A stretch of 64,000 nt of DNA from Candidatus Pacearchaeota archaeon (GTDB lineage: Archaea; Nanobdellota; Nanobdellia; Pacearchaeales; JAPDKA01), in the NCBI GenBank assembly GCA_038817835.1, contig JAWAZI010000003.1:5074-69073 (forward strand). The letters are read 5' to 3'. The position numbers were made by a program, and so were the translations under genes. Below, in pieces: positions 1-64,000 of the stretch. Every line of letters begins with the position of its first letter. The stretch's first letter is position 1. Under the pieces are notes generated by a model. It was not told the origin of the DNA, made no database searches, and saw nothing but the letters and a program-made list of their open reading frames with translations.

Positions 1-564
1 TATTTTATCTATACTTAATGCAATATCATTAAATTTTTCTCTATCAATTTCACAATAATCAAAAATACCAAATAAAATATTTATACTATTAATATAAGCA
101 AATACGCTAATATCAAGAGTTTTAAAAATATCAAATGCTAAAGCTATTATTTCTGCATCTGCAACAAAACTTTTTATTCCTATTATATCAATATCACATT
201 GTGTGAATTCTCTTAATCTTCCTTTTTTTACAGGACCATCTCTAAAAACTTTTCCTATTTCATAACGTTTAAATGGAAATCTTATATTTGGATTTAGTGC
301 TATTAATTTTGCTAGTTTAAATGTTAATTCATAACGTAAGCATAATTCTCTATTTCCTCTATCTTTTAGCTTATATATTTCTTTTATTATTTCGCTTCCT
401 GCATATTTACTTGCAGCAATTTCATAATAATCTAAAATACTTGTTTCTATTGGCTTAAATCCATAAATTTTAAATTTTTCTTTTAAAATATCTATAATTT
501 TTTCTCTTAAGATTTGTTCCTCAGGCAAATAATCTTTTATTCCTTTTAATTCTTTAATTTTCAT
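1..564 (-). CDS. hisS: histidyl-tRNA synthetase, N-terminal part (C-terminus runs off window start)
   Basis: Reverse translation from ATG at 562-564 gives MKIKELKGIKDYLPEEQ...RYEIGKVFRDGPVKKGRLREFTQCDIDIIG, matching class II HisRS N-terminal motifs (DYLP; RxE; KGRxREFxQxDxDIIG). Confidence 0.75.
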   Translation of the reverse strand, partial: MKIKELKGIKDYLPEEQILREKIIDILKEKFKIYGFKPIETSILDYYEIAASKYAGSEIIKEIYKLKDRGNRELCLRYELTFKLAKLIALNPNIRFPFKRYEIGKVFRDGPVKKGRLREFTQCDIDIIGIKSFVADAEIIALAFDIFKTLDISVFAYINSINILFGIFDYCEIDREKFNDIALSIDKI

Positions 565-632
565 TAAAATTTAATATAAATAGATTAAAAAAATTTTGGA
601 AAATTTTTTAATAAATTAATGATTTAATAAAA

Positions 633-1649
633 ATGGATAAAAAAATTGAAAAAATAAAGAAAATAGTTTTAAGGAAAAGTGAAAATATAAAAGCAGAAAG
701 AGTAAGATTTGATATTAATAATTTAAATTTTAATTATTTAAAAAAATTTGTTAAGAATTATAAATATATAGGTTTTCAGGCAACAGAAGTTTATAGAGCA
801 ATTGAAATTATTAGAGAAATGAGAAAAAATAAAGCAAAAATTTTTTTTGGTTATACAAGTAATATAATAAGTTCTGGAATAAGAGATATAATTACATGGC
901 TTGTAAAAAATAAAAAAGTTCATGTTTTAGTTACTACTGGTGGCGGCGTAGAAGAGGATATAATAAAAATATTTAAACCATTCTATTTAAAATATGGAAG
1001 TAATTTTGAGAATTATAATGATAAAGAATTAAGAGAGAAAGCTATTAATAGAATTTATAATATTCTCGTTCCAGATTCTCATTATATAGAGTTTGAGAAA
1101 TTTATAATGCCGTTCTTTGATTATATATATGAAAATTTTACAAAAAATAATAAAGATTTAAGTGCTAATGAATTTATTAGGGAAATTGGTTATTGGATAG
1201 ATAAAAAAAATTTTAGAAGAAAAAAAGATAGCATATGTTACTGGGCTTATAAAAATAATATTCCAATATTTTGTCCAACTTTGACTGATGGTGCTATAGG
1301 AGATATGATTTATTTTTATAATGCTTATAAAAAAAGAAATATAAAAATTGATATTGTAAAAGACACAAAAAAAATTAATGAAATAGCCATAAATGCTAAA
1401 AAAACAGGTATAATAAGTTTAGGCTCTGGAGTAGTTAGTCATTTTATGCTAAATGCAAATTTATTTAGAAATGGAGCTGATTATGCTGTATACATTACTA
1501 CAGCTTATGAGCATGATGGGAGTGCAGCTGGAGCAAGTCCCAGTGAAGCGGTAAGTTGGGGAAAAATAAAAGGTAAAGCAAATTATGTTAAAATTTATGG
1601 AGATGTTTCAATAATTTTTCCTTTAGTTTTTATTGGTGCTTTTATTTGA
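633..1649 (+). CDS. dys: deoxyhypusine synthase
   Basis: 338 aa; TGGGVEEDIIK, DSHYIEFEKF and C-terminal SAAGASPSEAVSWGKI motifs typical of DHS. Confidence 0.8.
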   Translation: MDKKIEKIKKIVLRKSENIKAERVRFDINNLNFNYLKKFVKNYKYIGFQATEVYRAIEIIREMRKNKAKIFFGYTSNIISSGIRDIITWLVKNKKVHVLVTTGGGVEEDIIKIFKPFYLKYGSNFENYNDKELREKAINRIYNILVPDSHYIEFEKFIMPFFDYIYENFTKNNKDLSANEFIREIGYWIDKKNFRRKKDSICYWAYKNNIPIFCPTLTDGAIGDMIYFYNAYKKRNIKIDIVKDTKKINEIAINAKKTGIISLGSGVVSHFMLNANLFRNGADYAVYITTAYEHDGSAAGASPSEAVSWGKIKGKANYVKIYGDVSIIFPLVFIGAFI

Positions 1650-1659
1650 AAAGTTATAG

Positions 1660-1667
1660 TTTATAAA
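1660..1667 (+). promoter_or_regulatory. candidate archaeal TATA box (TTTATAAA) about 27 nt upstream of tRNA-Leu 5' end
   Basis: TTTATAAA centred about -27 relative to the mature tRNA start; classic archaeal spacing. Confidence 0.35.
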
Positions 1668-1690
1668 CTTAAATTGTTAATTGATATTGA

Positions 1691-1774
1691 GCGGGGGTGC
1701 CGGAGTGGTCAAACGGGTCGGGCTTAGGACCCGATGGCTTAGTGCCTTCCGAGGTTCGAATCCTCGCCCCCGCA
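1691..1774 (+). tRNA. tRNA-Leu (anticodon UAG), type II with long variable arm
   Basis: GC-rich island; 7-bp acceptor stem gcggggg/cccccgc; anticodon stem tcggg/cccga with loop cttagga; T-loop ttcgaat; long variable arm. Confidence 0.85.
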
Positions 1775-1947
1775 TTTTGAATTTTTTGTAGCATAAAAAG
1801 AGAAAAAACTAAACCATAACGCAAAATAACAATGAAATACATTTAATTTTTTATTTTTTAATATTAATGCATAAACTTCTTTGCTTATATTTTATTTTCT
1901 TTTGCATTTTTTAAAAAAATTTTTAAATTAATTTTGAATTTTTTTAA

Positions 1948-2322
1948 ATGATAAAAAAAGCTAAAATAGATAAAAGATTAAAAAAGAAAACTGATTTGAG
2001 ATTAATAAAGTTAGTTAATGAAATAAAAAAATCCGACTCTGAATTTTGGTTAAAAGTAGCAAAATATTTGGTAAGACCAAAAAGACAACAGGTTGAGGTA
2101 AATTTAGGAAAAATAAATGCTATAGCTAATGATGGAGATGTTATTTTAATTCCAGGAAAAGTTTTAGCAAACGGGGTATTAGATAAAAAAATTATTATTT
2201 CTTGTTATAAAGCAAGTGGAAATGCTATAAAGAAAATTGAATTTTCTAAATCAAAATTAATTAGTATAGAAGAATTATTTAGAAAAAATAAAACAGGGGA
2301 AGGAATAAGATTGATTGTTTAA
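1948..2322 (+). CDS. rpl18e: 50S ribosomal protein L18e
   Basis: 124 aa basic protein; position before L13-S9 as in the conserved archaeal cluster; KRxxxVNLGKIN motif. Confidence 0.75.
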   Translation: MIKKAKIDKRLKKKTDLRLIKLVNEIKKSDSEFWLKVAKYLVRPKRQQVEVNLGKINAIANDGDVILIPGKVLANGVLDKKIIISCYKASGNAIKKIEFSKSKLISIEELFRKNKTGEGIRLIV

Positions 2323-2737
2323 AATGGACGAAATAGTTATTAATGCTGACGGATGTGTTGTTGGAAGACTTGCAAGTTATGTAGCAAAGCAAGCATTATT
2401 AGGAAAAAAAATTATTATTGTTAATTCAGAAAAAGCTATAATATCGGGCAAGAAACAAAATATTTTAGATAAATATATAAATAGATTACAAAAAGGAAGA
2501 GGTTGGCAAAAAGGTCCATATTGGCCAAGAGAAGCAGAAAAAATTTTAAGAAGAATAATAAGGGGCATGTTACCATGGAAAAAAGCTAGAGGCAGAGAAG
2601 CTTTTAAGAGAATTAAATGTTTTAAAGGGGTTCCAAAAGAATATGAAGGAAAAGCTATAGAGATAAAAAATTTAAAAAAAGAATTTTTAAATTTTATAAC
2701 ATTGGGAGAATTAGAAAAATTATTAAGACATAAATAA
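2315..2737 (+). CDS. rpl13: 50S ribosomal protein L13
   Basis: VINADGCVVGRLASYVAKQALLGKKIIIVNSEKAIISG is the L13 N-terminal signature. Confidence 0.85.
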   Translation: MFKMDEIVINADGCVVGRLASYVAKQALLGKKIIIVNSEKAIISGKKQNILDKYINRLQKGRGWQKGPYWPREAEKILRRIIRGMLPWKKARGREAFKRIKCFKGVPKEYEGKAIEIKNLKKEFLNFITLGELEKLLRHK

Positions 2738-2738
2738 A

Positions 2739-3146
2739 ATGGAAAAAAAATTTATTGTTAGTGCAAGAAGAAAAACTGCAATTGCAAGAGCTGTAATAAA
2801 GCAAGGAAGCGGAATAATTAAAATAAATAATAGACCAATAGAAGTTTTTGATATATATAGAAAACTACAACTTTATGAACCAATAAGAATTGCAGAATCT
2901 ATAATAGGGCCAATTAATAATATAGATATCTATGTTAATGTTAGAGGTGGAGGTGTTCAAGGTCAAACAGAAGCAGCAAGATTGGCTATTGCAAGAGCTT
3001 TAGTTAAATTTACAGGAAATTCAAAACTTAAAAAAGAATTTATTAATTATTCTCGTGATTTGGTAGATGCTGATGTTAGACAAAAAGAAATGAGAAAACC
3101 AAGAGATAGTAAAGCAAGAGCAAAAAGACAAAAAAGTTATAGATAA
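2739..3146 (+). CDS. rps9: 30S ribosomal protein S9
   Basis: ARRKTAIARAV...GGGVQGQTEAARLAIARAL...ARAKRQKSYR, canonical S9 C-terminus. Confidence 0.85.
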   Translation: MEKKFIVSARRKTAIARAVIKQGSGIIKINNRPIEVFDIYRKLQLYEPIRIAESIIGPINNIDIYVNVRGGGVQGQTEAARLAIARALVKFTGNSKLKKEFINYSRDLVDADVRQKEMRKPRDSKARAKRQKSYR

Positions 3147-3596
3147 TTATTTTTTTCTTAAAAAATCTTCTACAATTTTTATATAATTTTCAAAAATTTT
3201 TTCCCATTCTTCTAATTTTACTAAATCAATACTAATACTTTTTCCATCTTTAATCAAATTTACTATTATATTCTTTCTAAATTCATGTTCAGAAATTATT
3301 TCATATTCATGAATATTCTTAAAAATTTCATAAAGTTCAAACATTTTTTTTATAATATCATTTTTATTTTTTAATATTTTTTGTAATTGTATTATTTTTG
3401 CTTTTGGTGTTTCGGGAATTTGGTTTATAATTTTTTTCTTTTTTGCATGAATTAAACAAGCATCTATAGTTTCATCAATAGTTGCAGCCCATCTTTTCAT
3501 TAAATTAATTATTATATCTGAAGTTTTTGTGTATTTCAAACTTGTATAAAAAAGATGCTGTGCTCTCCTTTTTTCTTTTTCAATTTTTTTTAACAT
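3147..3596 (-). CDS. hypothetical protein (149 aa, helical)
   Basis: Long ORF with no recognizable motif; occupies the position where rpoN/rpoK normally follow S9 in archaea. Confidence 0.4.
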   Translation of the reverse strand: MLKKIEKEKRRAQHLFYTSLKYTKTSDIIINLMKRWAATIDETIDACLIHAKKKKIINQIPETPKAKIIQLQKILKNKNDIIKKMFELYEIFKNIHEYEIISEHEFRKNIIVNLIKDGKSISIDLVKLEEWEKIFENYIKIVEDFLRKK

Positions 3597-3623
3597 AAAA
3601 ATTTAATAAAATTTATTAAAAAT

Positions 3624-3776
3624 TTATGCAAATAAGTTTAAAATAATTTCTGCGATTATTATTAATGACAATATTATTAAAAATTTTATTGGAGAAATTT
3701 GTATTTTACTTTTATATTCATCAGTGTATCTTGTTATACCTCCATAACTTGGTGGCAAAATAAATTTTTCAGCCAT
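3624..3776 (-). CDS. preprotein translocase subunit Sec61-beta (archaeal SecG-like), 50 aa
   Basis: MAEKFILPPSYGGITRYTDEYKSKIQISPIKFLIILSLIIIAEIILNLFA has a GG-ITRY-DE motif plus a single C-terminal TM helix, like archaeal Sec61-beta. Too short for the supplied ORF track. Confidence 0.55.
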   Translation of the reverse strand: MAEKFILPPSYGGITRYTDEYKSKIQISPIKFLIILSLIIIAEIILNLFA

Positions 3777-3810
3777 ATAAAGAATATAAAATTCTTGTTT
3801 TAAAATTTTT

Positions 3811-4062
3811 GGTAGGGAAAGATAGGCCTCCTTCTGTGGCTCATTATAGAGCCTGTCAACATTCTACTTAGCGGCAAATTAGCCTTACACAGCCTTGGTT
3901 AGCCGTTTCAACTTGTTGTGGAAATGTCAAATTTTATCATCCTACTCCACAACAAGTTTCGTTTCTGTGCCATTGCCATACCTTTCGGTATGTGTCTTTC
4001 GACACAAGGCTTTTTTTGTGGGAGGACCTTCCTCCTTTTTGGATAGTTGACCTTTCCCTACA
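3811..4062 (-). ncRNA. rnpB: candidate RNase P RNA (structured GC-rich RNA, minus strand)
   Basis: About 250-nt GC-rich island in AT-rich DNA closed by a 10-bp terminal helix (GUAGGGAAAG/CUUUCCCUAC). On the minus strand GAGGAAGGUCCUCC (CR-I-like GAGGAAAGUCC with bulged U) can pair with ACAGAAGGAGGCCUAUC near the 3' end (CR-V-like ACAGAAnCCGGCUUAUC) to form P4. Two GAAA-tetraloop hairpins and a 12-bp perfect helix (ACUUGUUGUGGA/UCCACAACAAGU) are present. Confidence 0.5.
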
Positions 4063-4105
4063 ATAGTAAAAATATTAAAAAATTTAAAAATTTTATTATG
4101 CTTAT

Positions 4106-4177
4106 GCCCCAGTAGCTCAGTGGTAGAGCACTCGCTTCGTAAGCGAGAAGGCGTGGGTTCAAATCCCACCTGGGGCT
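4106..4177 (+). tRNA. tRNA-Thr (anticodon CGU)
   Basis: Cloverleaf with acceptor gccccag/ctggggc, anticodon stem ctcgc/gcgag, loop ttcgtaa, T-loop ttcaaat; followed by T-run. Confidence 0.85.
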
Positions 4178-4238
4178 TTTTATTTTTTATAAAAATAATT
4201 TAAAAAAATAAAAAATAATAAGGCAAGATAATATTATT

Positions 4239-4901
4239 TTAGCAACAATATTCATCACCCGCACATGGTGTTGTTTTTGCAGTGAATGTCCATACATCAC
4301 TTTTATATCCAGGAGGTGTATCATCACTTACTTTTAAATAACAATTTACATATACTTCATCACTTTCATCCTGTGGTCTCAATGATCCTGCTCCATAACA
4401 TATTCCTCTTTCCTGACTTGTTAAATTACCTACAGGTTTGGGCCAATCAAATGGTATACCACCTGTTGTACATGATCTTTCCTCTTTTTCTGTACTCCAA
4501 AATCCATAAAATTGTCTCCAACTAGTTCCACCTCCAAAAAAATCTTCTTTACTTTTATTACTTGTTACACATACATATAATTCTATATTACCATCATTCC
4601 TCACTAAAAATCCTGGAAGCTCTGGTGCAACACTTACAGTCCAGTTTTGTGCTATATAATTATTTGACCCATTTACACTTACTATACCATATGCATAAGG
4701 AGCAGTAACATAACCCTCTCCAAGATTACATGTAGCATCTGGTAAAGATATTGTTAATTGTTGAGTTATATTCACTGAAATATTTCCACCACTTTGCAAT
4801 CCTGTTATCTGATTCATCTTTGAAATATTCAAATAAACACCAACCACTGCTACTATTATAGCTATTATAAGCAAAATAACTAAAATTCTATCTCCATTCA
4901 T
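4239..4901 (-). CDS. Cys-rich secreted/membrane-anchored protein (220 aa), N-terminal signal anchor, many N-glycosylation sequons
   Basis: N-terminal hydrophobic helix ILVILLIIAIIVAVVGVYL; 9 Cys including C-terminal CAGDEYCC; multiple NxS/T. Local GC content visibly higher than neighbours. Confidence 0.6.
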   Translation of the reverse strand: MNGDRILVILLIIAIIVAVVGVYLNISKMNQITGLQSGGNISVNITQQLTISLPDATCNLGEGYVTAPYAYGIVSVNGSNNYIAQNWTVSVAPELPGFLVRNDGNIELYVCVTSNKSKEDFFGGGTSWRQFYGFWSTEKEERSCTTGGIPFDWPKPVGNLTSQERGICYGAGSLRPQDESDEVYVNCYLKVSDDTPPGYKSDVWTFTAKTTPCAGDEYCC

Positions 4902-4947
4902 TTTATTTTTTTAAATTTTATTTTTATAATGATAAATTTTATATTTT

Positions 4948-5397
4948 TTAAATCTTTCTAAATAGGATAATTGCTTTTCCTGTATAATTTCCAATTTTTG
5001 CATCCTTTGGAATAACAACAGAGAAAGTTATATTTTCTTTTGTATTTTTTTTAAGTATAAAATCATTTTTATCCACAATTATCCATTTAGCTATATCACC
5101 CTTTAAATAAATCTCTACTTTTACATCTTTATTGCTAGTTACTTCTATATATCTTTCTCCTCTACCTCCAGGCATTATTGTACCAAAATTTATACTTTCA
5201 TTTTCTATATTAAATCCTATATAATCACCAACTTTTAATTTAATATCATAAATTCTTATCGCAGTAGTATTATGTAAAAACTTAATATATATCCAAATCA
5301 ATTCTGTTAAAATAATAATTAACAAAAAAATAATAAACCAAATTAAAATTTTTTTCCAATTTATAATTTTATTTTCTTTTTTTACGCGATTTTTCAT
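4948..5397 (-). CDS. membrane-anchored beta-sandwich protein (149 aa)
   Basis: N-terminal TM helix ILIWFIIFLLIIILTELIWIYI followed by a beta-rich domain; overlaps upstream gene by 29 nt (operon). Confidence 0.5.
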   Translation of the reverse strand: MKNRVKKENKIINWKKILIWFIIFLLIIILTELIWIYIKFLHNTTAIRIYDIKLKVGDYIGFNIENESINFGTIMPGGRGERYIEVTSNKDVKVEIYLKGDIAKWIIVDKNDFILKKNTKENITFSVVIPKDAKIGNYTGKAIILFRKI

Positions 5398-6547
5398 GTT
5401 TTTCTTTTTTCATTTTAATTAATTTTATAATTAAATATATCAAAATTCCAATTATGATCAAAATTCCAATTATGATCAAAATAATTTTCAAATCAACAAA
5501 TTTTTTTATTTCTATTTCTCCATATTTAACTGTTTTTCTATTATCATAATTAAGTTCTATTAATATGAAATATTTTCCATAATAATCATTAGTATCTAAG
5601 TAAGCATTAATTTTCTTTTCTTCATATGCTTTTATATTTGTTACTTCACTTGTGAATTCTTTTAATGTGAAATTATTTTTATCTAATAATTTTATTTTTG
5701 CAAATATATTTTCTATATCTTTATTCCAGAGATTTTTTACTTTAATCTCAAATATATTTAGAGCTTTACTTCTTAATATTTTGGTATAATCAATTATTTC
5801 AATTGAAGGTTTACCAACTAACAATGAATTATTTAATTCTATTTTTTTATTATCATAATTTAATTCAACTATTATATCATATTTTCCACTTAATAATCCT
5901 TCTGTTGAAAGTTTTTCCTCAAATACTTTTTCTGTTTTTATAGGTATAAAGTAGTTTAATTTAATTTCTTTTATTTTTTTATCATCTTTTTTCAAATATA
6001 AATTACCATAAATATTTACGTCTTCACTACCAATGTTTAATATACTTATTTTTATACTTGTATTTTCTCCTATTTCTACACTTTTAACATCTATAATTCT
6101 AGCTTGTATCATTTTTCCTGGATATGGACTATAAATTTCAAAAGTTGCACAAGCAGCAGTTTTAGCCCCTATACCACTAGTATTTGTAGCAGTTTTTTCT
6201 TCTTCTACACAAATATTTACAGTATATTTTCCAGCATCTAATTTTAAGTCTGGTGGAAAGTTTATAGATAATATAGCCGGTTTTTGCTCACCAGGGTTTA
6301 AAAATAATATCTCTGGGGATATTTTGAAATATTTAGTAATTTTTTCTTCACCTTTAATTGTAAATATATGGTTCATAGGTATAGAAGTTGTAGATAAAAC
6401 ATCGAAAGTATAATTTTTTTTCATACCGGGCTCAAAAAAGAATTTTTCATATATGGCAGTTCCACTTAATCCAATACCATAACAATTATTTATAGAATAT
6501 AAATATAATAATGCTATTATGAAAAATATTAAAATTATTTTTTTCAT
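5369..6547 (-). CDS. surface protein with signal peptide, internal Ig-like repeats and C-terminal TM anchor plus basic tail (392 aa)
   Basis: Signal peptide MKKIILIFFIIALLYLYS; internal repeat GKY-I-ELNYDN-K twice; C-terminal IILIIIGILIIIGILIYLII followed by KKEKHEKSRKKRK. Confidence 0.6.
   Translation of the reverse strand: MKKIILIFFIIALLYLYSINNCYGIGLSGTAIYEKFFFEPGMKKNYTFDVLSTTSIPMNHIFTIKGEEKITKYFKISPEILFLNPGEQKPAILSINFPPDLKLDAGKYTVNICVEEEKTATNTSGIGAKTAACATFEIYSPYPGKMIQARIIDVKSVEIGENTSIKISILNIGSEDVNIYGNLYLKKDDKKIKEIKLNYFIPIKTEKVFEEKLSTEGLLSGKYDIIVELNYDNKKIELNNSLLVGKPSIEIIDYTKILRSKALNIFEIKVKNLWNKDIENIFAKIKLLDKNNFTLKEFTSEVTNIKAYEEKKINAYLDTNDYYGKYFILIELNYDNRKTVKYGEIEIKKFVDLKIILIIIGILIIIGILIYLIIKLIKMKKEKHEKSRKKRK
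5441..5476. repeat. perfect 18-bp tandem duplication (caaaattccaattatgat x2) inside the TM anchor coding region
   Basis: Direct adjacent repeat visible in sequence; encodes duplicated IIGILI hexapeptide in-frame. Confidence 0.8.
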
Positions 6548-6569
6548 TATAAATAAAAAAATAAAAAAT

Positions 6570-6800
6570 TTATTCTGGTCGTGGAAGGATGTTTACACGA
6601 ATTTTTCCCTCTTCTTTATTTTTTTGTTCCTCGACGCTAACAACTATCTTTCCATAAGCTACATTCCTTGTTTCAGCTTTTGGTTTTATCATAAATAGGT
6701 TTGTTGTATTTAATGTTATCCATGTACCAATCAAAATAGTGATTATTAGTATTATTATAAGTATTGCAAATATATTCTTTGAAGTATTTTGTTTTTCCAT
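6570..6800 (-). CDS. small single-pass membrane protein (76 aa)
   Basis: N-terminal TM helix IFAILIIILIITILIGTWITL; in operon between surface-protein genes. Confidence 0.4.
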   Translation of the reverse strand: MEKQNTSKNIFAILIIILIITILIGTWITLNTTNLFMIKPKAETRNVAYGKIVVSVEEQKNKEEGKIRVNILPRPE

Positions 6801-6836
6801 TTTAACTTTATTTTTAATTTAAAGTATTAAATATTT

Positions 6837-7325
6837 TTAAATTTTTTGTATTATTTCTAAATAAAAACCATAAATAATTAACTTAATAAAATTTTTTATT
6901 AAAGTTTTTTTGTCTATTAAAACTTTATAATTTTCTATATCTTTTTTTTCTATATTAATAGTTAATTTTACACCTCTTTTTACCATTATTCCTTCTTTAG
7001 GTTTTTCTTCTTCAATTATAAAAATATAGATTTTATCTTCCAAATTTTCTTTCATATATATACTAAAATTAATTTCTTTCTCTTTTTGATTTTTTTCTAT
7101 TTCAATATTTCTTATAATATTTATAGCATCACTTGATGGGTAAATTTTTAATTTAATTGATTCGTTTTCTATATTAATAATTTTAAAACTTAAATTTACT
7201 AATTTTCCTTGTTGATAATCTATATTAATTATTCCTGGAGAAACTCCAAAACTTTTTACTAAATTAATATTTAATAAAATTAAAATAAAAATTAAAAATA
7301 TTTTTTTCATTTTATTCAATAACAT
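6837..7325 (-). CDS. secreted beta-rich protein with signal peptide (162 aa)
   Basis: Signal peptide MKKIFLIFILILLNINLVKS then GVSPGIINIDYQQGKLVNLSFKIIN beta-strand pattern; start overlaps giant gene end by 14 nt. Confidence 0.5.
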   Translation of the reverse strand: MLLNKMKKIFLIFILILLNINLVKSFGVSPGIINIDYQQGKLVNLSFKIINIENESIKLKIYPSSDAINIIRNIEIEKNQKEKEINFSIYMKENLEDKIYIFIIEEEKPKEGIMVKRGVKLTINIEKKDIENYKVLIDKKTLIKNFIKLIIYGFYLEIIQKI

Positions 7326-10300
7326 CTACAAAACTTGCAAATAAATTTATTATTGAAGTTTTTAGTCCAGGTGGTTCATAAGGTGGAACTTTTATTTTTA
7401 TTTCCATTTCAGCTTCATTACTTTCATTACTATAATTTAATTGACCTATTAACCAGTTTAAATAATTTACATTTTCCCAATTAATGGTAGAATTACTTGA
7501 ATTAAAAGATCCTTGTTCATGAAAATCTGCTTTGAATTTATAATATTCTGATGGAATATCTTGTGTTTGCCAAAGAGGAGTAGAATTAAATTCTAAATTT
7601 ATAAAACAATTTCCTTTATTTTCTATTATTATAGGCATTGGATTATTATCTGTAGTATCATTTTCTTCATTTAAATTCATTAGACCAAAGTTTATTTGTT
7701 CATTTGATAGATTAATAAATACTAAAGCATCTATGTACAAGTTTCTATCAGAACTATAATTATAATCTTCTCCATCATATGATCCAACTCCCCAAATATA
7801 ATACTCATTAGTATCCCAAAAGTTTTTAAGATTAGTTGTTAAAGTATAATTTAAGTTTGTTATATTTTCTATTGTTCTATTATCAAATGGATTACAAAGA
7901 CATGGAGGATTAGTACAAGTTCCATTATATACACAATTTATTATTAATATATAACTAACTGGATCCCCGTCAGGATCTATACTTTCTCTCCACGAAAAAG
8001 TTGGTTTCCTATTATAAAGATGTTCATTATCATTTGGATAGCTTAGTTCTGGCATTGAAGGAGGTCTATTTAAAATTATAGTTAAATATTCACTATTTGT
8101 TATATTTTTTGTTATAACTTTTATTTTATATGGTTCACTAAAATTAACTATTATTGTATGATTATTCTTATCTTCTCTATATGAAGAATTTTGGAAAAAT
8201 TCTAATATTTTTTTTGTTTTTATTCTACCATTCATATCAGTTAATTCACTAAAAATAATTGTATTATTTTTATCATACATTGTCACATTGGCATTTCCTA
8301 TGGGAAAGTTATTTTTATTTTTTACTTGTATATCCAAATACCAATGAACATAGAAATTTGCATTATCATAAACAAAGATATTACTTCTATTAATTATAGT
8401 TGTATTTATGAAAGATATATTTGAATTATTATATAGATAAATGGAAGCTTTACAATATCCATCTATACAAACAATTTCATTATCTAAAAAAGAAAAATTC
8501 TCAAAAGGAGAATTTGTTGAACTTGAAATTCTTAATAAATTTAATTCTTGAGGTAAAAATATCTTATTTTTTATAAAGCTTATATTTTTAATATCCAAAA
8601 CATTACTACTAAAACCAATATTAAATCCATAGGCATCTGAAGAATTCAATGAGAGATTAATAATATTATTCTCAAAAGATACATTTTTTGCACCTTCCCA
8701 AAACTCTATAAAAAATCCTTTTGTATTAAAATAGTTATTATATATTTTTACATCTTCTTTTTTACAATTATCACTAAAAATATGTGTAGTCCAAAAAGTT
8801 GTGATATTATTATTTAATACTTCATAAATTCTTCCGATTGTAGTACAAGAGATTGCTATTCCTGTATGGACTTTACATGTGTTATTATATATTTTAAATG
8901 GATCAAAAGCATATGTTTGAAAACATATGGAACTATATGAATTTAGAACATCTTCTAAATAATTATTATAAAAGTTTACAATTCCAATTCTAACAATTGA
9001 ATTACTTCCACTACCAAAATTATAATAATAAAATCTATTATTAGATATATTTGAAAATTGATTTGAGTCTTTAGTATCAATTAAATTATAATCCCCCCTT
9101 ACATATATACTATGATAATACCACCATGGTTGTGAAGAAACCCAACTATGATAAAATATATTATCATAGATAGAAAAATTTGAATCTAAAATATAAATAG
9201 AATTGCTATTTCTACCATCATAGTTTTTTGTTTGGTTAAAAATATTATTATAAATTTGTAGTTTATTAATTTTTGTTATTCCATATATACCATAGTTAGT
9301 TAAATTTTCATTTCCATCAATAAAAATACAATTTTTTATAGTAATATTACTTAAGTAAGAATCTATAAATATACCTTTTCCACTTTCAATTATTCCATAA
9401 GTAATTGAATAATTGTTGCAATCTATTATGACATCATTTGAAAATATATTTATACAAGTTCCATTACTTGAAATGTTTCCAATTAATTTGTAATATCCTG
9501 GTATTGTTATATTATTACATCCAAAAATTTCTTCTTCACCTATAGAAACATTAAATGGAAGATATTTCATTAAATAGAAATAATCAACCATAATATATCC
9601 TTGTTGTGAACTTCCCATTTTTCCTTCTACTCCAAAAAGCTCAGTAAATTCAGTTCCAGGATCAAACTTAAGATCAACTGAATCAAATTGAGTTCCATTT
9701 AAATAATATAGTTCTATTCTTACATTAAAACCGGATTTTTTGACAATCAAATATAACCATGTATTTTTTGGCCAATTTGTTATTGATTTCCAATCAATCA
9801 TTTCTAAAGTAGTATCAACTTTATTTTTCCAAATACCCATTCTTGGATCATCCGTAGAACCATAATTTATGATACCAGCAAAATAAAAATAACCATAAGA
9901 ATCTTGACCTAATAAAATACCTACATCATGATGAAAATAATCATTAACTGTAGGATATGTATTAATATAAACTTTTGCGTACCATGTATCTAAAGAAGAA
10001 TATTTAATGGTGGTATATGCAGATACAGCTTTTGAAGAACTATCTATAACTCTAAATCCACAATTTCCTTCATATGGTCCATTAAAGTCATAACTTCCTT
10101 GTCCACTATTTCCTATATTTTCTATTCTATCCCATCTACTTCCATCACAACTTTCAAAATCATCATAAAATTCCGTAACTTCTTTTATATCACTTTCACT
10201 TAAAGCATTTTCATTTCCATAATAAACATAAAGTTGAGTTCCATTTAGATATGTAAAATTACCTTTAACCCAAACATATGCATAATTTTCATCAATTTTT

Positions 10301-11934
10301 TCTTCTATCCAATATTTTAAATGATTTCCATTTACATCAGCAAATCTTAAATCAGAAAAGTCTGTTTTCATATTATCATCATAACTTATATTTAAATTAA
10401 TTTGAAAATCTGTAACGTTTTGGGATATATTGACTTCTATTGCCCTTCTATAAGGCCATTCAGGATAAGCCCAAATACCTCCACTTATGCCACTAAAGTT
10501 TGTGATATTGAAAATTATATGAGTACCATTATCTATAAAATCTAATGTTTTTAAATTCCATTCACCATAACATTTGAATTCTTCTATACTCCAATTTTTA
10601 CAACCCATAATTGCATTTATATCTCCATATTTTTCTAATACTATATTAGCATATTCAACTTCTATATCAGGTTCTATTACAAAAATTTCTGTTTTAATTC
10701 CTTCTAATATTTGCTTCTCATTAGGTTTTCCAATTTGTATTTTTAAGGTAGGGGGTAATTTTTTTACCTTAATTTCAGATATTGGAGATAATATAGGATA
10801 ATCACTGAAACTTAAATCTTTTTCACTTATATTTATATTTTCTACAATTATATCATTTTTTAATATTTTTAGAATAACATTTTCAGAACTAATTGTAAAT
10901 TCTTTAACTAATTTACCTTTTTCATCATATATTTTAATAACAGTAATATTTGTTAAATTTTGTGTAATATTTATAGTTTCATTTATTTCTTGATATTCTT
11001 CATAGCTGATGACTTTTATTTTAGTAGTTACATCAGAGAAAACTATATCTTTATAATAAAATTTAACATGAAATTCATATACCCCTGTATTGTTCAATTT
11101 TATATTAAAATTTTCTAGAGGAAAATTAAAAATATGTATGTCACCCAAAAATTCTTCTCCAAAACCTTTTTTAATAAATTCTTTTACCTCTATCTTAATT
11201 TTCTTATTTTCTTTATCTTTATATAACTTAACTAAATCTTTACTAACTTCATTATTATTTTTATCAGTTACATTAATTATCTCTACTTCATAACCTTCAG
11301 CCTCGTAACTAATAACTTCTCCAACTTTTATTTCAGTTATTACTTCTATTTCTTCTTTATTTTCTATATCTATTTCATTAAATAAAACTTCATTTTCATT
11401 TTCCAATTTCTCTTCACTTATTTTTTCTTCGCCTTCTTCTTCCTTACCTTCACTTTCACTTTCGTTACTTTCAATATTTTCTCCTTCTTTGCTTTCTTCT
11501 CCACTTTCCTCTACTTCTATTTTTTTGAATTTTAGATGAACATAAAATTCATCAATTTTTTTCTTTCCAATAATTCCATAACCAAAACCAGATTCATTTA
11601 AATTATTTAATTTAGTATAAGCTTGGGCATAGTAAGTAGAGTAAAATTTATCTAAGTTTGCATTACTTAGTTTTATTATCTCTTCTAATGTTATATTTAT
11701 TTTATAACTATTCAAACTTAATTCAATAATAGATTCGCTTGGATAAAGTTCACCTTCTTTTATTGTAAATATTAAATTTCCACTTAAGGTTTGATTAACT
11801 AAGAAAACACTATTATCTAATTTTATTCCAATAGTTTCTGCTTCAATTTTCTTAATATTATAAAAAAATAAAAATATTAAAATGTAAAAAAGAATAAATA
11901 TACAAATTAATGTAACAATCTTTCTTATATCCAT
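7312..11934 (-). CDS. giant glycosylated cell-surface protein (1540 aa): N-terminal signal anchor, acidic linker, DUF2341-like + concanavalin/LamG-like region, right-handed parallel beta-helix repeats, DPDGD Ig-like module
   Basis: N-terminal TM; Glu/Ser-rich low complexity (aa 140-185). DUF2341-like block spans WAYPEWPYRRAIEVNIS...DLRFADVNGNHLKYWIEE...YVWVK...YVYYGN. Beta-helix entry motif GCNNITIPGYYKLIGNISSNGTCINIFSNDVIIDCNNYSI. PTFSWRESIDPDGDPVSY module. More than 60 NxS/T sequons. Paralogous to 51208-56568. Confidence 0.75.
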   Translation of the reverse strand: MDIRKIVTLICIFILFYILIFLFFYNIKKIEAETIGIKLDNSVFLVNQTLSGNLIFTIKEGELYPSESIIELSLNSYKINITLEEIIKLSNANLDKFYSTYYAQAYTKLNNLNESGFGYGIIGKKKIDEFYVHLKFKKIEVEESGEESKEGENIESNESESEGKEEEGEEKISEEKLENENEVLFNEIDIENKEEIEVITEIKVGEVISYEAEGYEVEIINVTDKNNNEVSKDLVKLYKDKENKKIKIEVKEFIKKGFGEEFLGDIHIFNFPLENFNIKLNNTGVYEFHVKFYYKDIVFSDVTTKIKVISYEEYQEINETINITQNLTNITVIKIYDEKGKLVKEFTISSENVILKILKNDIIVENINISEKDLSFSDYPILSPISEIKVKKLPPTLKIQIGKPNEKQILEGIKTEIFVIEPDIEVEYANIVLEKYGDINAIMGCKNWSIEEFKCYGEWNLKTLDFIDNGTHIIFNITNFSGISGGIWAYPEWPYRRAIEVNISQNVTDFQINLNISYDDNMKTDFSDLRFADVNGNHLKYWIEEKIDENYAYVWVKGNFTYLNGTQLYVYYGNENALSESDIKEVTEFYDDFESCDGSRWDRIENIGNSGQGSYDFNGPYEGNCGFRVIDSSSKAVSAYTTIKYSSLDTWYAKVYINTYPTVNDYFHHDVGILLGQDSYGYFYFAGIINYGSTDDPRMGIWKNKVDTTLEMIDWKSITNWPKNTWLYLIVKKSGFNVRIELYYLNGTQFDSVDLKFDPGTEFTELFGVEGKMGSSQQGYIMVDYFYLMKYLPFNVSIGEEEIFGCNNITIPGYYKLIGNISSNGTCINIFSNDVIIDCNNYSITYGIIESGKGIFIDSYLSNITIKNCIFIDGNENLTNYGIYGITKINKLQIYNNIFNQTKNYDGRNSNSIYILDSNFSIYDNIFYHSWVSSQPWWYYHSIYVRGDYNLIDTKDSNQFSNISNNRFYYYNFGSGSNSIVRIGIVNFYNNYLEDVLNSYSSICFQTYAFDPFKIYNNTCKVHTGIAISCTTIGRIYEVLNNNITTFWTTHIFSDNCKKEDVKIYNNYFNTKGFFIEFWEGAKNVSFENNIINLSLNSSDAYGFNIGFSSNVLDIKNISFIKNKIFLPQELNLLRISSSTNSPFENFSFLDNEIVCIDGYCKASIYLYNNSNISFINTTIINRSNIFVYDNANFYVHWYLDIQVKNKNNFPIGNANVTMYDKNNTIIFSELTDMNGRIKTKKILEFFQNSSYREDKNNHTIIVNFSEPYKIKVITKNITNSEYLTIILNRPPSMPELSYPNDNEHLYNRKPTFSWRESIDPDGDPVSYILIINCVYNGTCTNPPCLCNPFDNRTIENITNLNYTLTTNLKNFWDTNEYYIWGVGSYDGEDYNYSSDRNLYIDALVFINLSNEQINFGLMNLNEENDTTDNNPMPIIIENKGNCFINLEFNSTPLWQTQDIPSEYYKFKADFHEQGSFNSSNSTINWENVNYLNWLIGQLNYSNESNEAEMEIKIKVPPYEPPGLKTSIINLFASFVDVIE

Positions 11935-11984
11935 AAAATTTTATTACATAATAATATTTAAAATTTAATTTTTATTTTAATTTA

Positions 11985-13748
11985 ATGGAGAAAATAAAAA
12001 AATATAGTATAGTAGTTGATACAAGTATAATTATAGAAGGAATACTTTCTGATTTAATAAAGAATTCAAAACTTGAAGTTAATAAAATAATAATTCCAGA
12101 AGCAGTTATTTCAGAATTAGAAAATCAAGCAAATAAAGGTAAAGAAATAGGATTTGTTGGAATAGAAGAAATTGAGAATATTAAAAAATTAAGTGGGGAA
12201 AAAAATATAGAAGTAATTTTTTATGGTGAGAAACCAACAGAAGAAATAATAAAAAGTGCAAAAGTAGGGGCTATAGATGCTATAATAAGAAAAATTGCCG
12301 AAATAAATAATGCATGTTTATTTACAGCAGATAGAGTCCAAGCAGCAATTGCAAAAATTAAAGGTGTTGATATATTATTTTTTGAAGTTAAAGCAAGAAA
12401 ATTATCAATAGAGAAATTTTTTGGAGATGATGTAATGAGTTTACATTTAAGAGAAAATGTTGAGATAATGGCAAAAAAAGGAAAACCAGGAAATTGGCAA
12501 TTAGTTATAGTAGGAAGAAAAGTTACAAGAGAAGAATTAAAAAAAATAGAGAAGGAAATAATTGAAGTAGCAAGGCAGAGAGAAGACGGCTTTATAGAAA
12601 TTGATAGAAAATATTCTACAATTGTTCAAATAGGAACATATAGAATAGTTATAACTAGACCACCTTTTAGTAAATATTACGAAATAACAATCGCAAGTCC
12701 AATAAAACAATTAGATATAAATGATTATAAATTAGATGAAAATTTACTAAATAGATTTGAGAGGGCAGAAGGTATTCTTGTAGCTGGACCACCTGGAAAT
12801 GGGAAATCAACTTTTGTTCAAGCATTAGCAAAATTTTATTTAAATAAAAATAAAATTGTTAAAACTATCGAAGCTCCAAGAGATTTAGTTTTACCAAAAG
12901 AGATAACACAATATGCTTTAGCCCATTCAACTCATGACGAAATTAGAGATATTTTACTTTTATCTAGGCCAGATTATACAATGTTTGATGAAATGCGTAA
13001 TGATGCAGATTTTAGACTTTATACTGATTTAAGATTAGCTGGTATAGGTTTAGTTGGTGTTGTTCATGCTACTGAAGCTATAGATGCAATTCAAAGATTT
13101 TTTAATAGAGTTGAGCTTGGAACTTTACCAAGTATAATTGATACAGTTATATTTATCAAAGATGGAGAGATAAAGAAAGTTTTATCATTAGAGATGAAGG
13201 TAAAAGTTCCTTATGGTATGAGAAGTGAAGATTTAGCTAGGCCAATTATATTAGTTAGAGATTATAAAACTAAAATAGTAGAATATGAAATATATAATTT
13301 TGCTGATCAGATTGTAGTTAATAAAGTTAAAACAATTAATGAAGAAGAGATAATAAATGAAATAGAAAAAATAGTTAAGCTGAGACCTGAAATAGAAATT
13401 AATGATAATAATTGTATAGTATATTTACCAAGCTCAAGAATTTCTTTATTAATAGGTAAAAAAGGAAGAACTATTAATAATTTAGAGAAAAAATTTGGAA
13501 TTTTTATTGAGGTTAGAGAAAAAATAGAAAAAAAGGAAAAAGCAAATTATAAATTAAATATATCCAAGAAAAATTTGAAGTTTATTTTTGATAGAGATAG
13601 TGGATATGTTATATTTTATAAAAATGGAGAAGAAATTGGAATTTTTTATTTTAAAGATGGAATATTAAAAATAAAGAGAAAATCAATGTTAGGAAAAAAA
13701 ATTTTTGAATGTATAAGGAATAAAAATTTAGAGATTTACTATGGATAA
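11985..13748 (+). CDS. PIN-domain ATPase with C-terminal KH domain (COG1855-like, PilT-family annotation)
   Basis: N-terminal PIN (IVVDTSIIIEG); Walker A GILVAGPPGNGKSTFVQALA; C-terminal KH motif LLIGKKGRTINNLEKKFGIFIEV. Confidence 0.7.
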   Translation: MEKIKKYSIVVDTSIIIEGILSDLIKNSKLEVNKIIIPEAVISELENQANKGKEIGFVGIEEIENIKKLSGEKNIEVIFYGEKPTEEIIKSAKVGAIDAIIRKIAEINNACLFTADRVQAAIAKIKGVDILFFEVKARKLSIEKFFGDDVMSLHLRENVEIMAKKGKPGNWQLVIVGRKVTREELKKIEKEIIEVARQREDGFIEIDRKYSTIVQIGTYRIVITRPPFSKYYEITIASPIKQLDINDYKLDENLLNRFERAEGILVAGPPGNGKSTFVQALAKFYLNKNKIVKTIEAPRDLVLPKEITQYALAHSTHDEIRDILLLSRPDYTMFDEMRNDADFRLYTDLRLAGIGLVGVVHATEAIDAIQRFFNRVELGTLPSIIDTVIFIKDGEIKKVLSLEMKVKVPYGMRSEDLARPIILVRDYKTKIVEYEIYNFADQIVVNKVKTINEEEIINEIEKIVKLRPEIEINDNNCIVYLPSSRISLLIGKKGRTINNLEKKFGIFIEVREKIEKKEKANYKLNISKKNLKFIFDRDSGYVIFYKNGEEIGIFYFKDGILKIKRKSMLGKKIFECIRNKNLEIYYG

Positions 13749-14058
13749 GAAAGGATTAGAAGCTATTTATGAAACTTTAGCACAAATATTAATTATAATT
13801 TTATTTTTTTCAGCTTGTATTTTTTTTATTATTTCATCAAAAAATATAGAGATTGAGAAAGTAGCTTTATTAGAAATTGTTTATGCATGTACTATTTTTG
13901 ACGATGCTATTATAGAGATAAATAGTAGTTATTTTAATGTTTCACAAATAAAATATGATAATGAAAACTTTTTTTTTGAAGGAAAAAACTATAAGGAAAA
14001 ATATTATGGAAAAAATAAAATAAAAATAGAAAATGGTATTATTGAAATAAAAAAATGA
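13741..14058 (+). CDS. prepilin-like protein with class III signal peptide (105 aa)
   Basis: MDKKG|LEAIYETLAQILIIILFFSACIFFII has a K-K-G cleavage-site-like motif followed by a hydrophobic helix; 8-nt overlap with upstream gene. Confidence 0.5.
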   Translation: MDKKGLEAIYETLAQILIIILFFSACIFFIISSKNIEIEKVALLEIVYACTIFDDAIIEINSSYFNVSQIKYDNENFFFEGKNYKEKYYGKNKIKIENGIIEIKK

Positions 14059-14420
14059 AATTTAAGGCACAGATAGATATAGTTTGGCTTTATAGATTTT
14101 TTTTAATAATACTTGTTACTCTAGGTTTATTACTTTTAGTAGGAAGATATAAAAGTATAGAGCTAAACAGAAAACCATTGAAAGCTGCAAGCATATTAAA
14201 TTTAATTTATTATTGTAAAGAAGAAAATTTAAGTAATTGTATAAATATTGATTCCAGTTTTTTTATAAGTTATAAACAAGAAAATTATGGAAATATTGCA
14301 TTAAAGACTTTATGTGAATCAAAAGAAAAAAATGTAGAATTAAAAGAGGATATTTTTTGTTTGAAAACACAAATTTATAAAGATAAAAAATTTGAAGAAA
14401 TTTTTATTGGAATAAAATGA
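14055..14420 (+). CDS. prepilin-like protein with class III signal peptide (121 aa)
   Basis: MKFKA|QIDIVWLYRFFLIILVTLGLLLLV; ATGA overlap with previous gene. Confidence 0.5.
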   Translation: MKFKAQIDIVWLYRFFLIILVTLGLLLLVGRYKSIELNRKPLKAASILNLIYYCKEENLSNCINIDSSFFISYKQENYGNIALKTLCESKEKNVELKEDIFCLKTQIYKDKKFEEIFIGIK

Positions 14421-14959
14421 AAAATAAAAAAGCACAAGAATCTTTATTAACTTTAATTGTAACTACTTTAATAATTTTGATTATTTTATTTTTATTTTTA
14501 GCCATATCTTTTGTCACACATCCTTTTTCCAAAAAGACAGAAATAATAACTAATGATATCTCAGAAACAAAAAATGCTTATTTAATTTTAAATTCCCTTA
14601 TTTTTTCTCAACTTAATGAAAATGAAAAGAAAGATTTCAATGTTGATTATTTTTATGAATTAATTTATTTATATTTAATAGAAAATCAAGAAAAAAAACA
14701 AAAAATAGAAGGAATAATAAGAAATAAATTAGATTTTTTGAAAGATTATATTTTTGTAATTTATTTTTATGACGGAGAAAAATATGAAGAATTATTAAAT
14801 TTAGAGAAATTAAGTATTTCTAGAAAAATAGAAAGAGGACTTCTTTTAATTCCTTCAGCTGTAATAGAATATGGATTAGAGAAAAAATATATAGCAAAAA
14901 TTATTCTTCCATATAATGAAGAAAAATTAATATTAATACTATTAATAATTATAAAATGA
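14417..14959 (+). CDS. prepilin-like protein with class III signal peptide (180 aa)
   Basis: MKNKKA|QESLLTLIVTTLIILIILFLFL, a close match to the archaeal type IV pilin signal (KA-Q-x-S-L); ATGA overlap. Confidence 0.55.
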   Translation: MKNKKAQESLLTLIVTTLIILIILFLFLAISFVTHPFSKKTEIITNDISETKNAYLILNSLIFSQLNENEKKDFNVDYFYELIYLYLIENQEKKQKIEGIIRNKLDFLKDYIFVIYFYDGEKYEELLNLEKLSISRKIERGLLLIPSAVIEYGLEKKYIAKIILPYNEEKLILILLIIIK

Positions 14960-15675
14960 TAAAGAAAAAAGCAATAGGTTTTTTTTCTTATTTATTAGTT
15001 TTTGCAACATTAATTTTATATTCATTTGCTTTAATAAAAATAGGAACTATTGAAAAATCTAAAATAGTGAAAAGTTTTGAAAAAATTGAAGATTTAGATA
15101 ACTTTAATTATTATATCGATAACTTTGATAATTACTTAAACTTATCATATCAAATTTCATATTATAATTCAATTTACAATTTTTCAAATTATTTTGATAA
15201 AAGTGAAAAATGTAAAATAATATATTTGAATGATATTCCATATTTTTCTATGGATTGTAATTTTGATAAAAATATTTTTTTAGATTTTTTGAATAAATCA
15301 TTTAATGAATATATAAAAAATTATTTAGATTATGGAAAAAAAATATATAATTTCAGTTATGAGTTTTCATGTAAAATTGATAATATAGTAAAATGCAATA
15401 TATTTATTTATAAAAATTTCAATATGGATATAATGAATATTAGCTTAAAAAAAGAGAAAAAATTTGAGCAACAAATAGATTTTAAATTTTTGGAGGAATT
15501 TCAAGAAATTAAAGAAAAATTAAAAAATGGTCAAATAGATCATGATGAATTTGAAATTGAGAAAAATGAAGATAAAAATTATATTTATACAAAAATAAAG
15601 TTAAAGAAAAAATTTTTAGTTGTTGGAGATATATTATCTAAACAAATTGAATTAAAATTTTATCATGAGAAGTAA
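14956..15675 (+). CDS. prepilin-like protein with class III signal peptide (239 aa)
   Basis: MIKKKA|IGFFSYLLVFATLILYSF; ATGA overlap with previous gene. Confidence 0.45.
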   Translation: MIKKKAIGFFSYLLVFATLILYSFALIKIGTIEKSKIVKSFEKIEDLDNFNYYIDNFDNYLNLSYQISYYNSIYNFSNYFDKSEKCKIIYLNDIPYFSMDCNFDKNIFLDFLNKSFNEYIKNYLDYGKKIYNFSYEFSCKIDNIVKCNIFIYKNFNMDIMNISLKKEKKFEQQIDFKFLEEFQEIKEKLKNGQIDHDEFEIEKNEDKNYIYTKIKLKKKFLVVGDILSKQIELKFYHEK

Positions 15676-15677
15676 AA

Positions 15678-16598
15678 ATGATAGTAGATATTGATGAATT
15701 AATAGAAAAAATATCAAAATTTTCAAATTTTAGCAAAGAAGAAATAAGAAAGAGGATAGAGGCAAAAAGAGAAAAACTTGGTAAGTTAATAAGCTTAGAA
15801 GGTGCAGCACAAATAGTTGCTGCAGAGCTTGGAGTAAAATTTGAAAATATTACATTAAATATTTCTGATTTACTTCCAGGAATGAAAAGAATAAATGTTA
15901 TTGGAAAAATTATAGACAATTATGGAGTTAGATTTTATAAAAGAGGAGATAAACAATTAAAAGTTGCAACTTTTTTGTTAGCAGATTCGACAGATGCTAT
16001 AAGAGTTGTTTTATGGGATACTAATCATATAGATTTAATTGAAAAAAATGAAATAAAATTAGGCGATATAGTAGAGATAAATAATGCTTATGTTAGAGGG
16101 GATATCGATAATAAAGAACTTCACTTAACAAATAATTCAATTATAAAATTATCTGAAAATAAAATTGAAAATATTGTTGATGAATATAAATATAAATATA
16201 AGCTTATTGATAAACTTACAACAAATGTTAGAGCTAAAATAAGAGCATTTGTTGTTCAAATATTTACTCCTAAAATTTTTGATATGTGTCCAATATGTAA
16301 TTCAAGATCATGTATTGAACATGAAGAAAGAGAAAAAAGAATTTTATTTCCTTTTATTGTTGATGATGGTTCTGGCAATATAAGATGTGTAGCATTTAAA
16401 GAAACAACATTAAAAATGTTAAATGTTAATAATATTGATGAAATAAATGAGGAAAAATTGAAAAATTTGATTGGTGAAGAGTTTTGGTTTGATGGAAGAG
16501 TAAGAAAAAATAAAAAAAGAGACGAAATAGAGTTTGTAGTTAATGATGTTGAAAAAGTTGATATTAAACAGCTTATTGAAAAACTTCAAAATTTATGA
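15678..16598 (+). CDS. rpa: replication protein A-like ssDNA-binding protein (OB fold + zinc finger)
   Basis: N-terminal [33 protein letters not shown] typical of euryarchaeal RPA N-domain; [14 protein letters not shown] zinc ribbon. Confidence 0.6.
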
Positions 16599-17546
16599 TT
16601 CTTCCTTATCACTTATTCCATAACTTGTAATGAAAAATATTGTTTCATTATCTGGTAGATTTGGACTATCAATTAATTTTGCAACTCTACTATTTTTTTT
16701 ACCTTTTCTCAAATAAATTCTATAAGTTGATGCATGTCCAACTATATGTCCACCTATAGCTTGTGTTGGATCTCCGAATAAAACATCTGGTCTTGCCATA
16801 ACTTGATTTGTTACATATACAGCTAAATTATATTGTTCTGCTAATCTGATTAGCATATGCATATATCTATTAAGTTTTTGTTGTCTATCTGCAAGAGTTC
16901 CACGGCCTATATATTCTGCCCTAAAATGACTTGTTAAACTATCAACAACAATTAATTTTATTTTTTCTTTAGTTAGTAATTCTTTAATTTTTTCTACAAG
17001 CAATATTTGATGATCACTATTAAATACTCTTGCAACAAATATATTATTTAAAACTTGATCAGGATTTAATCCTTTTGCTAATGCAATTTGTCTTATTCTT
17101 TCAGGTCTAAAGGTTCCTTCTGTATCGATAAATATTACTTTTCCATCAGCTCCATTTTCTTCTAATGGTAATTGTGCATTTACTGATAATTGTAAACCCA
17201 ATTGAGTTTTTCCACTTCCATATGCACCAAAAGCTTCTGTAACAGCTTTTGTTTCTATGCCACCTCCAAGCAAATTATCCAAATTTTTACTTCCAGTTGT
17301 TATTTTTATTATTTCTTTTCTTTTGTTTTCATAATTTAGTGCTGTATCAAAATCAAGTTTTAATAACTTTCTTGCAGAAGTTATAATTTTTCTCGCAACA
17401 TTTTCACTTACTCCAATTGCTTCAGCCAATTCGACAGGAGGAGTTACAACTATTGCCATTAAATCTGTAAATCCAGCATCTTCAAGTTTTTTTGCTAGAG
17501 TACTTCCAACTCCAGGCAAATCTCTTAATTTATATTCTTTTTCCAT
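16593..17546 (-). CDS. radA: DNA repair and recombination protein RadA
   Basis: N-terminal HhH ([17 protein letters not shown]); Walker [11 protein letters not shown]; Walker B LIVVDSL; 317 aa. Confidence 0.9.
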
Positions 17547-17611
17547 ATTAAGTAAAAAATTAATGATTTAAAAAATTTGTTAATAAAAATTACTATTATT
17601 TGAAAATGAAA

Positions 17612-17683
17612 TGCCCCCACTCGGATTCGAACCGAGATCTCAGGCTCCGCAAGCCTGTGTTTTAGCCATTAAACTATGGGGGC
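17612..17683 (-). tRNA. tRNA-Arg (anticodon GCG)
   Basis: Reverse complement gcccccatagtttaatggctaaaacacaggcttgcggagcctgagatctcggttcgaatccgagtgggggca folds as cloverleaf; anticodon loop ttgcgga. Confidence 0.8.
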
Positions 17684-17796
17684 TCATTAAATTTAAAAGC
17701 TTAAAATTTTAAAAATATAAGTACCCACTTTTATTTTTCTATTTTATAGTAGCAACATCCAAAAACTTTATAAAAGAAAAAATTTTAATTTATTAT

Positions 17797-17964
17797 GAAA
17801 GCAATAAAAAACATAACCAAAATTTTGACAGGAATTACATTGGGATTCCTTTTATTAAGCAATAACCATTTTGTTAATGAAACTAAAAAAATAAAATTAA
17901 GTGAATTAATAAATTATGATAAAAAATTAGAAGATATCGTTGAAAACCATTTTTTTAACTAAGC
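17797..17964 (+). CDS. small hypothetical membrane protein (55 aa)
   Basis: ORF MKAIKNITKILTGITLGFLLLSNNHF... in otherwise empty intergenic region; weak. Confidence 0.25.
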
Positions 17965-18383
17965 TTATTAGCAACAATATCAGCAATGAATGCGATAAGC
18001 ATGCTTATACTTAATAAATCAACAACCAAACAATATTTGCATATTGCCTTTATTACAAAAAACTGTAAAAATAAAAGATAAAGAGAAAATATCGATATAA
18101 TAATCAATAATAAAAATATAACTTTATTTTTTAAATTGCTCGGATTTTTTATTTGTGTAGCACTTAATAAGGCTAAAATTAAAAATGCAAATATTCCTAT
18201 AATACTTAAATGAATTCCAGCTATATCAGAAAAAGAACTTACATCAACAATAGCACAACCCCCACTAATAAAGCAAGAATCTTTTGGCTTAATTTTGTTA
18301 ATCTCTATATAGCTAGAAATAAATAAATTTATTATTGAGATAATAAATATATATGTAAGCATGATTTTTTTTCTTTTTTCCAT
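17955..18383 (-). CDS. vitamin K epoxide reductase (VKOR) family membrane protein
   Basis: Loop cysteines CFISGGCAIV and TM CxxC (ICKYCLVV), 4 TM helices; VKOR-type disulfide oxidoreductase pattern. Confidence 0.6.
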   Translation of the reverse strand: MEKRKKIMLTYIFIISIINLFISSYIEINKIKPKDSCFISGGCAIVDVSSFSDIAGIHLSIIGIFAFLILALLSATQIKNPSNLKNKVIFLLLIIISIFSLYLLFLQFFVIKAICKYCLVVDLLSISMLIAFIADIVANKLS

Positions 18384-18533
18384 AAAATATTTTTATACTT
18401 TAACTTTTTAAATTTTTTTAAAATTTGAAAATTATGCCACTATGAAGTAATATAAAAATAATTAATAAAAATAATAAGATAAACTATCCAACAATTTACA
18501 AAAGTTTTTTAATTTCTTTTTTTTCTTTAATTT

Positions 18534-20012
18534 ATGGAAAAGCTCGAGCTTATAAATGGTATAGCATTAAAAAGAGGATTTTTTATGCAATCTGCAGAAA
18601 TTTATAAGGGAAAAGCAGAATTTAGTGGGCTTTTTAGTTATGGCCATCTAGGAAAATTAATGAAATTAAAATTTGAGAATCTTTGGAGAAATTTTTTTTT
18701 GAAACTTCATGATAATTTTCATGAAATTGAAGGCAGCTGTATATTACCAAAAAAAGTTTTTGAGGCTTCTGGTCATTTAGAAAATTTTAATGATCCTTTG
18801 GTAGAATGTAAAAATTGTGGTTTTAGGTTCAGGGCAGATCATTTTATAGAAGATGAACTTGGAATTAATGTTACATCTTTATCTCTAGAAGAAATGACAA
18901 GAATAATAAAACAAAATAAATTAAAATGTCCAAAATGTAATAGCCAAAATTTAAGTGATGTTGAATTTTTTAATATGATGTTTCCTTTAAGTTTGGGTGT
19001 GTTAAGTAAAGAAATAAATGCATATTTAACTCCTGAAACTGCTCAACAAGCATATTTAGCTTTTAAGAGACAATTTGAAGCTTTAAGAAGAAAATTACCT
19101 TTAGGATTGGCAGTAATAGGAAAAGTTTTTAGAAATGAAATAAGCCCTAGACAAAGTTTTTTTAGGCTTAGAGAATTTACACAAGCAGAGCTTCAAATTT
19201 TTATTGCTCCTGAGATGCTTGATGAAGATATTTTAGGAATTTGGAATGAAATAAAAGATAAAGATATAATTGTTAAAAGAGTTAATGATAAAGAAGCAAA
19301 AAAATATAAATTAAAAGAATTGGCAAATGATTATAAAAAACTTTATTTGAGTTTTATGTATAAAATTCAAGAATTTTATTTAGATAAATTGAAAATACCT
19401 ATCGAGAAATTTAGATTTAGGGAACTTAGTGAGGAAGAAAGAGCATTTTATAATAAAGCACATTTTGATATAGAATTATTTATAGAAACTTTGAATGGTT
19501 TTAAAGAAGTTGCAGGTCTACATTATAGAAGCGATTATGATTTAAGTAGACATCAAAAATTTAGTAAAGAAAAATTAGAGGTTCTTTGGAATAATAAAAA
19601 AATAATACCACATGTAATTGAACTTAGTTTTGGAGTTGATAGAAATATTTATGCTTTTTTAGATATATTTTTTAAAAAAGAAAAAGAGAGAAATTTATTT
19701 TCTTTTCCTTTAGCAATAGCACCAATTGATATTGCTGTATTTCCTTTAGTTAATAGAGATGGTTTAAATGAAAAAGCAAAAGAAGTTTATAATATGCTAA
19801 AATATTGGTTTAAATGTTATTATGATGAAGCTGATAGCATTGGTAGACGCTATAGAAGACAAGATGAGATAGGAACTCCATTTTGCATAACAATAGATTA
19901 TGAAACTTTAGAGGATAATACTGTCACTATAAGAGATCGTGATAGCATGAAACAAGAAAGAATAAAAATTGAAAATTTAATAAACTTTTTTTGTGAAAAA
20001 TTTTCATTTTGA
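18534..20012 (+). CDS. glyS: glycyl-tRNA synthetase (archaeal/eukaryotic type)
   Basis: FNDPLVECKNCGFRFRADHFIEDEL and class II motifs; 492 aa. Confidence 0.8.
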   Translation: MEKLELINGIALKRGFFMQSAEIYKGKAEFSGLFSYGHLGKLMKLKFENLWRNFFLKLHDNFHEIEGSCILPKKVFEASGHLENFNDPLVECKNCGFRFRADHFIEDELGINVTSLSLEEMTRIIKQNKLKCPKCNSQNLSDVEFFNMMFPLSLGVLSKEINAYLTPETAQQAYLAFKRQFEALRRKLPLGLAVIGKVFRNEISPRQSFFRLREFTQAELQIFIAPEMLDEDILGIWNEIKDKDIIVKRVNDKEAKKYKLKELANDYKKLYLSFMYKIQEFYLDKLKIPIEKFRFRELSEEERAFYNKAHFDIELFIETLNGFKEVAGLHYRSDYDLSRHQKFSKEKLEVLWNNKKIIPHVIELSFGVDRNIYAFLDIFFKKEKERNLFSFPLAIAPIDIAVFPLVNRDGLNEKAKEVYNMLKYWFKCYYDEADSIGRRYRRQDEIGTPFCITIDYETLEDNTVTIRDRDSMKQERIKIENLINFFCEKFSF

Positions 20013-20015
20013 TAC

Positions 20016-20087
20016 GGGCCTGTAGTTCAACGGTAGAACGCTCGCTTGGCTAGCGAGAGGTTCCGGGTTCGAATCCCGGCAGGTCCA
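20016..20087 (+). tRNA. tRNA-Ala (anticodon GGC), G3:U70 present
   Basis: gggcctg...caggtcc acceptor with G3:U70 identity pair; anticodon loop ttggcta; starts 4 nt after glyS stop. Confidence 0.85.
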
Positions 20088-20146
20088 TATTTTTAAGCAA
20101 AAAAAATTTAAAAGCAGAAAATTTTTGATAAAAATTATTATTTTAT

Positions 20147-20482
20147 TCAACTAATATTTTGAATTTGTGAATGTTTAGTTTTAATTTTTGCAAGAATTAC
20201 TAGTATAAGTGTAGCAATTATTGTAACTACTAATGCTGATAAAAATTTAAAAGTTATTTGAGTAGTTTGTGGCAAATTTTTTAATATATTATTTATTAAT
20301 TCTGATATTGGTTCTCTCCAAAATAATGCAACTAAAAAACCAAAAGCAGAAGTTACAGCAATTATAATTTGATTTTCAAATTCTTCTCTAAATTCATGTG
20401 CAGAATGTAATGTTTTTTTAAAAATATTTTTTAATGCTTTTTCAATTTGTTTTTCAATTTCTTTATTATTTTTTTTGATCAT
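20147..20482 (-). CDS. hypothetical membrane protein (111 aa)
   Basis: Two predicted TM helices; no recognizable motif. Confidence 0.4.
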   Translation of the reverse strand: MIKKNNKEIEKQIEKALKNIFKKTLHSAHEFREEFENQIIIAVTSAFGFLVALFWREPISELINNILKNLPQTTQITFKFLSALVVTIIATLILVILAKIKTKHSQIQNIS

Positions 20483-20561
20483 ATTTTTTTATTTTAGATT
20501 TATTTAAAAATTTTTTTGTAGAAAATAATATTTTTAAATATTATAAAAATTAAAATAATTA

Positions 20562-21050
20562 ATGATACAAAGAACACTTGTTTTATTGAAGCCAGATGCT
20601 ATAAGAAGAGGATTAGTCGGAAAAATAATACAACGCTTTGAAGATGCAGGTTTAAAAATAGTAGCTATGAAAATGCAATGGATAGATAAAGAACATGCAG
20701 ATAAACATTATGAAGATTTGGGAAAAAGGAAAGGAGAAAAAATAAAACAAAGAATGATAGACTTTTTAACTTCTGGCCCTGTAATTGCCATGGTTTTGGA
20801 AGGAATTGAGGCTGTTGAAGTAGTAAGAAAAATAGTAGGCGGTACTGAACCGAAAACAGCATTACCAGGAACTATAAGGGGAGATTTTGCACATTTAAGT
20901 ATAGAATATGCCAATAAAAAAGGAAAAGCTGTTCCAAATTTAATTCATGCTTCAGATAGTTTAGAGAATGCAGAGAAAGAAATAAAATTATGGTTTAATA
21001 GGAAAGAGATTCATAGCTATAAAACAGTTTATGAAGAATTCGTTTTTTAA
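20562..21050 (+). CDS. ndk: nucleoside diphosphate kinase
   Basis: ERTLVLLKPDAIRRGLVGKII...VRKIVGGTEPK...GTIRGDFA...IHASDS, canonical NDK including active-site His region. Confidence 0.9.
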   Translation: MIQRTLVLLKPDAIRRGLVGKIIQRFEDAGLKIVAMKMQWIDKEHADKHYEDLGKRKGEKIKQRMIDFLTSGPVIAMVLEGIEAVEVVRKIVGGTEPKTALPGTIRGDFAHLSIEYANKKGKAVPNLIHASDSLENAEKEIKLWFNRKEIHSYKTVYEEFVF

Positions 21051-21347
21051 TTAATCAATAGAAAAATATTTTTTATTCTTTCCTTCAATTTTCCAAAATT
21101 CAAGACGTGCTCCTGCATCGAGCCAGGCATGAGCATAATAAATTGCTGCAATAGCTCTTATGTAATCTTTATTTTTTAAAAAATATAAAGAATCATCTAA
21201 ATAAGTTTGAGCCATTTCTAGAAATTCTTTAGCTTTATTAATTTTTATTTTATTTTTTGTTAAATTTTTCTTTGCTATTTCTAATGCTTTATTACTAAAA
21301 TTGTATTCTTTCTTTATATAAGAAATTAAATTTTTAATTTTAATCAT
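21051..21347 (-). CDS. HEPN-domain protein (UPF0332-like)
   Basis: KAKEFLEMAQTYLDDSLYFLKNKDYIRAIAAIYYAHAWLDAGARL matches the HEPN helical hairpin pattern (AxxYYAxxHAxxA); no cognate nucleotidyltransferase adjacent. Confidence 0.5.
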   Translation of the reverse strand: MIKIKNLISYIKKEYNFSNKALEIAKKNLTKNKIKINKAKEFLEMAQTYLDDSLYFLKNKDYIRAIAAIYYAHAWLDAGARLEFWKIEGKNKKYFSID

Positions 21348-21402
21348 TAAACATTAATCTTTTGAATTTAAAAATTTTAATATAAATAATATTAATTTAA
21401 TA

Positions 21403-21885
21403 ATGGAAAAGATAGCAGTAGCTATATTATTAAGTTTATTACCAATAAGCGAGTTAAGAGGTGGTTTAATTTATGCAATTGTAAATGGCATTAATCCAAT
21501 TTTTGCTTTTTTTATTTGTGTTATAGCTAATATGCTAGTGGCTCCAGCTTTATTTTTATTTTTATCAACTTTACATAATTTTCTTTATAAAATAAAAATT
21601 TATAGAAAATTTTTTGATGCATATATAAAAACACTAAACAAAAAAGTTGAAATTTATGAAAGAAAACATAGGTTGTTAGGTTATTTTGCGTTAACTTTAT
21701 TTACAGCAATACCTTTACCATTTACTGGAGCATGGACGAGTAGCTTTATAGCATGGATTTTAGGATTAAATAAAAAGAAAAGTATTATTGCTATAAATTT
21801 AGGAGTTATAATTGCTGGTATTATTGTTTTACTTTTTATTTTAGGTATTTTTAATTTCTTAAATTTTTTAATTAAAGCTAAATAA
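21403..21885 (+). CDS. small membrane protein (putative small multidrug export-like, COG2426-type)
   Basis: LPISELRGGLIYA motif and 4 TM helices. Confidence 0.45.
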   Translation: MEKIAVAILLSLLPISELRGGLIYAIVNGINPIFAFFICVIANMLVAPALFLFLSTLHNFLYKIKIYRKFFDAYIKTLNKKVEIYERKHRLLGYFALTLFTAIPLPFTGAWTSSFIAWILGLNKKKSIIAINLGVIIAGIIVLLFILGIFNFLNFLIKAK

Positions 21886-21935
21886 AAAATCCTTATTAAT
21901 AAAAAATTTTTAAAATATTTTTATTGTAAAATTTT

Positions 21936-22502
21936 ATGAAAAAGAAAGATCCTGTTGCCGTATCTGATCCAAAACCAGTTAAAAAAGGATCAAAAACTTA
22001 TGAAAACTTATTGAAAGCTTTTGCTGGGGAGTCAATGGCAAGAAACAAATATACTTATTTTGCCAAAATTGCTAGAGAACAAGGATTACATCATATTGCT
22101 GCAATTTTTGAAGAAACTGCAAATCACGAAGCAGAGCATGCAAAAATGATTTGGAAACTTTTAGGAGAATGGTCTGATACAAAAGAAAATCTAAAAAAAG
22201 CAATAGAAGGAGAGAATTACGAGCATACTAAGATGTATCCTGAATTTAAGAAAGTAGCAGAAGAAGAAGGATTTAAAGATGCAGCAAAATTTTTTACTGA
22301 AGTTGCTGAGGTTGAGGAACAGCATGAGAAAAGATTTGAAAAATTATTGGAAGAATTAGAAAAGAATTTTTTTAAAAGAGATGTTGAAGTTATGTGGGTT
22401 TGTAGAAATTGTGGTTATGTACATATTGGCAAAGAAGCTCCAAAAGAGTGCCCTAATTGCAGACATCCACAAAGTTATTTTGAGGTTAGATGTGAATACT
22501 AA
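21936..22502 (+). CDS. rbr: rubrerythrin
   Basis: Two ExxH diiron motifs ([15 protein letters not shown]) and C-terminal rubredoxin-like CRNCG...CPNC. Confidence 0.9.
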
Positions 22503-22503
22503 A

Positions 22504-22884
22504 ATGACTCAAAAAAAACAAATTTACAAATGTAATATTTGTGGGAATATTGTTGAAGTTTTACATGAAGGAGTAGGAAAGTTAGTTTGTTGTGGACAAC
22601 CTATGGAATTAATCGTTGAAAAAACAGACGAGATAGGGAAAGAGAAACACCTTCCTTTAATTGAAAAGACAGAAAAAGGAGTAAAGGTGAAAGTTGGTTC
22701 TGTTGCCCATCCGATGGAAGAAAATCATTATATAGAGTGGATTGAAGTAGTAATTGATGGAAAAAGTTACCGTCAGTTTTTGAAACCAGGTCAAAAGCCA
22801 GAAGCAGAATTTTGTGTAGAAGGAAAGGTGGAATATGTTGGAGAATATTGTAACCTTCACGGTCTTTGGAAAGTAGCTAAATAA
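22504..22884 (+). CDS. dfx: desulfoferrodoxin / superoxide reductase (2Fe-SOR)
   Basis: Start moved to ATG 22504 (track ORF 22381 overlaps rbr). [20 protein letters not shown]...LVCCGQPM desulforedoxin-like N-domain and [17 protein letters not shown] centre. Confidence 0.8.
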
Positions 22885-22968
22885 AAAATTATTAAGAAAT
22901 TGAAAAAGATATTAATTTAAAAACTTATTGAAAATATTTACTATTACGAATAAATGTAAATACTAGGA

Positions 22969-23613
22969 ATGCAAGAAGAAATATCAAAAAAAAGAAAACT
23001 TGCAATTTTTCAATTAAGAAAAATAGAAAATATTCTCAAGAGAGAAGGAAAAGATAATATTAAACTTGCTGCAGAATGGAAAAAACCATGGCAAGTACTT
23101 ATTGCAACTATTTTATCTGCTCAGAGTAGAGATGAAAAAACTATAGAAATTGCTAAAAAACTTTTTTCTAGATATAAATCATTAAGAGCTTTAGCAAATG
23201 CTAAAATAAAAGATGTAGAGAAAATAATAAGAGAAATTAATTTTTATAAAACAAAAACTAGAAATATTGTTAAAACTGCTAGAATAATTGTTAAAAAATA
23301 TAGAGGAAAAATTCCATCAGAAAGAGAAAAACTTATGGAATTGCCAGGAGTTGGAAGAAAAGTTGCAAATGTTTATCTTGTTCAAGTACATAAAGCTAAT
23401 GCTATAGGTGTTGATACCCATGTTGCTTTTTTGTCTAGAGTTTTAGGATGGACAAAAAATAAGAGGCCAGAAAAAATAGAGAAAGATTTAGAAGCTTTAT
23501 TCCCGAAAAAATATTGGAATTCTATTAATTATATTCTTGTTAGATTCGGTAGAACTTATAAAACTAGAAAAATGCAAATAGAAAAATTAAAAAATGAAGG
23601 AATAATAAATTAA
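22969..23613 (+). CDS. nth: endonuclease III-like HhH-GPD DNA glycosylase
   Basis: LIATILSAQSRDEKT, HhH LPGVGRKVANVYL, catalytic GVDTHV region. Confidence 0.8.
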   Translation: MQEEISKKRKLAIFQLRKIENILKREGKDNIKLAAEWKKPWQVLIATILSAQSRDEKTIEIAKKLFSRYKSLRALANAKIKDVEKIIREINFYKTKTRNIVKTARIIVKKYRGKIPSEREKLMELPGVGRKVANVYLVQVHKANAIGVDTHVAFLSRVLGWTKNKRPEKIEKDLEALFPKKYWNSINYILVRFGRTYKTRKMQIEKLKNEGIIN

Positions 23614-23614
23614 A

Positions 23615-24031
23615 ATGGAATGCATATTTTGTAAAATTATTAATAAACAAATTCCTTCAGATATAATTTATGAGGATAAAGATGTTATATGTTTTCTTGA
23701 TATAAATCCAATTGCAAGAGGTCATGCTTTATTATTACCAAAAAAACATTTTAATCATTTGCTAGAAGTTGATAAAAAAACTTTAGGAATTCTTCTAAAA
23801 AAAATTAAATTTGTTGCAGAAAATTTAATAAAAGCAACAGAAAGTGAAGGTTTTAATTTATTATTAAATAATAGAAAAGCTGCAGGACAAGTTATAGATC
23901 ATATACATTTTCATATTATTCCAAGGAAAGAAAATGATGGAGTAAAGCTAGACTGGAGTAGTAAATATATTTATAAAGATAATGAAAAAAAACAAATAAT
24001 TAAAAAATTTAAAGAATTAATAAAAATTTAG
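23615..24031 (+). CDS. HIT-family hydrolase
   Basis: CIFCKII...ARGHALLLPKKH...HIHFHIIPR histidine triad. Confidence 0.85.
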   Translation: MECIFCKIINKQIPSDIIYEDKDVICFLDINPIARGHALLLPKKHFNHLLEVDKKTLGILLKKIKFVAENLIKATESEGFNLLLNNRKAAGQVIDHIHFHIIPRKENDGVKLDWSSKYIYKDNEKKQIIKKFKELIKI

Positions 24032-24651
24032 GATTTTTTAAAATATAAAGCAATTATAGTCAAAATTATTGCTATTAAAAAGCATGGAAAAATAAAAAAT
24101 AATTTATAAGAAAATAATGTTTTTATTATTGGAGTTATATTATTCCTATTTGGGATAAAGATAAATAATAATAAACCAATAAGGCTCAATAAATTTATAA
24201 TGATTAAAATATTAGCAACTTTTTTATTAATTTTTTTGAAAATTATATAAATATTTGTTAATAGACAAGGAATTCCAAATAAAATCCATGCTAATGTTAT
24301 AAAATTTTTATATTTTATTATTAAAATAATGAGATAATATAAAATAAAAATTAAAGAAAAAAAATTTATTATACTAAAAAAATTAATCCTTTTTCTTTCA
24401 TATTTTTCTTTTTTTTCTTTTTCAGTCAATTTTTTTTCAATTATTTCTTTTTTTTCTCTTTTATATTTTGGAACTTCTATTTCTTTAATTTTAATTTCTT
24501 TATAGCTAGTTTGTTTTAAAATTTCATTAGCAATCTCAAAAACTTTTTCTTTATCATAACCAGCATTAATTAAACTTATAACAGCTTGTTCAATACTCTC
24601 TCCCCTTTCAATAGCATGCAGTATTGCTAACTTTATTTGTTCTTTTTCCAT
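24028..24651 (-). CDS. hypothetical membrane protein with N-terminal soluble helical domain (207 aa)
   Basis: N-terminal about 90 aa soluble, then 4 TM helices; no motif recognised. Confidence 0.4.
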   Translation of the reverse strand: MEKEQIKLAILHAIERGESIEQAVISLINAGYDKEKVFEIANEILKQTSYKEIKIKEIEVPKYKREKKEIIEKKLTEKEKKEKYERKRINFFSIINFFSLIFILYYLIILIIKYKNFITLAWILFGIPCLLTNIYIIFKKINKKVANILIIINLLSLIGLLLFIFIPNRNNITPIIKTLFSYKLFFIFPCFLIAIILTIIALYFKKS

Positions 24652-24740
24652 TAATTTTTTAATTTTTTCTTTATATTTAATTTTTTTCTTAATAGTTAAG
24701 TAATTTTTGCCAGTTTTTTAATTAAAATTTTATTCTATTT

Positions 24741-25877
24741 TTATACTAAGCCAAGTACAACTATAATGCCAAGTATTAGCATTATTATTCCAGTAATTAA
24801 ATGTAAAAGTCTTATGTTTCGTTCTTTCCATTCACTAATGCTTTCAATGCTTGCAAAGCCGAAATACATGAGCATAGTTATAATTAATAAAGGTAAAACA
24901 AAGAAAATATTATAAAGGAGCAAAATTGGAATTGCTGTGAGCATAGTTGTTTTTTCTGCAAGTAAGCCAAGAATAAATATATATGGCCCACCTGTGCAAG
25001 GCAACTCAAAAAAGCAAACAATAAAGCCCATAACAAATGCTCCTAGCGGTGAAGTTACTGCATTTAACATTGCTTTTAACTTTGGCCTCCAACGTCTTGG
25101 TATTTCCATTACAAAACCGCCTCCACCATACCAAAAATAATCTTTGATATTTGCAAGGCCTATAATAATTGCAAGAAAGCCAATAATTTTATAAAACCAA
25201 TAAGATAATCCTGAAAACTTTAAAGCAGAGAACAGACCTAAACCAAAAAGAAAATAAACTATATAAATTGAAACAGTGAATGCAAGTCCTGCCTTTAAAG
25301 CTTTTCTCTTATCTCCTGAAGCTAGTAATGCAGCTAAAAGTATTAACAATACAGCAATTGCACAAGGATTGATTGAATCAGCAAGAGCTGCACCAATCAC
25401 TGTAACAATAGAAAGAACTCCTAGTTTTTCTGAAGGAGAAGCTATATCCTCTAAACCACTTGTTGCTTGTATTTTTTCTAGGCTTGGGCATTCTGCTTGA
25501 GCATTAGCTATAATTGCTGCTTCTAAATTTTCTAAAATTGGTTTATCGCCGATAAAATAGCTGTTTGCAATAAAAACTGCAGGAACGCCTCGAGCATTAT
25601 TAGAAACATTAAAAGCATCAAAATAAGCATTAAGCAATAATAGATTTGATCTATTATTATAAATTTCAAATTTATGGACAGATAAATTATATTTTTCTTT
25701 TAAATTTTCAATAAATGGTTCAACTCTTGCACAATGGGGACATCCTTCTCCATAAAAGAAATATATGCATGTAGCATTGGCATTGGCTTGCCCATATGCT
25801 AGCTGAACTAAAAAAACAGAAAGCAATAAAGCAAGAAAGCCAAAAGCCAAAGATAATTTTAAAGCAAATTTTTTCAT
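24741..25877 (-). CDS. thioredoxin-domain fused to CcdA/DsbD-like transmembrane thiol-disulfide transporter
   Basis: Signal peptide; Trx CxxC (FFYGEGCPHCARV); membrane domain with conserved Cys (CAIAVLL, FELPCTGGPY) as in CcdA/DsbD. Confidence 0.7.
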   Translation of the reverse strand: MKKFALKLSLAFGFLALLLSVFLVQLAYGQANANATCIYFFYGEGCPHCARVEPFIENLKEKYNLSVHKFEIYNNRSNLLLLNAYFDAFNVSNNARGVPAVFIANSYFIGDKPILENLEAAIIANAQAECPSLEKIQATSGLEDIASPSEKLGVLSIVTVIGAALADSINPCAIAVLLILLAALLASGDKRKALKAGLAFTVSIYIVYFLFGLGLFSALKFSGLSYWFYKIIGFLAIIIGLANIKDYFWYGGGGFVMEIPRRWRPKLKAMLNAVTSPLGAFVMGFIVCFFELPCTGGPYIFILGLLAEKTTMLTAIPILLLYNIFFVLPLLIITMLMYFGFASIESISEWKERNIRLLHLITGIIMLILGIIVVLGLV

Positions 25878-25978
25878 TTTATTTTTTATTTCAGTTTAAG
25901 ATTTTAAAATTTTAAAATTTTTTGTTATTTTAATTTTTTGTTAAAAAAACTTTTAAATTTCTTTCCTTTATTTTTTTC

Positions 25979-28627
25979 ATGCCTTACAATTTTAAAGAAG
26001 TTGAGCAGGAATATAGCAAAATATTTGCAAAAATTTTTAAAGCAAAAATTAAATCAAAAAAACCAAAATTTTATTGTTTAGAAATGTTTCCTTATCCTAC
26101 AGGCAGACTTCATATGGGGCATGTGAGGAATTATACTATAGGAGATGCTGTTGCTAGAATGAAAAGAATGCAGGGATATAATGTTTTATATCCTATGGGT
26201 TATGATAGTTTTGGTTTACCAGCAGAGAATGCTGCAATAAAACATAAAATAAAACCAAATGAATGGACAGAGAAATGTATAAAAGATATGAAAGAGCAGC
26301 AAATTGCTATGGGTAATAGTTATGAATGGGATAGAGAAATTGCAACTCATAAACCAGAATATTATAAATGGAATCAATTTTTCTTTATCAAATTTTTTGA
26401 GAAAGGATTAATTTATAAAAAATTAGCTCCAGTTAATTGGTGTCCTAAATGTAATACAGTTTTAGCTAATGAACAAGTTCATAATGGAAGATGTTGGAGA
26501 CATGAAGATACAAAAGTAGAAATTAAATTACTTAATCAATGGTTTTTGAAAATTACAGACTATGCCGATGAATTACTTAAAGATTTAGAAAAATTAGATT
26601 GGCCAGAAAGAATTAAAGAGATGCAAAGAAATTGGATAGGAAAAAATGAAGGAACTTTAGTTAAATTTAAACTTGAAAAAAATGTTAATAATATAAATGA
26701 AATAGAAGTATTTACAACAAGAGTAGATACAATTTTTGGAGTAAGTTTTATTGCTATTGCTCCAGAACATCCTTTAACTTTAGAATTTGTAAAAGGCAAA
26801 GGAGAAAAAGAAAAAGAAGTAAAAGAATTCATTAGTAAAGTATTAATTCAAGAAAGATTTGAAAGATCGAGCAAGGAAAAAGAAGGAATATTTTTAGATA
26901 ATTATGCAATTCATCCTTTTACTAATGAAAAAATACCAATCTTTACTGCAAATTTTGTTTTACCAGATTATGGAACTGGAATAGTTATGGGAGTTCCTGC
27001 TCATGACGTTAGAGATTATGAATTTGCTAAAAAATATAAATTGCCAATAAAAGTTGTGATTAAAGCTGATAAAACAAATAATAGTGAAGTTTATGAAGGC
27101 TATGGAATTTTGATAAATTCAGGAGAATTTAATGGTTTAACTTCTCAACAAGCTATAGAAGAAATAACAAAAAAATTAAAAGAAAAAGGATTAGGAGATA
27201 AAAGTATTCAATTTAAAATTAGAGATTGGCTTATATCTAGACAACGTTATTGGGGTACACCAATACCAATAATTTATTGTGAAAATTGTGGAATTGTTAC
27301 AGAAAAAATAGAGAATTTACCAGTATTATTGCCAGATCCAAATAAAGTTAAATTTGGAGAAGGAAATCCTTTAGAAACTGTAAAAACCTGGCTGGAAACA
27401 AAATGTCCAAAATGTAATAAAAAAGCAAGAAGAGATAGTGATACTCTAGATACATTTTTTGATTCTAGTTGGTATTTCCTAAGATTTATTGATCCGAAAA
27501 ATGATAAGGAACCATTTAATAAAAATAAAATTAAATTATTTATGCCTGTTGATTTTTATATAGGTGGAGCAGAGCATGCTACTATGCATTTGATTTATGC
27601 TAGATTTTTTACAAAAGTTTTGAGAGATTTAAATTTTTTAGATTTTGATGAACCATTTTTAAAACTTGTTAATCAAGGAATTGTTACTTTGGGTGGAGAA
27701 GCTATGAGTAAAAGTAAGGGAAATATTGTTGATCCATTTGAGATAATTCCTAAATATGGTGCAGATGCCTTGAGATTTTTTATTTTGTTTAAGGCAATGC
27801 CTGATAAAGATCTAGAATGGAGTGATGAAGGAATAGAAAATATAAAAAAATTTCTTGATAAAATTATAGATATCTTTGAATATTGGAAAGAAAATAAAGA
27901 GAAATTAATTGAAAAATCTAAAAATAAACTTATAATAACAAGATTAAATTTATTAATAAAAGAATATACACAGCATCTTAATAATTTAGAATTTCCTTAT
28001 GCTTTAATTAAGCTTATGGATTTTGTAAAACTATTAAATAAAAATAAAGAAAAAATAAGTAATAATATTTTTAGATTAGTTTTTAAAAATTTAGCTTTGA
28101 TTATGAATCCTATAACTCCTTATTTAAGTGAATATTTATGGAAAGAGCTTGGATTTAGAGGCTATGCAAGTTTAGCTAAATGGCCAAATTTTAATGAGAA
28201 TAAAATTAAGGCACAATATGTTATAGAAGAAGATTACATTAAAAATTTGATATCAGATATCAATGAAATAAAAAAGATAATAAAAATAGAAAAAATAAAA
28301 AAGATAAATATAATTATTGCAGATAGATGGAAATATGAAATTTTTAAATTAATAAAAGAATGCAAAAATATTAATGAAGCGATTGAGAAAATAAAAAATA
28401 GTGAATATTCAGATAAACTTGATTATATTGTTAAATTTTTACCGAAATTTATTGGGAAGATAGACATTTTAATTGATCAAAAAGAAGAAATAAATATAAT
28501 TAAAGGAAATCTTGATGAGATTAAAAAAATATTTAAAGCAAAAATTAATTTGTTAAAGGAAAATAGAACAAAGGATGAAAAAGCTAAAAAAGCAATGCCA
28601 TTAAAGCCATCTATAATTTTGGAATAA
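25979..28627 (+). CDS. leuS: leucyl-tRNA synthetase
   Basis: HMGH (PTGRLHMGHVRNY) and KMSKS (MSKSKGN) class I motifs; 882 aa. Confidence 0.9.
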   Translation: MPYNFKEVEQEYSKIFAKIFKAKIKSKKPKFYCLEMFPYPTGRLHMGHVRNYTIGDAVARMKRMQGYNVLYPMGYDSFGLPAENAAIKHKIKPNEWTEKCIKDMKEQQIAMGNSYEWDREIATHKPEYYKWNQFFFIKFFEKGLIYKKLAPVNWCPKCNTVLANEQVHNGRCWRHEDTKVEIKLLNQWFLKITDYADELLKDLEKLDWPERIKEMQRNWIGKNEGTLVKFKLEKNVNNINEIEVFTTRVDTIFGVSFIAIAPEHPLTLEFVKGKGEKEKEVKEFISKVLIQERFERSSKEKEGIFLDNYAIHPFTNEKIPIFTANFVLPDYGTGIVMGVPAHDVRDYEFAKKYKLPIKVVIKADKTNNSEVYEGYGILINSGEFNGLTSQQAIEEITKKLKEKGLGDKSIQFKIRDWLISRQRYWGTPIPIIYCENCGIVTEKIENLPVLLPDPNKVKFGEGNPLETVKTWLETKCPKCNKKARRDSDTLDTFFDSSWYFLRFIDPKNDKEPFNKNKIKLFMPVDFYIGGAEHATMHLIYARFFTKVLRDLNFLDFDEPFLKLVNQGIVTLGGEAMSKSKGNIVDPFEIIPKYGADALRFFILFKAMPDKDLEWSDEGIENIKKFLDKIIDIFEYWKENKEKLIEKSKNKLIITRLNLLIKEYTQHLNNLEFPYALIKLMDFVKLLNKNKEKISNNIFRLVFKNLALIMNPITPYLSEYLWKELGFRGYASLAKWPNFNENKIKAQYVIEEDYIKNLISDINEIKKIIKIEKIKKINIIIADRWKYEIFKLIKECKNINEAIEKIKNSEYSDKLDYIVKFLPKFIGKIDILIDQKEEINIIKGNLDEIKKIFKAKINLLKENRTKDEKAKKAMPLKPSIILE

Positions 28628-28658
28628 ATTTTTTAATTTATTTTTATTTTTATTTTAT

Positions 28659-28732
28659 GGCCCCGTAGCTCAACAGGATAGAGCACTGGCCTTCTAAGCC
28701 AGGGGTTGCGGGTTCGAGTCCCGTCGGGGCCA
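28659..28732 (+). tRNA. tRNA-Arg (anticodon UCU)
   Basis: ggccccg...cggggcc acceptor; anticodon stem ctggc/gccag with loop cttctaa; T-loop ttcgagt. Confidence 0.8.
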
Positions 28733-28770
28733 GTAATAAAAAATTTAAATAAAAAAAATAATAACTATAT

Positions 28771-29178
28771 ATGATTTTCAATTATCATTTTATTATAAAA
28801 GTTATTATAGCAGCTTTTTTAGGAGCATTAATAGGACTTGAAAGAAAAACAAAATTTTATGGAATAGGTATTAGAACAGCATCACTTATATCAATTTCTT
28901 CTTGTATTTTTACATTAGCTGGTATGGCATTTTTTGATGAGTCAAATATATCAAGAATTGTTCAAGGTTTAGCAGCTGGTATAGGATTTATTGGAGCAGC
29001 TGTTATTTGGCGTCAACATCAAGATCATGCATGGATTTATGGATTAACTACAGCAGTAATTGTATGGTTTTTAACTGCTATTGGAATTCTAGTAGCTTTA
29101 AGTTTTTATTTAGAAGCACTTTTAATAACAATTTTAGTATTAATAATTTTATTATTAAAAAAATTAGGAGTTGAATAA
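28771..29178 (+). CDS. MgtC/SapB-family membrane protein
   Basis: GALIGLERK motif near N-terminus, 4-5 TM helices. Confidence 0.55.
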   Translation: MIFNYHFIIKVIIAAFLGALIGLERKTKFYGIGIRTASLISISSCIFTLAGMAFFDESNISRIVQGLAAGIGFIGAAVIWRQHQDHAWIYGLTTAVIVWFLTAIGILVALSFYLEALLITILVLIILLLKKLGVE

Positions 29179-29219
29179 TCACTAAAATCTTTAAATAATA
29201 AAAATCTTTATTTATTTAA

Positions 29220-29290
29220 GCGGGGGTGGCAGAGTGGCTATGCAGTCGGCTGCAGACCGACGGACGTGGGTTCGAATCCCACCCCCCGCT
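29220..29290 (+). tRNA. tRNA-Cys (anticodon GCA)
   Basis: gcggggg...cccccgc acceptor; anticodon stem gtcgg/ccgac with loop ctgcaga. Confidence 0.8.
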
Positions 29291-29330
29291 AATAAAAAAA
29301 TTTAAATTTTTTATTTTGATATATATTTTT

Positions 29331-29570
29331 ATGATAAGTAAAAAAACAAAAACAGAATTTTATTTTAATCAACTTAAAAGAATTGCAAAAAAAATGAATG
29401 TAAAAATTAGCAAAGATGCTTTAATAGCTTTAGCAAATCATTTAGAAACTCATACAAAATTTATTTTGAGGAGAGCATCTTTTTTTGCTAATAAAGAGAG
29501 AAGGAAAATTATAAAAGCAAAAGATATAGAACATGCAAAACAGGAAGGAATATTGCTAGAAAAAATTTAA
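29331..29570 (+). CDS. histone-fold protein (archaeal histone-like, 79 aa)
   Basis: Start moved to ATG 29331 (track ORF N-terminus is the tRNA-Cys sequence). ISKDALIALANHLETHTKFILRRASFFANKERRKIIKAKDIEHA matches histone-fold helix2-loop-helix3 (RKTIKAEDIELA pattern). Confidence 0.6.
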   Translation: MISKKTKTEFYFNQLKRIAKKMNVKISKDALIALANHLETHTKFILRRASFFANKERRKIIKAKDIEHAKQEGILLEKI

Positions 29571-30850
29571 GGAACCAATCTATCTCTATCTCTAGGAAAT
29601 AAACAAGCTTCCCTTATGTTATTTAAGTTTAATATAGCCATTGTTAATCTTTCTAATCCTATACTCCATCCAGAATGTGGTGGAGCCCCATACTTGAATG
29701 AGTTTATATAAAATTCAAAATTTTTTTCATTTAATCCATTTATCTTTATTCTTTCTTTTAATAGATTTGCTATATGTATTCTTTGTCCTCCACTCGAAAT
29801 TTCTAAACCATTTAGTATAGCATCAAAACCACAACTTAATTTTTCATTTTTTGGCATGATATAGAATGGTTTTAATGATATAGGCCAAGAATGTACGAAT
29901 ATAATACTATCTTTATATATTTCAGATAATTTTTTTTCAGCTTCATTAGTTAAATCTTCACCATAATTAATTTTTATTCCATTTTCATTTAAAATTTTTA
30001 TAGTTTCATCATAGCTTATATAAATCGCTTTTGGTACTTTTATTTTTTTATTCAATATTTCTAATTCTTCCTTACAATTTTTTTTAATTTCTTTTATTAT
30101 ATATTTTATACAATCTTCGAGTAATTTCATAACATCAAAATCATTTGCAAAAGCAACTTCGATATCCATTTGTCTTACTTCATTTAGATGTCTTATAGTA
30201 TTATGTTTTTCAGCTCTCCATACTGGTGTAGTACAAAAAACTTTTTCTAAGCTTATTGCCATTAATTGCTTGTATAGTTGGGGACTTTGAGCTAAAAAAG
30301 CTTTATTTTCGAAATATGAAACAGGAAATAACTCTGTTCCGCCTTCACTTGCAGCAGCAATAATGCTTGGTGGTTGAATTTCTATAAAATTTCTCTTAAA
30401 AAAGAAATTTCTAAAATAATTAATTATACAAGATTGAATTTTGAATATAGCCATTACATCTCTTTTTCTTACATCTAAATATCTATAATCAATTCTTTTT
30501 TGTAAATTTGTTTCAATTTTATCCTTTATTGGTATAGGTAAAATTTCAGCTTTATTTAAAATGTTTATTTCTTTTATTTCTATTTCTTTATCTTTTATAC
30601 TTACTAATTCACTTTTTACATCTGCTTTTTTTATTTTTCCTTTTACAGCTAATACACTTTCTAAACTTAACTCTTTAAATTTATCAAATAATTTTTCATC
30701 TTTTATTATACCTTGAATACTTCCTGTCGAGTCTCTTAATATAATAAATTTATTTTTCTTTAAATCTCTAAAATCTAAAATCCAGCCAAAAATCTCTATA
30801 TTGGAATTTTCTTTTAATTTTTTAATATCTTTTATGAAAATATTTTTCAT
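29567..30850 (-). CDS. aspS: aspartyl-tRNA synthetase (archaeal type)
   Basis: N-terminal OB anticodon-binding domain; QSPQLYKQ; class II motifs FCTTPVWRAE, GAPPHSGWSIGLERL, CLFPRDRDRLVP. Confidence 0.85.
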   Translation of the reverse strand: MKNIFIKDIKKLKENSNIEIFGWILDFRDLKKNKFIILRDSTGSIQGIIKDEKLFDKFKELSLESVLAVKGKIKKADVKSELVSIKDKEIEIKEINILNKAEILPIPIKDKIETNLQKRIDYRYLDVRKRDVMAIFKIQSCIINYFRNFFFKRNFIEIQPPSIIAAASEGGTELFPVSYFENKAFLAQSPQLYKQLMAISLEKVFCTTPVWRAEKHNTIRHLNEVRQMDIEVAFANDFDVMKLLEDCIKYIIKEIKKNCKEELEILNKKIKVPKAIYISYDETIKILNENGIKINYGEDLTNEAEKKLSEIYKDSIIFVHSWPISLKPFYIMPKNEKLSCGFDAILNGLEISSGGQRIHIANLLKERIKINGLNEKNFEFYINSFKYGAPPHSGWSIGLERLTMAILNLNNIREACLFPRDRDRLVP

Positions 30851-30882
30851 GAAATTAAAAATAAAGAATATTTTTAAATTTT

Positions 30883-31272
30883 TTATTCTAAACTTCTAAG
30901 TTTTTTTCTTATTTCTTCAAGTTCTTTCATCAAACTAATTTTTTTACTTATTTTTACTTTTTCAATTTTTTCTTTTTTCTTTTTTTCTTTCTTTATTACT
31001 ATTTCTTTTTCTTTTTTTACTTTTTCAATTTTTTTCTCTTCAGATTTTGGTAATGCATAATTAATTTCATCAAACCTTTTTTTTAAAATTAAAAATTTTT
31101 CATCGATTTTTTTTATTGCTATATCATCAATACGATTTGCTTCTTTTATTTCTTCAATAGAAGTTTGACATTTAATTAAACATTCCAAAATTCTATATAA
31201 TAATCTCTTTAATTCTTTTTCTTCTATATTATCTATTGATATAAATAAATTCTTTTCAATAGTTTCCCTCAT
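30883..31272 (-). CDS. coiled-coil Lys/Glu-rich hypothetical protein (129 aa)
   Basis: Heptad-rich sequence, no motif. Confidence 0.4.
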   Translation of the reverse strand: MRETIEKNLFISIDNIEEKELKRLLYRILECLIKCQTSIEEIKEANRIDDIAIKKIDEKFLILKKRFDEINYALPKSEEKKIEKVKKEKEIVIKKEKKKKEKIEKVKISKKISLMKELEEIRKKLRSLE

Positions 31273-31274
31273 TG

Positions 31275-31721
31275 TTATTTTATTTTAGAGAATAAAGTAT
31301 TTTCAATTTCACTTATTTTTCTTTTCATTTCTCCAAGTTCCTCATCTATTTTCTTAATTTCTTCTTCAAATTTAGTTCTATTTTCTTTTATTTTTGTTAA
31401 CTCCATTTCCATTTCCTCAATACTTTTTCCAAGTTTTTCTACAGCTTCAAGAACTTTCTTATATTTTGTAATTTTTACAAATATTGGTCCTTTTACTTCT
31501 TCTTTTTCTATTTCACTTTCTATCTCAGATTTTAATGGTGTTATTGGTGGTAATGGTTTTATTTCTGTTATTTCTTTTTCTGTTTCTAAAGGCGTTAATT
31601 CAGATTTGCTTATGTCTTTTATTTTTATTTCTGGAATTTCAGGGATTTCCGGAATTTTTAATTCTTCTAATCCAACTTTTGGTATTTCTTCTTTTTTCTT
31701 CTTTTTTCCGAAGATAACCAT
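31275..31721 (-). CDS. coiled-coil protein with PEI repeats (148 aa)
   Basis: N-terminal IPEIPEIPEI repeat, C-terminal coiled coil; 3-nt spacing to downstream gene. Confidence 0.4.
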   Translation of the reverse strand: MVIFGKKKKKEEIPKVGLEELKIPEIPEIPEIKIKDISKSELTPLETEKEITEIKPLPPITPLKSEIESEIEKEEVKGPIFVKITKYKKVLEAVEKLGKSIEEMEMELTKIKENRTKFEEEIKKIDEELGEMKRKISEIENTLFSKIK

Positions 31722-31844
31722 TTTAATTAATAAATTTTATATTTTTAAATAGTTTTTGTATAAACTCTGTAGTTATTATAAATTTTTATATTTTGAAATA
31801 AAATTTTAAAATAAATAAAAATAAATAAATAAAAATAGAAAAAT

Positions 31845-32519
31845 ATGAAAAAGAAAGATCTTAAGAAAAAGGTTAAAGATTCTATAAGAGAAGTTATTGA
31901 GTATTATGTTGGAAATTATGGTAATAAACTTGTTGATATTCTTTATAATAAAAAAAATATTAATGAATTCCTTATAGCAGAAAAAATAAAATTGAATATT
32001 CATCAAGTGAGAAATATGCTTTATAAACTTGCAGGTAAAAATTTAATTACTTTTTCTCGAAAGCATGATAAGAAGAGTGGATGGTATATTTATTATTGGA
32101 CATTGAGAGAAGAAAGAATCTTAGAAGAATTAAAGAATTTAAAATTAAAAAAAATGTATGAAATAGAAAATCAAATAAAAAGTAAACAATATTTTAATTT
32201 TTATATATGTCCAAATAAATGTGTAACAATGAAAGAAGAAACAGCATTATTACATAATTTTTTTTGTCCAGAGTGTGGTGAATTACTTTTATCAAAAGAT
32301 ACAAAAGAAGAAATAAAAAAATTAGAAGAAGAAAAGGAAAAAATAAAGAAATCATTAGAAAAGATTGACGAATTAATTTTAATTTATAAAAGAGAGAAAT
32401 CTAAAAAATTGGAAAAAAAGAAAAAACCAAAAATAAAAAAAATAAAAAAGAAAAGAAAGAAATTAAAAGTAAAGAAAAAGAATAAAGTAAAACCAAAAAA
32501 AAGAAAAATAAAAAAATGA
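31845..32519 (+). CDS. tfe: transcription factor E (TFE alpha, TFIIE-alpha homolog) with Lys-rich tail
   Basis: Winged-helix N-domain (IAEKIKLNIHQVRNMLYKLAGKNLI) followed by zinc ribbon CPNKC...CPECG. Confidence 0.7.
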   Translation: MKKKDLKKKVKDSIREVIEYYVGNYGNKLVDILYNKKNINEFLIAEKIKLNIHQVRNMLYKLAGKNLITFSRKHDKKSGWYIYYWTLREERILEELKNLKLKKMYEIENQIKSKQYFNFYICPNKCVTMKEETALLHNFFCPECGELLLSKDTKEEIKKLEEEKEKIKKSLEKIDELILIYKREKSKKLEKKKKPKIKKIKKKRKKLKVKKKNKVKPKKRKIKK

Positions 32520-33163
32520 AAAAAAATAAAAAATTTTCTTTTACTCTTTCAATTTTAATTATAAATTTAATTTTTTATCTTATCTTTCTTGTTGCTTTTT
32601 ATTTAAATAGAAATTTTATAGATTATATTGCACTAAAACCAGCAAATATAGTTAAAGGAAAATATTTATGGACTATAGTTACTAGTATGTTTGCTCATAG
32701 TCCGGCAAGTGTTTTTCATATTTTTGCTAATATGATCAGTTTAATTTTTATTGGTAGTTTTCTCGAGAGAATAATTGGTAGAAAAAGATTTATTTTTATT
32801 TATTTAATTTCAGGTATTATAGCCAATTTATTTTTTATTTTGTTTTCTTTAATTTTTAAAAATGAATTTAATGCTTATGCATTAGGTGCAAGTGGTGCTA
32901 TATTTGGTTTGATAGGAGTTGTTATACTTTTGACACCAAAACTAAAAGTTTTTGTTTTTCCTATACCTTTTCCTTTACCAATATGGATTGCTAGTTTAAT
33001 AGCTTTATTTGGTTTATGGATAATAAGCATAATTGCAGGTTTACCTATAGGAAATACTGCACATTTAGGGGGCTTTATAACAGGAATTTTTTATGGTTTA
33101 TATTTGAGAATGAAATATAAAAGAAAAGTTGCTTTATTAAATAAATATCTTGGAGTAAAATAA
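32516..33163 (+). CDS. rhomboid-family intramembrane serine protease
   Basis: GASGAIFGL (GxSG) and AHLGGFITG catalytic His helix; 6 TM. Confidence 0.8.
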   Translation: MKKNKKFSFTLSILIINLIFYLIFLVAFYLNRNFIDYIALKPANIVKGKYLWTIVTSMFAHSPASVFHIFANMISLIFIGSFLERIIGRKRFIFIYLISGIIANLFFILFSLIFKNEFNAYALGASGAIFGLIGVVILLTPKLKVFVFPIPFPLPIWIASLIALFGLWIISIIAGLPIGNTAHLGGFITGIFYGLYLRMKYKRKVALLNKYLGVK

Positions 33164-34525
33164 TTAAATCTTTATTGTCATAAATTCTTCAACTAAAACT
33201 TTTTTTAATACATTTAAAAATTCTTCTTCTTGTGAAAATTTTATTAAAGCTCCTGCAGCATTTTCATGTCCACCATATTCAAAATCAAGATTGCTTTTTT
33301 TCTTTATTTTTTCTAATATCTTTGTTACATTTCTTGTTTTACTTCTTAAAGAAACTTTTATGCAGTCCTCTCTATAAGCTAAAGCTATTATAATAAAATC
33401 ATTAAAATCTAAAGAATTTATAAACATACTTGCTATAGTACCTATCAATTCAGGATTTACTTTATCTTTTAAATTAACTATTAAAAAATTTTCATCTTTT
33501 ATTTTTTTTATTTCTTTTTCAAAATATTTAATACCTTTAATTATTTCGTATCTATATTTTATGTATATTTCATCTGCAATCTCTTTTGATTTTCTTTTTC
33601 CTAGTAAAAAACTTAAAGCTATATATCCTTTATTTAAACTTCCACAGGCATTAATTAAAGTAGCAATCTCTCTAGCATCTTCTATTTTTTCAAAAATATT
33701 TATCAAATATACATTTCCTAAAATATCAATATCCCTATTGTCCATTATTCTTAAAGTAGCAATTGCTGTAATAAGCTTAGAAATTTCATCATTACTTAAA
33801 TCATTTAAACTTCTAATTTTTCCATTTATTTTTGTTTCTATTTTTAATTGTTCTAGAAAATTGAAAACATTTTTTATTTTTCCAGTTATTCCTGGAATAT
33901 ATATATTGCTATATTCTAATGCTTTATATAATGGTCTAGTATAAGAAAAAACTTTTAAACCTTTTTTGATTATGAAACTATTTTCACTTTCTTTCAAAAA
34001 TAAATTACTTAATTTGCTTAGATTTTTGTCTAAATTATCTCCTATCAATCCAAGTAAAGCGATTTTTTGAAATTGTTGTTTTTTTTCTTTATCAAATTCT
34101 CTTAAATTTGAAACAAAAAAATATGTTAATATACTCGCACTTGTTTGATAATCATCATTAAATAATCTATAATTTATTAAATTTATATTATCTTTTTTTA
34201 CTTCTCCTTCAATATAGTGATGATCTATAATAAAAATTGGAGTTTCAAATTCATCGAATAAATTTAAAAAATTTGATCCAAAATCTAAAAAGAAAATTGC
34301 TGAAAAATTTTTACTTTCTTTTTTTATATTTTCAATTTCTTCAGCTTTTAAATTTTTTAAAATTCTTACAAAAAATTTTTTATCTAAACTTAAAAAAACT
34401 TTTGCTATAATTGCAGCAGAACAAATTCCATCAGTATCATTATGGCAATAGATTGCTATTAATTTTTTATTTTCAATTTGATTAAACTTTTTTGCTATAT
34501 CTTTTATATATTCTAAAATTTCCAT
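33164..34525 (-). CDS. DHH/DHHA1 phosphoesterase (RecJ-like / GAN nuclease family)
   Basis: DHH motifs HNDTDG, IIDHH, and DHHA1 GGHENAAG. Confidence 0.7.
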   Translation of the reverse strand: MEILEYIKDIAKKFNQIENKKLIAIYCHNDTDGICSAAIIAKVFLSLDKKFFVRILKNLKAEEIENIKKESKNFSAIFFLDFGSNFLNLFDEFETPIFIIDHHYIEGEVKKDNINLINYRLFNDDYQTSASILTYFFVSNLREFDKEKKQQFQKIALLGLIGDNLDKNLSKLSNLFLKESENSFIIKKGLKVFSYTRPLYKALEYSNIYIPGITGKIKNVFNFLEQLKIETKINGKIRSLNDLSNDEISKLITAIATLRIMDNRDIDILGNVYLINIFEKIEDAREIATLINACGSLNKGYIALSFLLGKRKSKEIADEIYIKYRYEIIKGIKYFEKEIKKIKDENFLIVNLKDKVNPELIGTIASMFINSLDFNDFIIIALAYREDCIKVSLRSKTRNVTKILEKIKKKSNLDFEYGGHENAAGALIKFSQEEEFLNVLKKVLVEEFMTIKI

Positions 34526-34581
34526 AAAATTTATTTCTGAAAATATTTTTAAAAATTATTGTAGAAAATTATAATTAATCA

Positions 34582-34959
34582 TTAATAATTTGGAACAAAA
34601 TTTTTATCTAATATACCTTTTCTTTTATAATAATTTGTTAATATTCTTATTCTTGCTTCTAATATTTGCATAGCTCTTTTTGCTACATAATCATGTTTAT
34701 TTTTTTCAAAATGTTTTTTTAAATTTTTCATTTTTTTAATTAAATTTTCTAAATCAGATGGAAAATATTGAATATTATTCTCTCTTAAAATTTTTACCAC
34801 TTTCTTATTTATTATTTCCTTCAATTTTTTATTATATTTTTCTTTTATTATTTTCCCTATTTCATCAGATTTGTATCCTTGTTTATAAAGTTCAATAACT
34901 TCTTTTTCTATATTTTCTTTCTTTATCTTTTCTTTATTTTTACTTTTTTTATTTTTCAT
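34582..34959 (-). CDS. rps15: 30S ribosomal protein S15 (S13e)
   Basis: C-terminal KHDYVAKRAMQILEARIRILTNYYKRKG matches S15 HDxxxKRxL...R..L..Y signature. Confidence 0.7.
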   Translation of the reverse strand: MKNKKSKNKEKIKKENIEKEVIELYKQGYKSDEIGKIIKEKYNKKLKEIINKKVVKILRENNIQYFPSDLENLIKKMKNLKKHFEKNKHDYVAKRAMQILEARIRILTNYYKRKGILDKNFVPNY

Positions 34960-34994
34960 TATTGTTTATCAAATAAAATTTTATAAATTTTTAG

Positions 34995-35067
34995 TAGCCC
35001 CGCCCGGATTCGAACCGGGGTCACAGGCTCCAAAGGCCTGTATGCTTGACCGCTACACCACGGGGCT
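34995..35067 (-). tRNA. tRNA-Gln (anticodon UUG)
   Basis: Reverse complement agccccgtggtgtagcggtcaagcatacaggcctttggagcctgtgaccccggttcgaatccgggcggggcta; anticodon loop ctttgga. Confidence 0.8.
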
Positions 35068-35134
35068 ATATTGTTGGGCTATATTATTATATAAAAAATT
35101 AAACTTAAAAAAATATCGGAGATAATTTAATTTG

Positions 35135-35749
35135 CTATAGATTTTTTCCTTTATACCTTCTTCTTAATTCAACTTTTTTTAATTGTTCTTTTATTTTTTC
35201 ATTTTGTTCAACAAAATTAAAATAAGAATTTAATATTAATTTGCTTATTTCTTCATAAATTGAAAAATGTTTACTTTTTAATGCTTGTAAAAGTAAATAT
35301 ATATCTACAGCTTTATCTTCTATTCTATTACTATGGAATGCTAAACCAAAATCTATAAAGAATACTTTATCATTATTGAGAATCATATTACTTGTTGTTA
35401 AATCCCCATGAATTATATTTGCATTATGTAATTTTGCAATAGCTTTTCCTATTTTTTCAGCAACATTTTTTATTTCATCTTTTTTTAATTTTTCAAACCA
35501 ATCACTAAGTTTTTTACCTTCAATAAAATCCATAACTATTATAGCTTTTTTTTCATCAACTTTATGAACTTTTGGAACATCGATTAAATAAGATGCTTTC
35601 TCTAATATTCTTGCTTCTCTCCTTGTTCTATATTTTCTTAAATTAAAATCTAAAATTCTATTTCTATAATCTTTTTTAATTCTTTTTTTTATTAATTTAT
35701 TATTTTTTTTGTATAATACTGCTTCAGCACCAATTGCTATAATTTTCAT
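35135..35749 (-). CDS. bud32: KEOPS kinase Bud32 (PRPK/RIO-like atypical kinase)
   Basis: 204 aa; IHGDLTTSNMIL catalytic loop, FIDFGLAF DFG-like; typical Bud32 size. Confidence 0.75.
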   Translation of the reverse strand: MKIIAIGAEAVLYKKNNKLIKKRIKKDYRNRILDFNLRKYRTRREARILEKASYLIDVPKVHKVDEKKAIIVMDFIEGKKLSDWFEKLKKDEIKNVAEKIGKAIAKLHNANIIHGDLTTSNMILNNDKVFFIDFGLAFHSNRIEDKAVDIYLLLQALKSKHFSIYEEISKLILNSYFNFVEQNEKIKEQLKKVELRRRYKGKNL

Positions 35750-36345
35750 CTTATTATTACAATTTTATTTTTTCCCAATTTTTTTGCTTTATATAATGCT
35801 TTATCAGCTTTTTCTAAAGCTTCATTTATATTCCCTTTAAATTCAGATATACCAATACTTACTGAAACTTTTTCATAACCTTGAGGCAAATTTTTTCTTA
35901 CAGGTTTTATTTCTATATTGTTTATTATTTCTCTTATTCTTTTTGCTACATTTAATGCTTTAGCTGCATTTGTTTCTGGTAAAACAATTAAAAATTCTTC
36001 ACCTCCAAATCTAACTGCAAAATCTTCTTTCCTTATATTTTTTATTATTACTCCTGTAACAGTTTTTAGTGCTTCATCTCCTTGAAGATGGCCAAATTTA
36101 TCATTATATTTTTTAAAATCATCAATATCAATTAACATAATAGAAAAAGTTTTTTTATGTCTAATTGCTCTTGAAACTTCTTTTCCTAATATATCATTTA
36201 ACAAAGATTTATTCCATAAACCAGTTAAAACATCATGAGTAGCATAAAAATATAATTGTTCAAATAATTTTGATAAAAATTTTTCTTTATGTTTTTGTTC
36301 TAATTTTTTAATTTCTTTTTTAATTTTTTTTATATCAATTGGCAT
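35746..36345 (-). CDS. GGDEF-domain diguanylate cyclase (stand-alone, 199 aa)
   Basis: DVLTGLWNKSLL...SIMLIDIDDFKKYNDKFGHLQGDEAL...RFGGEEFLIVL with intact GGEEF active site and RxxD (RKED) I-site 5 residues upstream; 4-nt overlap with bud32. Confidence 0.8.
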   Translation of the reverse strand: MPIDIKKIKKEIKKLEQKHKEKFLSKLFEQLYFYATHDVLTGLWNKSLLNDILGKEVSRAIRHKKTFSIMLIDIDDFKKYNDKFGHLQGDEALKTVTGVIIKNIRKEDFAVRFGGEEFLIVLPETNAAKALNVAKRIREIINNIEIKPVRKNLPQGYEKVSVSIGISEFKGNINEALEKADKALYKAKKLGKNKIVIIR

Positions 36346-36381
36346 AATAAAATTTATATTCTAAAATTAAAAAATTTTTAT

Positions 36382-38952
36382 ATGGATAAAAAAATTTTAT
36401 TAGAGAATTTGCAAAAAAATTGGGAAAAGTATTGGAAAGTAGATCTTTTTAATGATGGATGGATAAGACAAAGATGTAAGAAATGTGGGAAATATTTTTG
36501 GGCAAAAGAAAGACAAGATTATTGTAATGATTCTAGTTGTGTTGGTTATAGATTCATTGATGAAAATTATAGTAATCTTAAAGCTATAGATTATATTGAA
36601 ACTTGGGAAAAAATAAAAAATTTTTTTATTAAGAAAGGACATAAAGCATTAAAGAGTTATCCAATAGTCTGTAGATGGTTTCCAGGTTTATATTTTACTA
36701 TAGCCTCTATAGTTGCTTTTCAAAGAAAAACAAATGGAAAAACAGTATTCAATTTTCCTGCAAATCCTTTAATAATCCCACAATTTTGTTTAAGATTTAA
36801 TGATATTGAGAAAGTTGGTTTTTCTGGAAGACATGCAACAGCTTTTGTTATGGTTGGTCAACATAGTTTATATAATGGAAAAAAGGGATACTGGAAAGAT
36901 GAAGCAATAAATTTAGATTATGAATTATTAACTAAAGTTTTTAAAATTAGGCCAGATGCTATAACATTTATTGAAGATGTCTGGATTGGAGAAGGAGCTT
37001 TTGGCTATAGCCTAGAATATTTTGTTTATGGTTTAGAGCTAGGGAATTGTGTATTTACAGAATTTTTGGGAAATATTGATAATTACCAATTAATGAAGGA
37101 AAAAGTAATAGATATGGGTGCAGGATTAGAAAGATTTAGTTGGATAATAAATAAAACTTTAACCCAATATGATTCTGTTTACAAGAAACAACTTAAATTT
37201 TTGAGCAATTATTATGATTATGATGAAGATCTTGTTAAAAAATTTATAAAAAATATTTCTCTTGTAGATTTTGATAAATTTTTAATACATGAAACCATTG
37301 ATAAAATTTTAGATAAAATAAAAATAAATAGAGAAATTTATAATAAAAAAATTCTTCCAAGAATATCTGCTTATATTATTTGTGATCATTTGAGGACTTT
37401 AGTTTTAGCTTTAAGTGATTATGCAATTCCAAGTAATGTTGGTGGTGGATATAATTTAAGAACAATTTTGAGAAGAATTTTAAATTATAAATCAAACCTA
37501 GATGATTTTGATATATTTAAATTAGTTAAATATGAAATTTCTACAATAAAAAAATTTAAAAAAATTCCAAAAGATATTATCACTTTTTTTGCTGAAATAT
37601 TTGAAAGAGAAAAAAATAAATTTGAAGAAAACAAAGAAAAAGCAGAAGCAATTACAAAAAAAATTATTCTTGAAATTAAAGAAAAAAATCAAAAAATTAT
37701 AGATGCAGAAAAATTACTTCTGTTGTATCAGAGTTATGGTATATATCCAGAAAGTATAGAAAAAATAGCAGATAAAGAAGGATTAATTTTAGAAATAGAG
37801 AAATTTAGGGAGATATTAGAAAAATTAAAAAAAAGAAGTAAAGAAATAAAAGAGAAATGGCAAGAAGAAATTGATAATTTAATTGAAAAAAATGAAATTA
37901 CCTCTACAAATCTTTTATATTATGATAATCCCCTATTACTTGAAACAAATTCAAGAGTTATTAAACAATTTAGTTATGACGGAAAATTTTGTCTGATTAC
38001 AGAGTCAACTATATTCTATCCTGAAGGTGGAGGTCAAGTTGCTGATAGTGGATTTATTAATGATGCAAAAGTTTTAGATGTTAAAAAATATAAAGGAATT
38101 GTAGTTCATTTTTTAGATAGGCCTATAAAAACTAATGATGTCTATCTTAAAGTTGATGGAGAAAGAAGAATGCAAATTAGACAACATCATACATCATTAC
38201 ATATTTTAAATTATGCTGCAAGAAAAATTTTAGGAAACCATATATGGCAAGCTGGAAGTTACGTTGATGATAACTATGCAACTTTAGATGTTTCTCATTA
38301 CAAAAAACCAAATTTAGAAGAAATTGAAGAGATTGAAAAATTAGTTAATGATATTATAAAGAAAAATATTGATATAAAATTTGAATGGTTAAAGAGAGAA
38401 AAAGCAGAAAAAAAATATGGTTTTAGAATTTATCAAGGTGGGGCAATTCCTAGTGAAAATTTAAGAATTGTTAATATAGGGGATTTTGAAATTGAAGCTT
38501 GTGGAGGATTACATTTAACAAATACTTCTCAAGCAGAAATTTTTAAGATTATTAATGTAGAAAAAATATCTGATGGTGTTATAAGATTTAAAATTGTTGC
38601 TGGTAAAAAAGCAAAATCGATAGAAGATGAAAAAGAAATAGTTGATGAATTAGTAAAAATTTTAAATGTTACTAGAGAGGAAGTTATTGACGCAGTTGAA
38701 ACTGTTTTTAATAGATGGAAAAAATTGAGAAAAGCATTAAGAAAATCAAAAAAACCTTTTGAGCTAGAATTTTGGCAAGAATTTATAAAAAAATATAAAT
38801 TTAAAAAAATTCCTTTAGAAGATAGAAAAATTGTTGAGAAACTATTAAATTTTTTAAATATACAAAAAAATTATCTCATTGTAAATGTTAAAAAATTTGT
38901 TGAGCAGCATGACGAAATTATAAAAGAATTAAAAAAATTGAACGAAAATTAA
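36382..38952 (+). CDS. alaS: alanyl-tRNA synthetase (archaeal type)
   Basis: N-terminal zinc-ribbon-like RQRCKKCGKYFWAKE; editing domain HxxxH (HHTSLHILNYAARK) and CGGLH. Confidence 0.85.
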   Translation: MDKKILLENLQKNWEKYWKVDLFNDGWIRQRCKKCGKYFWAKERQDYCNDSSCVGYRFIDENYSNLKAIDYIETWEKIKNFFIKKGHKALKSYPIVCRWFPGLYFTIASIVAFQRKTNGKTVFNFPANPLIIPQFCLRFNDIEKVGFSGRHATAFVMVGQHSLYNGKKGYWKDEAINLDYELLTKVFKIRPDAITFIEDVWIGEGAFGYSLEYFVYGLELGNCVFTEFLGNIDNYQLMKEKVIDMGAGLERFSWIINKTLTQYDSVYKKQLKFLSNYYDYDEDLVKKFIKNISLVDFDKFLIHETIDKILDKIKINREIYNKKILPRISAYIICDHLRTLVLALSDYAIPSNVGGGYNLRTILRRILNYKSNLDDFDIFKLVKYEISTIKKFKKIPKDIITFFAEIFEREKNKFEENKEKAEAITKKIILEIKEKNQKIIDAEKLLLLYQSYGIYPESIEKIADKEGLILEIEKFREILEKLKKRSKEIKEKWQEEIDNLIEKNEITSTNLLYYDNPLLLETNSRVIKQFSYDGKFCLITESTIFYPEGGGQVADSGFINDAKVLDVKKYKGIVVHFLDRPIKTNDVYLKVDGERRMQIRQHHTSLHILNYAARKILGNHIWQAGSYVDDNYATLDVSHYKKPNLEEIEEIEKLVNDIIKKNIDIKFEWLKREKAEKKYGFRIYQGGAIPSENLRIVNIGDFEIEACGGLHLTNTSQAEIFKIINVEKISDGVIRFKIVAGKKAKSIEDEKEIVDELVKILNVTREEVIDAVETVFNRWKKLRKALRKSKKPFELEFWQEFIKKYKFKKIPLEDRKIVEKLLNFLNIQKNYLIVNVKKFVEQHDEIIKELKKLNEN

Positions 38953-39001
38953 ATTTTTATTTTGTGTAAATTTTATAAAGAAAAAATTTTAAAATAATTT
39001 A

Positions 39002-39616
39002 ATGAAAAAAAATAAAGCACAATTTTTTATTATTGCAGCAATTTTTGGAGTTATAGTAATATTTAGTTTTTTTGGTTTAGTTGTTTATAAAAAAATATCC
39101 CAACCTGAAAAAATTTATGATCTTGGAAAAAATTTTAAGTTTGAAGTTATAGAAACAATTGCAAAAGGGAAAATAAAAGTTTTTGGTGGAAATGAAGATA
39201 TTTTGATTAATTATTTAGATAATATAACTCATGAGTATCTTAAATATTCATTGACAGAAGATCCAAATGTAGAAATAATTTATATTTATGGAAATAAATC
39301 AAATATAGTTGTATATAATTTTGGAAATGAAGAATTATATGTATTAAATGATTCTCAAGAAGTTAGAGTTGAAGGTGGAAGGAAAAATATAAGTAATACG
39401 CTAAGCTTAGTAGAAATAAAAAGAACTGTTATTCAAGAAGCAGAAAGTTACTATGGGTCATTAGATAATATAAGAAAATTTTTTTATGATATGGATAAAA
39501 TAATAATAAATATTTCAAATAAAATTTATACATTTGAAATAGGCAATGAGGATAATTTTTATATTATATTAAAAACAAAAAGACAAAACGAGACTTTTAT
39601 GGCTTTTGAAAAATGA
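39002..39616 (+). CDS. prepilin-like protein with class III-type signal peptide (204 aa)
   Basis: MKKNKA|QFFIIAAIFGVIVIFSFFGLVVY. Confidence 0.45.
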   Translation: MKKNKAQFFIIAAIFGVIVIFSFFGLVVYKKISQPEKIYDLGKNFKFEVIETIAKGKIKVFGGNEDILINYLDNITHEYLKYSLTEDPNVEIIYIYGNKSNIVVYNFGNEELYVLNDSQEVRVEGGRKNISNTLSLVEIKRTVIQEAESYYGSLDNIRKFFYDMDKIIINISNKIYTFEIGNEDNFYIILKTKRQNETFMAFEK

Positions 39617-40026
39617 AAGCTATAAGTGAACTATTAAGTTATGTTTTGCTTATTTTAATTTCTTTAAGTTTAGCTTTAACAGTTTATAGTTTTCTTCAAT
39701 ATAAAGCAAGAATCCCTGAAAAAGTAGAATGTCCTCAAGGAGTTAGCGTTTATGTTGTTAATTATACTTGTAATAATATAGTTGAATTTTATTTAAAAAA
39801 TAGTGGGTTTTGGAATATATCTGGAATAAATATTAAAGTTTATGGAGAGTTAAATAATCTTTGCAATTTTACAGAAACTTTTGAAAATTTGACCCCAGGT
39901 GAAGTAAAAAATTTTTCTATTGGTTGTAGTAATCCGAAGAAATTAGAAATTTTACCTTTTATAAACTCAACAAAAAATAAAAAAATTTATTGCAGTAATG
40001 CTATAATAAGATTGGATATTTGCTAA
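39613..40026 (+). CDS. archaeal type IV pilin-like protein (class III signal peptide, 137 aa)
   Basis: MKA|ISELLSYVLLILISLSLALTVY closely follows the archaeal pilin N-terminal pattern (K-G/A-I/L-S-P/E-x-I/L-A/S-x-x-L-L-I); ATGA overlap with upstream gene. Confidence 0.55.
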   Translation: MKAISELLSYVLLILISLSLALTVYSFLQYKARIPEKVECPQGVSVYVVNYTCNNIVEFYLKNSGFWNISGINIKVYGELNNLCNFTETFENLTPGEVKNFSIGCSNPKKLEILPFINSTKNKKIYCSNAIIRLDIC

Positions 40027-41240
40027 AATAATTTTTTTTGATTTTCTTCTATAATTGGTTTTCCATAAACACCATCATAACCAGGATCAACTTTTATTTT
40101 TCCTTCTCTATTTTTTATTATTAATTCTGCAATTTTATCTTTTACAATTTTTTTTAATTTACTATATTCTACTTTCATTAAAACATTAAATTCATTATCA
40201 AATTCTTTTATTAATTTATTATAAATTTCGCTAACTTTTTTATTATTTAGACTTTTTCCATAGAAATTTGCAATAAGTTCAGTTAGTGGCAATAATTTAA
40301 AAAAAGGTTTTGCATTATCTGGCTTAAAATTTTTTGGTTTATCTGATATTTCATTAACTCTATGCTCTACACCTATTGTTAATTTTTTTCCACATTTTGG
40401 GCATATATTATTTAGCTTAATTGCTTCTTCAGGAGAAAGTTTTATATTGCAATTTCTATGACCATCCCAATGATATTTTCCATATGCAGGATCAACCTCT
40501 ATTGTAGCTTTAATTTTATTTTTTCCATCTTTATTTTTTATTGCATCATAAATTGCGTTATAATCTAATTTATTTAGCTCAAATATTGTTGCTTCTCTAC
40601 CTAAACGCCAGGGCCAATAACTATGACTGTCAGAGAAACTTACTATATTTATTTTTCTTATTTCTTCTATTCTCCATAACATATCTGGAGAAGCACTTAA
40701 GCCTGATTCTACAGCATAAATAAATTTTGTTTTATCCTCAAAAGCTTCACTTAGTTTATTAAATCCTGATTTACTTCCAAATATTCCATACCAAGGAGTC
40801 ATACAATGTGCAGGAATAATAATAATCTTTTTATCTATTTCTAACATTAAATCTAAAAATTCTACACAACTTAATTGTAATGTTGGTCTCGCATCTTTAC
40901 TTAAATCTGTAAATTTACTTAATTTCTCATTTATTTGGTCTGCACATTCCAAATTTGGAGAAAATAATATTAAATGAACTTTTCTTTCTTTATCCTTTAA
41001 ATATGATAAATTTATCTCTGTTGTTAACAAAAAAGCTAAATTATTTCTATATAATATTCCATCTTCCTCAACTAATTTTTTCTTTATTTCTTTAAACCAT
41101 AAAGGATGAGTAAAATCACTTGTTGTTAATAAATTGAGTCCTTTTATTTTAGCATATTTTTCTATATTCTCCAAATTCATATCTTTACTTGTTGCTTTAC
41201 TATATTTACTATGAAAATGTAAATCAGCAATAATTTCCAT
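40023..41240 (-). CDS. PHP-domain nuclease with C-terminal zinc ribbon (endonuclease Q-like)
   Basis: N-terminal DLHFHSKYSKATS PHP metal-binding motif, further His/Asp motifs, CPKCGKK zinc ribbon; about 400 aa as in archaeal EndoQ. Confidence 0.5.
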   Translation of the reverse strand: MEIIADLHFHSKYSKATSKDMNLENIEKYAKIKGLNLLTTSDFTHPLWFKEIKKKLVEEDGILYRNNLAFLLTTEINLSYLKDKERKVHLILFSPNLECADQINEKLSKFTDLSKDARPTLQLSCVEFLDLMLEIDKKIIIIPAHCMTPWYGIFGSKSGFNKLSEAFEDKTKFIYAVESGLSASPDMLWRIEEIRKINIVSFSDSHSYWPWRLGREATIFELNKLDYNAIYDAIKNKDGKNKIKATIEVDPAYGKYHWDGHRNCNIKLSPEEAIKLNNICPKCGKKLTIGVEHRVNEISDKPKNFKPDNAKPFFKLLPLTELIANFYGKSLNNKKVSEIYNKLIKEFDNEFNVLMKVEYSKLKKIVKDKIAELIIKNREGKIKVDPGYDGVYGKPIIEENQKKLF

Positions 41241-41298
41241 TTAATTTTTTTATTTTATTTTTTAAAAATATTTTTAAACTATTAAATATAAAGATAGT

Positions 41299-41652
41299 AT
41301 GCTTGAGAAAAGCATAAGAGAATTTAAAAGTTATAATAATAAGCAAAATCTAGATGAAATAATTAATAATTGTAAGAGGGATGATATTAAAGAAAAATAT
41401 GCAGAAATAAAAAAACAATTTTTATTTTTTCCTGGAGAAAAAGAATTTTTGAAATTTTTAAAAATAACTCCAGAATTTTTTGCTGTAGAAGTTAATGGAA
41501 GTTCTGTAAAGAATTTTTATTATGTTACTAATGCTAAATTTTATAAAAAATCGTTTAAGATAATAAATGGATATGATATTATAAATGAAGCAAATATAAG
41601 TGGAAAATTTCCTATAGATAAGTTTTATTTCATAATAAATAAAAAAATTTAA
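41299..41652 (+). CDS. hypothetical protein (117 aa)
   Basis: No motif recognised. Confidence 0.35.
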   Translation: MLEKSIREFKSYNNKQNLDEIINNCKRDDIKEKYAEIKKQFLFFPGEKEFLKFLKITPEFFAVEVNGSSVKNFYYVTNAKFYKKSFKIINGYDIINEANISGKFPIDKFYFIINKKI

Positions 41653-41675
41653 AATAAATATTAATTTTTTTAATT

Positions 41676-41990
41676 ATGAAAGAAAAAAGCTTAAGGCTTA
41701 TAGGTTTTGATTCTATTGGTGAGGAAGAAATTGATATAGCTAAAAAACTAGTTTCTCATTATTTAAATAGAATAAACAATATTATAGATTATGACGAGTT
41801 AAAAGTTAATTTGAAATTACACGAAAGGAGAAATTTATTTATTCATGAAATTAGAGCAGAATTATTTACTGGGAGCAAAGTATTAGTAGCAACAAGCGAA
41901 AATAAAAATTTATTTTCAGCATTAGCTGATTGTTTTGAAGCTTTACTTGTTGAGATAGATAAAAATTTTAAAAAAAAGAAAAGAAGTTAA
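41676..41990 (+). CDS. ribosome hibernation promoting factor-like protein (HPF/YfiA/RaiA, Ribosomal_S30AE family)
   Basis: LIGFDSIGEEEIDIAKKLVSHYLNRINNII...LKVNLKLHERRNLFIHEIRAELFTGSKVLVATSENKNLFSALADCFEALLVEIDKNFKKKK aligns with E. coli HPF blocks ITGxxVEIT, FDRINQV, and GGEIHASAEGQDMYAAIDxLIDKLxRQLxKHK. Confidence 0.55.
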   Translation: MKEKSLRLIGFDSIGEEEIDIAKKLVSHYLNRINNIIDYDELKVNLKLHERRNLFIHEIRAELFTGSKVLVATSENKNLFSALADCFEALLVEIDKNFKKKKRS

Positions 41991-41991
41991 A

Positions 41992-42246
41992 ATGAAGAGA
42001 TTAAGAAAAAATATAAGGGAAAGAGGTAAAACAAGGCTTAGTGAATACTTTAAAGAATTGAAGGAGGGAGATAGAGTTGCAATTGTTCCTGCATTAGAGT
42101 TTCCGATGAATTTTCATAAACGTTATAGAGGTTTAGTCGGCAATATTATTGGCAAGAGAGGAAGATGCTATATTGTTGAAGTTAAAAAAAATAATAAGAA
42201 AAAATTAATAATAACATATCCGATACATCTTAAAAAAATAAAATGA
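41992..42246 (+). CDS. rpl21e: 50S ribosomal protein L21e
   Basis: 84 aa; L..YFKELKEGDRVAIV...YRGLVGNIIG pattern; conserved position before rpoF. Confidence 0.65.
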   Translation: MKRLRKNIRERGKTRLSEYFKELKEGDRVAIVPALEFPMNFHKRYRGLVGNIIGKRGRCYIVEVKKNNKKKLIITYPIHLKKIK

Positions 42247-42566
42247 AAATAATAAAAAAAACACCGTTAAGTATTCCAGAATTAGAAGAATTTATAAAAG
42301 ATGTAAAAGAGGAAAATAAAAAAATAGAGAGTATAAAAGAATATATTAAAAAATTTGCGAAATTAAATTTTGAGGATGCAAAAAAATTAAGACAAGAATT
42401 AAAAGAACTCAATATTCCAAAACTTGGTGAAGAGCAAATTGTAAAAATAATAGACATACTTCCAGAAGATTCAGATGATTTAAGAAAAATTTTTTTTGGA
42501 ACATCAACTTTAAATCAAGATGAAATACAAAAAATACTTGAAGTTGTTAAAAAATATAAAAAGTAA
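42243..42566 (+). CDS. rpoF: DNA-directed RNA polymerase subunit F (Rpb4 homolog)
   Basis: 107 aa helical acidic protein in the conserved archaeal rpl21e-rpoF-DUF655 arrangement. Confidence 0.55.
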   Translation: MKIIKKTPLSIPELEEFIKDVKEENKKIESIKEYIKKFAKLNFEDAKKLRQELKELNIPKLGEEQIVKIIDILPEDSDDLRKIFFGTSTLNQDEIQKILEVVKKYKK

Positions 42567-42568
42567 AA

Positions 42569-43108
42569 ATGAAAATAAAAGAAGAATATGCAATAGTATT
42601 AGATTATTTGCCTTATGGTTATCCTTTAGAGAAAGAAAGAATTCCTATTATACAAGCTATTGGAATAGATCATTTTACTCTTCTTGAGTTAGTTCCTAAA
42701 AAAGATGCTAAAATAGAATTAAAGGAAAAACTATATATTGGAGAAGGGAAAAGAGAAAAAGTTTATTATATAAGAGGTAGATTAAATCCAGAAAAACTTA
42801 CAGAAACAGCAAAAATAAATTTAAAAGAATTTGTTCATGAAATATTAAATCAAAAACCTGAAATAATAGTTAATTTTTTCAATAATGCTCCTGCAATAAA
42901 TAAAAGGTTGCATAGTATAGAATTATTACCTGGATTTGGAAAGAAGCATACTCAAGATATAATTAAAGCTAGAGAAGAAAAACTTTTTGAAAGTATAGAA
43001 GATATTAAAAAAAGAGTAAAAAATTTACCAGATCCATTTAAATCTGTTGAAAAAAGAATAATTCAAGAATGTACTCAAAAAGAAAAATATAAACTTTTTG
43101 TACATTAA
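42569..43108 (+). CDS. DUF655-family RNA-binding protein (HhH-containing)
   Basis: N-terminal EEYAIVLDYLPYG and HhH LLPGFGKKHTQDII; conserved neighbour of rpoF in archaea. Confidence 0.65.
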   Translation: MKIKEEYAIVLDYLPYGYPLEKERIPIIQAIGIDHFTLLELVPKKDAKIELKEKLYIGEGKREKVYYIRGRLNPEKLTETAKINLKEFVHEILNQKPEIIVNFFNNAPAINKRLHSIELLPGFGKKHTQDIIKAREEKLFESIEDIKKRVKNLPDPFKSVEKRIIQECTQKEKYKLFVH

Positions 43109-43179
43109 ATTTTTCTTTTTTGAATTAATTAGCTTAATAGATAGAGCAATATTTTTAAATTTATAGAATATTTAAAAAA

Positions 43180-43653
43180 ATGGCAAGAGGAAAGGAAAAG
43201 ACAAAAGAAATTGGCCAAGGATTTATTAGATTGCTAGATACAGATATACCTGTTGAAAAATCTGTATTAATTGGATTAACAAAAATTAAAGGAATAAGTT
43301 TTAGTTTAGCTCATGCTATATGTAATTATTTAGAAATTGATAAATTTAAAAAATTAAAAGATCTTAGTGAAGAAGAAATTAAAAAACTTCAGGATATAGA
43401 TAAAATAATAAATTATTTACCCCCTTGGCTTTATAATAGAAGAAGAGATAGAGAAACAAATAAGGATTTACATTTATTTGGTTCAAAACTAGATTTGACT
43501 AAAGAGTTCGATATTAGAAGGTTAAAGAAAATAAAATGTTATAGAGGAATAAGACATAGCTTGGGTTTACCTGTTAGAGGACAAAGGACAAAAAGCCACT
43601 TTAGAAAGGGAGCTACTGTTGGAGTACAAAAAGAAAAATCAAAGAAACGTTAA
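43180..43653 (+). CDS. rps13: 30S ribosomal protein S13
   Basis: IRLLDTDIPVEKSVLIGLTKIKGI...YRGIRHSLGLPVRGQRTKSHFRKG. Confidence 0.85.
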   Translation: MARGKEKTKEIGQGFIRLLDTDIPVEKSVLIGLTKIKGISFSLAHAICNYLEIDKFKKLKDLSEEEIKKLQDIDKIINYLPPWLYNRRRDRETNKDLHLFGSKLDLTKEFDIRRLKKIKCYRGIRHSLGLPVRGQRTKSHFRKGATVGVQKEKSKKR

Positions 43654-43654
43654 A

Positions 43655-44131
43655 ATGAGAAGATTCAAAAATACTTATCTTACACCAAAGAAAAGATGGG
43701 ATAAAGCAAGAATAGAAGAAGAAAAACAGTTGATGAAGGAATATGGTTTAAAAAATAAAAGAGAAATTTACAAAGTTTATGCAATTATTAAGAAAATAAG
43801 AAAAATTGCTAAAAAACTTGTTATAGCTAGTGAAGAAGAAAAAAGAGAATTTATAAAGAAATTATCAAGATATGGATTTGTTAATGAAAATGCAACTTTA
43901 GATGATGTTTTAGCATTAGATAAGAGGAAAATTTTAGATAGAAGATTACAAACAATTGTTTTTAAAAAAGGTTTGGCAAATACAATAAAACAAGCTAGAC
44001 AATTTATAGTTCATGGGCATATTAGTATTAATGGAAAAACTGTAAACGTGCCTAGCTATTTGGTTAAGCTTGATGAAGAAAATTTAATAAGCTTAAATGA
44101 TAAATTAAATAAAATCTTAAAACAAAAATGA
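43655..44131 (+). CDS. rps4: 30S ribosomal protein S4
   Basis: Start moved to ATG 43655; RRLQTIVFKKGLANTIKQARQFIVHGHISINGKTVNVPSYLV S4 domain. Confidence 0.85.
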   Translation: MRRFKNTYLTPKKRWDKARIEEEKQLMKEYGLKNKREIYKVYAIIKKIRKIAKKLVIASEEEKREFIKKLSRYGFVNENATLDDVLALDKRKILDRRLQTIVFKKGLANTIKQARQFIVHGHISINGKTVNVPSYLVKLDEENLISLNDKLNKILKQK

Positions 44132-44517
44132 GCGAGAAAGAAATACCGGGAATAGCATATATTTATAGCACAAACAATAATACAATAGTTCATATAACAG
44201 ATCTTAGCGGATATACTCTTGCTAGAGTTTCAGGAGGAATGGTAACAAAACATGATAGACTAAAAGCAAATCCTACAGTAGCTTTATTTGTTGCAAAATA
44301 TGCTGGAGAAAAAGCTAAAGAATTTGGTATAAATGCTTTATATGTTAGAGTTAGAGGTAGGGGAGGAAAAATAAATCCAATGCCTGGTCCTGGAGCAAGA
44401 AGTGCTATAAAATCTTTAGCAAAACTTGGATTTAAAATTTTGAGCGTGGTTGATGTAACCAGTTTTCCAAGAGGTGGACCTAAACCAAAAGGTGGAAGAA
44501 GGGGAAGAAGAGTTTAA
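44128..44517 (+). CDS. rps11: 30S ribosomal protein S11
   Basis: VHITDLSGYTL...NALYVRVRGRGGKINPMPGPGARSAIKSLAKLGFKI. Confidence 0.85.
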   Translation: MSEKEIPGIAYIYSTNNNTIVHITDLSGYTLARVSGGMVTKHDRLKANPTVALFVAKYAGEKAKEFGINALYVRVRGRGGKINPMPGPGARSAIKSLAKLGFKILSVVDVTSFPRGGPKPKGGRRGRRV

Positions 44518-44518
44518 A

Positions 44519-45283
44519 ATGGATTTAAAAATTATAGATAAAGGAGAAGATTGGATAAAAATAAAAGTTAGTGGTATAAATTATACATTAGCAAATGCAA
44601 TAAGAAGAAGTAGCTATGAAATTGATATTCCTGCTATAGATGAAATAGAAGTTCATAAAAATGATTCTGTTCTCTATGATGAAATATTAGCTAATAGGCT
44701 TGGTTTAATTCCTTTAATTCCTAGTAGAGATTTAAAAAGAAAAGAAGAATGTAGTTGTAAAGGAAAAGGTTGTAAAAGTTGTACTTTAAAATTAAAATTA
44801 GAAGCAAAAGGAAAAGGCATAGTTTATTCTGATAAACTTGTTGGAGAAGCAGAAGCTTTATTTAAAGATATACCTATTGTTTGGCTTGAGGAAGATCAAG
44901 AGATAAAAATAATTGCTAATGTAACTTTAGGAAAAGCAATAGATCATGCAAAGTATCAAGCAGGATTGGTAATTTTTAATCCTTGTTATTATCTTTCAAA
45001 TTTTGATGAAAAATTTATTGAAAATAATGAAAAAATAAAAAATATTATAGAAAAATTTAATATACCATTAAAAAAAGGAGTAGAAATTGATGAAAAACAA
45101 TTTGAAATTTTGGATTGGATAAGAGAAAATTATAAAGAATCAAAAATAAAGCTAGAAATTAGTGATAAAGATTTTATTTTTTATATAGAAACTTATAGCT
45201 ATTTAAAACCACTAGAAATTTTTATTAAATCTTTGGAAGCATTAGAAGAAAATTTAAATAAATTAAACAAAATTTTGAAATAA
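44519..45283 (+). CDS. rpoD: DNA-directed RNA polymerase subunit D (Rpb3 homolog)
   Basis: Start moved to ATG 44519; dimerisation domain plus 4-Cys cluster CSCKGKGCKSC; follows S11 as in archaea. Confidence 0.75.
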   Translation: MDLKIIDKGEDWIKIKVSGINYTLANAIRRSSYEIDIPAIDEIEVHKNDSVLYDEILANRLGLIPLIPSRDLKRKEECSCKGKGCKSCTLKLKLEAKGKGIVYSDKLVGEAEALFKDIPIVWLEEDQEIKIIANVTLGKAIDHAKYQAGLVIFNPCYYLSNFDEKFIENNEKIKNIIEKFNIPLKKGVEIDEKQFEILDWIRENYKESKIKLEISDKDFIFYIETYSYLKPLEIFIKSLEALEENLNKLNKILK

Positions 45284-45366
45284 TATTTTTTTATTCTAAC
45301 TTTTTCTTTTTAGCATTTTAGAATAGTAACATAAAATTTATAAAATAAATACATAAAAATCTCAAG

Positions 45367-45840
45367 ATGGGAGAGCTAGTTACAACAGTGATAAAGGCTA
45401 GTTCTTTTCAAGAAAGAGATAAAGCATTGGAAATATTAAAAAAAATTAAAGAATTTAATGATAGAGATATATTAACTTGTCTTTATGTTTTTGATAATAT
45501 TGGGAATGGGGAATATGAAGGATTTTCTGCTTATGCTAATGATAAACTAGCAGGATTTATACTTTTTACTAAAAATTCTCTAGCTTTAGATGTTTTTGAG
45601 CTTCTTTGGATTGTTGTTGATCCAGATTGGCAAGGAAATGGGATTGGTAGTTTATTAATGGAAAAATTTTTAGAAGAAATGAAAATAAGAAATGCAAGAA
45701 TTATTATTTTACATACTTCAGAACATTATTTAAAAGCTAAATCCTTATATAAAAAATATAATTTTAATTGTGAAGCTGTAATAAAAGATTTTTATGATAT
45801 TGGAGATTCAAAAGAAATTTGGGTTTTGAGATTAAAGTAA
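45367..45840 (+). CDS. GNAT-family N-acetyltransferase
   Basis: VVDPDWQGNGIGSLLMEKFLEE acetyl-CoA binding motif (Q/RxxGxG/A). Confidence 0.8.
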   Translation: MGELVTTVIKASSFQERDKALEILKKIKEFNDRDILTCLYVFDNIGNGEYEGFSAYANDKLAGFILFTKNSLALDVFELLWIVVDPDWQGNGIGSLLMEKFLEEMKIRNARIIILHTSEHYLKAKSLYKKYNFNCEAVIKDFYDIGDSKEIWVLRLK

Positions 45841-46278
45841 ATATATATTACCAATTTTTTTAGATTTATTTTTTTCATAAGCTAAAGCAACTAAAGCTGC
45901 TTTAAAAGCATCATTTATATGCTTATTTTTAAATTTTTTTATTTTTATTGCAGAAGGAAAAGTTTCTATTACAATTATTTTATTTTTGTTAAAATAATTT
46001 TTTAATTTTAAAGCCCTTTTTGCTAATGCTTGCATAGATTTCAATTTTAAACTTAATGGTTTTAAGCCTTTTTTCCTTAATAATTTTTCTGTTTTTCTAT
46101 CTTTTTTTGATTTTGTTAATGGAGCGTCTATAGCTATTATTTTTACAAACTTTAGAAATTTTTTTATTTCTTTATCTTTTTTTACAAGACCAATAAAAAT
46201 TATTTTTCCATTTTTATTTAAAATACATATACCACTATAATTTTTTTCTTTTGCAGCAAGATCCAAGCCAGCATACAT
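45832..46278 (-). CDS. RNase H-fold nuclease-like protein (DUF429/COG2410-like)
   Basis: Start trimmed to internal Met (MYAGLDLAAKEKNYSGICIL...IDAPL) to avoid overlap with proS. YAGxDLA and IDAPL are typical of RuvC/YqgF-like RNase H fold. Confidence 0.45.
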   Translation of the reverse strand: MYAGLDLAAKEKNYSGICILNKNGKIIFIGLVKKDKEIKKFLKFVKIIAIDAPLTKSKKDRKTEKLLRKKGLKPLSLKLKSMQALAKRALKLKNYFNKNKIIVIETFPSAIKIKKFKNKHINDAFKAALVALAYEKNKSKKIGNIYLL

Positions 46279-46310
46279 AAACTTTAAAAGTTTTTTATTT
46301 TTAAAAATTA

Positions 46311-47744
46311 ATGAATATAGAATCACCAAAATTATTACCAAAAAAACAAGATTTTAGTAAATGGTATAATAGGGTTTTATTTTTAGCAGATATTATTGAT
46401 AAACGATATGATGTTAAAGGTTGTTTTGTTTGGAAAAGTTATGGTTATGAAATAATGTTAAAAATAAAAGAAATTTGGGACAATTTATTTAAAAAAAATG
46501 GAATAAAAGAAATGTATTTTCCTTTACTTGTTCCTTTGAAGTATGCTAAAAAAAATAAAAGTTGGTGGGAAGGATTTAAAGATCAGGCTTATTATGTTAT
46601 TGCTGGAGAAAAAGAAAAATATATTTTAAGGCCTACTGGAGAGCCAGCAATGTATCCTATGTTTTCTTTATGGATAAGAAGTTATAAAGATTTACCATTA
46701 AAAATTTACGAAACAGTATCAAGTTTTAGATATGAAACAAAGCATACAAGGCCTCTTATAAGAGATAGAGAAATTACTGTTTGGCATGAAATTCATTGTG
46801 CTTTTGCAACTAAAGAAGAAGCCGATAAAGAAGTAGAATTACATAGAAAAATTTATGATGATTTATGGAGTGAATTATGCATGGAACCTTTAAGTGTAAT
46901 AAAACCTAGTTGGGAATTATTTCCAGGAGCTGTAGGGGCTATTGAGTATTATAGCTATTTTCCTGAATTAGGAAAAGTTATGGAAAATGGAAGCATAAAT
47001 AATTTAGGACAAGCTTATTCAAAAAAATTTGGGATAAAATTTAAGGATAAAGATGGAAAAGAAAAATATGTTTGGCAAGTTTGTACAGGGAATGGAGCAA
47101 GACTTCTTGTTGCAGTTATAGCTATACATGGAGATGATTTTGGTTTAGTTTTACCACCATCAATTGCTCCAATACAAGTAGTTATAGTGCCAATATCAAA
47201 GAAGGAAAATTGGAATATTGTTTTAGAAAAAGCTAAAGAAATTGATAAGAATTTGAAAAAATATGGCATAAAAAGTTTTGTTGATGATAGACAAGACATT
47301 ACCCCTGGAGAAAAATTTTATGAGCATGAGCTTAAAGGAATACCTATTAGAATAGAAATAGGAGAAAAAGAAATATCTGGAAAATATTTAACAATTTTTA
47401 AGAGAAATACAAGGGAAAAAAAGATAATAAATAATGAAAAAGAAATAAAGAATATCTTATTAGAAATAAAAAAAGAAATGCAAGAAAAAGCGAGAAATAT
47501 AATCAATAATGCAATTATTTTTGAAAAAAATAAAGAAAATATTATGAAGCATATAATTAATAAAAAAATTGTGAAAGTTTATTATTGTGGTGATGGAAAT
47601 TGTTTTGATGCTATAAAGGATTTAGGAAAACAAGAAATTGGAATTGAAGTTTTTGGAACTGATTTAAAAAAATATAAAGAAGGAAATTGTATAATCTGTG
47701 ATAAAAAAACAAATCAAATAGGATACATAGCAAGTACAATTTAA
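46311..47744 (+). CDS. proS: prolyl-tRNA synthetase (archaeal/eukaryotic type)
   Basis: Class II motifs, RPTGEPAMYPMF, C-terminal Zn-binding Cys pairs (CGDGNC...CIICDKK). Confidence 0.85.
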   Translation: MNIESPKLLPKKQDFSKWYNRVLFLADIIDKRYDVKGCFVWKSYGYEIMLKIKEIWDNLFKKNGIKEMYFPLLVPLKYAKKNKSWWEGFKDQAYYVIAGEKEKYILRPTGEPAMYPMFSLWIRSYKDLPLKIYETVSSFRYETKHTRPLIRDREITVWHEIHCAFATKEEADKEVELHRKIYDDLWSELCMEPLSVIKPSWELFPGAVGAIEYYSYFPELGKVMENGSINNLGQAYSKKFGIKFKDKDGKEKYVWQVCTGNGARLLVAVIAIHGDDFGLVLPPSIAPIQVVIVPISKKENWNIVLEKAKEIDKNLKKYGIKSFVDDRQDITPGEKFYEHELKGIPIRIEIGEKEISGKYLTIFKRNTREKKIINNEKEIKNILLEIKKEMQEKARNIINNAIIFEKNKENIMKHIINKKIVKVYYCGDGNCFDAIKDLGKQEIGIEVFGTDLKKYKEGNCIICDKKTNQIGYIASTI

Positions 47745-48077
47745 TTATTCTACATTACTTCCTTGAGCTATTTCTTTTTCAGGGGTAATCAAAACAACTT
47801 TATCATTTTTTTTATCAACAGCAGCAAGAAGCATACCTTCACTTTTTACTCCCCTAATTATTGCAGGTTCAAGATTGGTAATAACTATACAAAGTTTATT
47901 TTTTAATTCTTCAATTTTATAATATTTTTTTAATCCTGCTACTAAATTAATTTGCTTTTCTCCAATATCAACTTTTAATATATATAATTTATCTGCATTT
48001 GGATGGTTTTCAACAGTAATTATTTTTCCTACTTTTATTTTCAATTTTTTCCATTCATCAAAGCTTATGTTACTCAT
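47745..48077 (-). CDS. tRNA-binding domain protein (Trbp111/CsaA/EMAP-like OB fold)
   Basis: VGKIITVENHPNADKLYILKVDIGEK...VAGLKKYY...IIRGVKSEGMLLA. Confidence 0.75.
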   Translation of the reverse strand: MSNISFDEWKKLKIKVGKIITVENHPNADKLYILKVDIGEKQINLVAGLKKYYKIEELKNKLCIVITNLEPAIIRGVKSEGMLLAAVDKKNDKVVLITPEKEIAQGSNVE

Positions 48078-48153
48078 TTTATTCTAAAATTAGAATTATT
48101 TATAAATTTTTTAATAAAATTTATAAAATGCTAAATATAAATTTTTAAAAGAG

Positions 48154-48984
48154 GTGAAAAAAATGAAAAATAAAAAAAATTTTTTTAATTTTTTATTAAT
48201 CCCCTTTAAATTTTTTTTTAAAAATATTTATGTAGCTTTACCATCTTTATTTTTTTTGATATCATCTAGCATTATTTCACTTATATTCTCTTTTTTATTT
48301 TTAGCTTTAGGTTTTTCATTAATTAATCAAGATCTAAATCTTGAAAATTTTAAATTCAGTTCTTTTTTTAGTTTATTACTTTTAATTTTCCTTTATTTTT
48401 TATTTTTGATTATTTTATCATCTTTGTTTTTCTCTAGTACTTTAGTTTTTTCTAGAAATATTGTTAATGGATTAAGAGAAAAAAATTATTTAAAAAACTT
48501 ATTTGCTTATACTAAATATTGGTGGAAAATTTTAGTTTTATCATTAATTTTTATTTTTTTGATTTTTATAATTTCTATTCCTTTTAGTTTAATTATTATA
48601 TTTCTTGCAATAAAATTTTTCTCTACTTTTAATACTATAAATTTAATTTTTTTAATTTTAATTTTAATTTTTAGTTTTATTGTTTTAGTAATTTTTTCAT
48701 TATTTTTTTATCCATCTATTTATTGCTTAGTTTATTATGATTCAGGCTTATTGGATAGCATTAAAATATCTTTTATTAATGTATATAAAAATTTTTTAGA
48801 ATTCTTTAACCTAAATTTAATTTTATTTTTAATTTATTCATTGCTATCAATAGTTTCAGTTTTTTCAAATATTATATTGAGTAGTATTGTTAGTGTTGTT
48901 TTAATCTTATTTTTTATCCCATTTTCTTCATTGACAATAATGTATTTTATAAAAAATAAATTTAAAAGAAAAATAAAAAAATGA
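48154..48984 (+). CDS. polytopic membrane protein (276 aa)
   Basis: About 7 hydrophobic helices; 4-nt overlap with downstream secreted-protein gene. Confidence 0.5.
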   Translation: MKKMKNKKNFFNFLLIPFKFFFKNIYVALPSLFFLISSSIISLIFSFLFLALGFSLINQDLNLENFKFSSFFSLLLLIFLYFLFLIILSSLFFSSTLVFSRNIVNGLREKNYLKNLFAYTKYWWKILVLSLIFIFLIFIISIPFSLIIIFLAIKFFSTFNTINLIFLILILIFSFIVLVIFSLFFYPSIYCLVYYDSGLLDSIKISFINVYKNFLEFFNLNLILFLIYSLLSIVSVFSNIILSSIVSVVLILFFIPFSSLTIMYFIKNKFKRKIKK

Positions 48985-50642
48985 AAAATATTGTTATATT
49001 TATTTTGATATTATTATTTGTTTTAGTTTCTATTCCATTATCTTATTCAGGAACATCTCATGGAGTAGTTGGGAAAGTACTCGATTCTTGTGATGGAACT
49101 AGAGCAAATGGAGCAAAAGTAACTTTTTATATTTTAACTAGACCAGATGATAAATTATATGATGTTGTTGGTCCAAGAGGCAATAGTGGAAAAGATAATT
49201 ATTATTTTGTTGATATTGGAAATTTTATTTATCCATGGCAGTCGGGAGAAACATTAATTATTGAGATTTTTAAAGATGAAGATCATGCTGTAAATATAAG
49301 TATTAATTTAACAGATGCTGGTTTTGATGTAGCTCCGACAGTCAAATTGCCAGGCTATTGCCCAAATCATCCACCAATAATAGTTTCATATTATCCACAA
49401 AATCTTTCTTTGATAACTAATAAACCTATAAATTTTTGGGTTTATGCTATAGATGAAGATGGTGATAATCTAGTTTTGAAATGGTATGTAAATGGTGAGG
49501 AAGTTAAAAGTGAGGAAAATAATGGTAATATAAATTCTAGTTTTTATTTTTCTTATAATATTGGAGAATATACAGTTAAGGCAGTAGTTAGTGATTATGA
49601 ATATAATGCATCTGTTGAATGGCAAGTCAAAATAATTAATAATCCACCAGAAATAATTTATTATTTACCAAATAAAACTTATATAACAACAAATACAACA
49701 ATAGAATTTTTTGTTATAGCTAGAGATATAGATGAAGATGATCTAGTTTTGAAATGGTATGTAAATAATGAAGAAAAAAAACAAAAATTTGGAAAAGGAA
49801 ATATTAATGATACTTTTATATTTACATCTTCTCCAGGATATTATATTATAAAAGCAGAGGTTAGTGATGGAATAGGAAGCGATAGAGTTATATGGAGTGT
49901 TAATTTTAGTGGGGAATGTATAGATTATTGGGAATGTGGAAATTGGAGTGAGTGTGATGAAATGGGATTTAGATATAGAGAATGTTGGAAAATAAATCCA
50001 GAATGTCAAAGTAATATAAATCAACCTCCAATGAAAGTTTTTGATCCAGAATGTTTAAATTTAACATGTACTCCAAATTTTGTTTGTGGAGATTGGAGTG
50101 AATGTATAGCAAAATATAATCTTGAAGAAGTTATAGCTCAAGAGCCACCATATTATGTTAAAGGTAAAATGTATCAGGAATGTAAAGATATAACTAATTG
50201 TACAAATTTATTAAGGATTTTTGAAAAAAATTGTAGTTTATATTTGCCTATAGAAATTAGTAGAACAATACAATGTGAAGTAGCATTTATATTTATTAAA
50301 GATCTAAGAACAAATCAAACTTTAGTAAAAATAAAAAAACCAATAGAATTTACAGGAGTTGATATTTATATTGCTCCAAGGGAAGGAAAGCAATATTGTT
50401 GGTATTGCTTTAACGGAAAAAAAGATTATGATGAAGTTGATGTTGATTGTGGTGGACCAAATTGTCCTCCATGTACTTTAAAACAAATTCCACCAAAGAA
50501 GCATAATTTATTTAAATACTTTATCTTATTATTATTTTTCTTAGTTTTAATATTATATATTATCTCAAAGATTAAAGAAATAAGAGAAAATGTTAATCCA
50601 ATTGAGATATTTAGAAAGATAATAAAAATGGAAGAAAAATAA
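48981..50642 (+). CDS. secreted Cys-rich surface protein with N-terminal prealbumin-like domain, two DxDGD Ig-like repeats, CG[ND]WSEC motifs and C-terminal TM anchor (553 aa)
   Basis: Signal peptide; repeats PPIIVSYYPQN...YAIDEDGDNLVLKWYVNGEE and PPEIIYYLPNK...IARDIDEDDLVLKWYVNNEE; CIDYWECGNWSEC and CTPNFVCGDWSEC; terminal hydrophobic helix. Confidence 0.6.
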   Translation: MKNIVIFILILLFVLVSIPLSYSGTSHGVVGKVLDSCDGTRANGAKVTFYILTRPDDKLYDVVGPRGNSGKDNYYFVDIGNFIYPWQSGETLIIEIFKDEDHAVNISINLTDAGFDVAPTVKLPGYCPNHPPIIVSYYPQNLSLITNKPINFWVYAIDEDGDNLVLKWYVNGEEVKSEENNGNINSSFYFSYNIGEYTVKAVVSDYEYNASVEWQVKIINNPPEIIYYLPNKTYITTNTTIEFFVIARDIDEDDLVLKWYVNNEEKKQKFGKGNINDTFIFTSSPGYYIIKAEVSDGIGSDRVIWSVNFSGECIDYWECGNWSECDEMGFRYRECWKINPECQSNINQPPMKVFDPECLNLTCTPNFVCGDWSECIAKYNLEEVIAQEPPYYVKGKMYQECKDITNCTNLLRIFEKNCSLYLPIEISRTIQCEVAFIFIKDLRTNQTLVKIKKPIEFTGVDIYIAPREGKQYCWYCFNGKKDYDEVDVDCGGPNCPPCTLKQIPPKKHNLFKYFILLLFFLVLILYIISKIKEIRENVNPIEIFRKIIKMEEK

Positions 50643-50675
50643 AAATTTATAAAAATTAAAATTTAAAAATAATAA

Positions 50676-51173
50676 ATGGGGGAGATAGATAAAATATACG
50701 AAACAAAGGTAAAATATGGCGGAATTTTTGATTTTAAAAATATTTATACATTAATTTTTGAGTGGCTTTCGGATATGGGTTATTTTGTTGTAGAAAAAGA
50801 ATATAGTGAAAAGATTAAAGCAGAAGGAAAAGAAATAGAGATTAAGTGGATATGCACTAAAAAAGTTACAGATTATTTTAGATTTATTATTAATGTTAAT
50901 TGGCGTATTGATAATTTACAAGAAATTGAGATAACTAAAGAGAAAAAAATAAGAACAAATAAAGGAAATATAGAGATTAAATTTTCAGCAATTCTAGAAA
51001 GAGATTGGCAAAATAAATATGAGGTTTCTCCATTTCATAAATTTTTGAGAGCTGTTTACGAAAAATATATTATACCAAATAGAATAGAACAAATGGAAGG
51101 AAAAGTTACTGAAGAAGTTTTAGATATTGTGAATAATATTAAAGCATATTTAATTTTAGAAGGAAAAAAATGA
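50676..51173 (+). CDS. hypothetical cytoplasmic protein (165 aa)
   Basis: No TM, no motif. Confidence 0.4.
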   Translation: MGEIDKIYETKVKYGGIFDFKNIYTLIFEWLSDMGYFVVEKEYSEKIKAEGKEIEIKWICTKKVTDYFRFIINVNWRIDNLQEIEITKEKKIRTNKGNIEIKFSAILERDWQNKYEVSPFHKFLRAVYEKYIIPNRIEQMEGKVTEEVLDIVNNIKAYLILEGKK

Positions 51174-51207
51174 ATAAAATTTAAAAATATTCACTTTAAT
51201 AATAAGT

Positions 51208-54200
51208 ATGAAAAAAGGGGTGAAATTTTTAATATTTTTCATTTTGATAGCATTAATTTGGATAATTTTTTTATTATTATTTAAGTCTAGAATTACAGGA
51301 TATAGTATAAATGCTAAAAATTTTTATTTAGTTGGAGAAAATTTAGAAGGATTTTATAATTTAAAATTAAGGCAAGGAGAATTATGGCCATTAGATGCTA
51401 AAGTTATAGTAAGAGCTAATAATATAACTAAAGAATTAAGCTTAAGAGATTGGTTAGAACAAAGCGGAATTGATTATGAAATAATCTATGGAAATTTTTA
51501 TGTTTATGATAAAAATATTTATGGTTATGGTGAAGGTTTTGGAAAAATTGGGAAATATATTGAAAAACCAAATATAAAATTTGAGATAAAAATATATTCT
51601 AAAGAAAAAGAAGAAAAGCCAGTAGAAGAAGAACATCCGGTGGAAATAAAACCAGAGATACCTGTTGAACAGCCAGCTCCAATCGAGCAACCTCAAGAAA
51701 CAATTGAACAACCACAAGAAGAAATACCATCTCAAACAGAGCAACCAACCGAGGTTGAACAACCAGTAGAACAACCACAACTACCTCCAGAAGAAGCAGA
51801 AACTCCAACAGTTCCTGAACAACCAAGTGAACAACCTGAAAAACCAGAAGCAGAAAAAGTTCAGGAGGGAATTTTTAGTAGATTAATAAAATATGGTCCA
51901 TTAAATTTTTTCTATTTCTTTAGAAATTTAGTTGGTTTTGCTATAACTAATGAAATTGAAGGGGAAAAAATAATTCAAGCATATGTTAATATTGATAATC
52001 CATATATTTTAGAGATAAATGAAAATCAATATGCTGAGTTTGTTAGTGGAAGTGTAAAAATAAATGATATTCCTGCTGATGATAACTTCATTAAATTTGA
52101 GAAAAAAGATAATAAAATAATTGTAACTACAGATTATAAAATTGAGAGGGAAGGATTTGGGAAAGAATTTTTAGGAGAAGAATTTTACATTAACCTAAGT
52201 TTAAATATTTTTAATTTAACTTTTGATAAGGAAGGTGTTTATGATTTAGATGTTGAGATAATTTATAATAATATTATTCTTGATAAAGCATCAGCTAAAA
52301 TATTTGTTGAAAAATCAAATCAAACTTATTATATTATTAAATTAATTGATGAAAAGGGAAGAGTAATAAAAGAAATTAATATAAGCAAGAACGAAACTAG
52401 AGAAGGGATTAAATTAAAAATAAAAGAAGAAAAAATTATTTTAGAAAAACCCGAAGAAATTAAGGTTTTAAGCTTAATTCCATTTGTAAAGGCTCAGGTA
52501 ACTCAATTACCTAAAGCTCAATTACCTATATGTGGAAATAATGAATGTGAAAGTGGTGAAGATACTAGCAATTGCCCTAGTGATTGTCCTTTTACTATTT
52601 ATAATTATAGAGGTGGAGATATTTCAGTTCAATTTATTTCTCCATCACAAGAATTAATAAATAAAGGAATATTAACAGAGATAGTTTATTCTACCCCTGC
52701 AGACTTTGATTATGCTTTGATAAAGCTTAACAAAATAGATCCATCTTTAGAAATATCTAAAATTTTAAAATGTGAGAATTGGAATGCTATAACTGCTTCT
52801 TGTGTTGGCAATTTTATCCCTGTTGATATTCCTTTTATTGATTATGGAGATTATATTGTTATAAACATAACAAATTTTTCTGCTTATGCTGGTGGTGCTG
52901 GCTATAATGCATCATTAGTTATTTGGGATAGTAGTGATGCTAGAGCTATAGGCATAAACGAAACAATTTTCTTTTATGCAAATTATTCAACTTATCCTGA
53001 AGGAATACCAATAAATGATAGTAATGGCATTTGTTTAGCATTTTTTAGTTTTGAGAATAGACCAGGATTTTCTGCTGAGATGCAATTTAATTATTCATCT
53101 ATGCTATGGGAAACAAGTTTTTTAACTACAGAAGATATGGTTGGTATTAATAATTTTACAGTTAATTGTTCCTCTAGCAATTATGATAATTTAACAGCAA
53201 GTGATGAATTTATAATTCAAAATATTAGTGTTAATATTATAACTAATTGTACAGAAATAAATCAATCTGGAATTTATAGATTAAATGGTAATTTAACTGC
53301 TACATCATCTTCAAGTTTTGATGGAGCATGTATAAAAATTGCTTCTGATAATGTAATATTTGATTGCAATAATTATGCTATTATTAATGATCTAACAGAT
53401 CCTGTTTCTTATATTATAAAAATATCAAAAAGAACATTAGAAGGAGTAGGAACTGGCTATAATGTTAGTATAAAAAATTGTGAAATTTATAATGCATATT
53501 ATAAAGGAATAGAAATTGATACTTTTAATAATCTAAATTTAGAAAATATAAAAATTCTTAATCAAGAAGAAGGTTGTTGTGGTATAGATATATATGATTC
53601 AAATAATATAAGTATAAATAATTATTATTATGAAGGTAGTGGAGCTTTTGGCTTAACAATTAGTAATTCTTCATATTTAATAGCAAGAAATATTAATATT
53701 ATTAATTATCTTTATGGTTATGAAATAATTGGAGAATGTATTAGTGCTAATATATTAAATAATTCTATTTTTGATGAAGGATTTTTGAATTGTAGTATTA
53801 ATTTAAGGTTGAATGGAGGATCTAATATTAATATTTCTAACTTTTATATTACTCATGGTGATATTAGGGCTGGGGGAGAAAATATTATTATAGAAAATAA
53901 TACATTTGAAGATATATACTCTTTTGAAGCAATTGATTTTTGGGGTAGCGAGAATATTTTCATAAGAAACAATATTTTCAAAAATGTTAAAGGGGAATAT
54001 ATTAAAGTAGATTCCTCCAATAATTTTGAAATTTATAATAATACATTTTATTATAATTCTTCTGAGGGTTTGTTTAATATAATATATTTATCTGCTTCAA
54101 ATAATGGAATCATTAAAGATAATAAATTTATTTATGATGACTTTACAGATTCTTCACAGCCTTTAAATAATTCATCATTTATAGAGATAGGTAATGATAA

Positions 54201-56568
54201 TAGTGAAATAATTAAATTTGAAAATAATTATTTTAAATGGGAAGAAAATGAATTTTATTTTGATGCATTGATTATAAATACTACATCTATTTATGCATAT
54301 AAAGGTTCACCACCATCTTCACCAAATAATTTAATACCATTAAATAAATCATTGATTATATATCAATATTCCCATAATAATAGAATAGATTTAAATATTT
54401 CTTTTGATCCTATTTATAACAATATTAGTTATTATAAAATTGATTTATTAAATGATTCTGGCTGGCTTCAACAATACACAGAAATAATAAATAATAAAGC
54501 ATATACTTATTTTGAAACTCCAGAATTGAATGAAACATATGTTTTTCTTAGTTTATTTGGAGAAGCTCCAGCAGAATGCACTTGTAATTCTTGTGAAGAT
54601 TGCATGAATAAACTTAATAATCCTTCTTGTACAGAAGTAAAACTAGTTAACGATATAATAAATATAGATAGAAATCCATGTATAAATATAAGTTTTTCTA
54701 ATAAAATTTTTGATTGTCAAAATTATAGTATAATAGGAAATGAAACTACTTTAATAGATTATGTTGCAATTTTAATAAATCCAGCAAGCAATGTAACAAT
54801 AAAAAATTGTAATATAGAAAGATTTTATAATGCTATTTTACTAGGAATAGGGTCTCGCTCACCAAAGAATTACAATTTTATTAATATAATTAATAATACT
54901 TTATTGAATAATTCAAGAGCTATAACTTACTCTGAAGAAATTGAAATTTATAATAGCCAAATAGAAAATAATACTTTAATTGATAATATTTTTGGTATTA
55001 AATTCAAAGGTTCTAATAATATAATAAGAAATAATAAAATTAGAGGTAGATATAGGAGTAATGCTACTCACATGGAAACCATTGGAATTATGATTTATCA
55101 ACCAAGTAGAAGTACTTTAATTGATAATAATATAGTATGTAAACATGTATATGATATAAAAGCTGATACCTATGCTAGTGGTATACAAAACTATTGTGAT
55201 GTAGCTATTAACTTTAGTGATTCAAATGCTAGTGGTTGTAAGAAAAAAACAGATATTAATTTTGATATAAAATCTTATTTATTAAAATCTGATAAAATAC
55301 CAATTATAAAATTTGATGTTATTCTTTATTCTAATATTAGTGCAAAAGCAAGATTATATAGTAAATATAATTGGAAAGAAGAATGGAAACCAAATTTTGG
55401 AGCATCATCTTGTATTCGTTTATTGGGAGGATCTATACAAGAATCTAGTGAAGAATTAACCTTACAAGAATCAACTTCTAAAGAATCAATTATTACATCT
55501 AAACTTATACAAGAATCTGTTGGAGAAGAATCAATTTCACTACCACCTCCACAGGAAAAGCCTTCACTTCCACCACCAGAGCCAATTCCACCATCTAAGC
55601 CACCATCTAAACCTCCAATAATATTTACTCTTTGTTCAAGTAGCGGAGAATTAGTATCAGTATCTAGCGGGGATGAGATATTTGCTGAAGGTTATGGAAT
55701 TGTTTCTCCAACAGAGCCATGCATGGAAGGAAGAGAAAGCTATAATATAACTTTCCAAGACGCATTTCCATATAAGGATTGTAGTAATAACACAATAATG
55801 GAATTTGAATATTATAAAATTGAGTTTGAGAACTTTTGTAATAAGAAAGAAAGTGATGTTTATTTAAGAAAAACAAATGAATTAATAAAATCTCCATCAA
55901 AACAAACAGGAATTAACTTTGTTTCATTCACAACAGATATAAGATATGGTGGCATAGCTGTTGCATCTGATGGAAAAATGGCAATTGTTACACCTGAGGA
56001 TATAGATTGTACAATTCAATTACCTATTGAATTAAAAGCCGTATCGCCATGGATAACTCTTTCAAGTTCATCAGAGTTACTAACTTCTTGTATAAGTAGA
56101 AAACTTCAAGAAGAAAACTCATCAGCAAGATTGATATATGCTAGTTATTGGGATGAAGAAAGACAAATGTATGTTGGCCATCCTGCTAGCTTATTTGCAA
56201 ATGCATATATTAAAGATTTCCCAATAAAATTAGGAAAATCTTATTTTGTAGATGTTAATAAAAATTTAACATTCACACAATTTGGAAAACTTCCACCAGA
56301 ATCAATTTGGCATGAAATTAAAGCTGTTGGAGAAAAAATTAATATTATAACTTTAACTCCTCATCAACAAAATATAACAACAGTTAGACAACTTTGTAAT
56401 TTATCGTTTGTAAATCCATATGGATATGTTGAATATTGGGATCCAATAAATCAAAATTTTTTACAAGTTGAATCTCAGCGATGTATGTTTTCAACAAATA
56501 CAGCTTTAGATTTATCTATCCCATATAGAGTTAGTGTAATTAAAAACTATTCTGGGCTTATACCATAA
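51208..56568 (+). CDS. giant glycosylated cell-surface protein (1786 aa), paralog of 7312-11934: signal anchor, Pro/Gln/Glu-rich linker, parallel beta-helix repeats, C-terminal Pro-rich segment
   Basis: N-terminal TM; shared blocks with the 1540-aa protein (FGKEFLGEEFYINLSLNIFNLTFDKEGVYDLDVEIIYNNIIL vs FGEEFLGDIHIFNFPLENFNIKLNNTGVYEFHVKFYYKDIVF; CENWNAITASCVGNF...INITNFSAYAGG vs CKNWSIEEFKCYGEW...FNITNFSGISGG; beta-helix entry NCTEINQSGIYRLNGNLT...CIKIASDNVIFDCNNYAI). Confidence 0.75.
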   Translation: MKKGVKFLIFFILIALIWIIFLLLFKSRITGYSINAKNFYLVGENLEGFYNLKLRQGELWPLDAKVIVRANNITKELSLRDWLEQSGIDYEIIYGNFYVYDKNIYGYGEGFGKIGKYIEKPNIKFEIKIYSKEKEEKPVEEEHPVEIKPEIPVEQPAPIEQPQETIEQPQEEIPSQTEQPTEVEQPVEQPQLPPEEAETPTVPEQPSEQPEKPEAEKVQEGIFSRLIKYGPLNFFYFFRNLVGFAITNEIEGEKIIQAYVNIDNPYILEINENQYAEFVSGSVKINDIPADDNFIKFEKKDNKIIVTTDYKIEREGFGKEFLGEEFYINLSLNIFNLTFDKEGVYDLDVEIIYNNIILDKASAKIFVEKSNQTYYIIKLIDEKGRVIKEINISKNETREGIKLKIKEEKIILEKPEEIKVLSLIPFVKAQVTQLPKAQLPICGNNECESGEDTSNCPSDCPFTIYNYRGGDISVQFISPSQELINKGILTEIVYSTPADFDYALIKLNKIDPSLEISKILKCENWNAITASCVGNFIPVDIPFIDYGDYIVINITNFSAYAGGAGYNASLVIWDSSDARAIGINETIFFYANYSTYPEGIPINDSNGICLAFFSFENRPGFSAEMQFNYSSMLWETSFLTTEDMVGINNFTVNCSSSNYDNLTASDEFIIQNISVNIITNCTEINQSGIYRLNGNLTATSSSSFDGACIKIASDNVIFDCNNYAIINDLTDPVSYIIKISKRTLEGVGTGYNVSIKNCEIYNAYYKGIEIDTFNNLNLENIKILNQEEGCCGIDIYDSNNISINNYYYEGSGAFGLTISNSSYLIARNINIINYLYGYEIIGECISANILNNSIFDEGFLNCSINLRLNGGSNINISNFYITHGDIRAGGENIIIENNTFEDIYSFEAIDFWGSENIFIRNNIFKNVKGEYIKVDSSNNFEIYNNTFYYNSSEGLFNIIYLSASNNGIIKDNKFIYDDFTDSSQPLNNSSFIEIGNDNSEIIKFENNYFKWEENEFYFDALIINTTSIYAYKGSPPSSPNNLIPLNKSLIIYQYSHNNRIDLNISFDPIYNNISYYKIDLLNDSGWLQQYTEIINNKAYTYFETPELNETYVFLSLFGEAPAECTCNSCEDCMNKLNNPSCTEVKLVNDIINIDRNPCINISFSNKIFDCQNYSIIGNETTLIDYVAILINPASNVTIKNCNIERFYNAILLGIGSRSPKNYNFINIINNTLLNNSRAITYSEEIEIYNSQIENNTLIDNIFGIKFKGSNNIIRNNKIRGRYRSNATHMETIGIMIYQPSRSTLIDNNIVCKHVYDIKADTYASGIQNYCDVAINFSDSNASGCKKKTDINFDIKSYLLKSDKIPIIKFDVILYSNISAKARLYSKYNWKEEWKPNFGASSCIRLLGGSIQESSEELTLQESTSKESIITSKLIQESVGEESISLPPPQEKPSLPPPEPIPPSKPPSKPPIIFTLCSSSGELVSVSSGDEIFAEGYGIVSPTEPCMEGRESYNITFQDAFPYKDCSNNTIMEFEYYKIEFENFCNKKESDVYLRKTNELIKSPSKQTGINFVSFTTDIRYGGIAVASDGKMAIVTPEDIDCTIQLPIELKAVSPWITLSSSSELLTSCISRKLQEENSSARLIYASYWDEERQMYVGHPASLFANAYIKDFPIKLGKSYFVDVNKNLTFTQFGKLPPESIWHEIKAVGEKINIITLTPHQQNITTVRQLCNLSFVNPYGYVEYWDPINQNFLQVESQRCMFSTNTALDLSIPYRVSVIKNYSGLIP
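51613..51853 (+). repeat. low-complexity Pro/Gln/Glu-rich (EQP-type) linker-coding region with locally elevated GC
   Basis: Imperfect repeats of gaacaacc(a/t)ca encoding EQPQ/VEQP units. Confidence 0.6.
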
Positions 56569-56598
56569 AATTTAAAAATTAAAAAAGATATATTAAAT

Positions 56599-58095
56599 AT
56601 GGGATTAGAAGATATTACTATAAAGTTAGAAAAAAATAATGAAGAAAAAATTAAAAATAAAAATATAAAAATAAGAGATCCTATACAAAGACAAGAAAGA
56701 GAGGGAATATCAAAAAAAATAAAAAAAATAATAAATTCTCATATATTTTCATCTTTAGGGGAAAAACTTTTTATGTTATTCTCGTTATTTATATTTACAT
56801 ATAAAGGTGTATTAGGTGATACTTGGATTCATCCAAGTCAAGCTCTTAGAAGAGCAATACCATCAACTCCTATACCACAAAAAGTTTTTTTACTTAGAAA
56901 GCCACACGATGCAAATTTATATGGGGATACTATTACACTACCAATATGGGTTTCCCAATACCCTGGTGGAGATACTGATATAACTTGGATAGGAGATTTT
57001 GATTATTTCCAACCATGGCTCAAACGTTCAGATACATTATATGCATGGTTAAAATATAATAATGATACAATCGCATGGTTTAAGTGGTGTGCTGATGCTT
57101 ATTATCGCATAGATTCTATTATTCCATGGGGAGAGTTTTTTCCAGATTTTTGCTTTAATTTGAATAATAATATTAGGCCTCACACAGTAGCAGTGGGTCC
57201 TTATTTTGATACTACTGTTGTAGGAAAGCCAGATTCAATATATTTATATCTTAAAGACAATCCAAATAAAAAACTGGATGCAATAGTAGATTGGACATCA
57301 GAAGTTTTATATGGAGGAATATATCAAAACTATATATTCGATTTTCCAATTCAAGAATTATATGAGCCATATTCCCCTGGAGATAGTTTTATTATTAAAA
57401 TTAAAAAAATAAAAACAAAAGATACAATAATAAATAATGATACAATTCCCTTATATAATATAATTTATTCTACAACTTTAAGAGATGCCATAGATACAAC
57501 ATTAGGTAATGCTCAAGTTTTACTTGCAGATTCATTAAATAATTATGTAATAACTTTTCCACAAGAAACAACCATAACAGATATTTATCCACCATATATT
57601 TATAATTTATATGGCCCAGTTGGTGATACAACATATGCTGAAAAATATAATGTTAATTATAATGCCATAGATTATTCTAACTTAGAAAGCAAGCTAGTAT
57701 ATAAAATTTGGAATGGTTACCCATCAACAGACACAATTAATCCTGATTCTGTAGTTGGAAATAAATATTATTTTACTATTTATGTTCCAAACATTCCAGA
57801 TACAATATATGGAGAATACTATGGCTATTGTAAAGATGTTTTTGGAAATATAGGCTATAGTGATACAAACTCTTTTTATATTCCTCAACTTAGGATTAAA
57901 GAATATAAACATAAATATAATAAAAATAATAAAATAAAACCAAAGAAGATAGTATATTTTGGAAAATTACCAAAAAATTTAAATAAAAATATTAAAAATT
58001 ATGATATTTTTGATTTATCAGGAAGGAAAACTTTCTTTAGAAGAAAGGGAGTTTATATCATTAAACCTAAAGATTATAAAAATTTAAAGAAATAA
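56599..58095 (+). CDS. aromatic-rich (W/Y/P/D) hypothetical protein with one N-proximal hydrophobic segment and Lys-rich C-terminus (498 aa)
   Basis: Unusual composition; directly downstream of the giant surface protein gene (30-nt spacer). Confidence 0.45.
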   Translation: MGLEDITIKLEKNNEEKIKNKNIKIRDPIQRQEREGISKKIKKIINSHIFSSLGEKLFMLFSLFIFTYKGVLGDTWIHPSQALRRAIPSTPIPQKVFLLRKPHDANLYGDTITLPIWVSQYPGGDTDITWIGDFDYFQPWLKRSDTLYAWLKYNNDTIAWFKWCADAYYRIDSIIPWGEFFPDFCFNLNNNIRPHTVAVGPYFDTTVVGKPDSIYLYLKDNPNKKLDAIVDWTSEVLYGGIYQNYIFDFPIQELYEPYSPGDSFIIKIKKIKTKDTIINNDTIPLYNIIYSTTLRDAIDTTLGNAQVLLADSLNNYVITFPQETTITDIYPPYIYNLYGPVGDTTYAEKYNVNYNAIDYSNLESKLVYKIWNGYPSTDTINPDSVVGNKYYFTIYVPNIPDTIYGEYYGYCKDVFGNIGYSDTNSFYIPQLRIKEYKHKYNKNNKIKPKKIVYFGKLPKNLNKNIKNYDIFDLSGRKTFFRRKGVYIIKPKDYKNLKK

Positions 58096-58217
58096 AGCTT
58101 AATAAAGCAAAATTTTTTTTATTTTTTAAAGTATCTTTATAAATTTAAATTTTCTATAATTTTTATAGGATAGAAAAATATTTAAAGTTTAAAAATATAA
58201 AATATTATAACTAAAAA

Positions 58218-59231
58218 GTGGTTAAAATGGAAAAAGAATACAAATTTTATTTGAAAAAAGATTGTAGAGACTATTTTATGAATGGGTTAGAATATATTAT
58301 AAATAAATGTTATGATTTAAAATCTATTTCAAAGGAAAATACATCTAAGCTTTTTTCATTAGATGAAATTGAGGATTTTGAATTTTATATCAAATATAAA
58401 CCATATGATGGTAATGATGAAATAGAAAGAGAAGTTTATAATCATGCAAATTATTCAAATTTTACTTTAATATTTGAATCATGCAATCTTAATAAATATG
58501 AATTAGAAAAAATACTTAAAAATTTGGAAACTAAAGGATATATTTATAAAACTACTTTTCCAGAAGGAAATATTATTTTAGATTATTTAAGCTTGATGGC
58601 TATAACAAAAGATGATAAAAAAATCCAATTTGAGCTAATACCAGGAAAAATAAAATATAAAATAGAAAAAAATAGTCCAATATTTATTGATTCTATTTTA
58701 TTATATTTAGAAAAATTTAATGAATTAATAGAAGATATAAAAATTAAATTAGAGGTTGATGAAATTTTTGGTTATTGTGAAAATAATGGAAGATTTGAGG
58801 AATATTTTTTAGATAATTTGGAAAAAATTTATAAAGAAATAGAGAAAAAATATAAACCAAAAATAGAATTTTATGGAATTGATATTCAGAGATTAGCATT
58901 ATTACAAGAAACCTCTCCAGATTCTAAAGAATTTGAGAGAGAATTTGAAAAATTATTATCTCTTGTTGAAAGTGGTGCATTTTCAGGAAAAATTGTTTTA
59001 GATAGCTCTAAATGGAGCAGCTTAAAAGATAAATATCTTTCTGCAAGAAAAATTTCTGAATCAAATATAGAGTTATATAATAGATTATGTGAAATATATG
59101 ATAAATACAAAAATGACAAAGATAAACTTATTAATTCATACATAAAATTAAAAGAAATTATAAAAAATGAGAAAGAATTAAAATTAATTAAGGAATTTTT
59201 TTCAGAAGTGTTAAATAAAAATTTTAAATGA
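58218..59231 (+). CDS. hypothetical cytoplasmic protein (337 aa)
   Basis: No motif recognised. Confidence 0.4.
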   Translation: MVKMEKEYKFYLKKDCRDYFMNGLEYIINKCYDLKSISKENTSKLFSLDEIEDFEFYIKYKPYDGNDEIEREVYNHANYSNFTLIFESCNLNKYELEKILKNLETKGYIYKTTFPEGNIILDYLSLMAITKDDKKIQFELIPGKIKYKIEKNSPIFIDSILLYLEKFNELIEDIKIKLEVDEIFGYCENNGRFEEYFLDNLEKIYKEIEKKYKPKIEFYGIDIQRLALLQETSPDSKEFEREFEKLLSLVESGAFSGKIVLDSSKWSSLKDKYLSARKISESNIELYNRLCEIYDKYKNDKDKLINSYIKLKEIIKNEKELKLIKEFFSEVLNKNFK

Positions 59232-59248
59232 AAACTTATTAACTTTTA

Positions 59249-59686
59249 ATGTTGAAAAAACATATTTTTTTTGCTATATTATTTTTATTTCTTTTTTTGC
59301 TTGACAGAATAACAAAAATTTTATTTTTAAATAAAAATTTTGAAAAAAATAAAGGAAGTTTTTTTGGGATATTACAGAATTTTCAACTATTAATAATAAT
59401 TTTATCTATATTTATGATATTTTTCCTTATTTATTATTATTTCAAAGAAAAAAATTTTTATTTTAGATTAGGTTTAATATTTATTATTTCAGGAATATTT
59501 TCAAATTTATTTGATAGAATTTTTTATGGCTATGTAATTGATTGGATAAGTTTTTTTAATTTTTCAATTTTTAATATTGCTGATTGTTATTTATGCATTG
59601 GTATAATTTTATGTTTAGTAAGTTTTTTAAATTTAAAAAACATTAATAAAAAAATAAAAATTAAAATATCAAAGCTAAAAAGCTAA
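59249..59686 (+). CDS. lspA: lipoprotein signal peptidase (signal peptidase II) homolog
   Basis: LLDRITK (D-x-x-T/SK), NKGSFFG, GIFSNLFDRIFYGYVIDWISF (GGALGNxxDR...GxVVD) and FNIADCYLCIG (FNxAD) blocks, both catalytic Asp contexts present; 4 TM helices. Confidence 0.65.
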   Translation: MLKKHIFFAILFLFLFLLDRITKILFLNKNFEKNKGSFFGILQNFQLLIIILSIFMIFFLIYYYFKEKNFYFRLGLIFIISGIFSNLFDRIFYGYVIDWISFFNFSIFNIADCYLCIGIILCLVSFLNLKNINKKIKIKISKLKS

Positions 59687-59742
59687 ATATTTCATCATTC
59701 AACTAAAAATAAAATTTTTGGCCTTTTCTTGGCCTTATTAAA

Positions 59743-60861
59743 ATGGGAAAATTAAGTCCAATATCAATAAAATATGTTATAAAAATAAAATTTGAGGCTG
59801 ATGGAACAGTAGAGAAACCAGATGTCATAGGAGCAATATTTGGCCAAACAGAAGGTCTTCTTGGAGAAGATCTTGAGTTAAGGGAATTACAAAAAAAAGG
59901 AAAAATTGGTAGAATAGAAGTTGAAATTCAGCAAGTTAATGATAAAGTAACAGGCATTATAGAAATTCCATCAGCATTAGATAAAACAGAAACAACATTA
60001 ATTGCAGCAGCTATTGAGACTATAGATAGAATAGGACCAACATTAGCAAAATTTAATGTTATAGAAGTTAAAGATGTAAGAGAAGAAAAAAGAAAATACA
60101 TAATAGAAAGAGCAAAAGAATTGCTTAAAAAAATATCAGAGCAAATACCAGAAACAAAAGAAATAGAAGAAGCTGTTAAATTAAAGCTAAAAGTTTCAGA
60201 TATTAAAGAAATAGGTAAAGAAAAATTACCAGCAGGAAATATAGAAGGAAATGAGATTATCGTTGTTGAGGGAAGGGCAGATGTTGTAAATTTGATAAAA
60301 TATGGAGTTGATAATGTTATAGCAATGAATGGAATGAAAGTAACTTCAGGACTTAAAAAAATAATAAAAGATAAAGAAGTAACTCTTTTCATTGATGGGG
60401 ATAGGGGAGGTTTACTTTTAGCAAAAAATTTTTTGAAAAGTAAAGCAAGAGTAGATTATATTGCCAGAGCACCAGATGGAAAAGAAGTAGAAGAATTAAC
60501 AGCAAAAGAAATTTATAATGCATTAAGAAAAAGAAAACCAGTTTTGGAATTTTTTGAAGAGATAAAAAAACCAGAAGAAAATAAAGAGATTTATAAAAAA
60601 ATAAAGCCATTCCTCGATGAAATAAAAAATACAAATAAAGCATATATTGTGGATAGTAACTTTAGATTAAGAAAAATATTTAGTATAACAAATTTAAAAA
60701 AAATTTTGAGGGATGAAGTTGAGAGAGGATATTGTTTAATAATTGATGGAAGTGTTGATGATTATATATTAGATCTCGCAGAGAGCAAGGGATATAAAAT
60801 AGTTGTAGCAAGAAATTTTTTAATAAAAAAATCTCATAAAATAAATTTACTAAGTTTCTAA
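59743..60861 (+). CDS. dnaG: archaeal DnaG-like primase (Toprim; exosome-associated)
   Basis: N-terminal FEADGTVEKPDVIGAIFGQTEGLLGEDLELRELQ (archaeal DnaG signature) and Toprim IVVEGRADVVNL...FIDGDRGG. Confidence 0.8.
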   Translation: MGKLSPISIKYVIKIKFEADGTVEKPDVIGAIFGQTEGLLGEDLELRELQKKGKIGRIEVEIQQVNDKVTGIIEIPSALDKTETTLIAAAIETIDRIGPTLAKFNVIEVKDVREEKRKYIIERAKELLKKISEQIPETKEIEEAVKLKLKVSDIKEIGKEKLPAGNIEGNEIIVVEGRADVVNLIKYGVDNVIAMNGMKVTSGLKKIIKDKEVTLFIDGDRGGLLLAKNFLKSKARVDYIARAPDGKEVEELTAKEIYNALRKRKPVLEFFEEIKKPEENKEIYKKIKPFLDEIKNTNKAYIVDSNFRLRKIFSITNLKKILRDEVERGYCLIIDGSVDDYILDLAESKGYKIVVARNFLIKKSHKINLLSF

Positions 60862-61902
60862 TTTTTCTTTTATTTTTATTATACCTTCTTTATGATTTAT
60901 ATCAAAACTCACAGGCAAAAATTTTTCTATAACCCATGCATTTGTTATTGCATGCTCTGTTATAAAACTTGTTTTTAAAATAGTTTCTTTTTTGAACTTT
61001 GTTGTAATATAAGCTAGGAATGGTAGAATCTGATCTGCAGCATGACTGTCGATTACTCCATTAAATTCATTTTTTAATTTCTCAATAACTTCTTTAGCTA
61101 TAATCTCACTCGATTTTCTTAATTCTCCTAGAGCGCTAACTCCTATTATACTTTTTTCTGCTTCTAGCCATAAACATAAAACAGCTCCATCGCTTTCTGT
61201 ATTTACATATTCTCCATTTAGATTTAATGGGATATTATTAAATATAGGTTCTTTTTTTATTTCTTCTTCTGAAAAATTTATCAATTTTTCAACAACTTTT
61301 TTTTGTTTTAATTTTTCACTTGCTACAGCATTTCCTTTTATACATTTAATTTTTCCTTTTTCATCAAAATTATTGTGTTTTAATTTTACATTTAGAAAAT
61401 TAAAATCAACAATACCTTTTCCTTTAGGGTAAAAGCCCCTTCTTATTATTTCTATTTTTGCCTCATAACCTATTTTTTTTAATAATTCTAGAAATACATA
61501 TTTTGTATAATCTATTGGTGGAGCAAAAGAGACATCAGTGCCTCCTATAATTCTTGCTTTAAATTTTTCTGCTTTAATTAAGCATGGCATTATTGTTTGC
61601 AATACTAGAGATATACTACCTGCTGTACCAATATCAATATTTATATCTTTAAATTCTAAATTTTTAGGTGCAAAATAAATTTCCTTACTTCCAATATAAT
61701 CATTTTTTACATCTGCATTTCCTAAAATTTTTGCAATTTTAATGCAAGCAAGATGTTGTGCTGCTAGTCCAGGATTTGGTCTATTTGCTCTTATATTTTT
61801 TAATATAAATGGCCTTTGTGTTAATAGGCTTAATGCAAGAGAAGTTCTTAATATTTGTCCACCCCCACTTCCATAAGATCCATCAATAATTATTTCATCC
61901 AT
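60850..61902 (-). CDS. rtcA: RNA 3'-terminal phosphate cyclase
   Basis: MDEIIIDGSYGSGGGQILRTSLALSLLTQRPF N-terminal signature; 350 aa. Confidence 0.8.
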   Translation of the reverse strand: MDEIIIDGSYGSGGGQILRTSLALSLLTQRPFILKNIRANRPNPGLAAQHLACIKIAKILGNADVKNDYIGSKEIYFAPKNLEFKDINIDIGTAGSISLVLQTIMPCLIKAEKFKARIIGGTDVSFAPPIDYTKYVFLELLKKIGYEAKIEIIRRGFYPKGKGIVDFNFLNVKLKHNNFDEKGKIKCIKGNAVASEKLKQKKVVEKLINFSEEEIKKEPIFNNIPLNLNGEYVNTESDGAVLCLWLEAEKSIIGVSALGELRKSSEIIAKEVIEKLKNEFNGVIDSHAADQILPFLAYITTKFKKETILKTSFITEHAITNAWVIEKFLPVSFDINHKEGIIKIKEKLET

Positions 61903-61932
61903 AAAAAATTATTTTTAATTTTATTTAAAAAA

Positions 61933-61940
61933 TTTATAAA
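61933..61940 (+). promoter_or_regulatory. candidate archaeal TATA box (TTTATAAA) about 27 nt upstream of initiator tRNA
   Basis: TTTATAAA centred about -27 from the tRNA 5' end. Confidence 0.35.
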
Positions 61941-61963
61941 GAAGAATTTTTTAAATTTTATAT

Positions 61964-62038
61964 AGCGGGGTAGAGCAGCCAGGAGTGCTCGCCGGGCTCA
62001 TAACCCGGAGGTCGGTGGTTCAAATCCACCCCCCGCTA
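61964..62038 (+). tRNA. initiator tRNA-Met (anticodon CAU), archaeal type with A1:U72
   Basis: agcgggg...ccccgct acceptor with A1:U72, three consecutive G:C pairs in anticodon stem (ccggg/cccgg), loop ctcataa. Confidence 0.85.
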
Positions 62039-62059
62039 TTTAAATTTAATTTTTAATTT

Positions 62060-62773
62060 ATGAAAATTTATTTTGGTTTAGATGATAGTGGAAGAGGCCC
62101 TGTTATTGGTCCAATGTTATTAGCAGGAGTTGCATTAAATGAAGAACAAAAATATTATTTAAAAAGTATAGGTGTTAAGGATAGTAAATTATTATCAAGT
62201 CAAAAAAGAAAACAATATGAGGAAGAAATTAAAAAAAATTGTTTAGCTTTTAAATTAATTAAAGTAACCCCTCAAGAAATTGATAAAAAATTAAATTATA
62301 AAATAAATCTAAATAAAATTGAAGCAATAAAATTTGCATCTATTGTTAATGAATTATATTTTGAATTGAAAAATAAATTTAATAAAATTAATCCAATAAT
62401 AATTGTTGATTGTCCATCTACAAATATAAAAAAATGGAAAGAATTTTTTGAGGAATATATAAATGATGAAATAAAGAAAAATTCTATGATTATTGTAAAA
62501 CATAAAGCAGAAAAACATGTATTTGTTGCTGCTGCAAGCATATTAGCTAAAGAAGAAAGAGAGAGAGAAATTGAGAAAATAAAAAAAGAAATTAATTTTG
62601 ATTTTGGTTCAGGATATCCTTCTGATCCAAAAACTATAGAATTTTTAAAATCAAAAAAATATAAAGAAATAGAGAAAAATAATTATTTTGTTAGACAATC
62701 ATGGAATACAATTAAAAAACTTAAAGAAGAGAAACAAAAAAAATTAAAAGATTTTTTTGTTATTTTTTTATGA
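62060..62773 (+). CDS. rnhB: ribonuclease HII
   Basis: GLDDSGRGPVIGPM N-terminal catalytic motif, DSK, and later catalytic Asp region. Confidence 0.85.
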   Translation: MKIYFGLDDSGRGPVIGPMLLAGVALNEEQKYYLKSIGVKDSKLLSSQKRKQYEEEIKKNCLAFKLIKVTPQEIDKKLNYKINLNKIEAIKFASIVNELYFELKNKFNKINPIIIVDCPSTNIKKWKEFFEEYINDEIKKNSMIIVKHKAEKHVFVAAASILAKEEREREIEKIKKEINFDFGSGYPSDPKTIEFLKSKKYKEIEKNNYFVRQSWNTIKKLKEEKQKKLKDFFVIFL

Positions 62774-64000
62774 TTAAAAAATTATATATTGAAGGATTCA
62801 AAAGTTTTGCTAAACCTACAGAGGTAATTTTTAATAATGGATTAAATGTGATAGTTGGCCCAAATGGAAGTGGAAAATCAAATATAATAGATGCAATATG
62901 TTTTGTTTTAGGTAGGCTTGCTATGAAAAGTTTAAGAACAGATAGAGCAAGTGGTTTAATATTTAAAGGAAAAAATATGTCTAATAGAGCGATAGTTAAG
63001 TTATGGTTTGATAATGCTAATGGAGATTTTACTATTGAGAATGAAAAACCTAAAGAGATTTTGATTGAAAGAATATTGAGAAGAGATGGAGTTAGTATAT
63101 ATAAGATAAATGGAAAAACAAAAACAAGAAATGAAATTCTTGAATTATTAAATCAGAAATCTTTAAGTCCATATGGCTTTAATATAATCCTTCAATCTGA
63201 AATTTTTAAGTTTGTTGAAATGAAACCAGAAGAAAGAAGAAAACTTATTGAAGATTTAGCTGGAATTTCTATTTATGAAACTAGAAAAGATAAAGCTATG
63301 AGAGAATTAGAAAAAACAGAAGAAAAGCTTAAAGAAGTAAAAACCATATTTAATGAAAAAAATAATTTTCTTAAAAATTTAGAAAAAGAAAGAAAACAAG
63401 CATTAATTTATAATAAATTAAAAAAACTTGAGAAAGATTTAAGATTTTCTATATTAAATAAAAAGAAAAATGAGAAAATAAAAGAAAAAGAAAAAATTAT
63501 TAAAGATATTGAGAAAGAAAAAAAAGAAATTGAGAAAAGAGACGAACAAATTATGAAACTTTTAGAGTTAATAGATAAAAATAAAAAAGAAATTGAAAAC
63601 ATTGATAAACATATACAAAATATTAGTGGAATCGAACTTGATAAACTTAATAAAGAGATTATCGAGTTAAGAACAAATTTTTCTAAATTAGAATTTAAAA
63701 AAAATTCTTTGATTAATGCTATAAAAAATAATGAAGAAAAAATTAAAAGCATAAGCGAAGAAATAGAAGAACTTAACAGAGAGATAGAAAATATAAGGGA
63801 AAGAGAGAAAGAAAAAATTGGAAAAGATAATGCAGAAATGCTTAAAGAATTAGATGCTAAAATAAACAAATTAAAAGAAAAATTGAATTATTTAGAAAAA
63901 AGAAAAGAATATTTGAATAATAATAAATTGCAATTATCATTACTTAATGAGAAATTAAATTTATTTAATAAAAATTTACTTGAAACTTCAAGTATTCTTG
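62770..64000 (+). CDS. smc: SMC chromosome segregation ATPase, N-terminal part (continues beyond window)
   Basis: MIKKLYIEGFKSFAKPTEVIF...GPNGSGKSNIIDAICFVLG Walker A followed by long coiled coil. Confidence 0.8.
   Translation, partial: MIKKLYIEGFKSFAKPTEVIFNNGLNVIVGPNGSGKSNIIDAICFVLGRLAMKSLRTDRASGLIFKGKNMSNRAIVKLWFDNANGDFTIENEKPKEILIERILRRDGVSIYKINGKTKTRNEILELLNQKSLSPYGFNIILQSEIFKFVEMKPEERRKLIEDLAGISIYETRKDKAMRELEKTEEKLKEVKTIFNEKNNFLKNLEKERKQALIYNKLKKLEKDLRFSILNKKKNEKIKEKEKIIKDIEKEKKEIEKRDEQIMKLLELIDKNKKEIENIDKHIQNISGIELDKLNKEIIELRTNFSKLEFKKNSLINAIKNNEEKIKSISEEIEELNREIENIREREKEKIGKDNAEMLKELDAKINKLKEKLNYLEKRKEYLNNNKLQLSLLNEKLNLFNKNLLETSSIL

Follow-up and report, generated by a model that had tools for sequence, protein, structure and literature searches.

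The region between positions 48154 and 59686 is probably a surface-protein gene island in a Pacearchaeota genome, built around a 1786-aa giant protein for which an adhesin or glycan-binding function is proposed, and not a switchable twin of the surface module that contains a 1540-aa paralog of this giant. The window, i.e. the whole stretch of 64,000 nucleotides analyzed here, belongs to a MAG of Candidatus Pacearchaeota, a group of DPANN archaea. Its archaeal origin is attested by an archaeal RNase P RNA, a DnaG equivalog and the NCBI name Candidatus Pacearchaeota.

The gene string and its giant protein

All the ORFs that the sequence-only reading had placed in this string were found, at the same coordinates, and its description of the locus as coding for surface proteins is supported. 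The features are as follows:

48154..48984, + strand: polytopic membrane protein, 276 aa, about 8 hydrophobic segments (hydropathy); kept in the sister strain
48981..50642, + strand: 553-aa type-I surface protein with signal peptide, two PKD/Ig repeats and C-terminal TM anchor
50676..51173, + strand: 165-aa protein, first gene of the putative lineage-specific island; present in the sister strain
51208..56568, + strand: 1786-aa giant surface protein with N-terminal signal-anchor helix
51208..52332, + strand: family-defining N-module of the giant (aa 1-375)
52525..53067, + strand: module C of the giant (aa 440-620), a Cys-rich mini-module plus the 'CENWN...NITNFS' region (BLASTP)
53239..55245, + strand: two right-handed parallel beta-helix passenger regions of the giant (about aa 678-1100 and 1157-1346)
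54663..58231, + strand: strain-variable block; sister-strain homology stops at 54663 and resumes at 58231 (blastn, L001 and L021)
55630..56565, + strand: C-terminal (distal) domain of the giant (aa 1475-1786), after a Pro-rich spacer (aa 1436-1475)
56599..58095, + strand: 498-aa Tyr/Trp-rich protein, inside the strain-variable block
58218..59231, + strand: 337-aa protein, no TM segment predicted; sister-strain homology to the window starts at 58231
59249..59686, + strand: LspA (signal peptidase II, Peptidase_A8) homolog, 145 aa, 4 TM segments
7312..11934, - strand: 1540-aa paralog; N-module and module C as in the giant, followed by regions of DUF2341/LamG-like and beta-helix type, with a C-terminal domain that differs

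The 276-aa polytopic protein has 0 Pfam or NCBIfam matches and no family assignment, and a search of the window with the Lgt of L006 (phmmer, tblastn) gave nothing significant. The 553-aa protein has a cleavable-looking N-terminal signal peptide, TM segments at residues 1 and 507, a PKD match (Pfam, E 8e-10) with a second, weak Ig match (Big_9), 14 N-X-S/T sequons and Cys-rich modules (20 Cys, including CxDxWxCxxWSEC...RYRxC); its gene contains a repeat, D1, of 138 nt at 73%. Its CG[ND]WSEC motifs, previously described as TSP1-like, are present and conserved in a homolog, but Pfam TSP_1 gives no match even at E<=5. For the 165-aa protein no TM segment or signal peptide is predicted and no family is assigned; its gene is missing upstream of a 37%-identical giant ortholog in L002, and missing from L003, a distant Pacearchaeote. 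The 498-aa protein is aromatic-rich, as had been noticed (F+W+Y 15.9% vs a window mean of 11.7%), with a basic N-terminus and C-terminal tail and a single short hydrophobic segment at aa 58-72; Pfam and NCBIfam give no match. The 337-aa protein has neither a predicted TM segment nor a signal peptide. Its sister-strain version reaches further upstream and carries HTH_45 (E 1.8e-7); on sequence comparison, the window copy is no surface component but a winged-helix (HTH_45) protein truncated at the 5' end of its gene.

The giant is 100% identical to NCBI record QXM27_01660 of Candidatus Pacearchaeota archaeon. Its N-module is composed of a TM helix (3-26), an Ig-like beta-sandwich (33-131), a disordered Glu/Pro/Gln spacer (135-234) and a second beta-sandwich (245-368). 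The predicted structure has pLDDT above 90 in the folded parts, and the fold matches Ig-like/PKD/CARDB/CBM. The linker that had been called Pro/Gln-rich is real and is in fact Glu/Pro/Gln-rich (E 26, P 19 and Q 13 of the 91 residues 135-225). The N-module has no Pfam or NCBIfam match, and no description was found in the papers searched. Profile searches place both window giants inside a large family: at least 1014 clusters (50% identity) at E<=1e-3, 842 at 1e-10 and 575 at 1e-30. In the 158 family proteins re-examined, whose lengths range from 317 to 4458 aa, the module begins no further than ~110 residues from the N-terminus, and the top members bearing an organism name are all Pacearchaeota (5/5). 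Passengers among 24 members are distributed as follows: Laminin_G_3 in 13, Big_13 in 5, Beta_helix in 4, NosD in 3 and DUF2341 in 1; subtilase, PQQ and RCC1 passengers are also seen, and C-terminal domains are shared as a mosaic across the family. The domain shuffling suggested by the sequence-only reading is thus a real property of the giant family, over evolutionary time scales.

Downstream of the N-module, module C recurs in the 1540-aa paralog and in part of the family (9/264 compared proteins, jackhmmer). The two beta-helix passengers are divided by a CxCxSCxxC...KLN cap motif, and internal self-matches are seen here. Residues 1157-1346 match Pfam Beta_helix (E 6e-10) and NosD (E 5e-4), and the first beta-helix is predicted from its repeat pattern and from homology to the giant ortholog P0003. 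The distal domain has no Pfam match and matches P0003 only among the 264 compared proteins (35.6% identity, E 8e-40); AlphaFold2 gave it a pLDDT of 33, and a PDB search by sequence returned no match. The C-terminal domain of the 1540-aa protein is common in the family: it matches P0007 (E 5e-28) and is found in 25 of the 264 proteins. One neighbour downstream of the 1540-aa gene (392 aa, 5369-6547) is also kept next to P0007.

Paralogy of the giants and variation between strains

The paralogy of the two giants, with different downstream domains, is far beyond chance. A single colinear BLASTP HSP joins residues 3-542 of the 1540-aa protein to residues 1-613 of the 1786-aa protein (24.6% identity, E 3e-26), thus spanning about 600 N-terminal residues and including the CxNW...NITNFS block; the beta-helix entry motif is matched separately (678-758 in the 1786-aa protein vs 803-869 in the 1540-aa protein, E 1e-6). 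The genes lie in inverted orientation, as described, 39,274 nt apart, and the housekeeping core between them contains aminoacyl-tRNA synthetase, ribosomal-protein and RNA-polymerase genes. All-vs-all BLASTP of both modules identified no paralogous component besides the giants. Because some 80 family members of other organisms outscore the 1540-aa protein against the 1786-aa N-module, where it ranks about 81st, the two are, as judged from these scores, true but ancient paralogs.

The window was compared with a sister strain (GCA_038855895.1) that is 98.4% identical to it at the nucleotide level. Housekeeping genes differ by 0-6 codons each, vs 22 synonymous and 44 nonsynonymous changes in the 451 codons of giant residues 701-1151; the first beta-helix differs at 15% of codons. 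Further downstream, the strain-variable block takes in the giant's beta-helix 2 and C-terminal domain as well as the 498-aa gene. A third sample, L020, has the window haplotype over 55700-62019. The sister-strain allele is identical to P0003 at 32/52 positions, to the window giant at 23/51 and to the 1540-aa paralog at 16/45. Several contigs break within the giant-gene region, and part of its variability could be an artefact of MAG assembly or consensus. The giant gene is a strain-variable hotspot, though this variability arises differently from inversion: the diversity would come from passenger-cassette replacement and from accelerated divergence between strains and family members, not from inversion of resident copies.

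The alternative put forward by the sequence-only reading was that the inverted giants recombine, by a homologous or site-specific route, flipping the 39-kb segment and swapping passengers in a form of phase or antigenic variation. The inverted orientation, the shared N-terminal region of about 600 aa, the different downstream domains and the strain-variable hotspot on which it draws are all real, but this mechanism is already close to refuted. As a substrate for inversion or shuffling the giants fail on their DNA, whose identity is at chance level: the longest exact word common to both genes is 16 nt (20 codon-shuffled controls give 14-19 nt), blastn finds at best 69 nt at 75%, and the sole inverted repeat linking them is 50 nt at 72%. 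Since the shared DNA is no more than in codon shuffles, an inversion switch between the giants is not to be expected. Their ancient divergence argues in the same direction, as does the variant sister-strain allele, whose source is not the 1540-aa paralog, and a flip would take some 39 kb of housekeeping genes with it. In the parts that align with the window (L001 over 41204-54663, L020 over 55700-62019), overlapping assemblies from near-identical strains are colinear with it. Among the window ORFs scanned against Pfam, those outside the scan being obvious housekeeping genes identified by eye or from the gene calls of the sister contig, none has a recombinase, transposase, integrase or reverse transcriptase domain.

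LspA and the conserved housekeeping block

The last gene of the string had been identified as a lipoprotein signal peptidase, and this assignment is confirmed. The protein (NCBI MEM1577702.1) scores 83 bits against Pfam Peptidase_A8 (cutoff 25, E 3e-23) and 53 bits against TIGR00077, under the cutoff of 73.95. Alignment to S. aureus LspA (6RYO) shows the catalytic Asp pair intact (NLFDR, FNIAD) and the TM1-TM2 loop shortened; D89 and D112 are invariant in the homolog alignment. According to 2018 reviews and a 2025 paper, no archaeal Lsp homolog has been identified (PMC6098224, PMC12462473). The archaeal LspA found here conflicts with these published statements and is noteworthy in this respect.

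Four features follow LspA, and the same set comes after LspA in L003 and L020-L023 too:

59743-60861, + strand: DnaG (archaeal; NF003108, 386 bits)
60850-61902, - strand: RtcA (the corresponding genes in L003 and L020-L023 carry RTC Pfam domains)
61963-62039, + strand: tRNA-Met
62060-62773, + strand: RNase HII (RNase_HII, E 2e-41)

In L003 (LspA 44% identical) the order is PKD-protein homolog, 116-aa gene, LspA, DnaG, RtcA, tRNA-Met, RNase HII. The PKD homolog is 42% identical to the 553-aa protein and sits two genes upstream of LspA; from it to LspA there are 342 nt, with no giant between, vs 8.6 kb in the window. The L003 contig terminates inside the PKD gene. The block formed by the 165-aa, giant, 498-aa and 337-aa genes lies between two conserved sets, the PKD-protein gene on one side and LspA-DnaG-RtcA-tRNA-Met-RNase HII on the other, and would therefore be a lineage-specific insertion, or have been lost elsewhere. 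The giant ortholog P0003 has unrelated neighbours. L003 is the one distant comparator for the island status, and from this gene order a deletion in that lineage would be equally possible.

This synteny bears on the proposal that LspA belongs to the giant module, and more broadly on the idea that the genes of 48154-59686 form a single functional operon, with LspA maturing the lipoproteins of the surface module. The genes of the string do share a strand with short gaps (17-122 nt), LspA is intact, and a PKD-protein homolog lies near LspA in L003 too. We nevertheless consider such an operon very improbable. In no module protein is the N-terminal hydrophobic segment followed by a Cys, and a lipobox check revealed no credible candidate among 74 window ORFs, so none in the proteins of either module for LspA to process. 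In contrast, at least 5 obvious lipoboxes occur in 12 kb of L006, where LspA and Lgt are adjacent. Immediately upstream of LspA is the gene of the truncated winged-helix protein, for which no TM segment is predicted; the association with DnaG, RtcA and RNase HII persists in L003 without a giant gene, and a Woesearchaeote LspA has quite different gene neighbours. LspA would thus belong to the conserved housekeeping block that continues over 59743..62773 rather than to the surface module. Neither Lgt nor lipobox substrates are visible within the 64 kb; the substrates and the lipid transferase may be located elsewhere in the genome, beyond the window.

Proposed function and comparison with known systems

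The extracellular character of the giants is indicated by their many sequons (55 N-X-S/T in the 1786-aa protein and 60 in the 1540-aa protein), by their Cys content (36 and 20, respectively) and by a VKOR encoded in the window (E 3.5e-20); a DsbD_TM match is weak and below cutoff. The N-module would act as an anchor and stalk bearing interchangeable passenger domains, and its uncleaved signal-anchor helix would hold the protein in the membrane. In the 1786-aa protein the passengers would be the two right-handed beta-helices together with a rare tip at the C-terminus, and in the 1540-aa protein DUF2341/LamG-like and beta-helix regions with another tip. Most likely the giant would be a glycosylated, disulfide-bonded adhesin or glycan-binding fibre, through which a small, obligately host-dependent archaeon makes contact with the surface of its host or of a substrate. 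We infer the adhesin function, glycosylation and anchor topology, as well as the direction of the insertion event.

Some beta-helices are not binders but enzymes (lyases, glycosidases). The giants might accordingly be surface-anchored polysaccharide lyases or glycosidases that break down glycans of the host cell wall or the environment for a nutrient-dependent symbiont, a role to which the Beta_helix/NosD (CASH-type) domains would lend themselves; one family member with a subtilase S8 domain indicates that enzymatic passengers exist. This reading is unlikely: catalytic residues were not identifiable, no catalytic lyase or hydrolase family is matched in Pfam, NCBIfam or PDB sequences, and the commonest passenger of the family is the lectin-like Laminin_G_3. 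A structural coat of the S-layer type, instead of specific adhesins, would fit the membrane anchor and stalk architecture and the many sequons, and appears somewhat less likely still. At least 2 very different paralogs occur within 64 kb, passengers and lengths vary hugely across the family, replacement of the distal half between strains is atypical for a lattice-forming protein, and no similarity to known S-layer families is found (Pfam, NCBIfam). The adhesin or glycan-binding fibre is the reading that we retain as the most likely.

Shufflons and the site-specific inversion loci of Mycoplasma or Bacteroides are invertible or shuffling surface-antigen systems. The sole likeness of the giants to these is the presence of two homologous surface-protein genes in inverted orientation; unlike them, the giants lack inverted repeats with enough identity to be used, a recombinase was not found, and overlapping related assemblies display no alternative arrangement. 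Methanobrevibacter adhesin-like proteins and the SPEARE-type giants of Nanohaloarchaea are host- or surface-interaction proteins of archaea. Like the window giants, these proteins are large and modular, secreted or anchored, and composed of Ig-like, beta-helix or lectin-like modules; they occur as multiple divergent paralogs and are presumed to serve in attachment. This is resemblance only, no sequence relationship being detected, and the window giants differ by their N-terminal signal-anchor helix and by having no protease or nuclease domains. The window LspA shares with bacterial LspA (PDB 6RYO, 5DIR, 9EMZ) four TM segments and the NxG, DR and FNxAD motifs; it differs in its archaeal host, its shorter TM1-TM2 (beta-cradle) loop and its score below the TIGR00077 equivalog cutoff. 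Proteins such as the giants are labelled at NCBI 'right-handed parallel beta-helix repeat-containing protein [Candidatus Pacearchaeota]'. Archaeal giant surface proteins with Laminin_G_3 or beta-helix (CASH) domains have been surveyed, their function being 'not understood' (PMC11573180). Although the window giants are set apart from these by an N-module without Pfam or NCBIfam match, and the 1786-aa protein by its rare C-terminal domain, they share with them the organism group, the size, the beta-helix/LamG passengers and the predicted surface location.

The giant proteins and their putative N-terminal anchor module

The ORFs listed by the sequence-only reading were all present, with the same coordinates. 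Those considered here are:

48154-48984 (+), 276-aa protein with about eight hydrophobic segments
48981-50642 (+), 553-aa protein (PKD protein) with a signal peptide, PKD/Ig repeats and a C-terminal TM helix
51208-56568 (+), 1786-aa giant protein
56599-58095 (+), 498-aa protein
59249-59686 (+), 145-aa LspA
7312-11934 (-), 1540-aa giant protein

The DNA of the window is archaeal, as it holds an RNase P RNA of archaeal type (164 bits) and matches the archaeal DnaG equivalog (386 bits); its GC content is about 24%. The 1786-aa giant is 100% identical to QXM27_01660 from a Candidatus Pacearchaeota archaeon MAG, where the gene sits on a contig of 72,179 bp. Exact-protein look-up returned no record for the giant, nor for the protein P0125. 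The same archaeal contig encodes a stand-alone 199-aa GGDEF diguanylate cyclase domain (35746-36345, minus strand; PF00990, E 1.3e-46), whose gene overlaps the stop of a Bud32-like gene, the latter identified by eye. Signalling by c-di-GMP is considered an essentially bacterial trait.

The paralogy of the two giants was confirmed by BLASTP: one colinear HSP joins residues 3-542 of the 1540-aa protein to residues 1-613 of the 1786-aa protein (24.6% identity, E 3e-26), and the beta-helix entry is matched separately (E 6e-6). Their opposite orientation is also correct, the 1540-aa gene lying on the minus strand 39.3 kb from the 1786-aa gene, with housekeeping genes between. Duplication is confined to the giants and does not extend to a whole module: an all-against-all comparison of 74 window ORFs gave no other paralogous pair. 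When proteins are scored against the N-module of the 1786-aa giant (residues 1-375), about 80 family members from other organisms outrank the 1540-aa protein; the two copies are ancient. The tail of the 1540-aa protein matches P0007, a homolog on contig L024 (E 5e-28), and 25 of the 264 proteins compared. The only match of the 1786-aa tail among 264 proteins compared is P0003, the 37%-identical ortholog of this giant (E 8e-40). C-terminal domains are distributed mosaically in the family.

Genes of 162, 392 and 149 aa are found downstream of the 1540-aa giant (4948-7325, minus strand), and genes of 166, 417 and 154 aa downstream of P0007 (L024, 12048-14260), with corresponding order and size; homology was detected between the 392-aa protein and the 417-aa one (E 9e-15). 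As partner genes and a C-terminal domain are common to the 1540-aa giant and P0007, the first module may be, unlike the second, a conserved giant-plus-partners cluster. An IS200-type Y1 transposase gene (L024, 3977-4411) lies 1.3 kb upstream of P0007, which hints that some family members adjoin mobile elements; none was seen in the window. Adjoining the 1540-aa giant on its other side, a plus-strand region (11985-15675) encodes a fusion of PIN, T2SSE-type ATPase and KH domains, then four small proteins each with a single N-terminal hydrophobic segment. Two more proteins similar to these four are encoded at about 39 kb (39002-40026, plus strand). By eye the small proteins look like carriers of pilin-type (class III) signal peptides, and the cluster may serve pilus-like assembly.

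Only the first ~370 residues of the 1786-aa giant are common to its homologs P0003-P0007, which carry beyond this point LamG-like, PQQ-propeller, subtilase or RCC1 passengers. A word-indexed homolog search with an N-module profile returned only 5 matches. Because low-complexity linker words swamped this search, an exhaustive search of 1.84 billion representative proteins was needed, with a profile built on seven N-modules (alignment A1). It retrieved 1014 clusters at E<=1e-3 (575 at E<=1e-30), and both window giants align along the entire module. The five top members with an organism name all come from Pacearchaeota and are annotated as "right-handed parallel beta-helix repeat-containing proteins". 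In each of the 158 family proteins re-examined, which range from 317 to 4458 aa, the start of the module falls among the first ~110 residues. Passengers recognized by Pfam in 24 members were Laminin_G_3 (13), Big_13 (5), Beta_helix (4), NosD (3) and DUF2341 (1); the N-module itself has no Pfam or NCBIfam match. Its conserved motifs, GELxPxDS, GxGxGYGxxG and (V/I)TTDY...GFGxxF(L), are present in the window giants, and G48, P61, G108, G110, G112, F125, G316 and G318 are invariant in alignment A3. In most members a leader of about 40 aa, predicted to be cytoplasmic, precedes the TM helix (MVxKKYIxKxGKxYGPYxYExxRxxGKVxTxYLG, consensus of the 24 members of alignment A2). Both window giants are devoid of it, with the TM helix directly at the protein start; the module starts at residues 1-21 in a leaderless minority (about 29 of 158).

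AlphaFold2 modelled the N-module from a 23-sequence alignment with a mean pLDDT of 78, exceeding 90 in folded parts: a TM helix (residues 3-26), a beta-sandwich (33-131), a disordered Glu/Pro/Gln spacer (135-234) and a second beta-sandwich (245-368). The C-terminal tip domain gave no usable model (2-sequence alignment, pLDDT 33). Three stretches of the giant match Beta_helix (PF13229; 39.3 bits for a cutoff of 25.9), a CASH-type assignment by profile, and NosD (PF05048) stays below its cutoff at 20 bits. N-X-S/T sequons number 55 and 60 in the 1786-aa and 1540-aa giants, and cysteines 36 and 20. Also encoded in the window are a VKOR (E 3.5e-20) and a membrane protein whose matches to TraF/thioredoxin-like and DsbD_TM profiles are weak and fall below the cutoff:

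17955-18383 (-), VKOR, profile match
24741-25877 (-), membrane protein, weak TraF/thioredoxin-like and DsbD_TM matches

These two proteins suggest an extracytoplasmic disulfide-forming machinery, which would fit the Cys-rich surface proteins of both modules. Sequons, cysteines and VKOR together fit glycosylated, disulfide-bonded extracellular proteins, in keeping with the surface location first proposed for the products of the locus.

Concerning the companion genes, the 276-, 165-, 498- and 337-aa proteins have no credible match in Pfam and NCBIfam at relaxed thresholds, and a PDB sequence search with the giant and the 553-aa protein found nothing. Scanning metagenomes with the PKD protein as query yielded just two loci, both weak PKD-repeat matches. 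Of the TSP1-like interpretation of this protein, the WSEC-containing Cys motif stands and is conserved in a distant Pacearchaeote (contig L003), but the TSP_1 profile does not match (residues 301-553, even at E<=5); the element remains a small disulfide-rich module with no family assigned. The C-terminus of the 498-aa protein, NYDIFDLSGRKTFFRRKGVYIIKPKD, resembles by eye a Por/T9SS-type C-terminal beta-sandwich tail, a likeness to which Pfam adds no support. A weak Por_Secre_tail match was observed in a Woesearchaeota neighbour of LspA.

The locus encodes giant modular surface proteins of DPANN archaea, of a kind already known but uncharacterised. What is modestly novel is the putative N-terminal anchor module, which matches neither Pfam nor NCBIfam and is found in at least 1000 clusters, with named members from Pacearchaeota. 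This anchor-and-stalk module offers a handle for cataloguing the Pacearchaeota surface proteome, with lectin-like, beta-helix, protease and propeller passengers across the 1014 clusters. It should also help to find the strain-variable parts, which probably mediate host contact in these uncultivated symbionts.

The inversion model and strain variation at the giant gene

The sequence-only reading had seen in the two inverted giants a substrate for inversion and a possible phase-variation switch, and had suggested a dot plot as a check. The giant genes were compared at the DNA level by blastn, with words of 7 and 16, and by their longest exact common word, with codon shuffling as a control, and nothing rises above chance: the best HSP is 69 nt at 75%, and the longest word in common, at 16 nt, falls within the 14-19 nt seen in 20 shuffled controls. 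A single inverted repeat joins the two genes (50 nt at 72%, at the GFGxEFLG motif); scans of the whole window for inverted and direct repeats gave nothing else but the PKD duplication and AT-rich stretches of low complexity. The window ORFs scanned contain no domain of a recombinase, transposase or reverse transcriptase, the others being recognisable housekeeping genes (from sister contig gene calls and by eye). Overlapping assemblies of near-identical strains are colinear with the window where aligned (L001 over 41204-54663, L020 over 55700-62019, L021-L023 further downstream) and show, at the assembly level, no alternative orientation. With neither usable repeats, nor a recombinase in the ORFs scanned, nor both orientations observed, the inversion model is essentially refuted at the sequence level. 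In AT-rich MAGs, inverted paralogous surface genes that share no DNA-level identity should not be taken as invertible switches.

The giant gene varies between strains in another way. The sister strain GCA_038855895.1 is 98.4% identical to the window in nucleotides, and housekeeping genes differ at 0-6 codons each. Divergence climbs along the giant gene, with 22 synonymous and 44 nonsynonymous changes in the 451 codons of residues 701-1151, and homology ends at 54663 (residue ~1152), at the CxCxSCxxC cap motif before beta-helix 2, to return only at 58231. At this right boundary the next gene is cut short: the sister strain has a longer version of the 337-aa gene, with an HTH_45 winged-helix start (E 1.8e-7). 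The window haplotype is also present in a third sample (L020), and several contigs break in the strain-variable region. Given the loss of homology between 54663 and 58231 and the divergent sister allele, the distal half of the giant and the 498-aa gene behave jointly as one cassette that can be replaced from strain to strain.

Two other origins of this variation were considered. Gene conversion would make the resident 1540-aa paralog the source of the sister allele; the last 50 residues of that allele are identical to P0003 at 32/52 positions, to the window giant at 23/51 and to the 1540-aa paralog at only 16/45, and the paralog was rejected as donor. A diversity-generating retroelement target is rejected in turn, as there is no reverse transcriptase in the ORFs scanned and no direct repeat of the variable region. 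The domain shuffling first proposed between the two giants is found instead at the family level and between strains: it does not operate between the resident paralogs, the alleles coming from elsewhere in the population.

The LspA gene: neighbourhood, substrates and archaeal relatives

In contig L003 of the distant Pacearchaeote, LspA (44% identical to that of the window) precedes DnaG, RtcA, tRNA-Met and RNase HII, a gene set that also comes after LspA in the window. In the window lineage RtcA is flipped relative to DnaG and RNase HII (window 60850-61902, minus strand; L003 3138-4205, plus strand), a small local inversion within otherwise conserved synteny. Upstream of LspA in L003, within 342 nt, come a gene of 116 aa and one homologous to the 553-aa PKD protein (42% identity, E 1e-27), whereas the same interval in the window is 8.6 kb long and contains the 165-aa, giant, 498-aa and 337-aa genes. 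The neighbours of the ortholog P0003 are unrelated to those of the window giant. Because of this gene order in L003 and of the unrelated P0003 neighbours, we conclude that the giant block is a probable island specific to this lineage, and that LspA is part of the housekeeping block rather than of a surface module as originally read. The gene directly upstream of LspA encodes 116 aa in L003 (763-1113) and 132 aa in a Woesearchaeote (L005, 9571-9969); both proteins are of low complexity with a C-terminal coiled-coil-like segment, and the window has no such gene.

Lipoprotein substrates were searched in the 74 window ORFs, i.e. 64 kb of genome, and the lipobox motifs that had been suggested as a check on the surface proteins were not credibly present. 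Strict and relaxed scans left two candidates, rejected as their Cys lies inside TM helices. With the Lgt of contig L006 as query, no significant match was obtained in window ORFs or six-frame translation. In L006, a 36% GC contig, an LspA 40% identical to that of the window (1819-2250) lies directly beside this Lgt (2295-3062), and at least 5 proteins with LIGASC/LIGGSC lipoboxes surround the LspA-Lgt pair of L006/L007. If this contig is archaeal, its Lgt would be an archaeal Lgt as well.

The last gene of the string was rightly named as an LspA homolog. It matches PF01252 (Peptidase_A8) with 83.1 bits for a cutoff of 25 (E 3e-23), over profile positions 15-141 of 142, and has four hydrophobic segments. 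The NxG, DR and FNxAD motifs are kept, and neither catalytic aspartate, D89 or D112, varies among the archaeal and bacterial homologs aligned. The score for the TIGR00077 equivalog (53.1 bits, cutoff 73.95) is below threshold, and the TM1-TM2 loop is shorter than in most LspA homologs; short-looped relatives adjoin Lgt and many obvious lipoprotein genes in L006. A genome scan with LspA found 11 bacterial loci and a single archaeal one, from Woesearchaeota. A chimeric assembly was rejected as the origin of LspA in the window, since its junction with DnaG recurs in L003 and, in separate samples, on five more contigs (L020-L023 and L004).

According to a 2018 review, homologs of signal peptidase II and of Lgt had not been identified in archaea (PMC6098224), and a 2025 Nature Communications paper states likewise for Lsp and Lgt (PMC12462473). 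For Lsp this is contradicted by clear LspA homologs on contigs with archaeal DnaG, eIF-1A and archaeal RNase P RNA. The contigs with archaeal markers represent at least two divergent Pacearchaeota lineages in several separate assemblies, and the Woesearchaeote LspA is found on ~420-kb contigs with eIF-1A, LSM and diphthamide synthase genes. The NCBI pipeline already labels these archaeal proteins "signal peptidase II"; literature searches turned up no study that connects LspA or lipoprotein signal peptidase to DPANN, Pacearchaeota or Woesearchaeota. Our tentative proposal, held with rather more doubt than belief, is that Pacearchaeota and Woesearchaeota have a vertically maintained, catalytically intact LspA of bacterial type, usually located by core archaeal genes, which would perform signal-peptide cleavage in archaeal lipoprotein biogenesis. 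The putative archaeal LspA is a modestly novel side result. At least for some archaea, LspA becomes a candidate for the cleavage enzyme that is still missing, beside the recently found AliA/AliB lipidation factors. The catalytic Asp motifs NLFDR and FNIAD of the window LspA align to NFIDR and FNIAD of S. aureus LspA (6RYO), with DR and FNxAD common to both.
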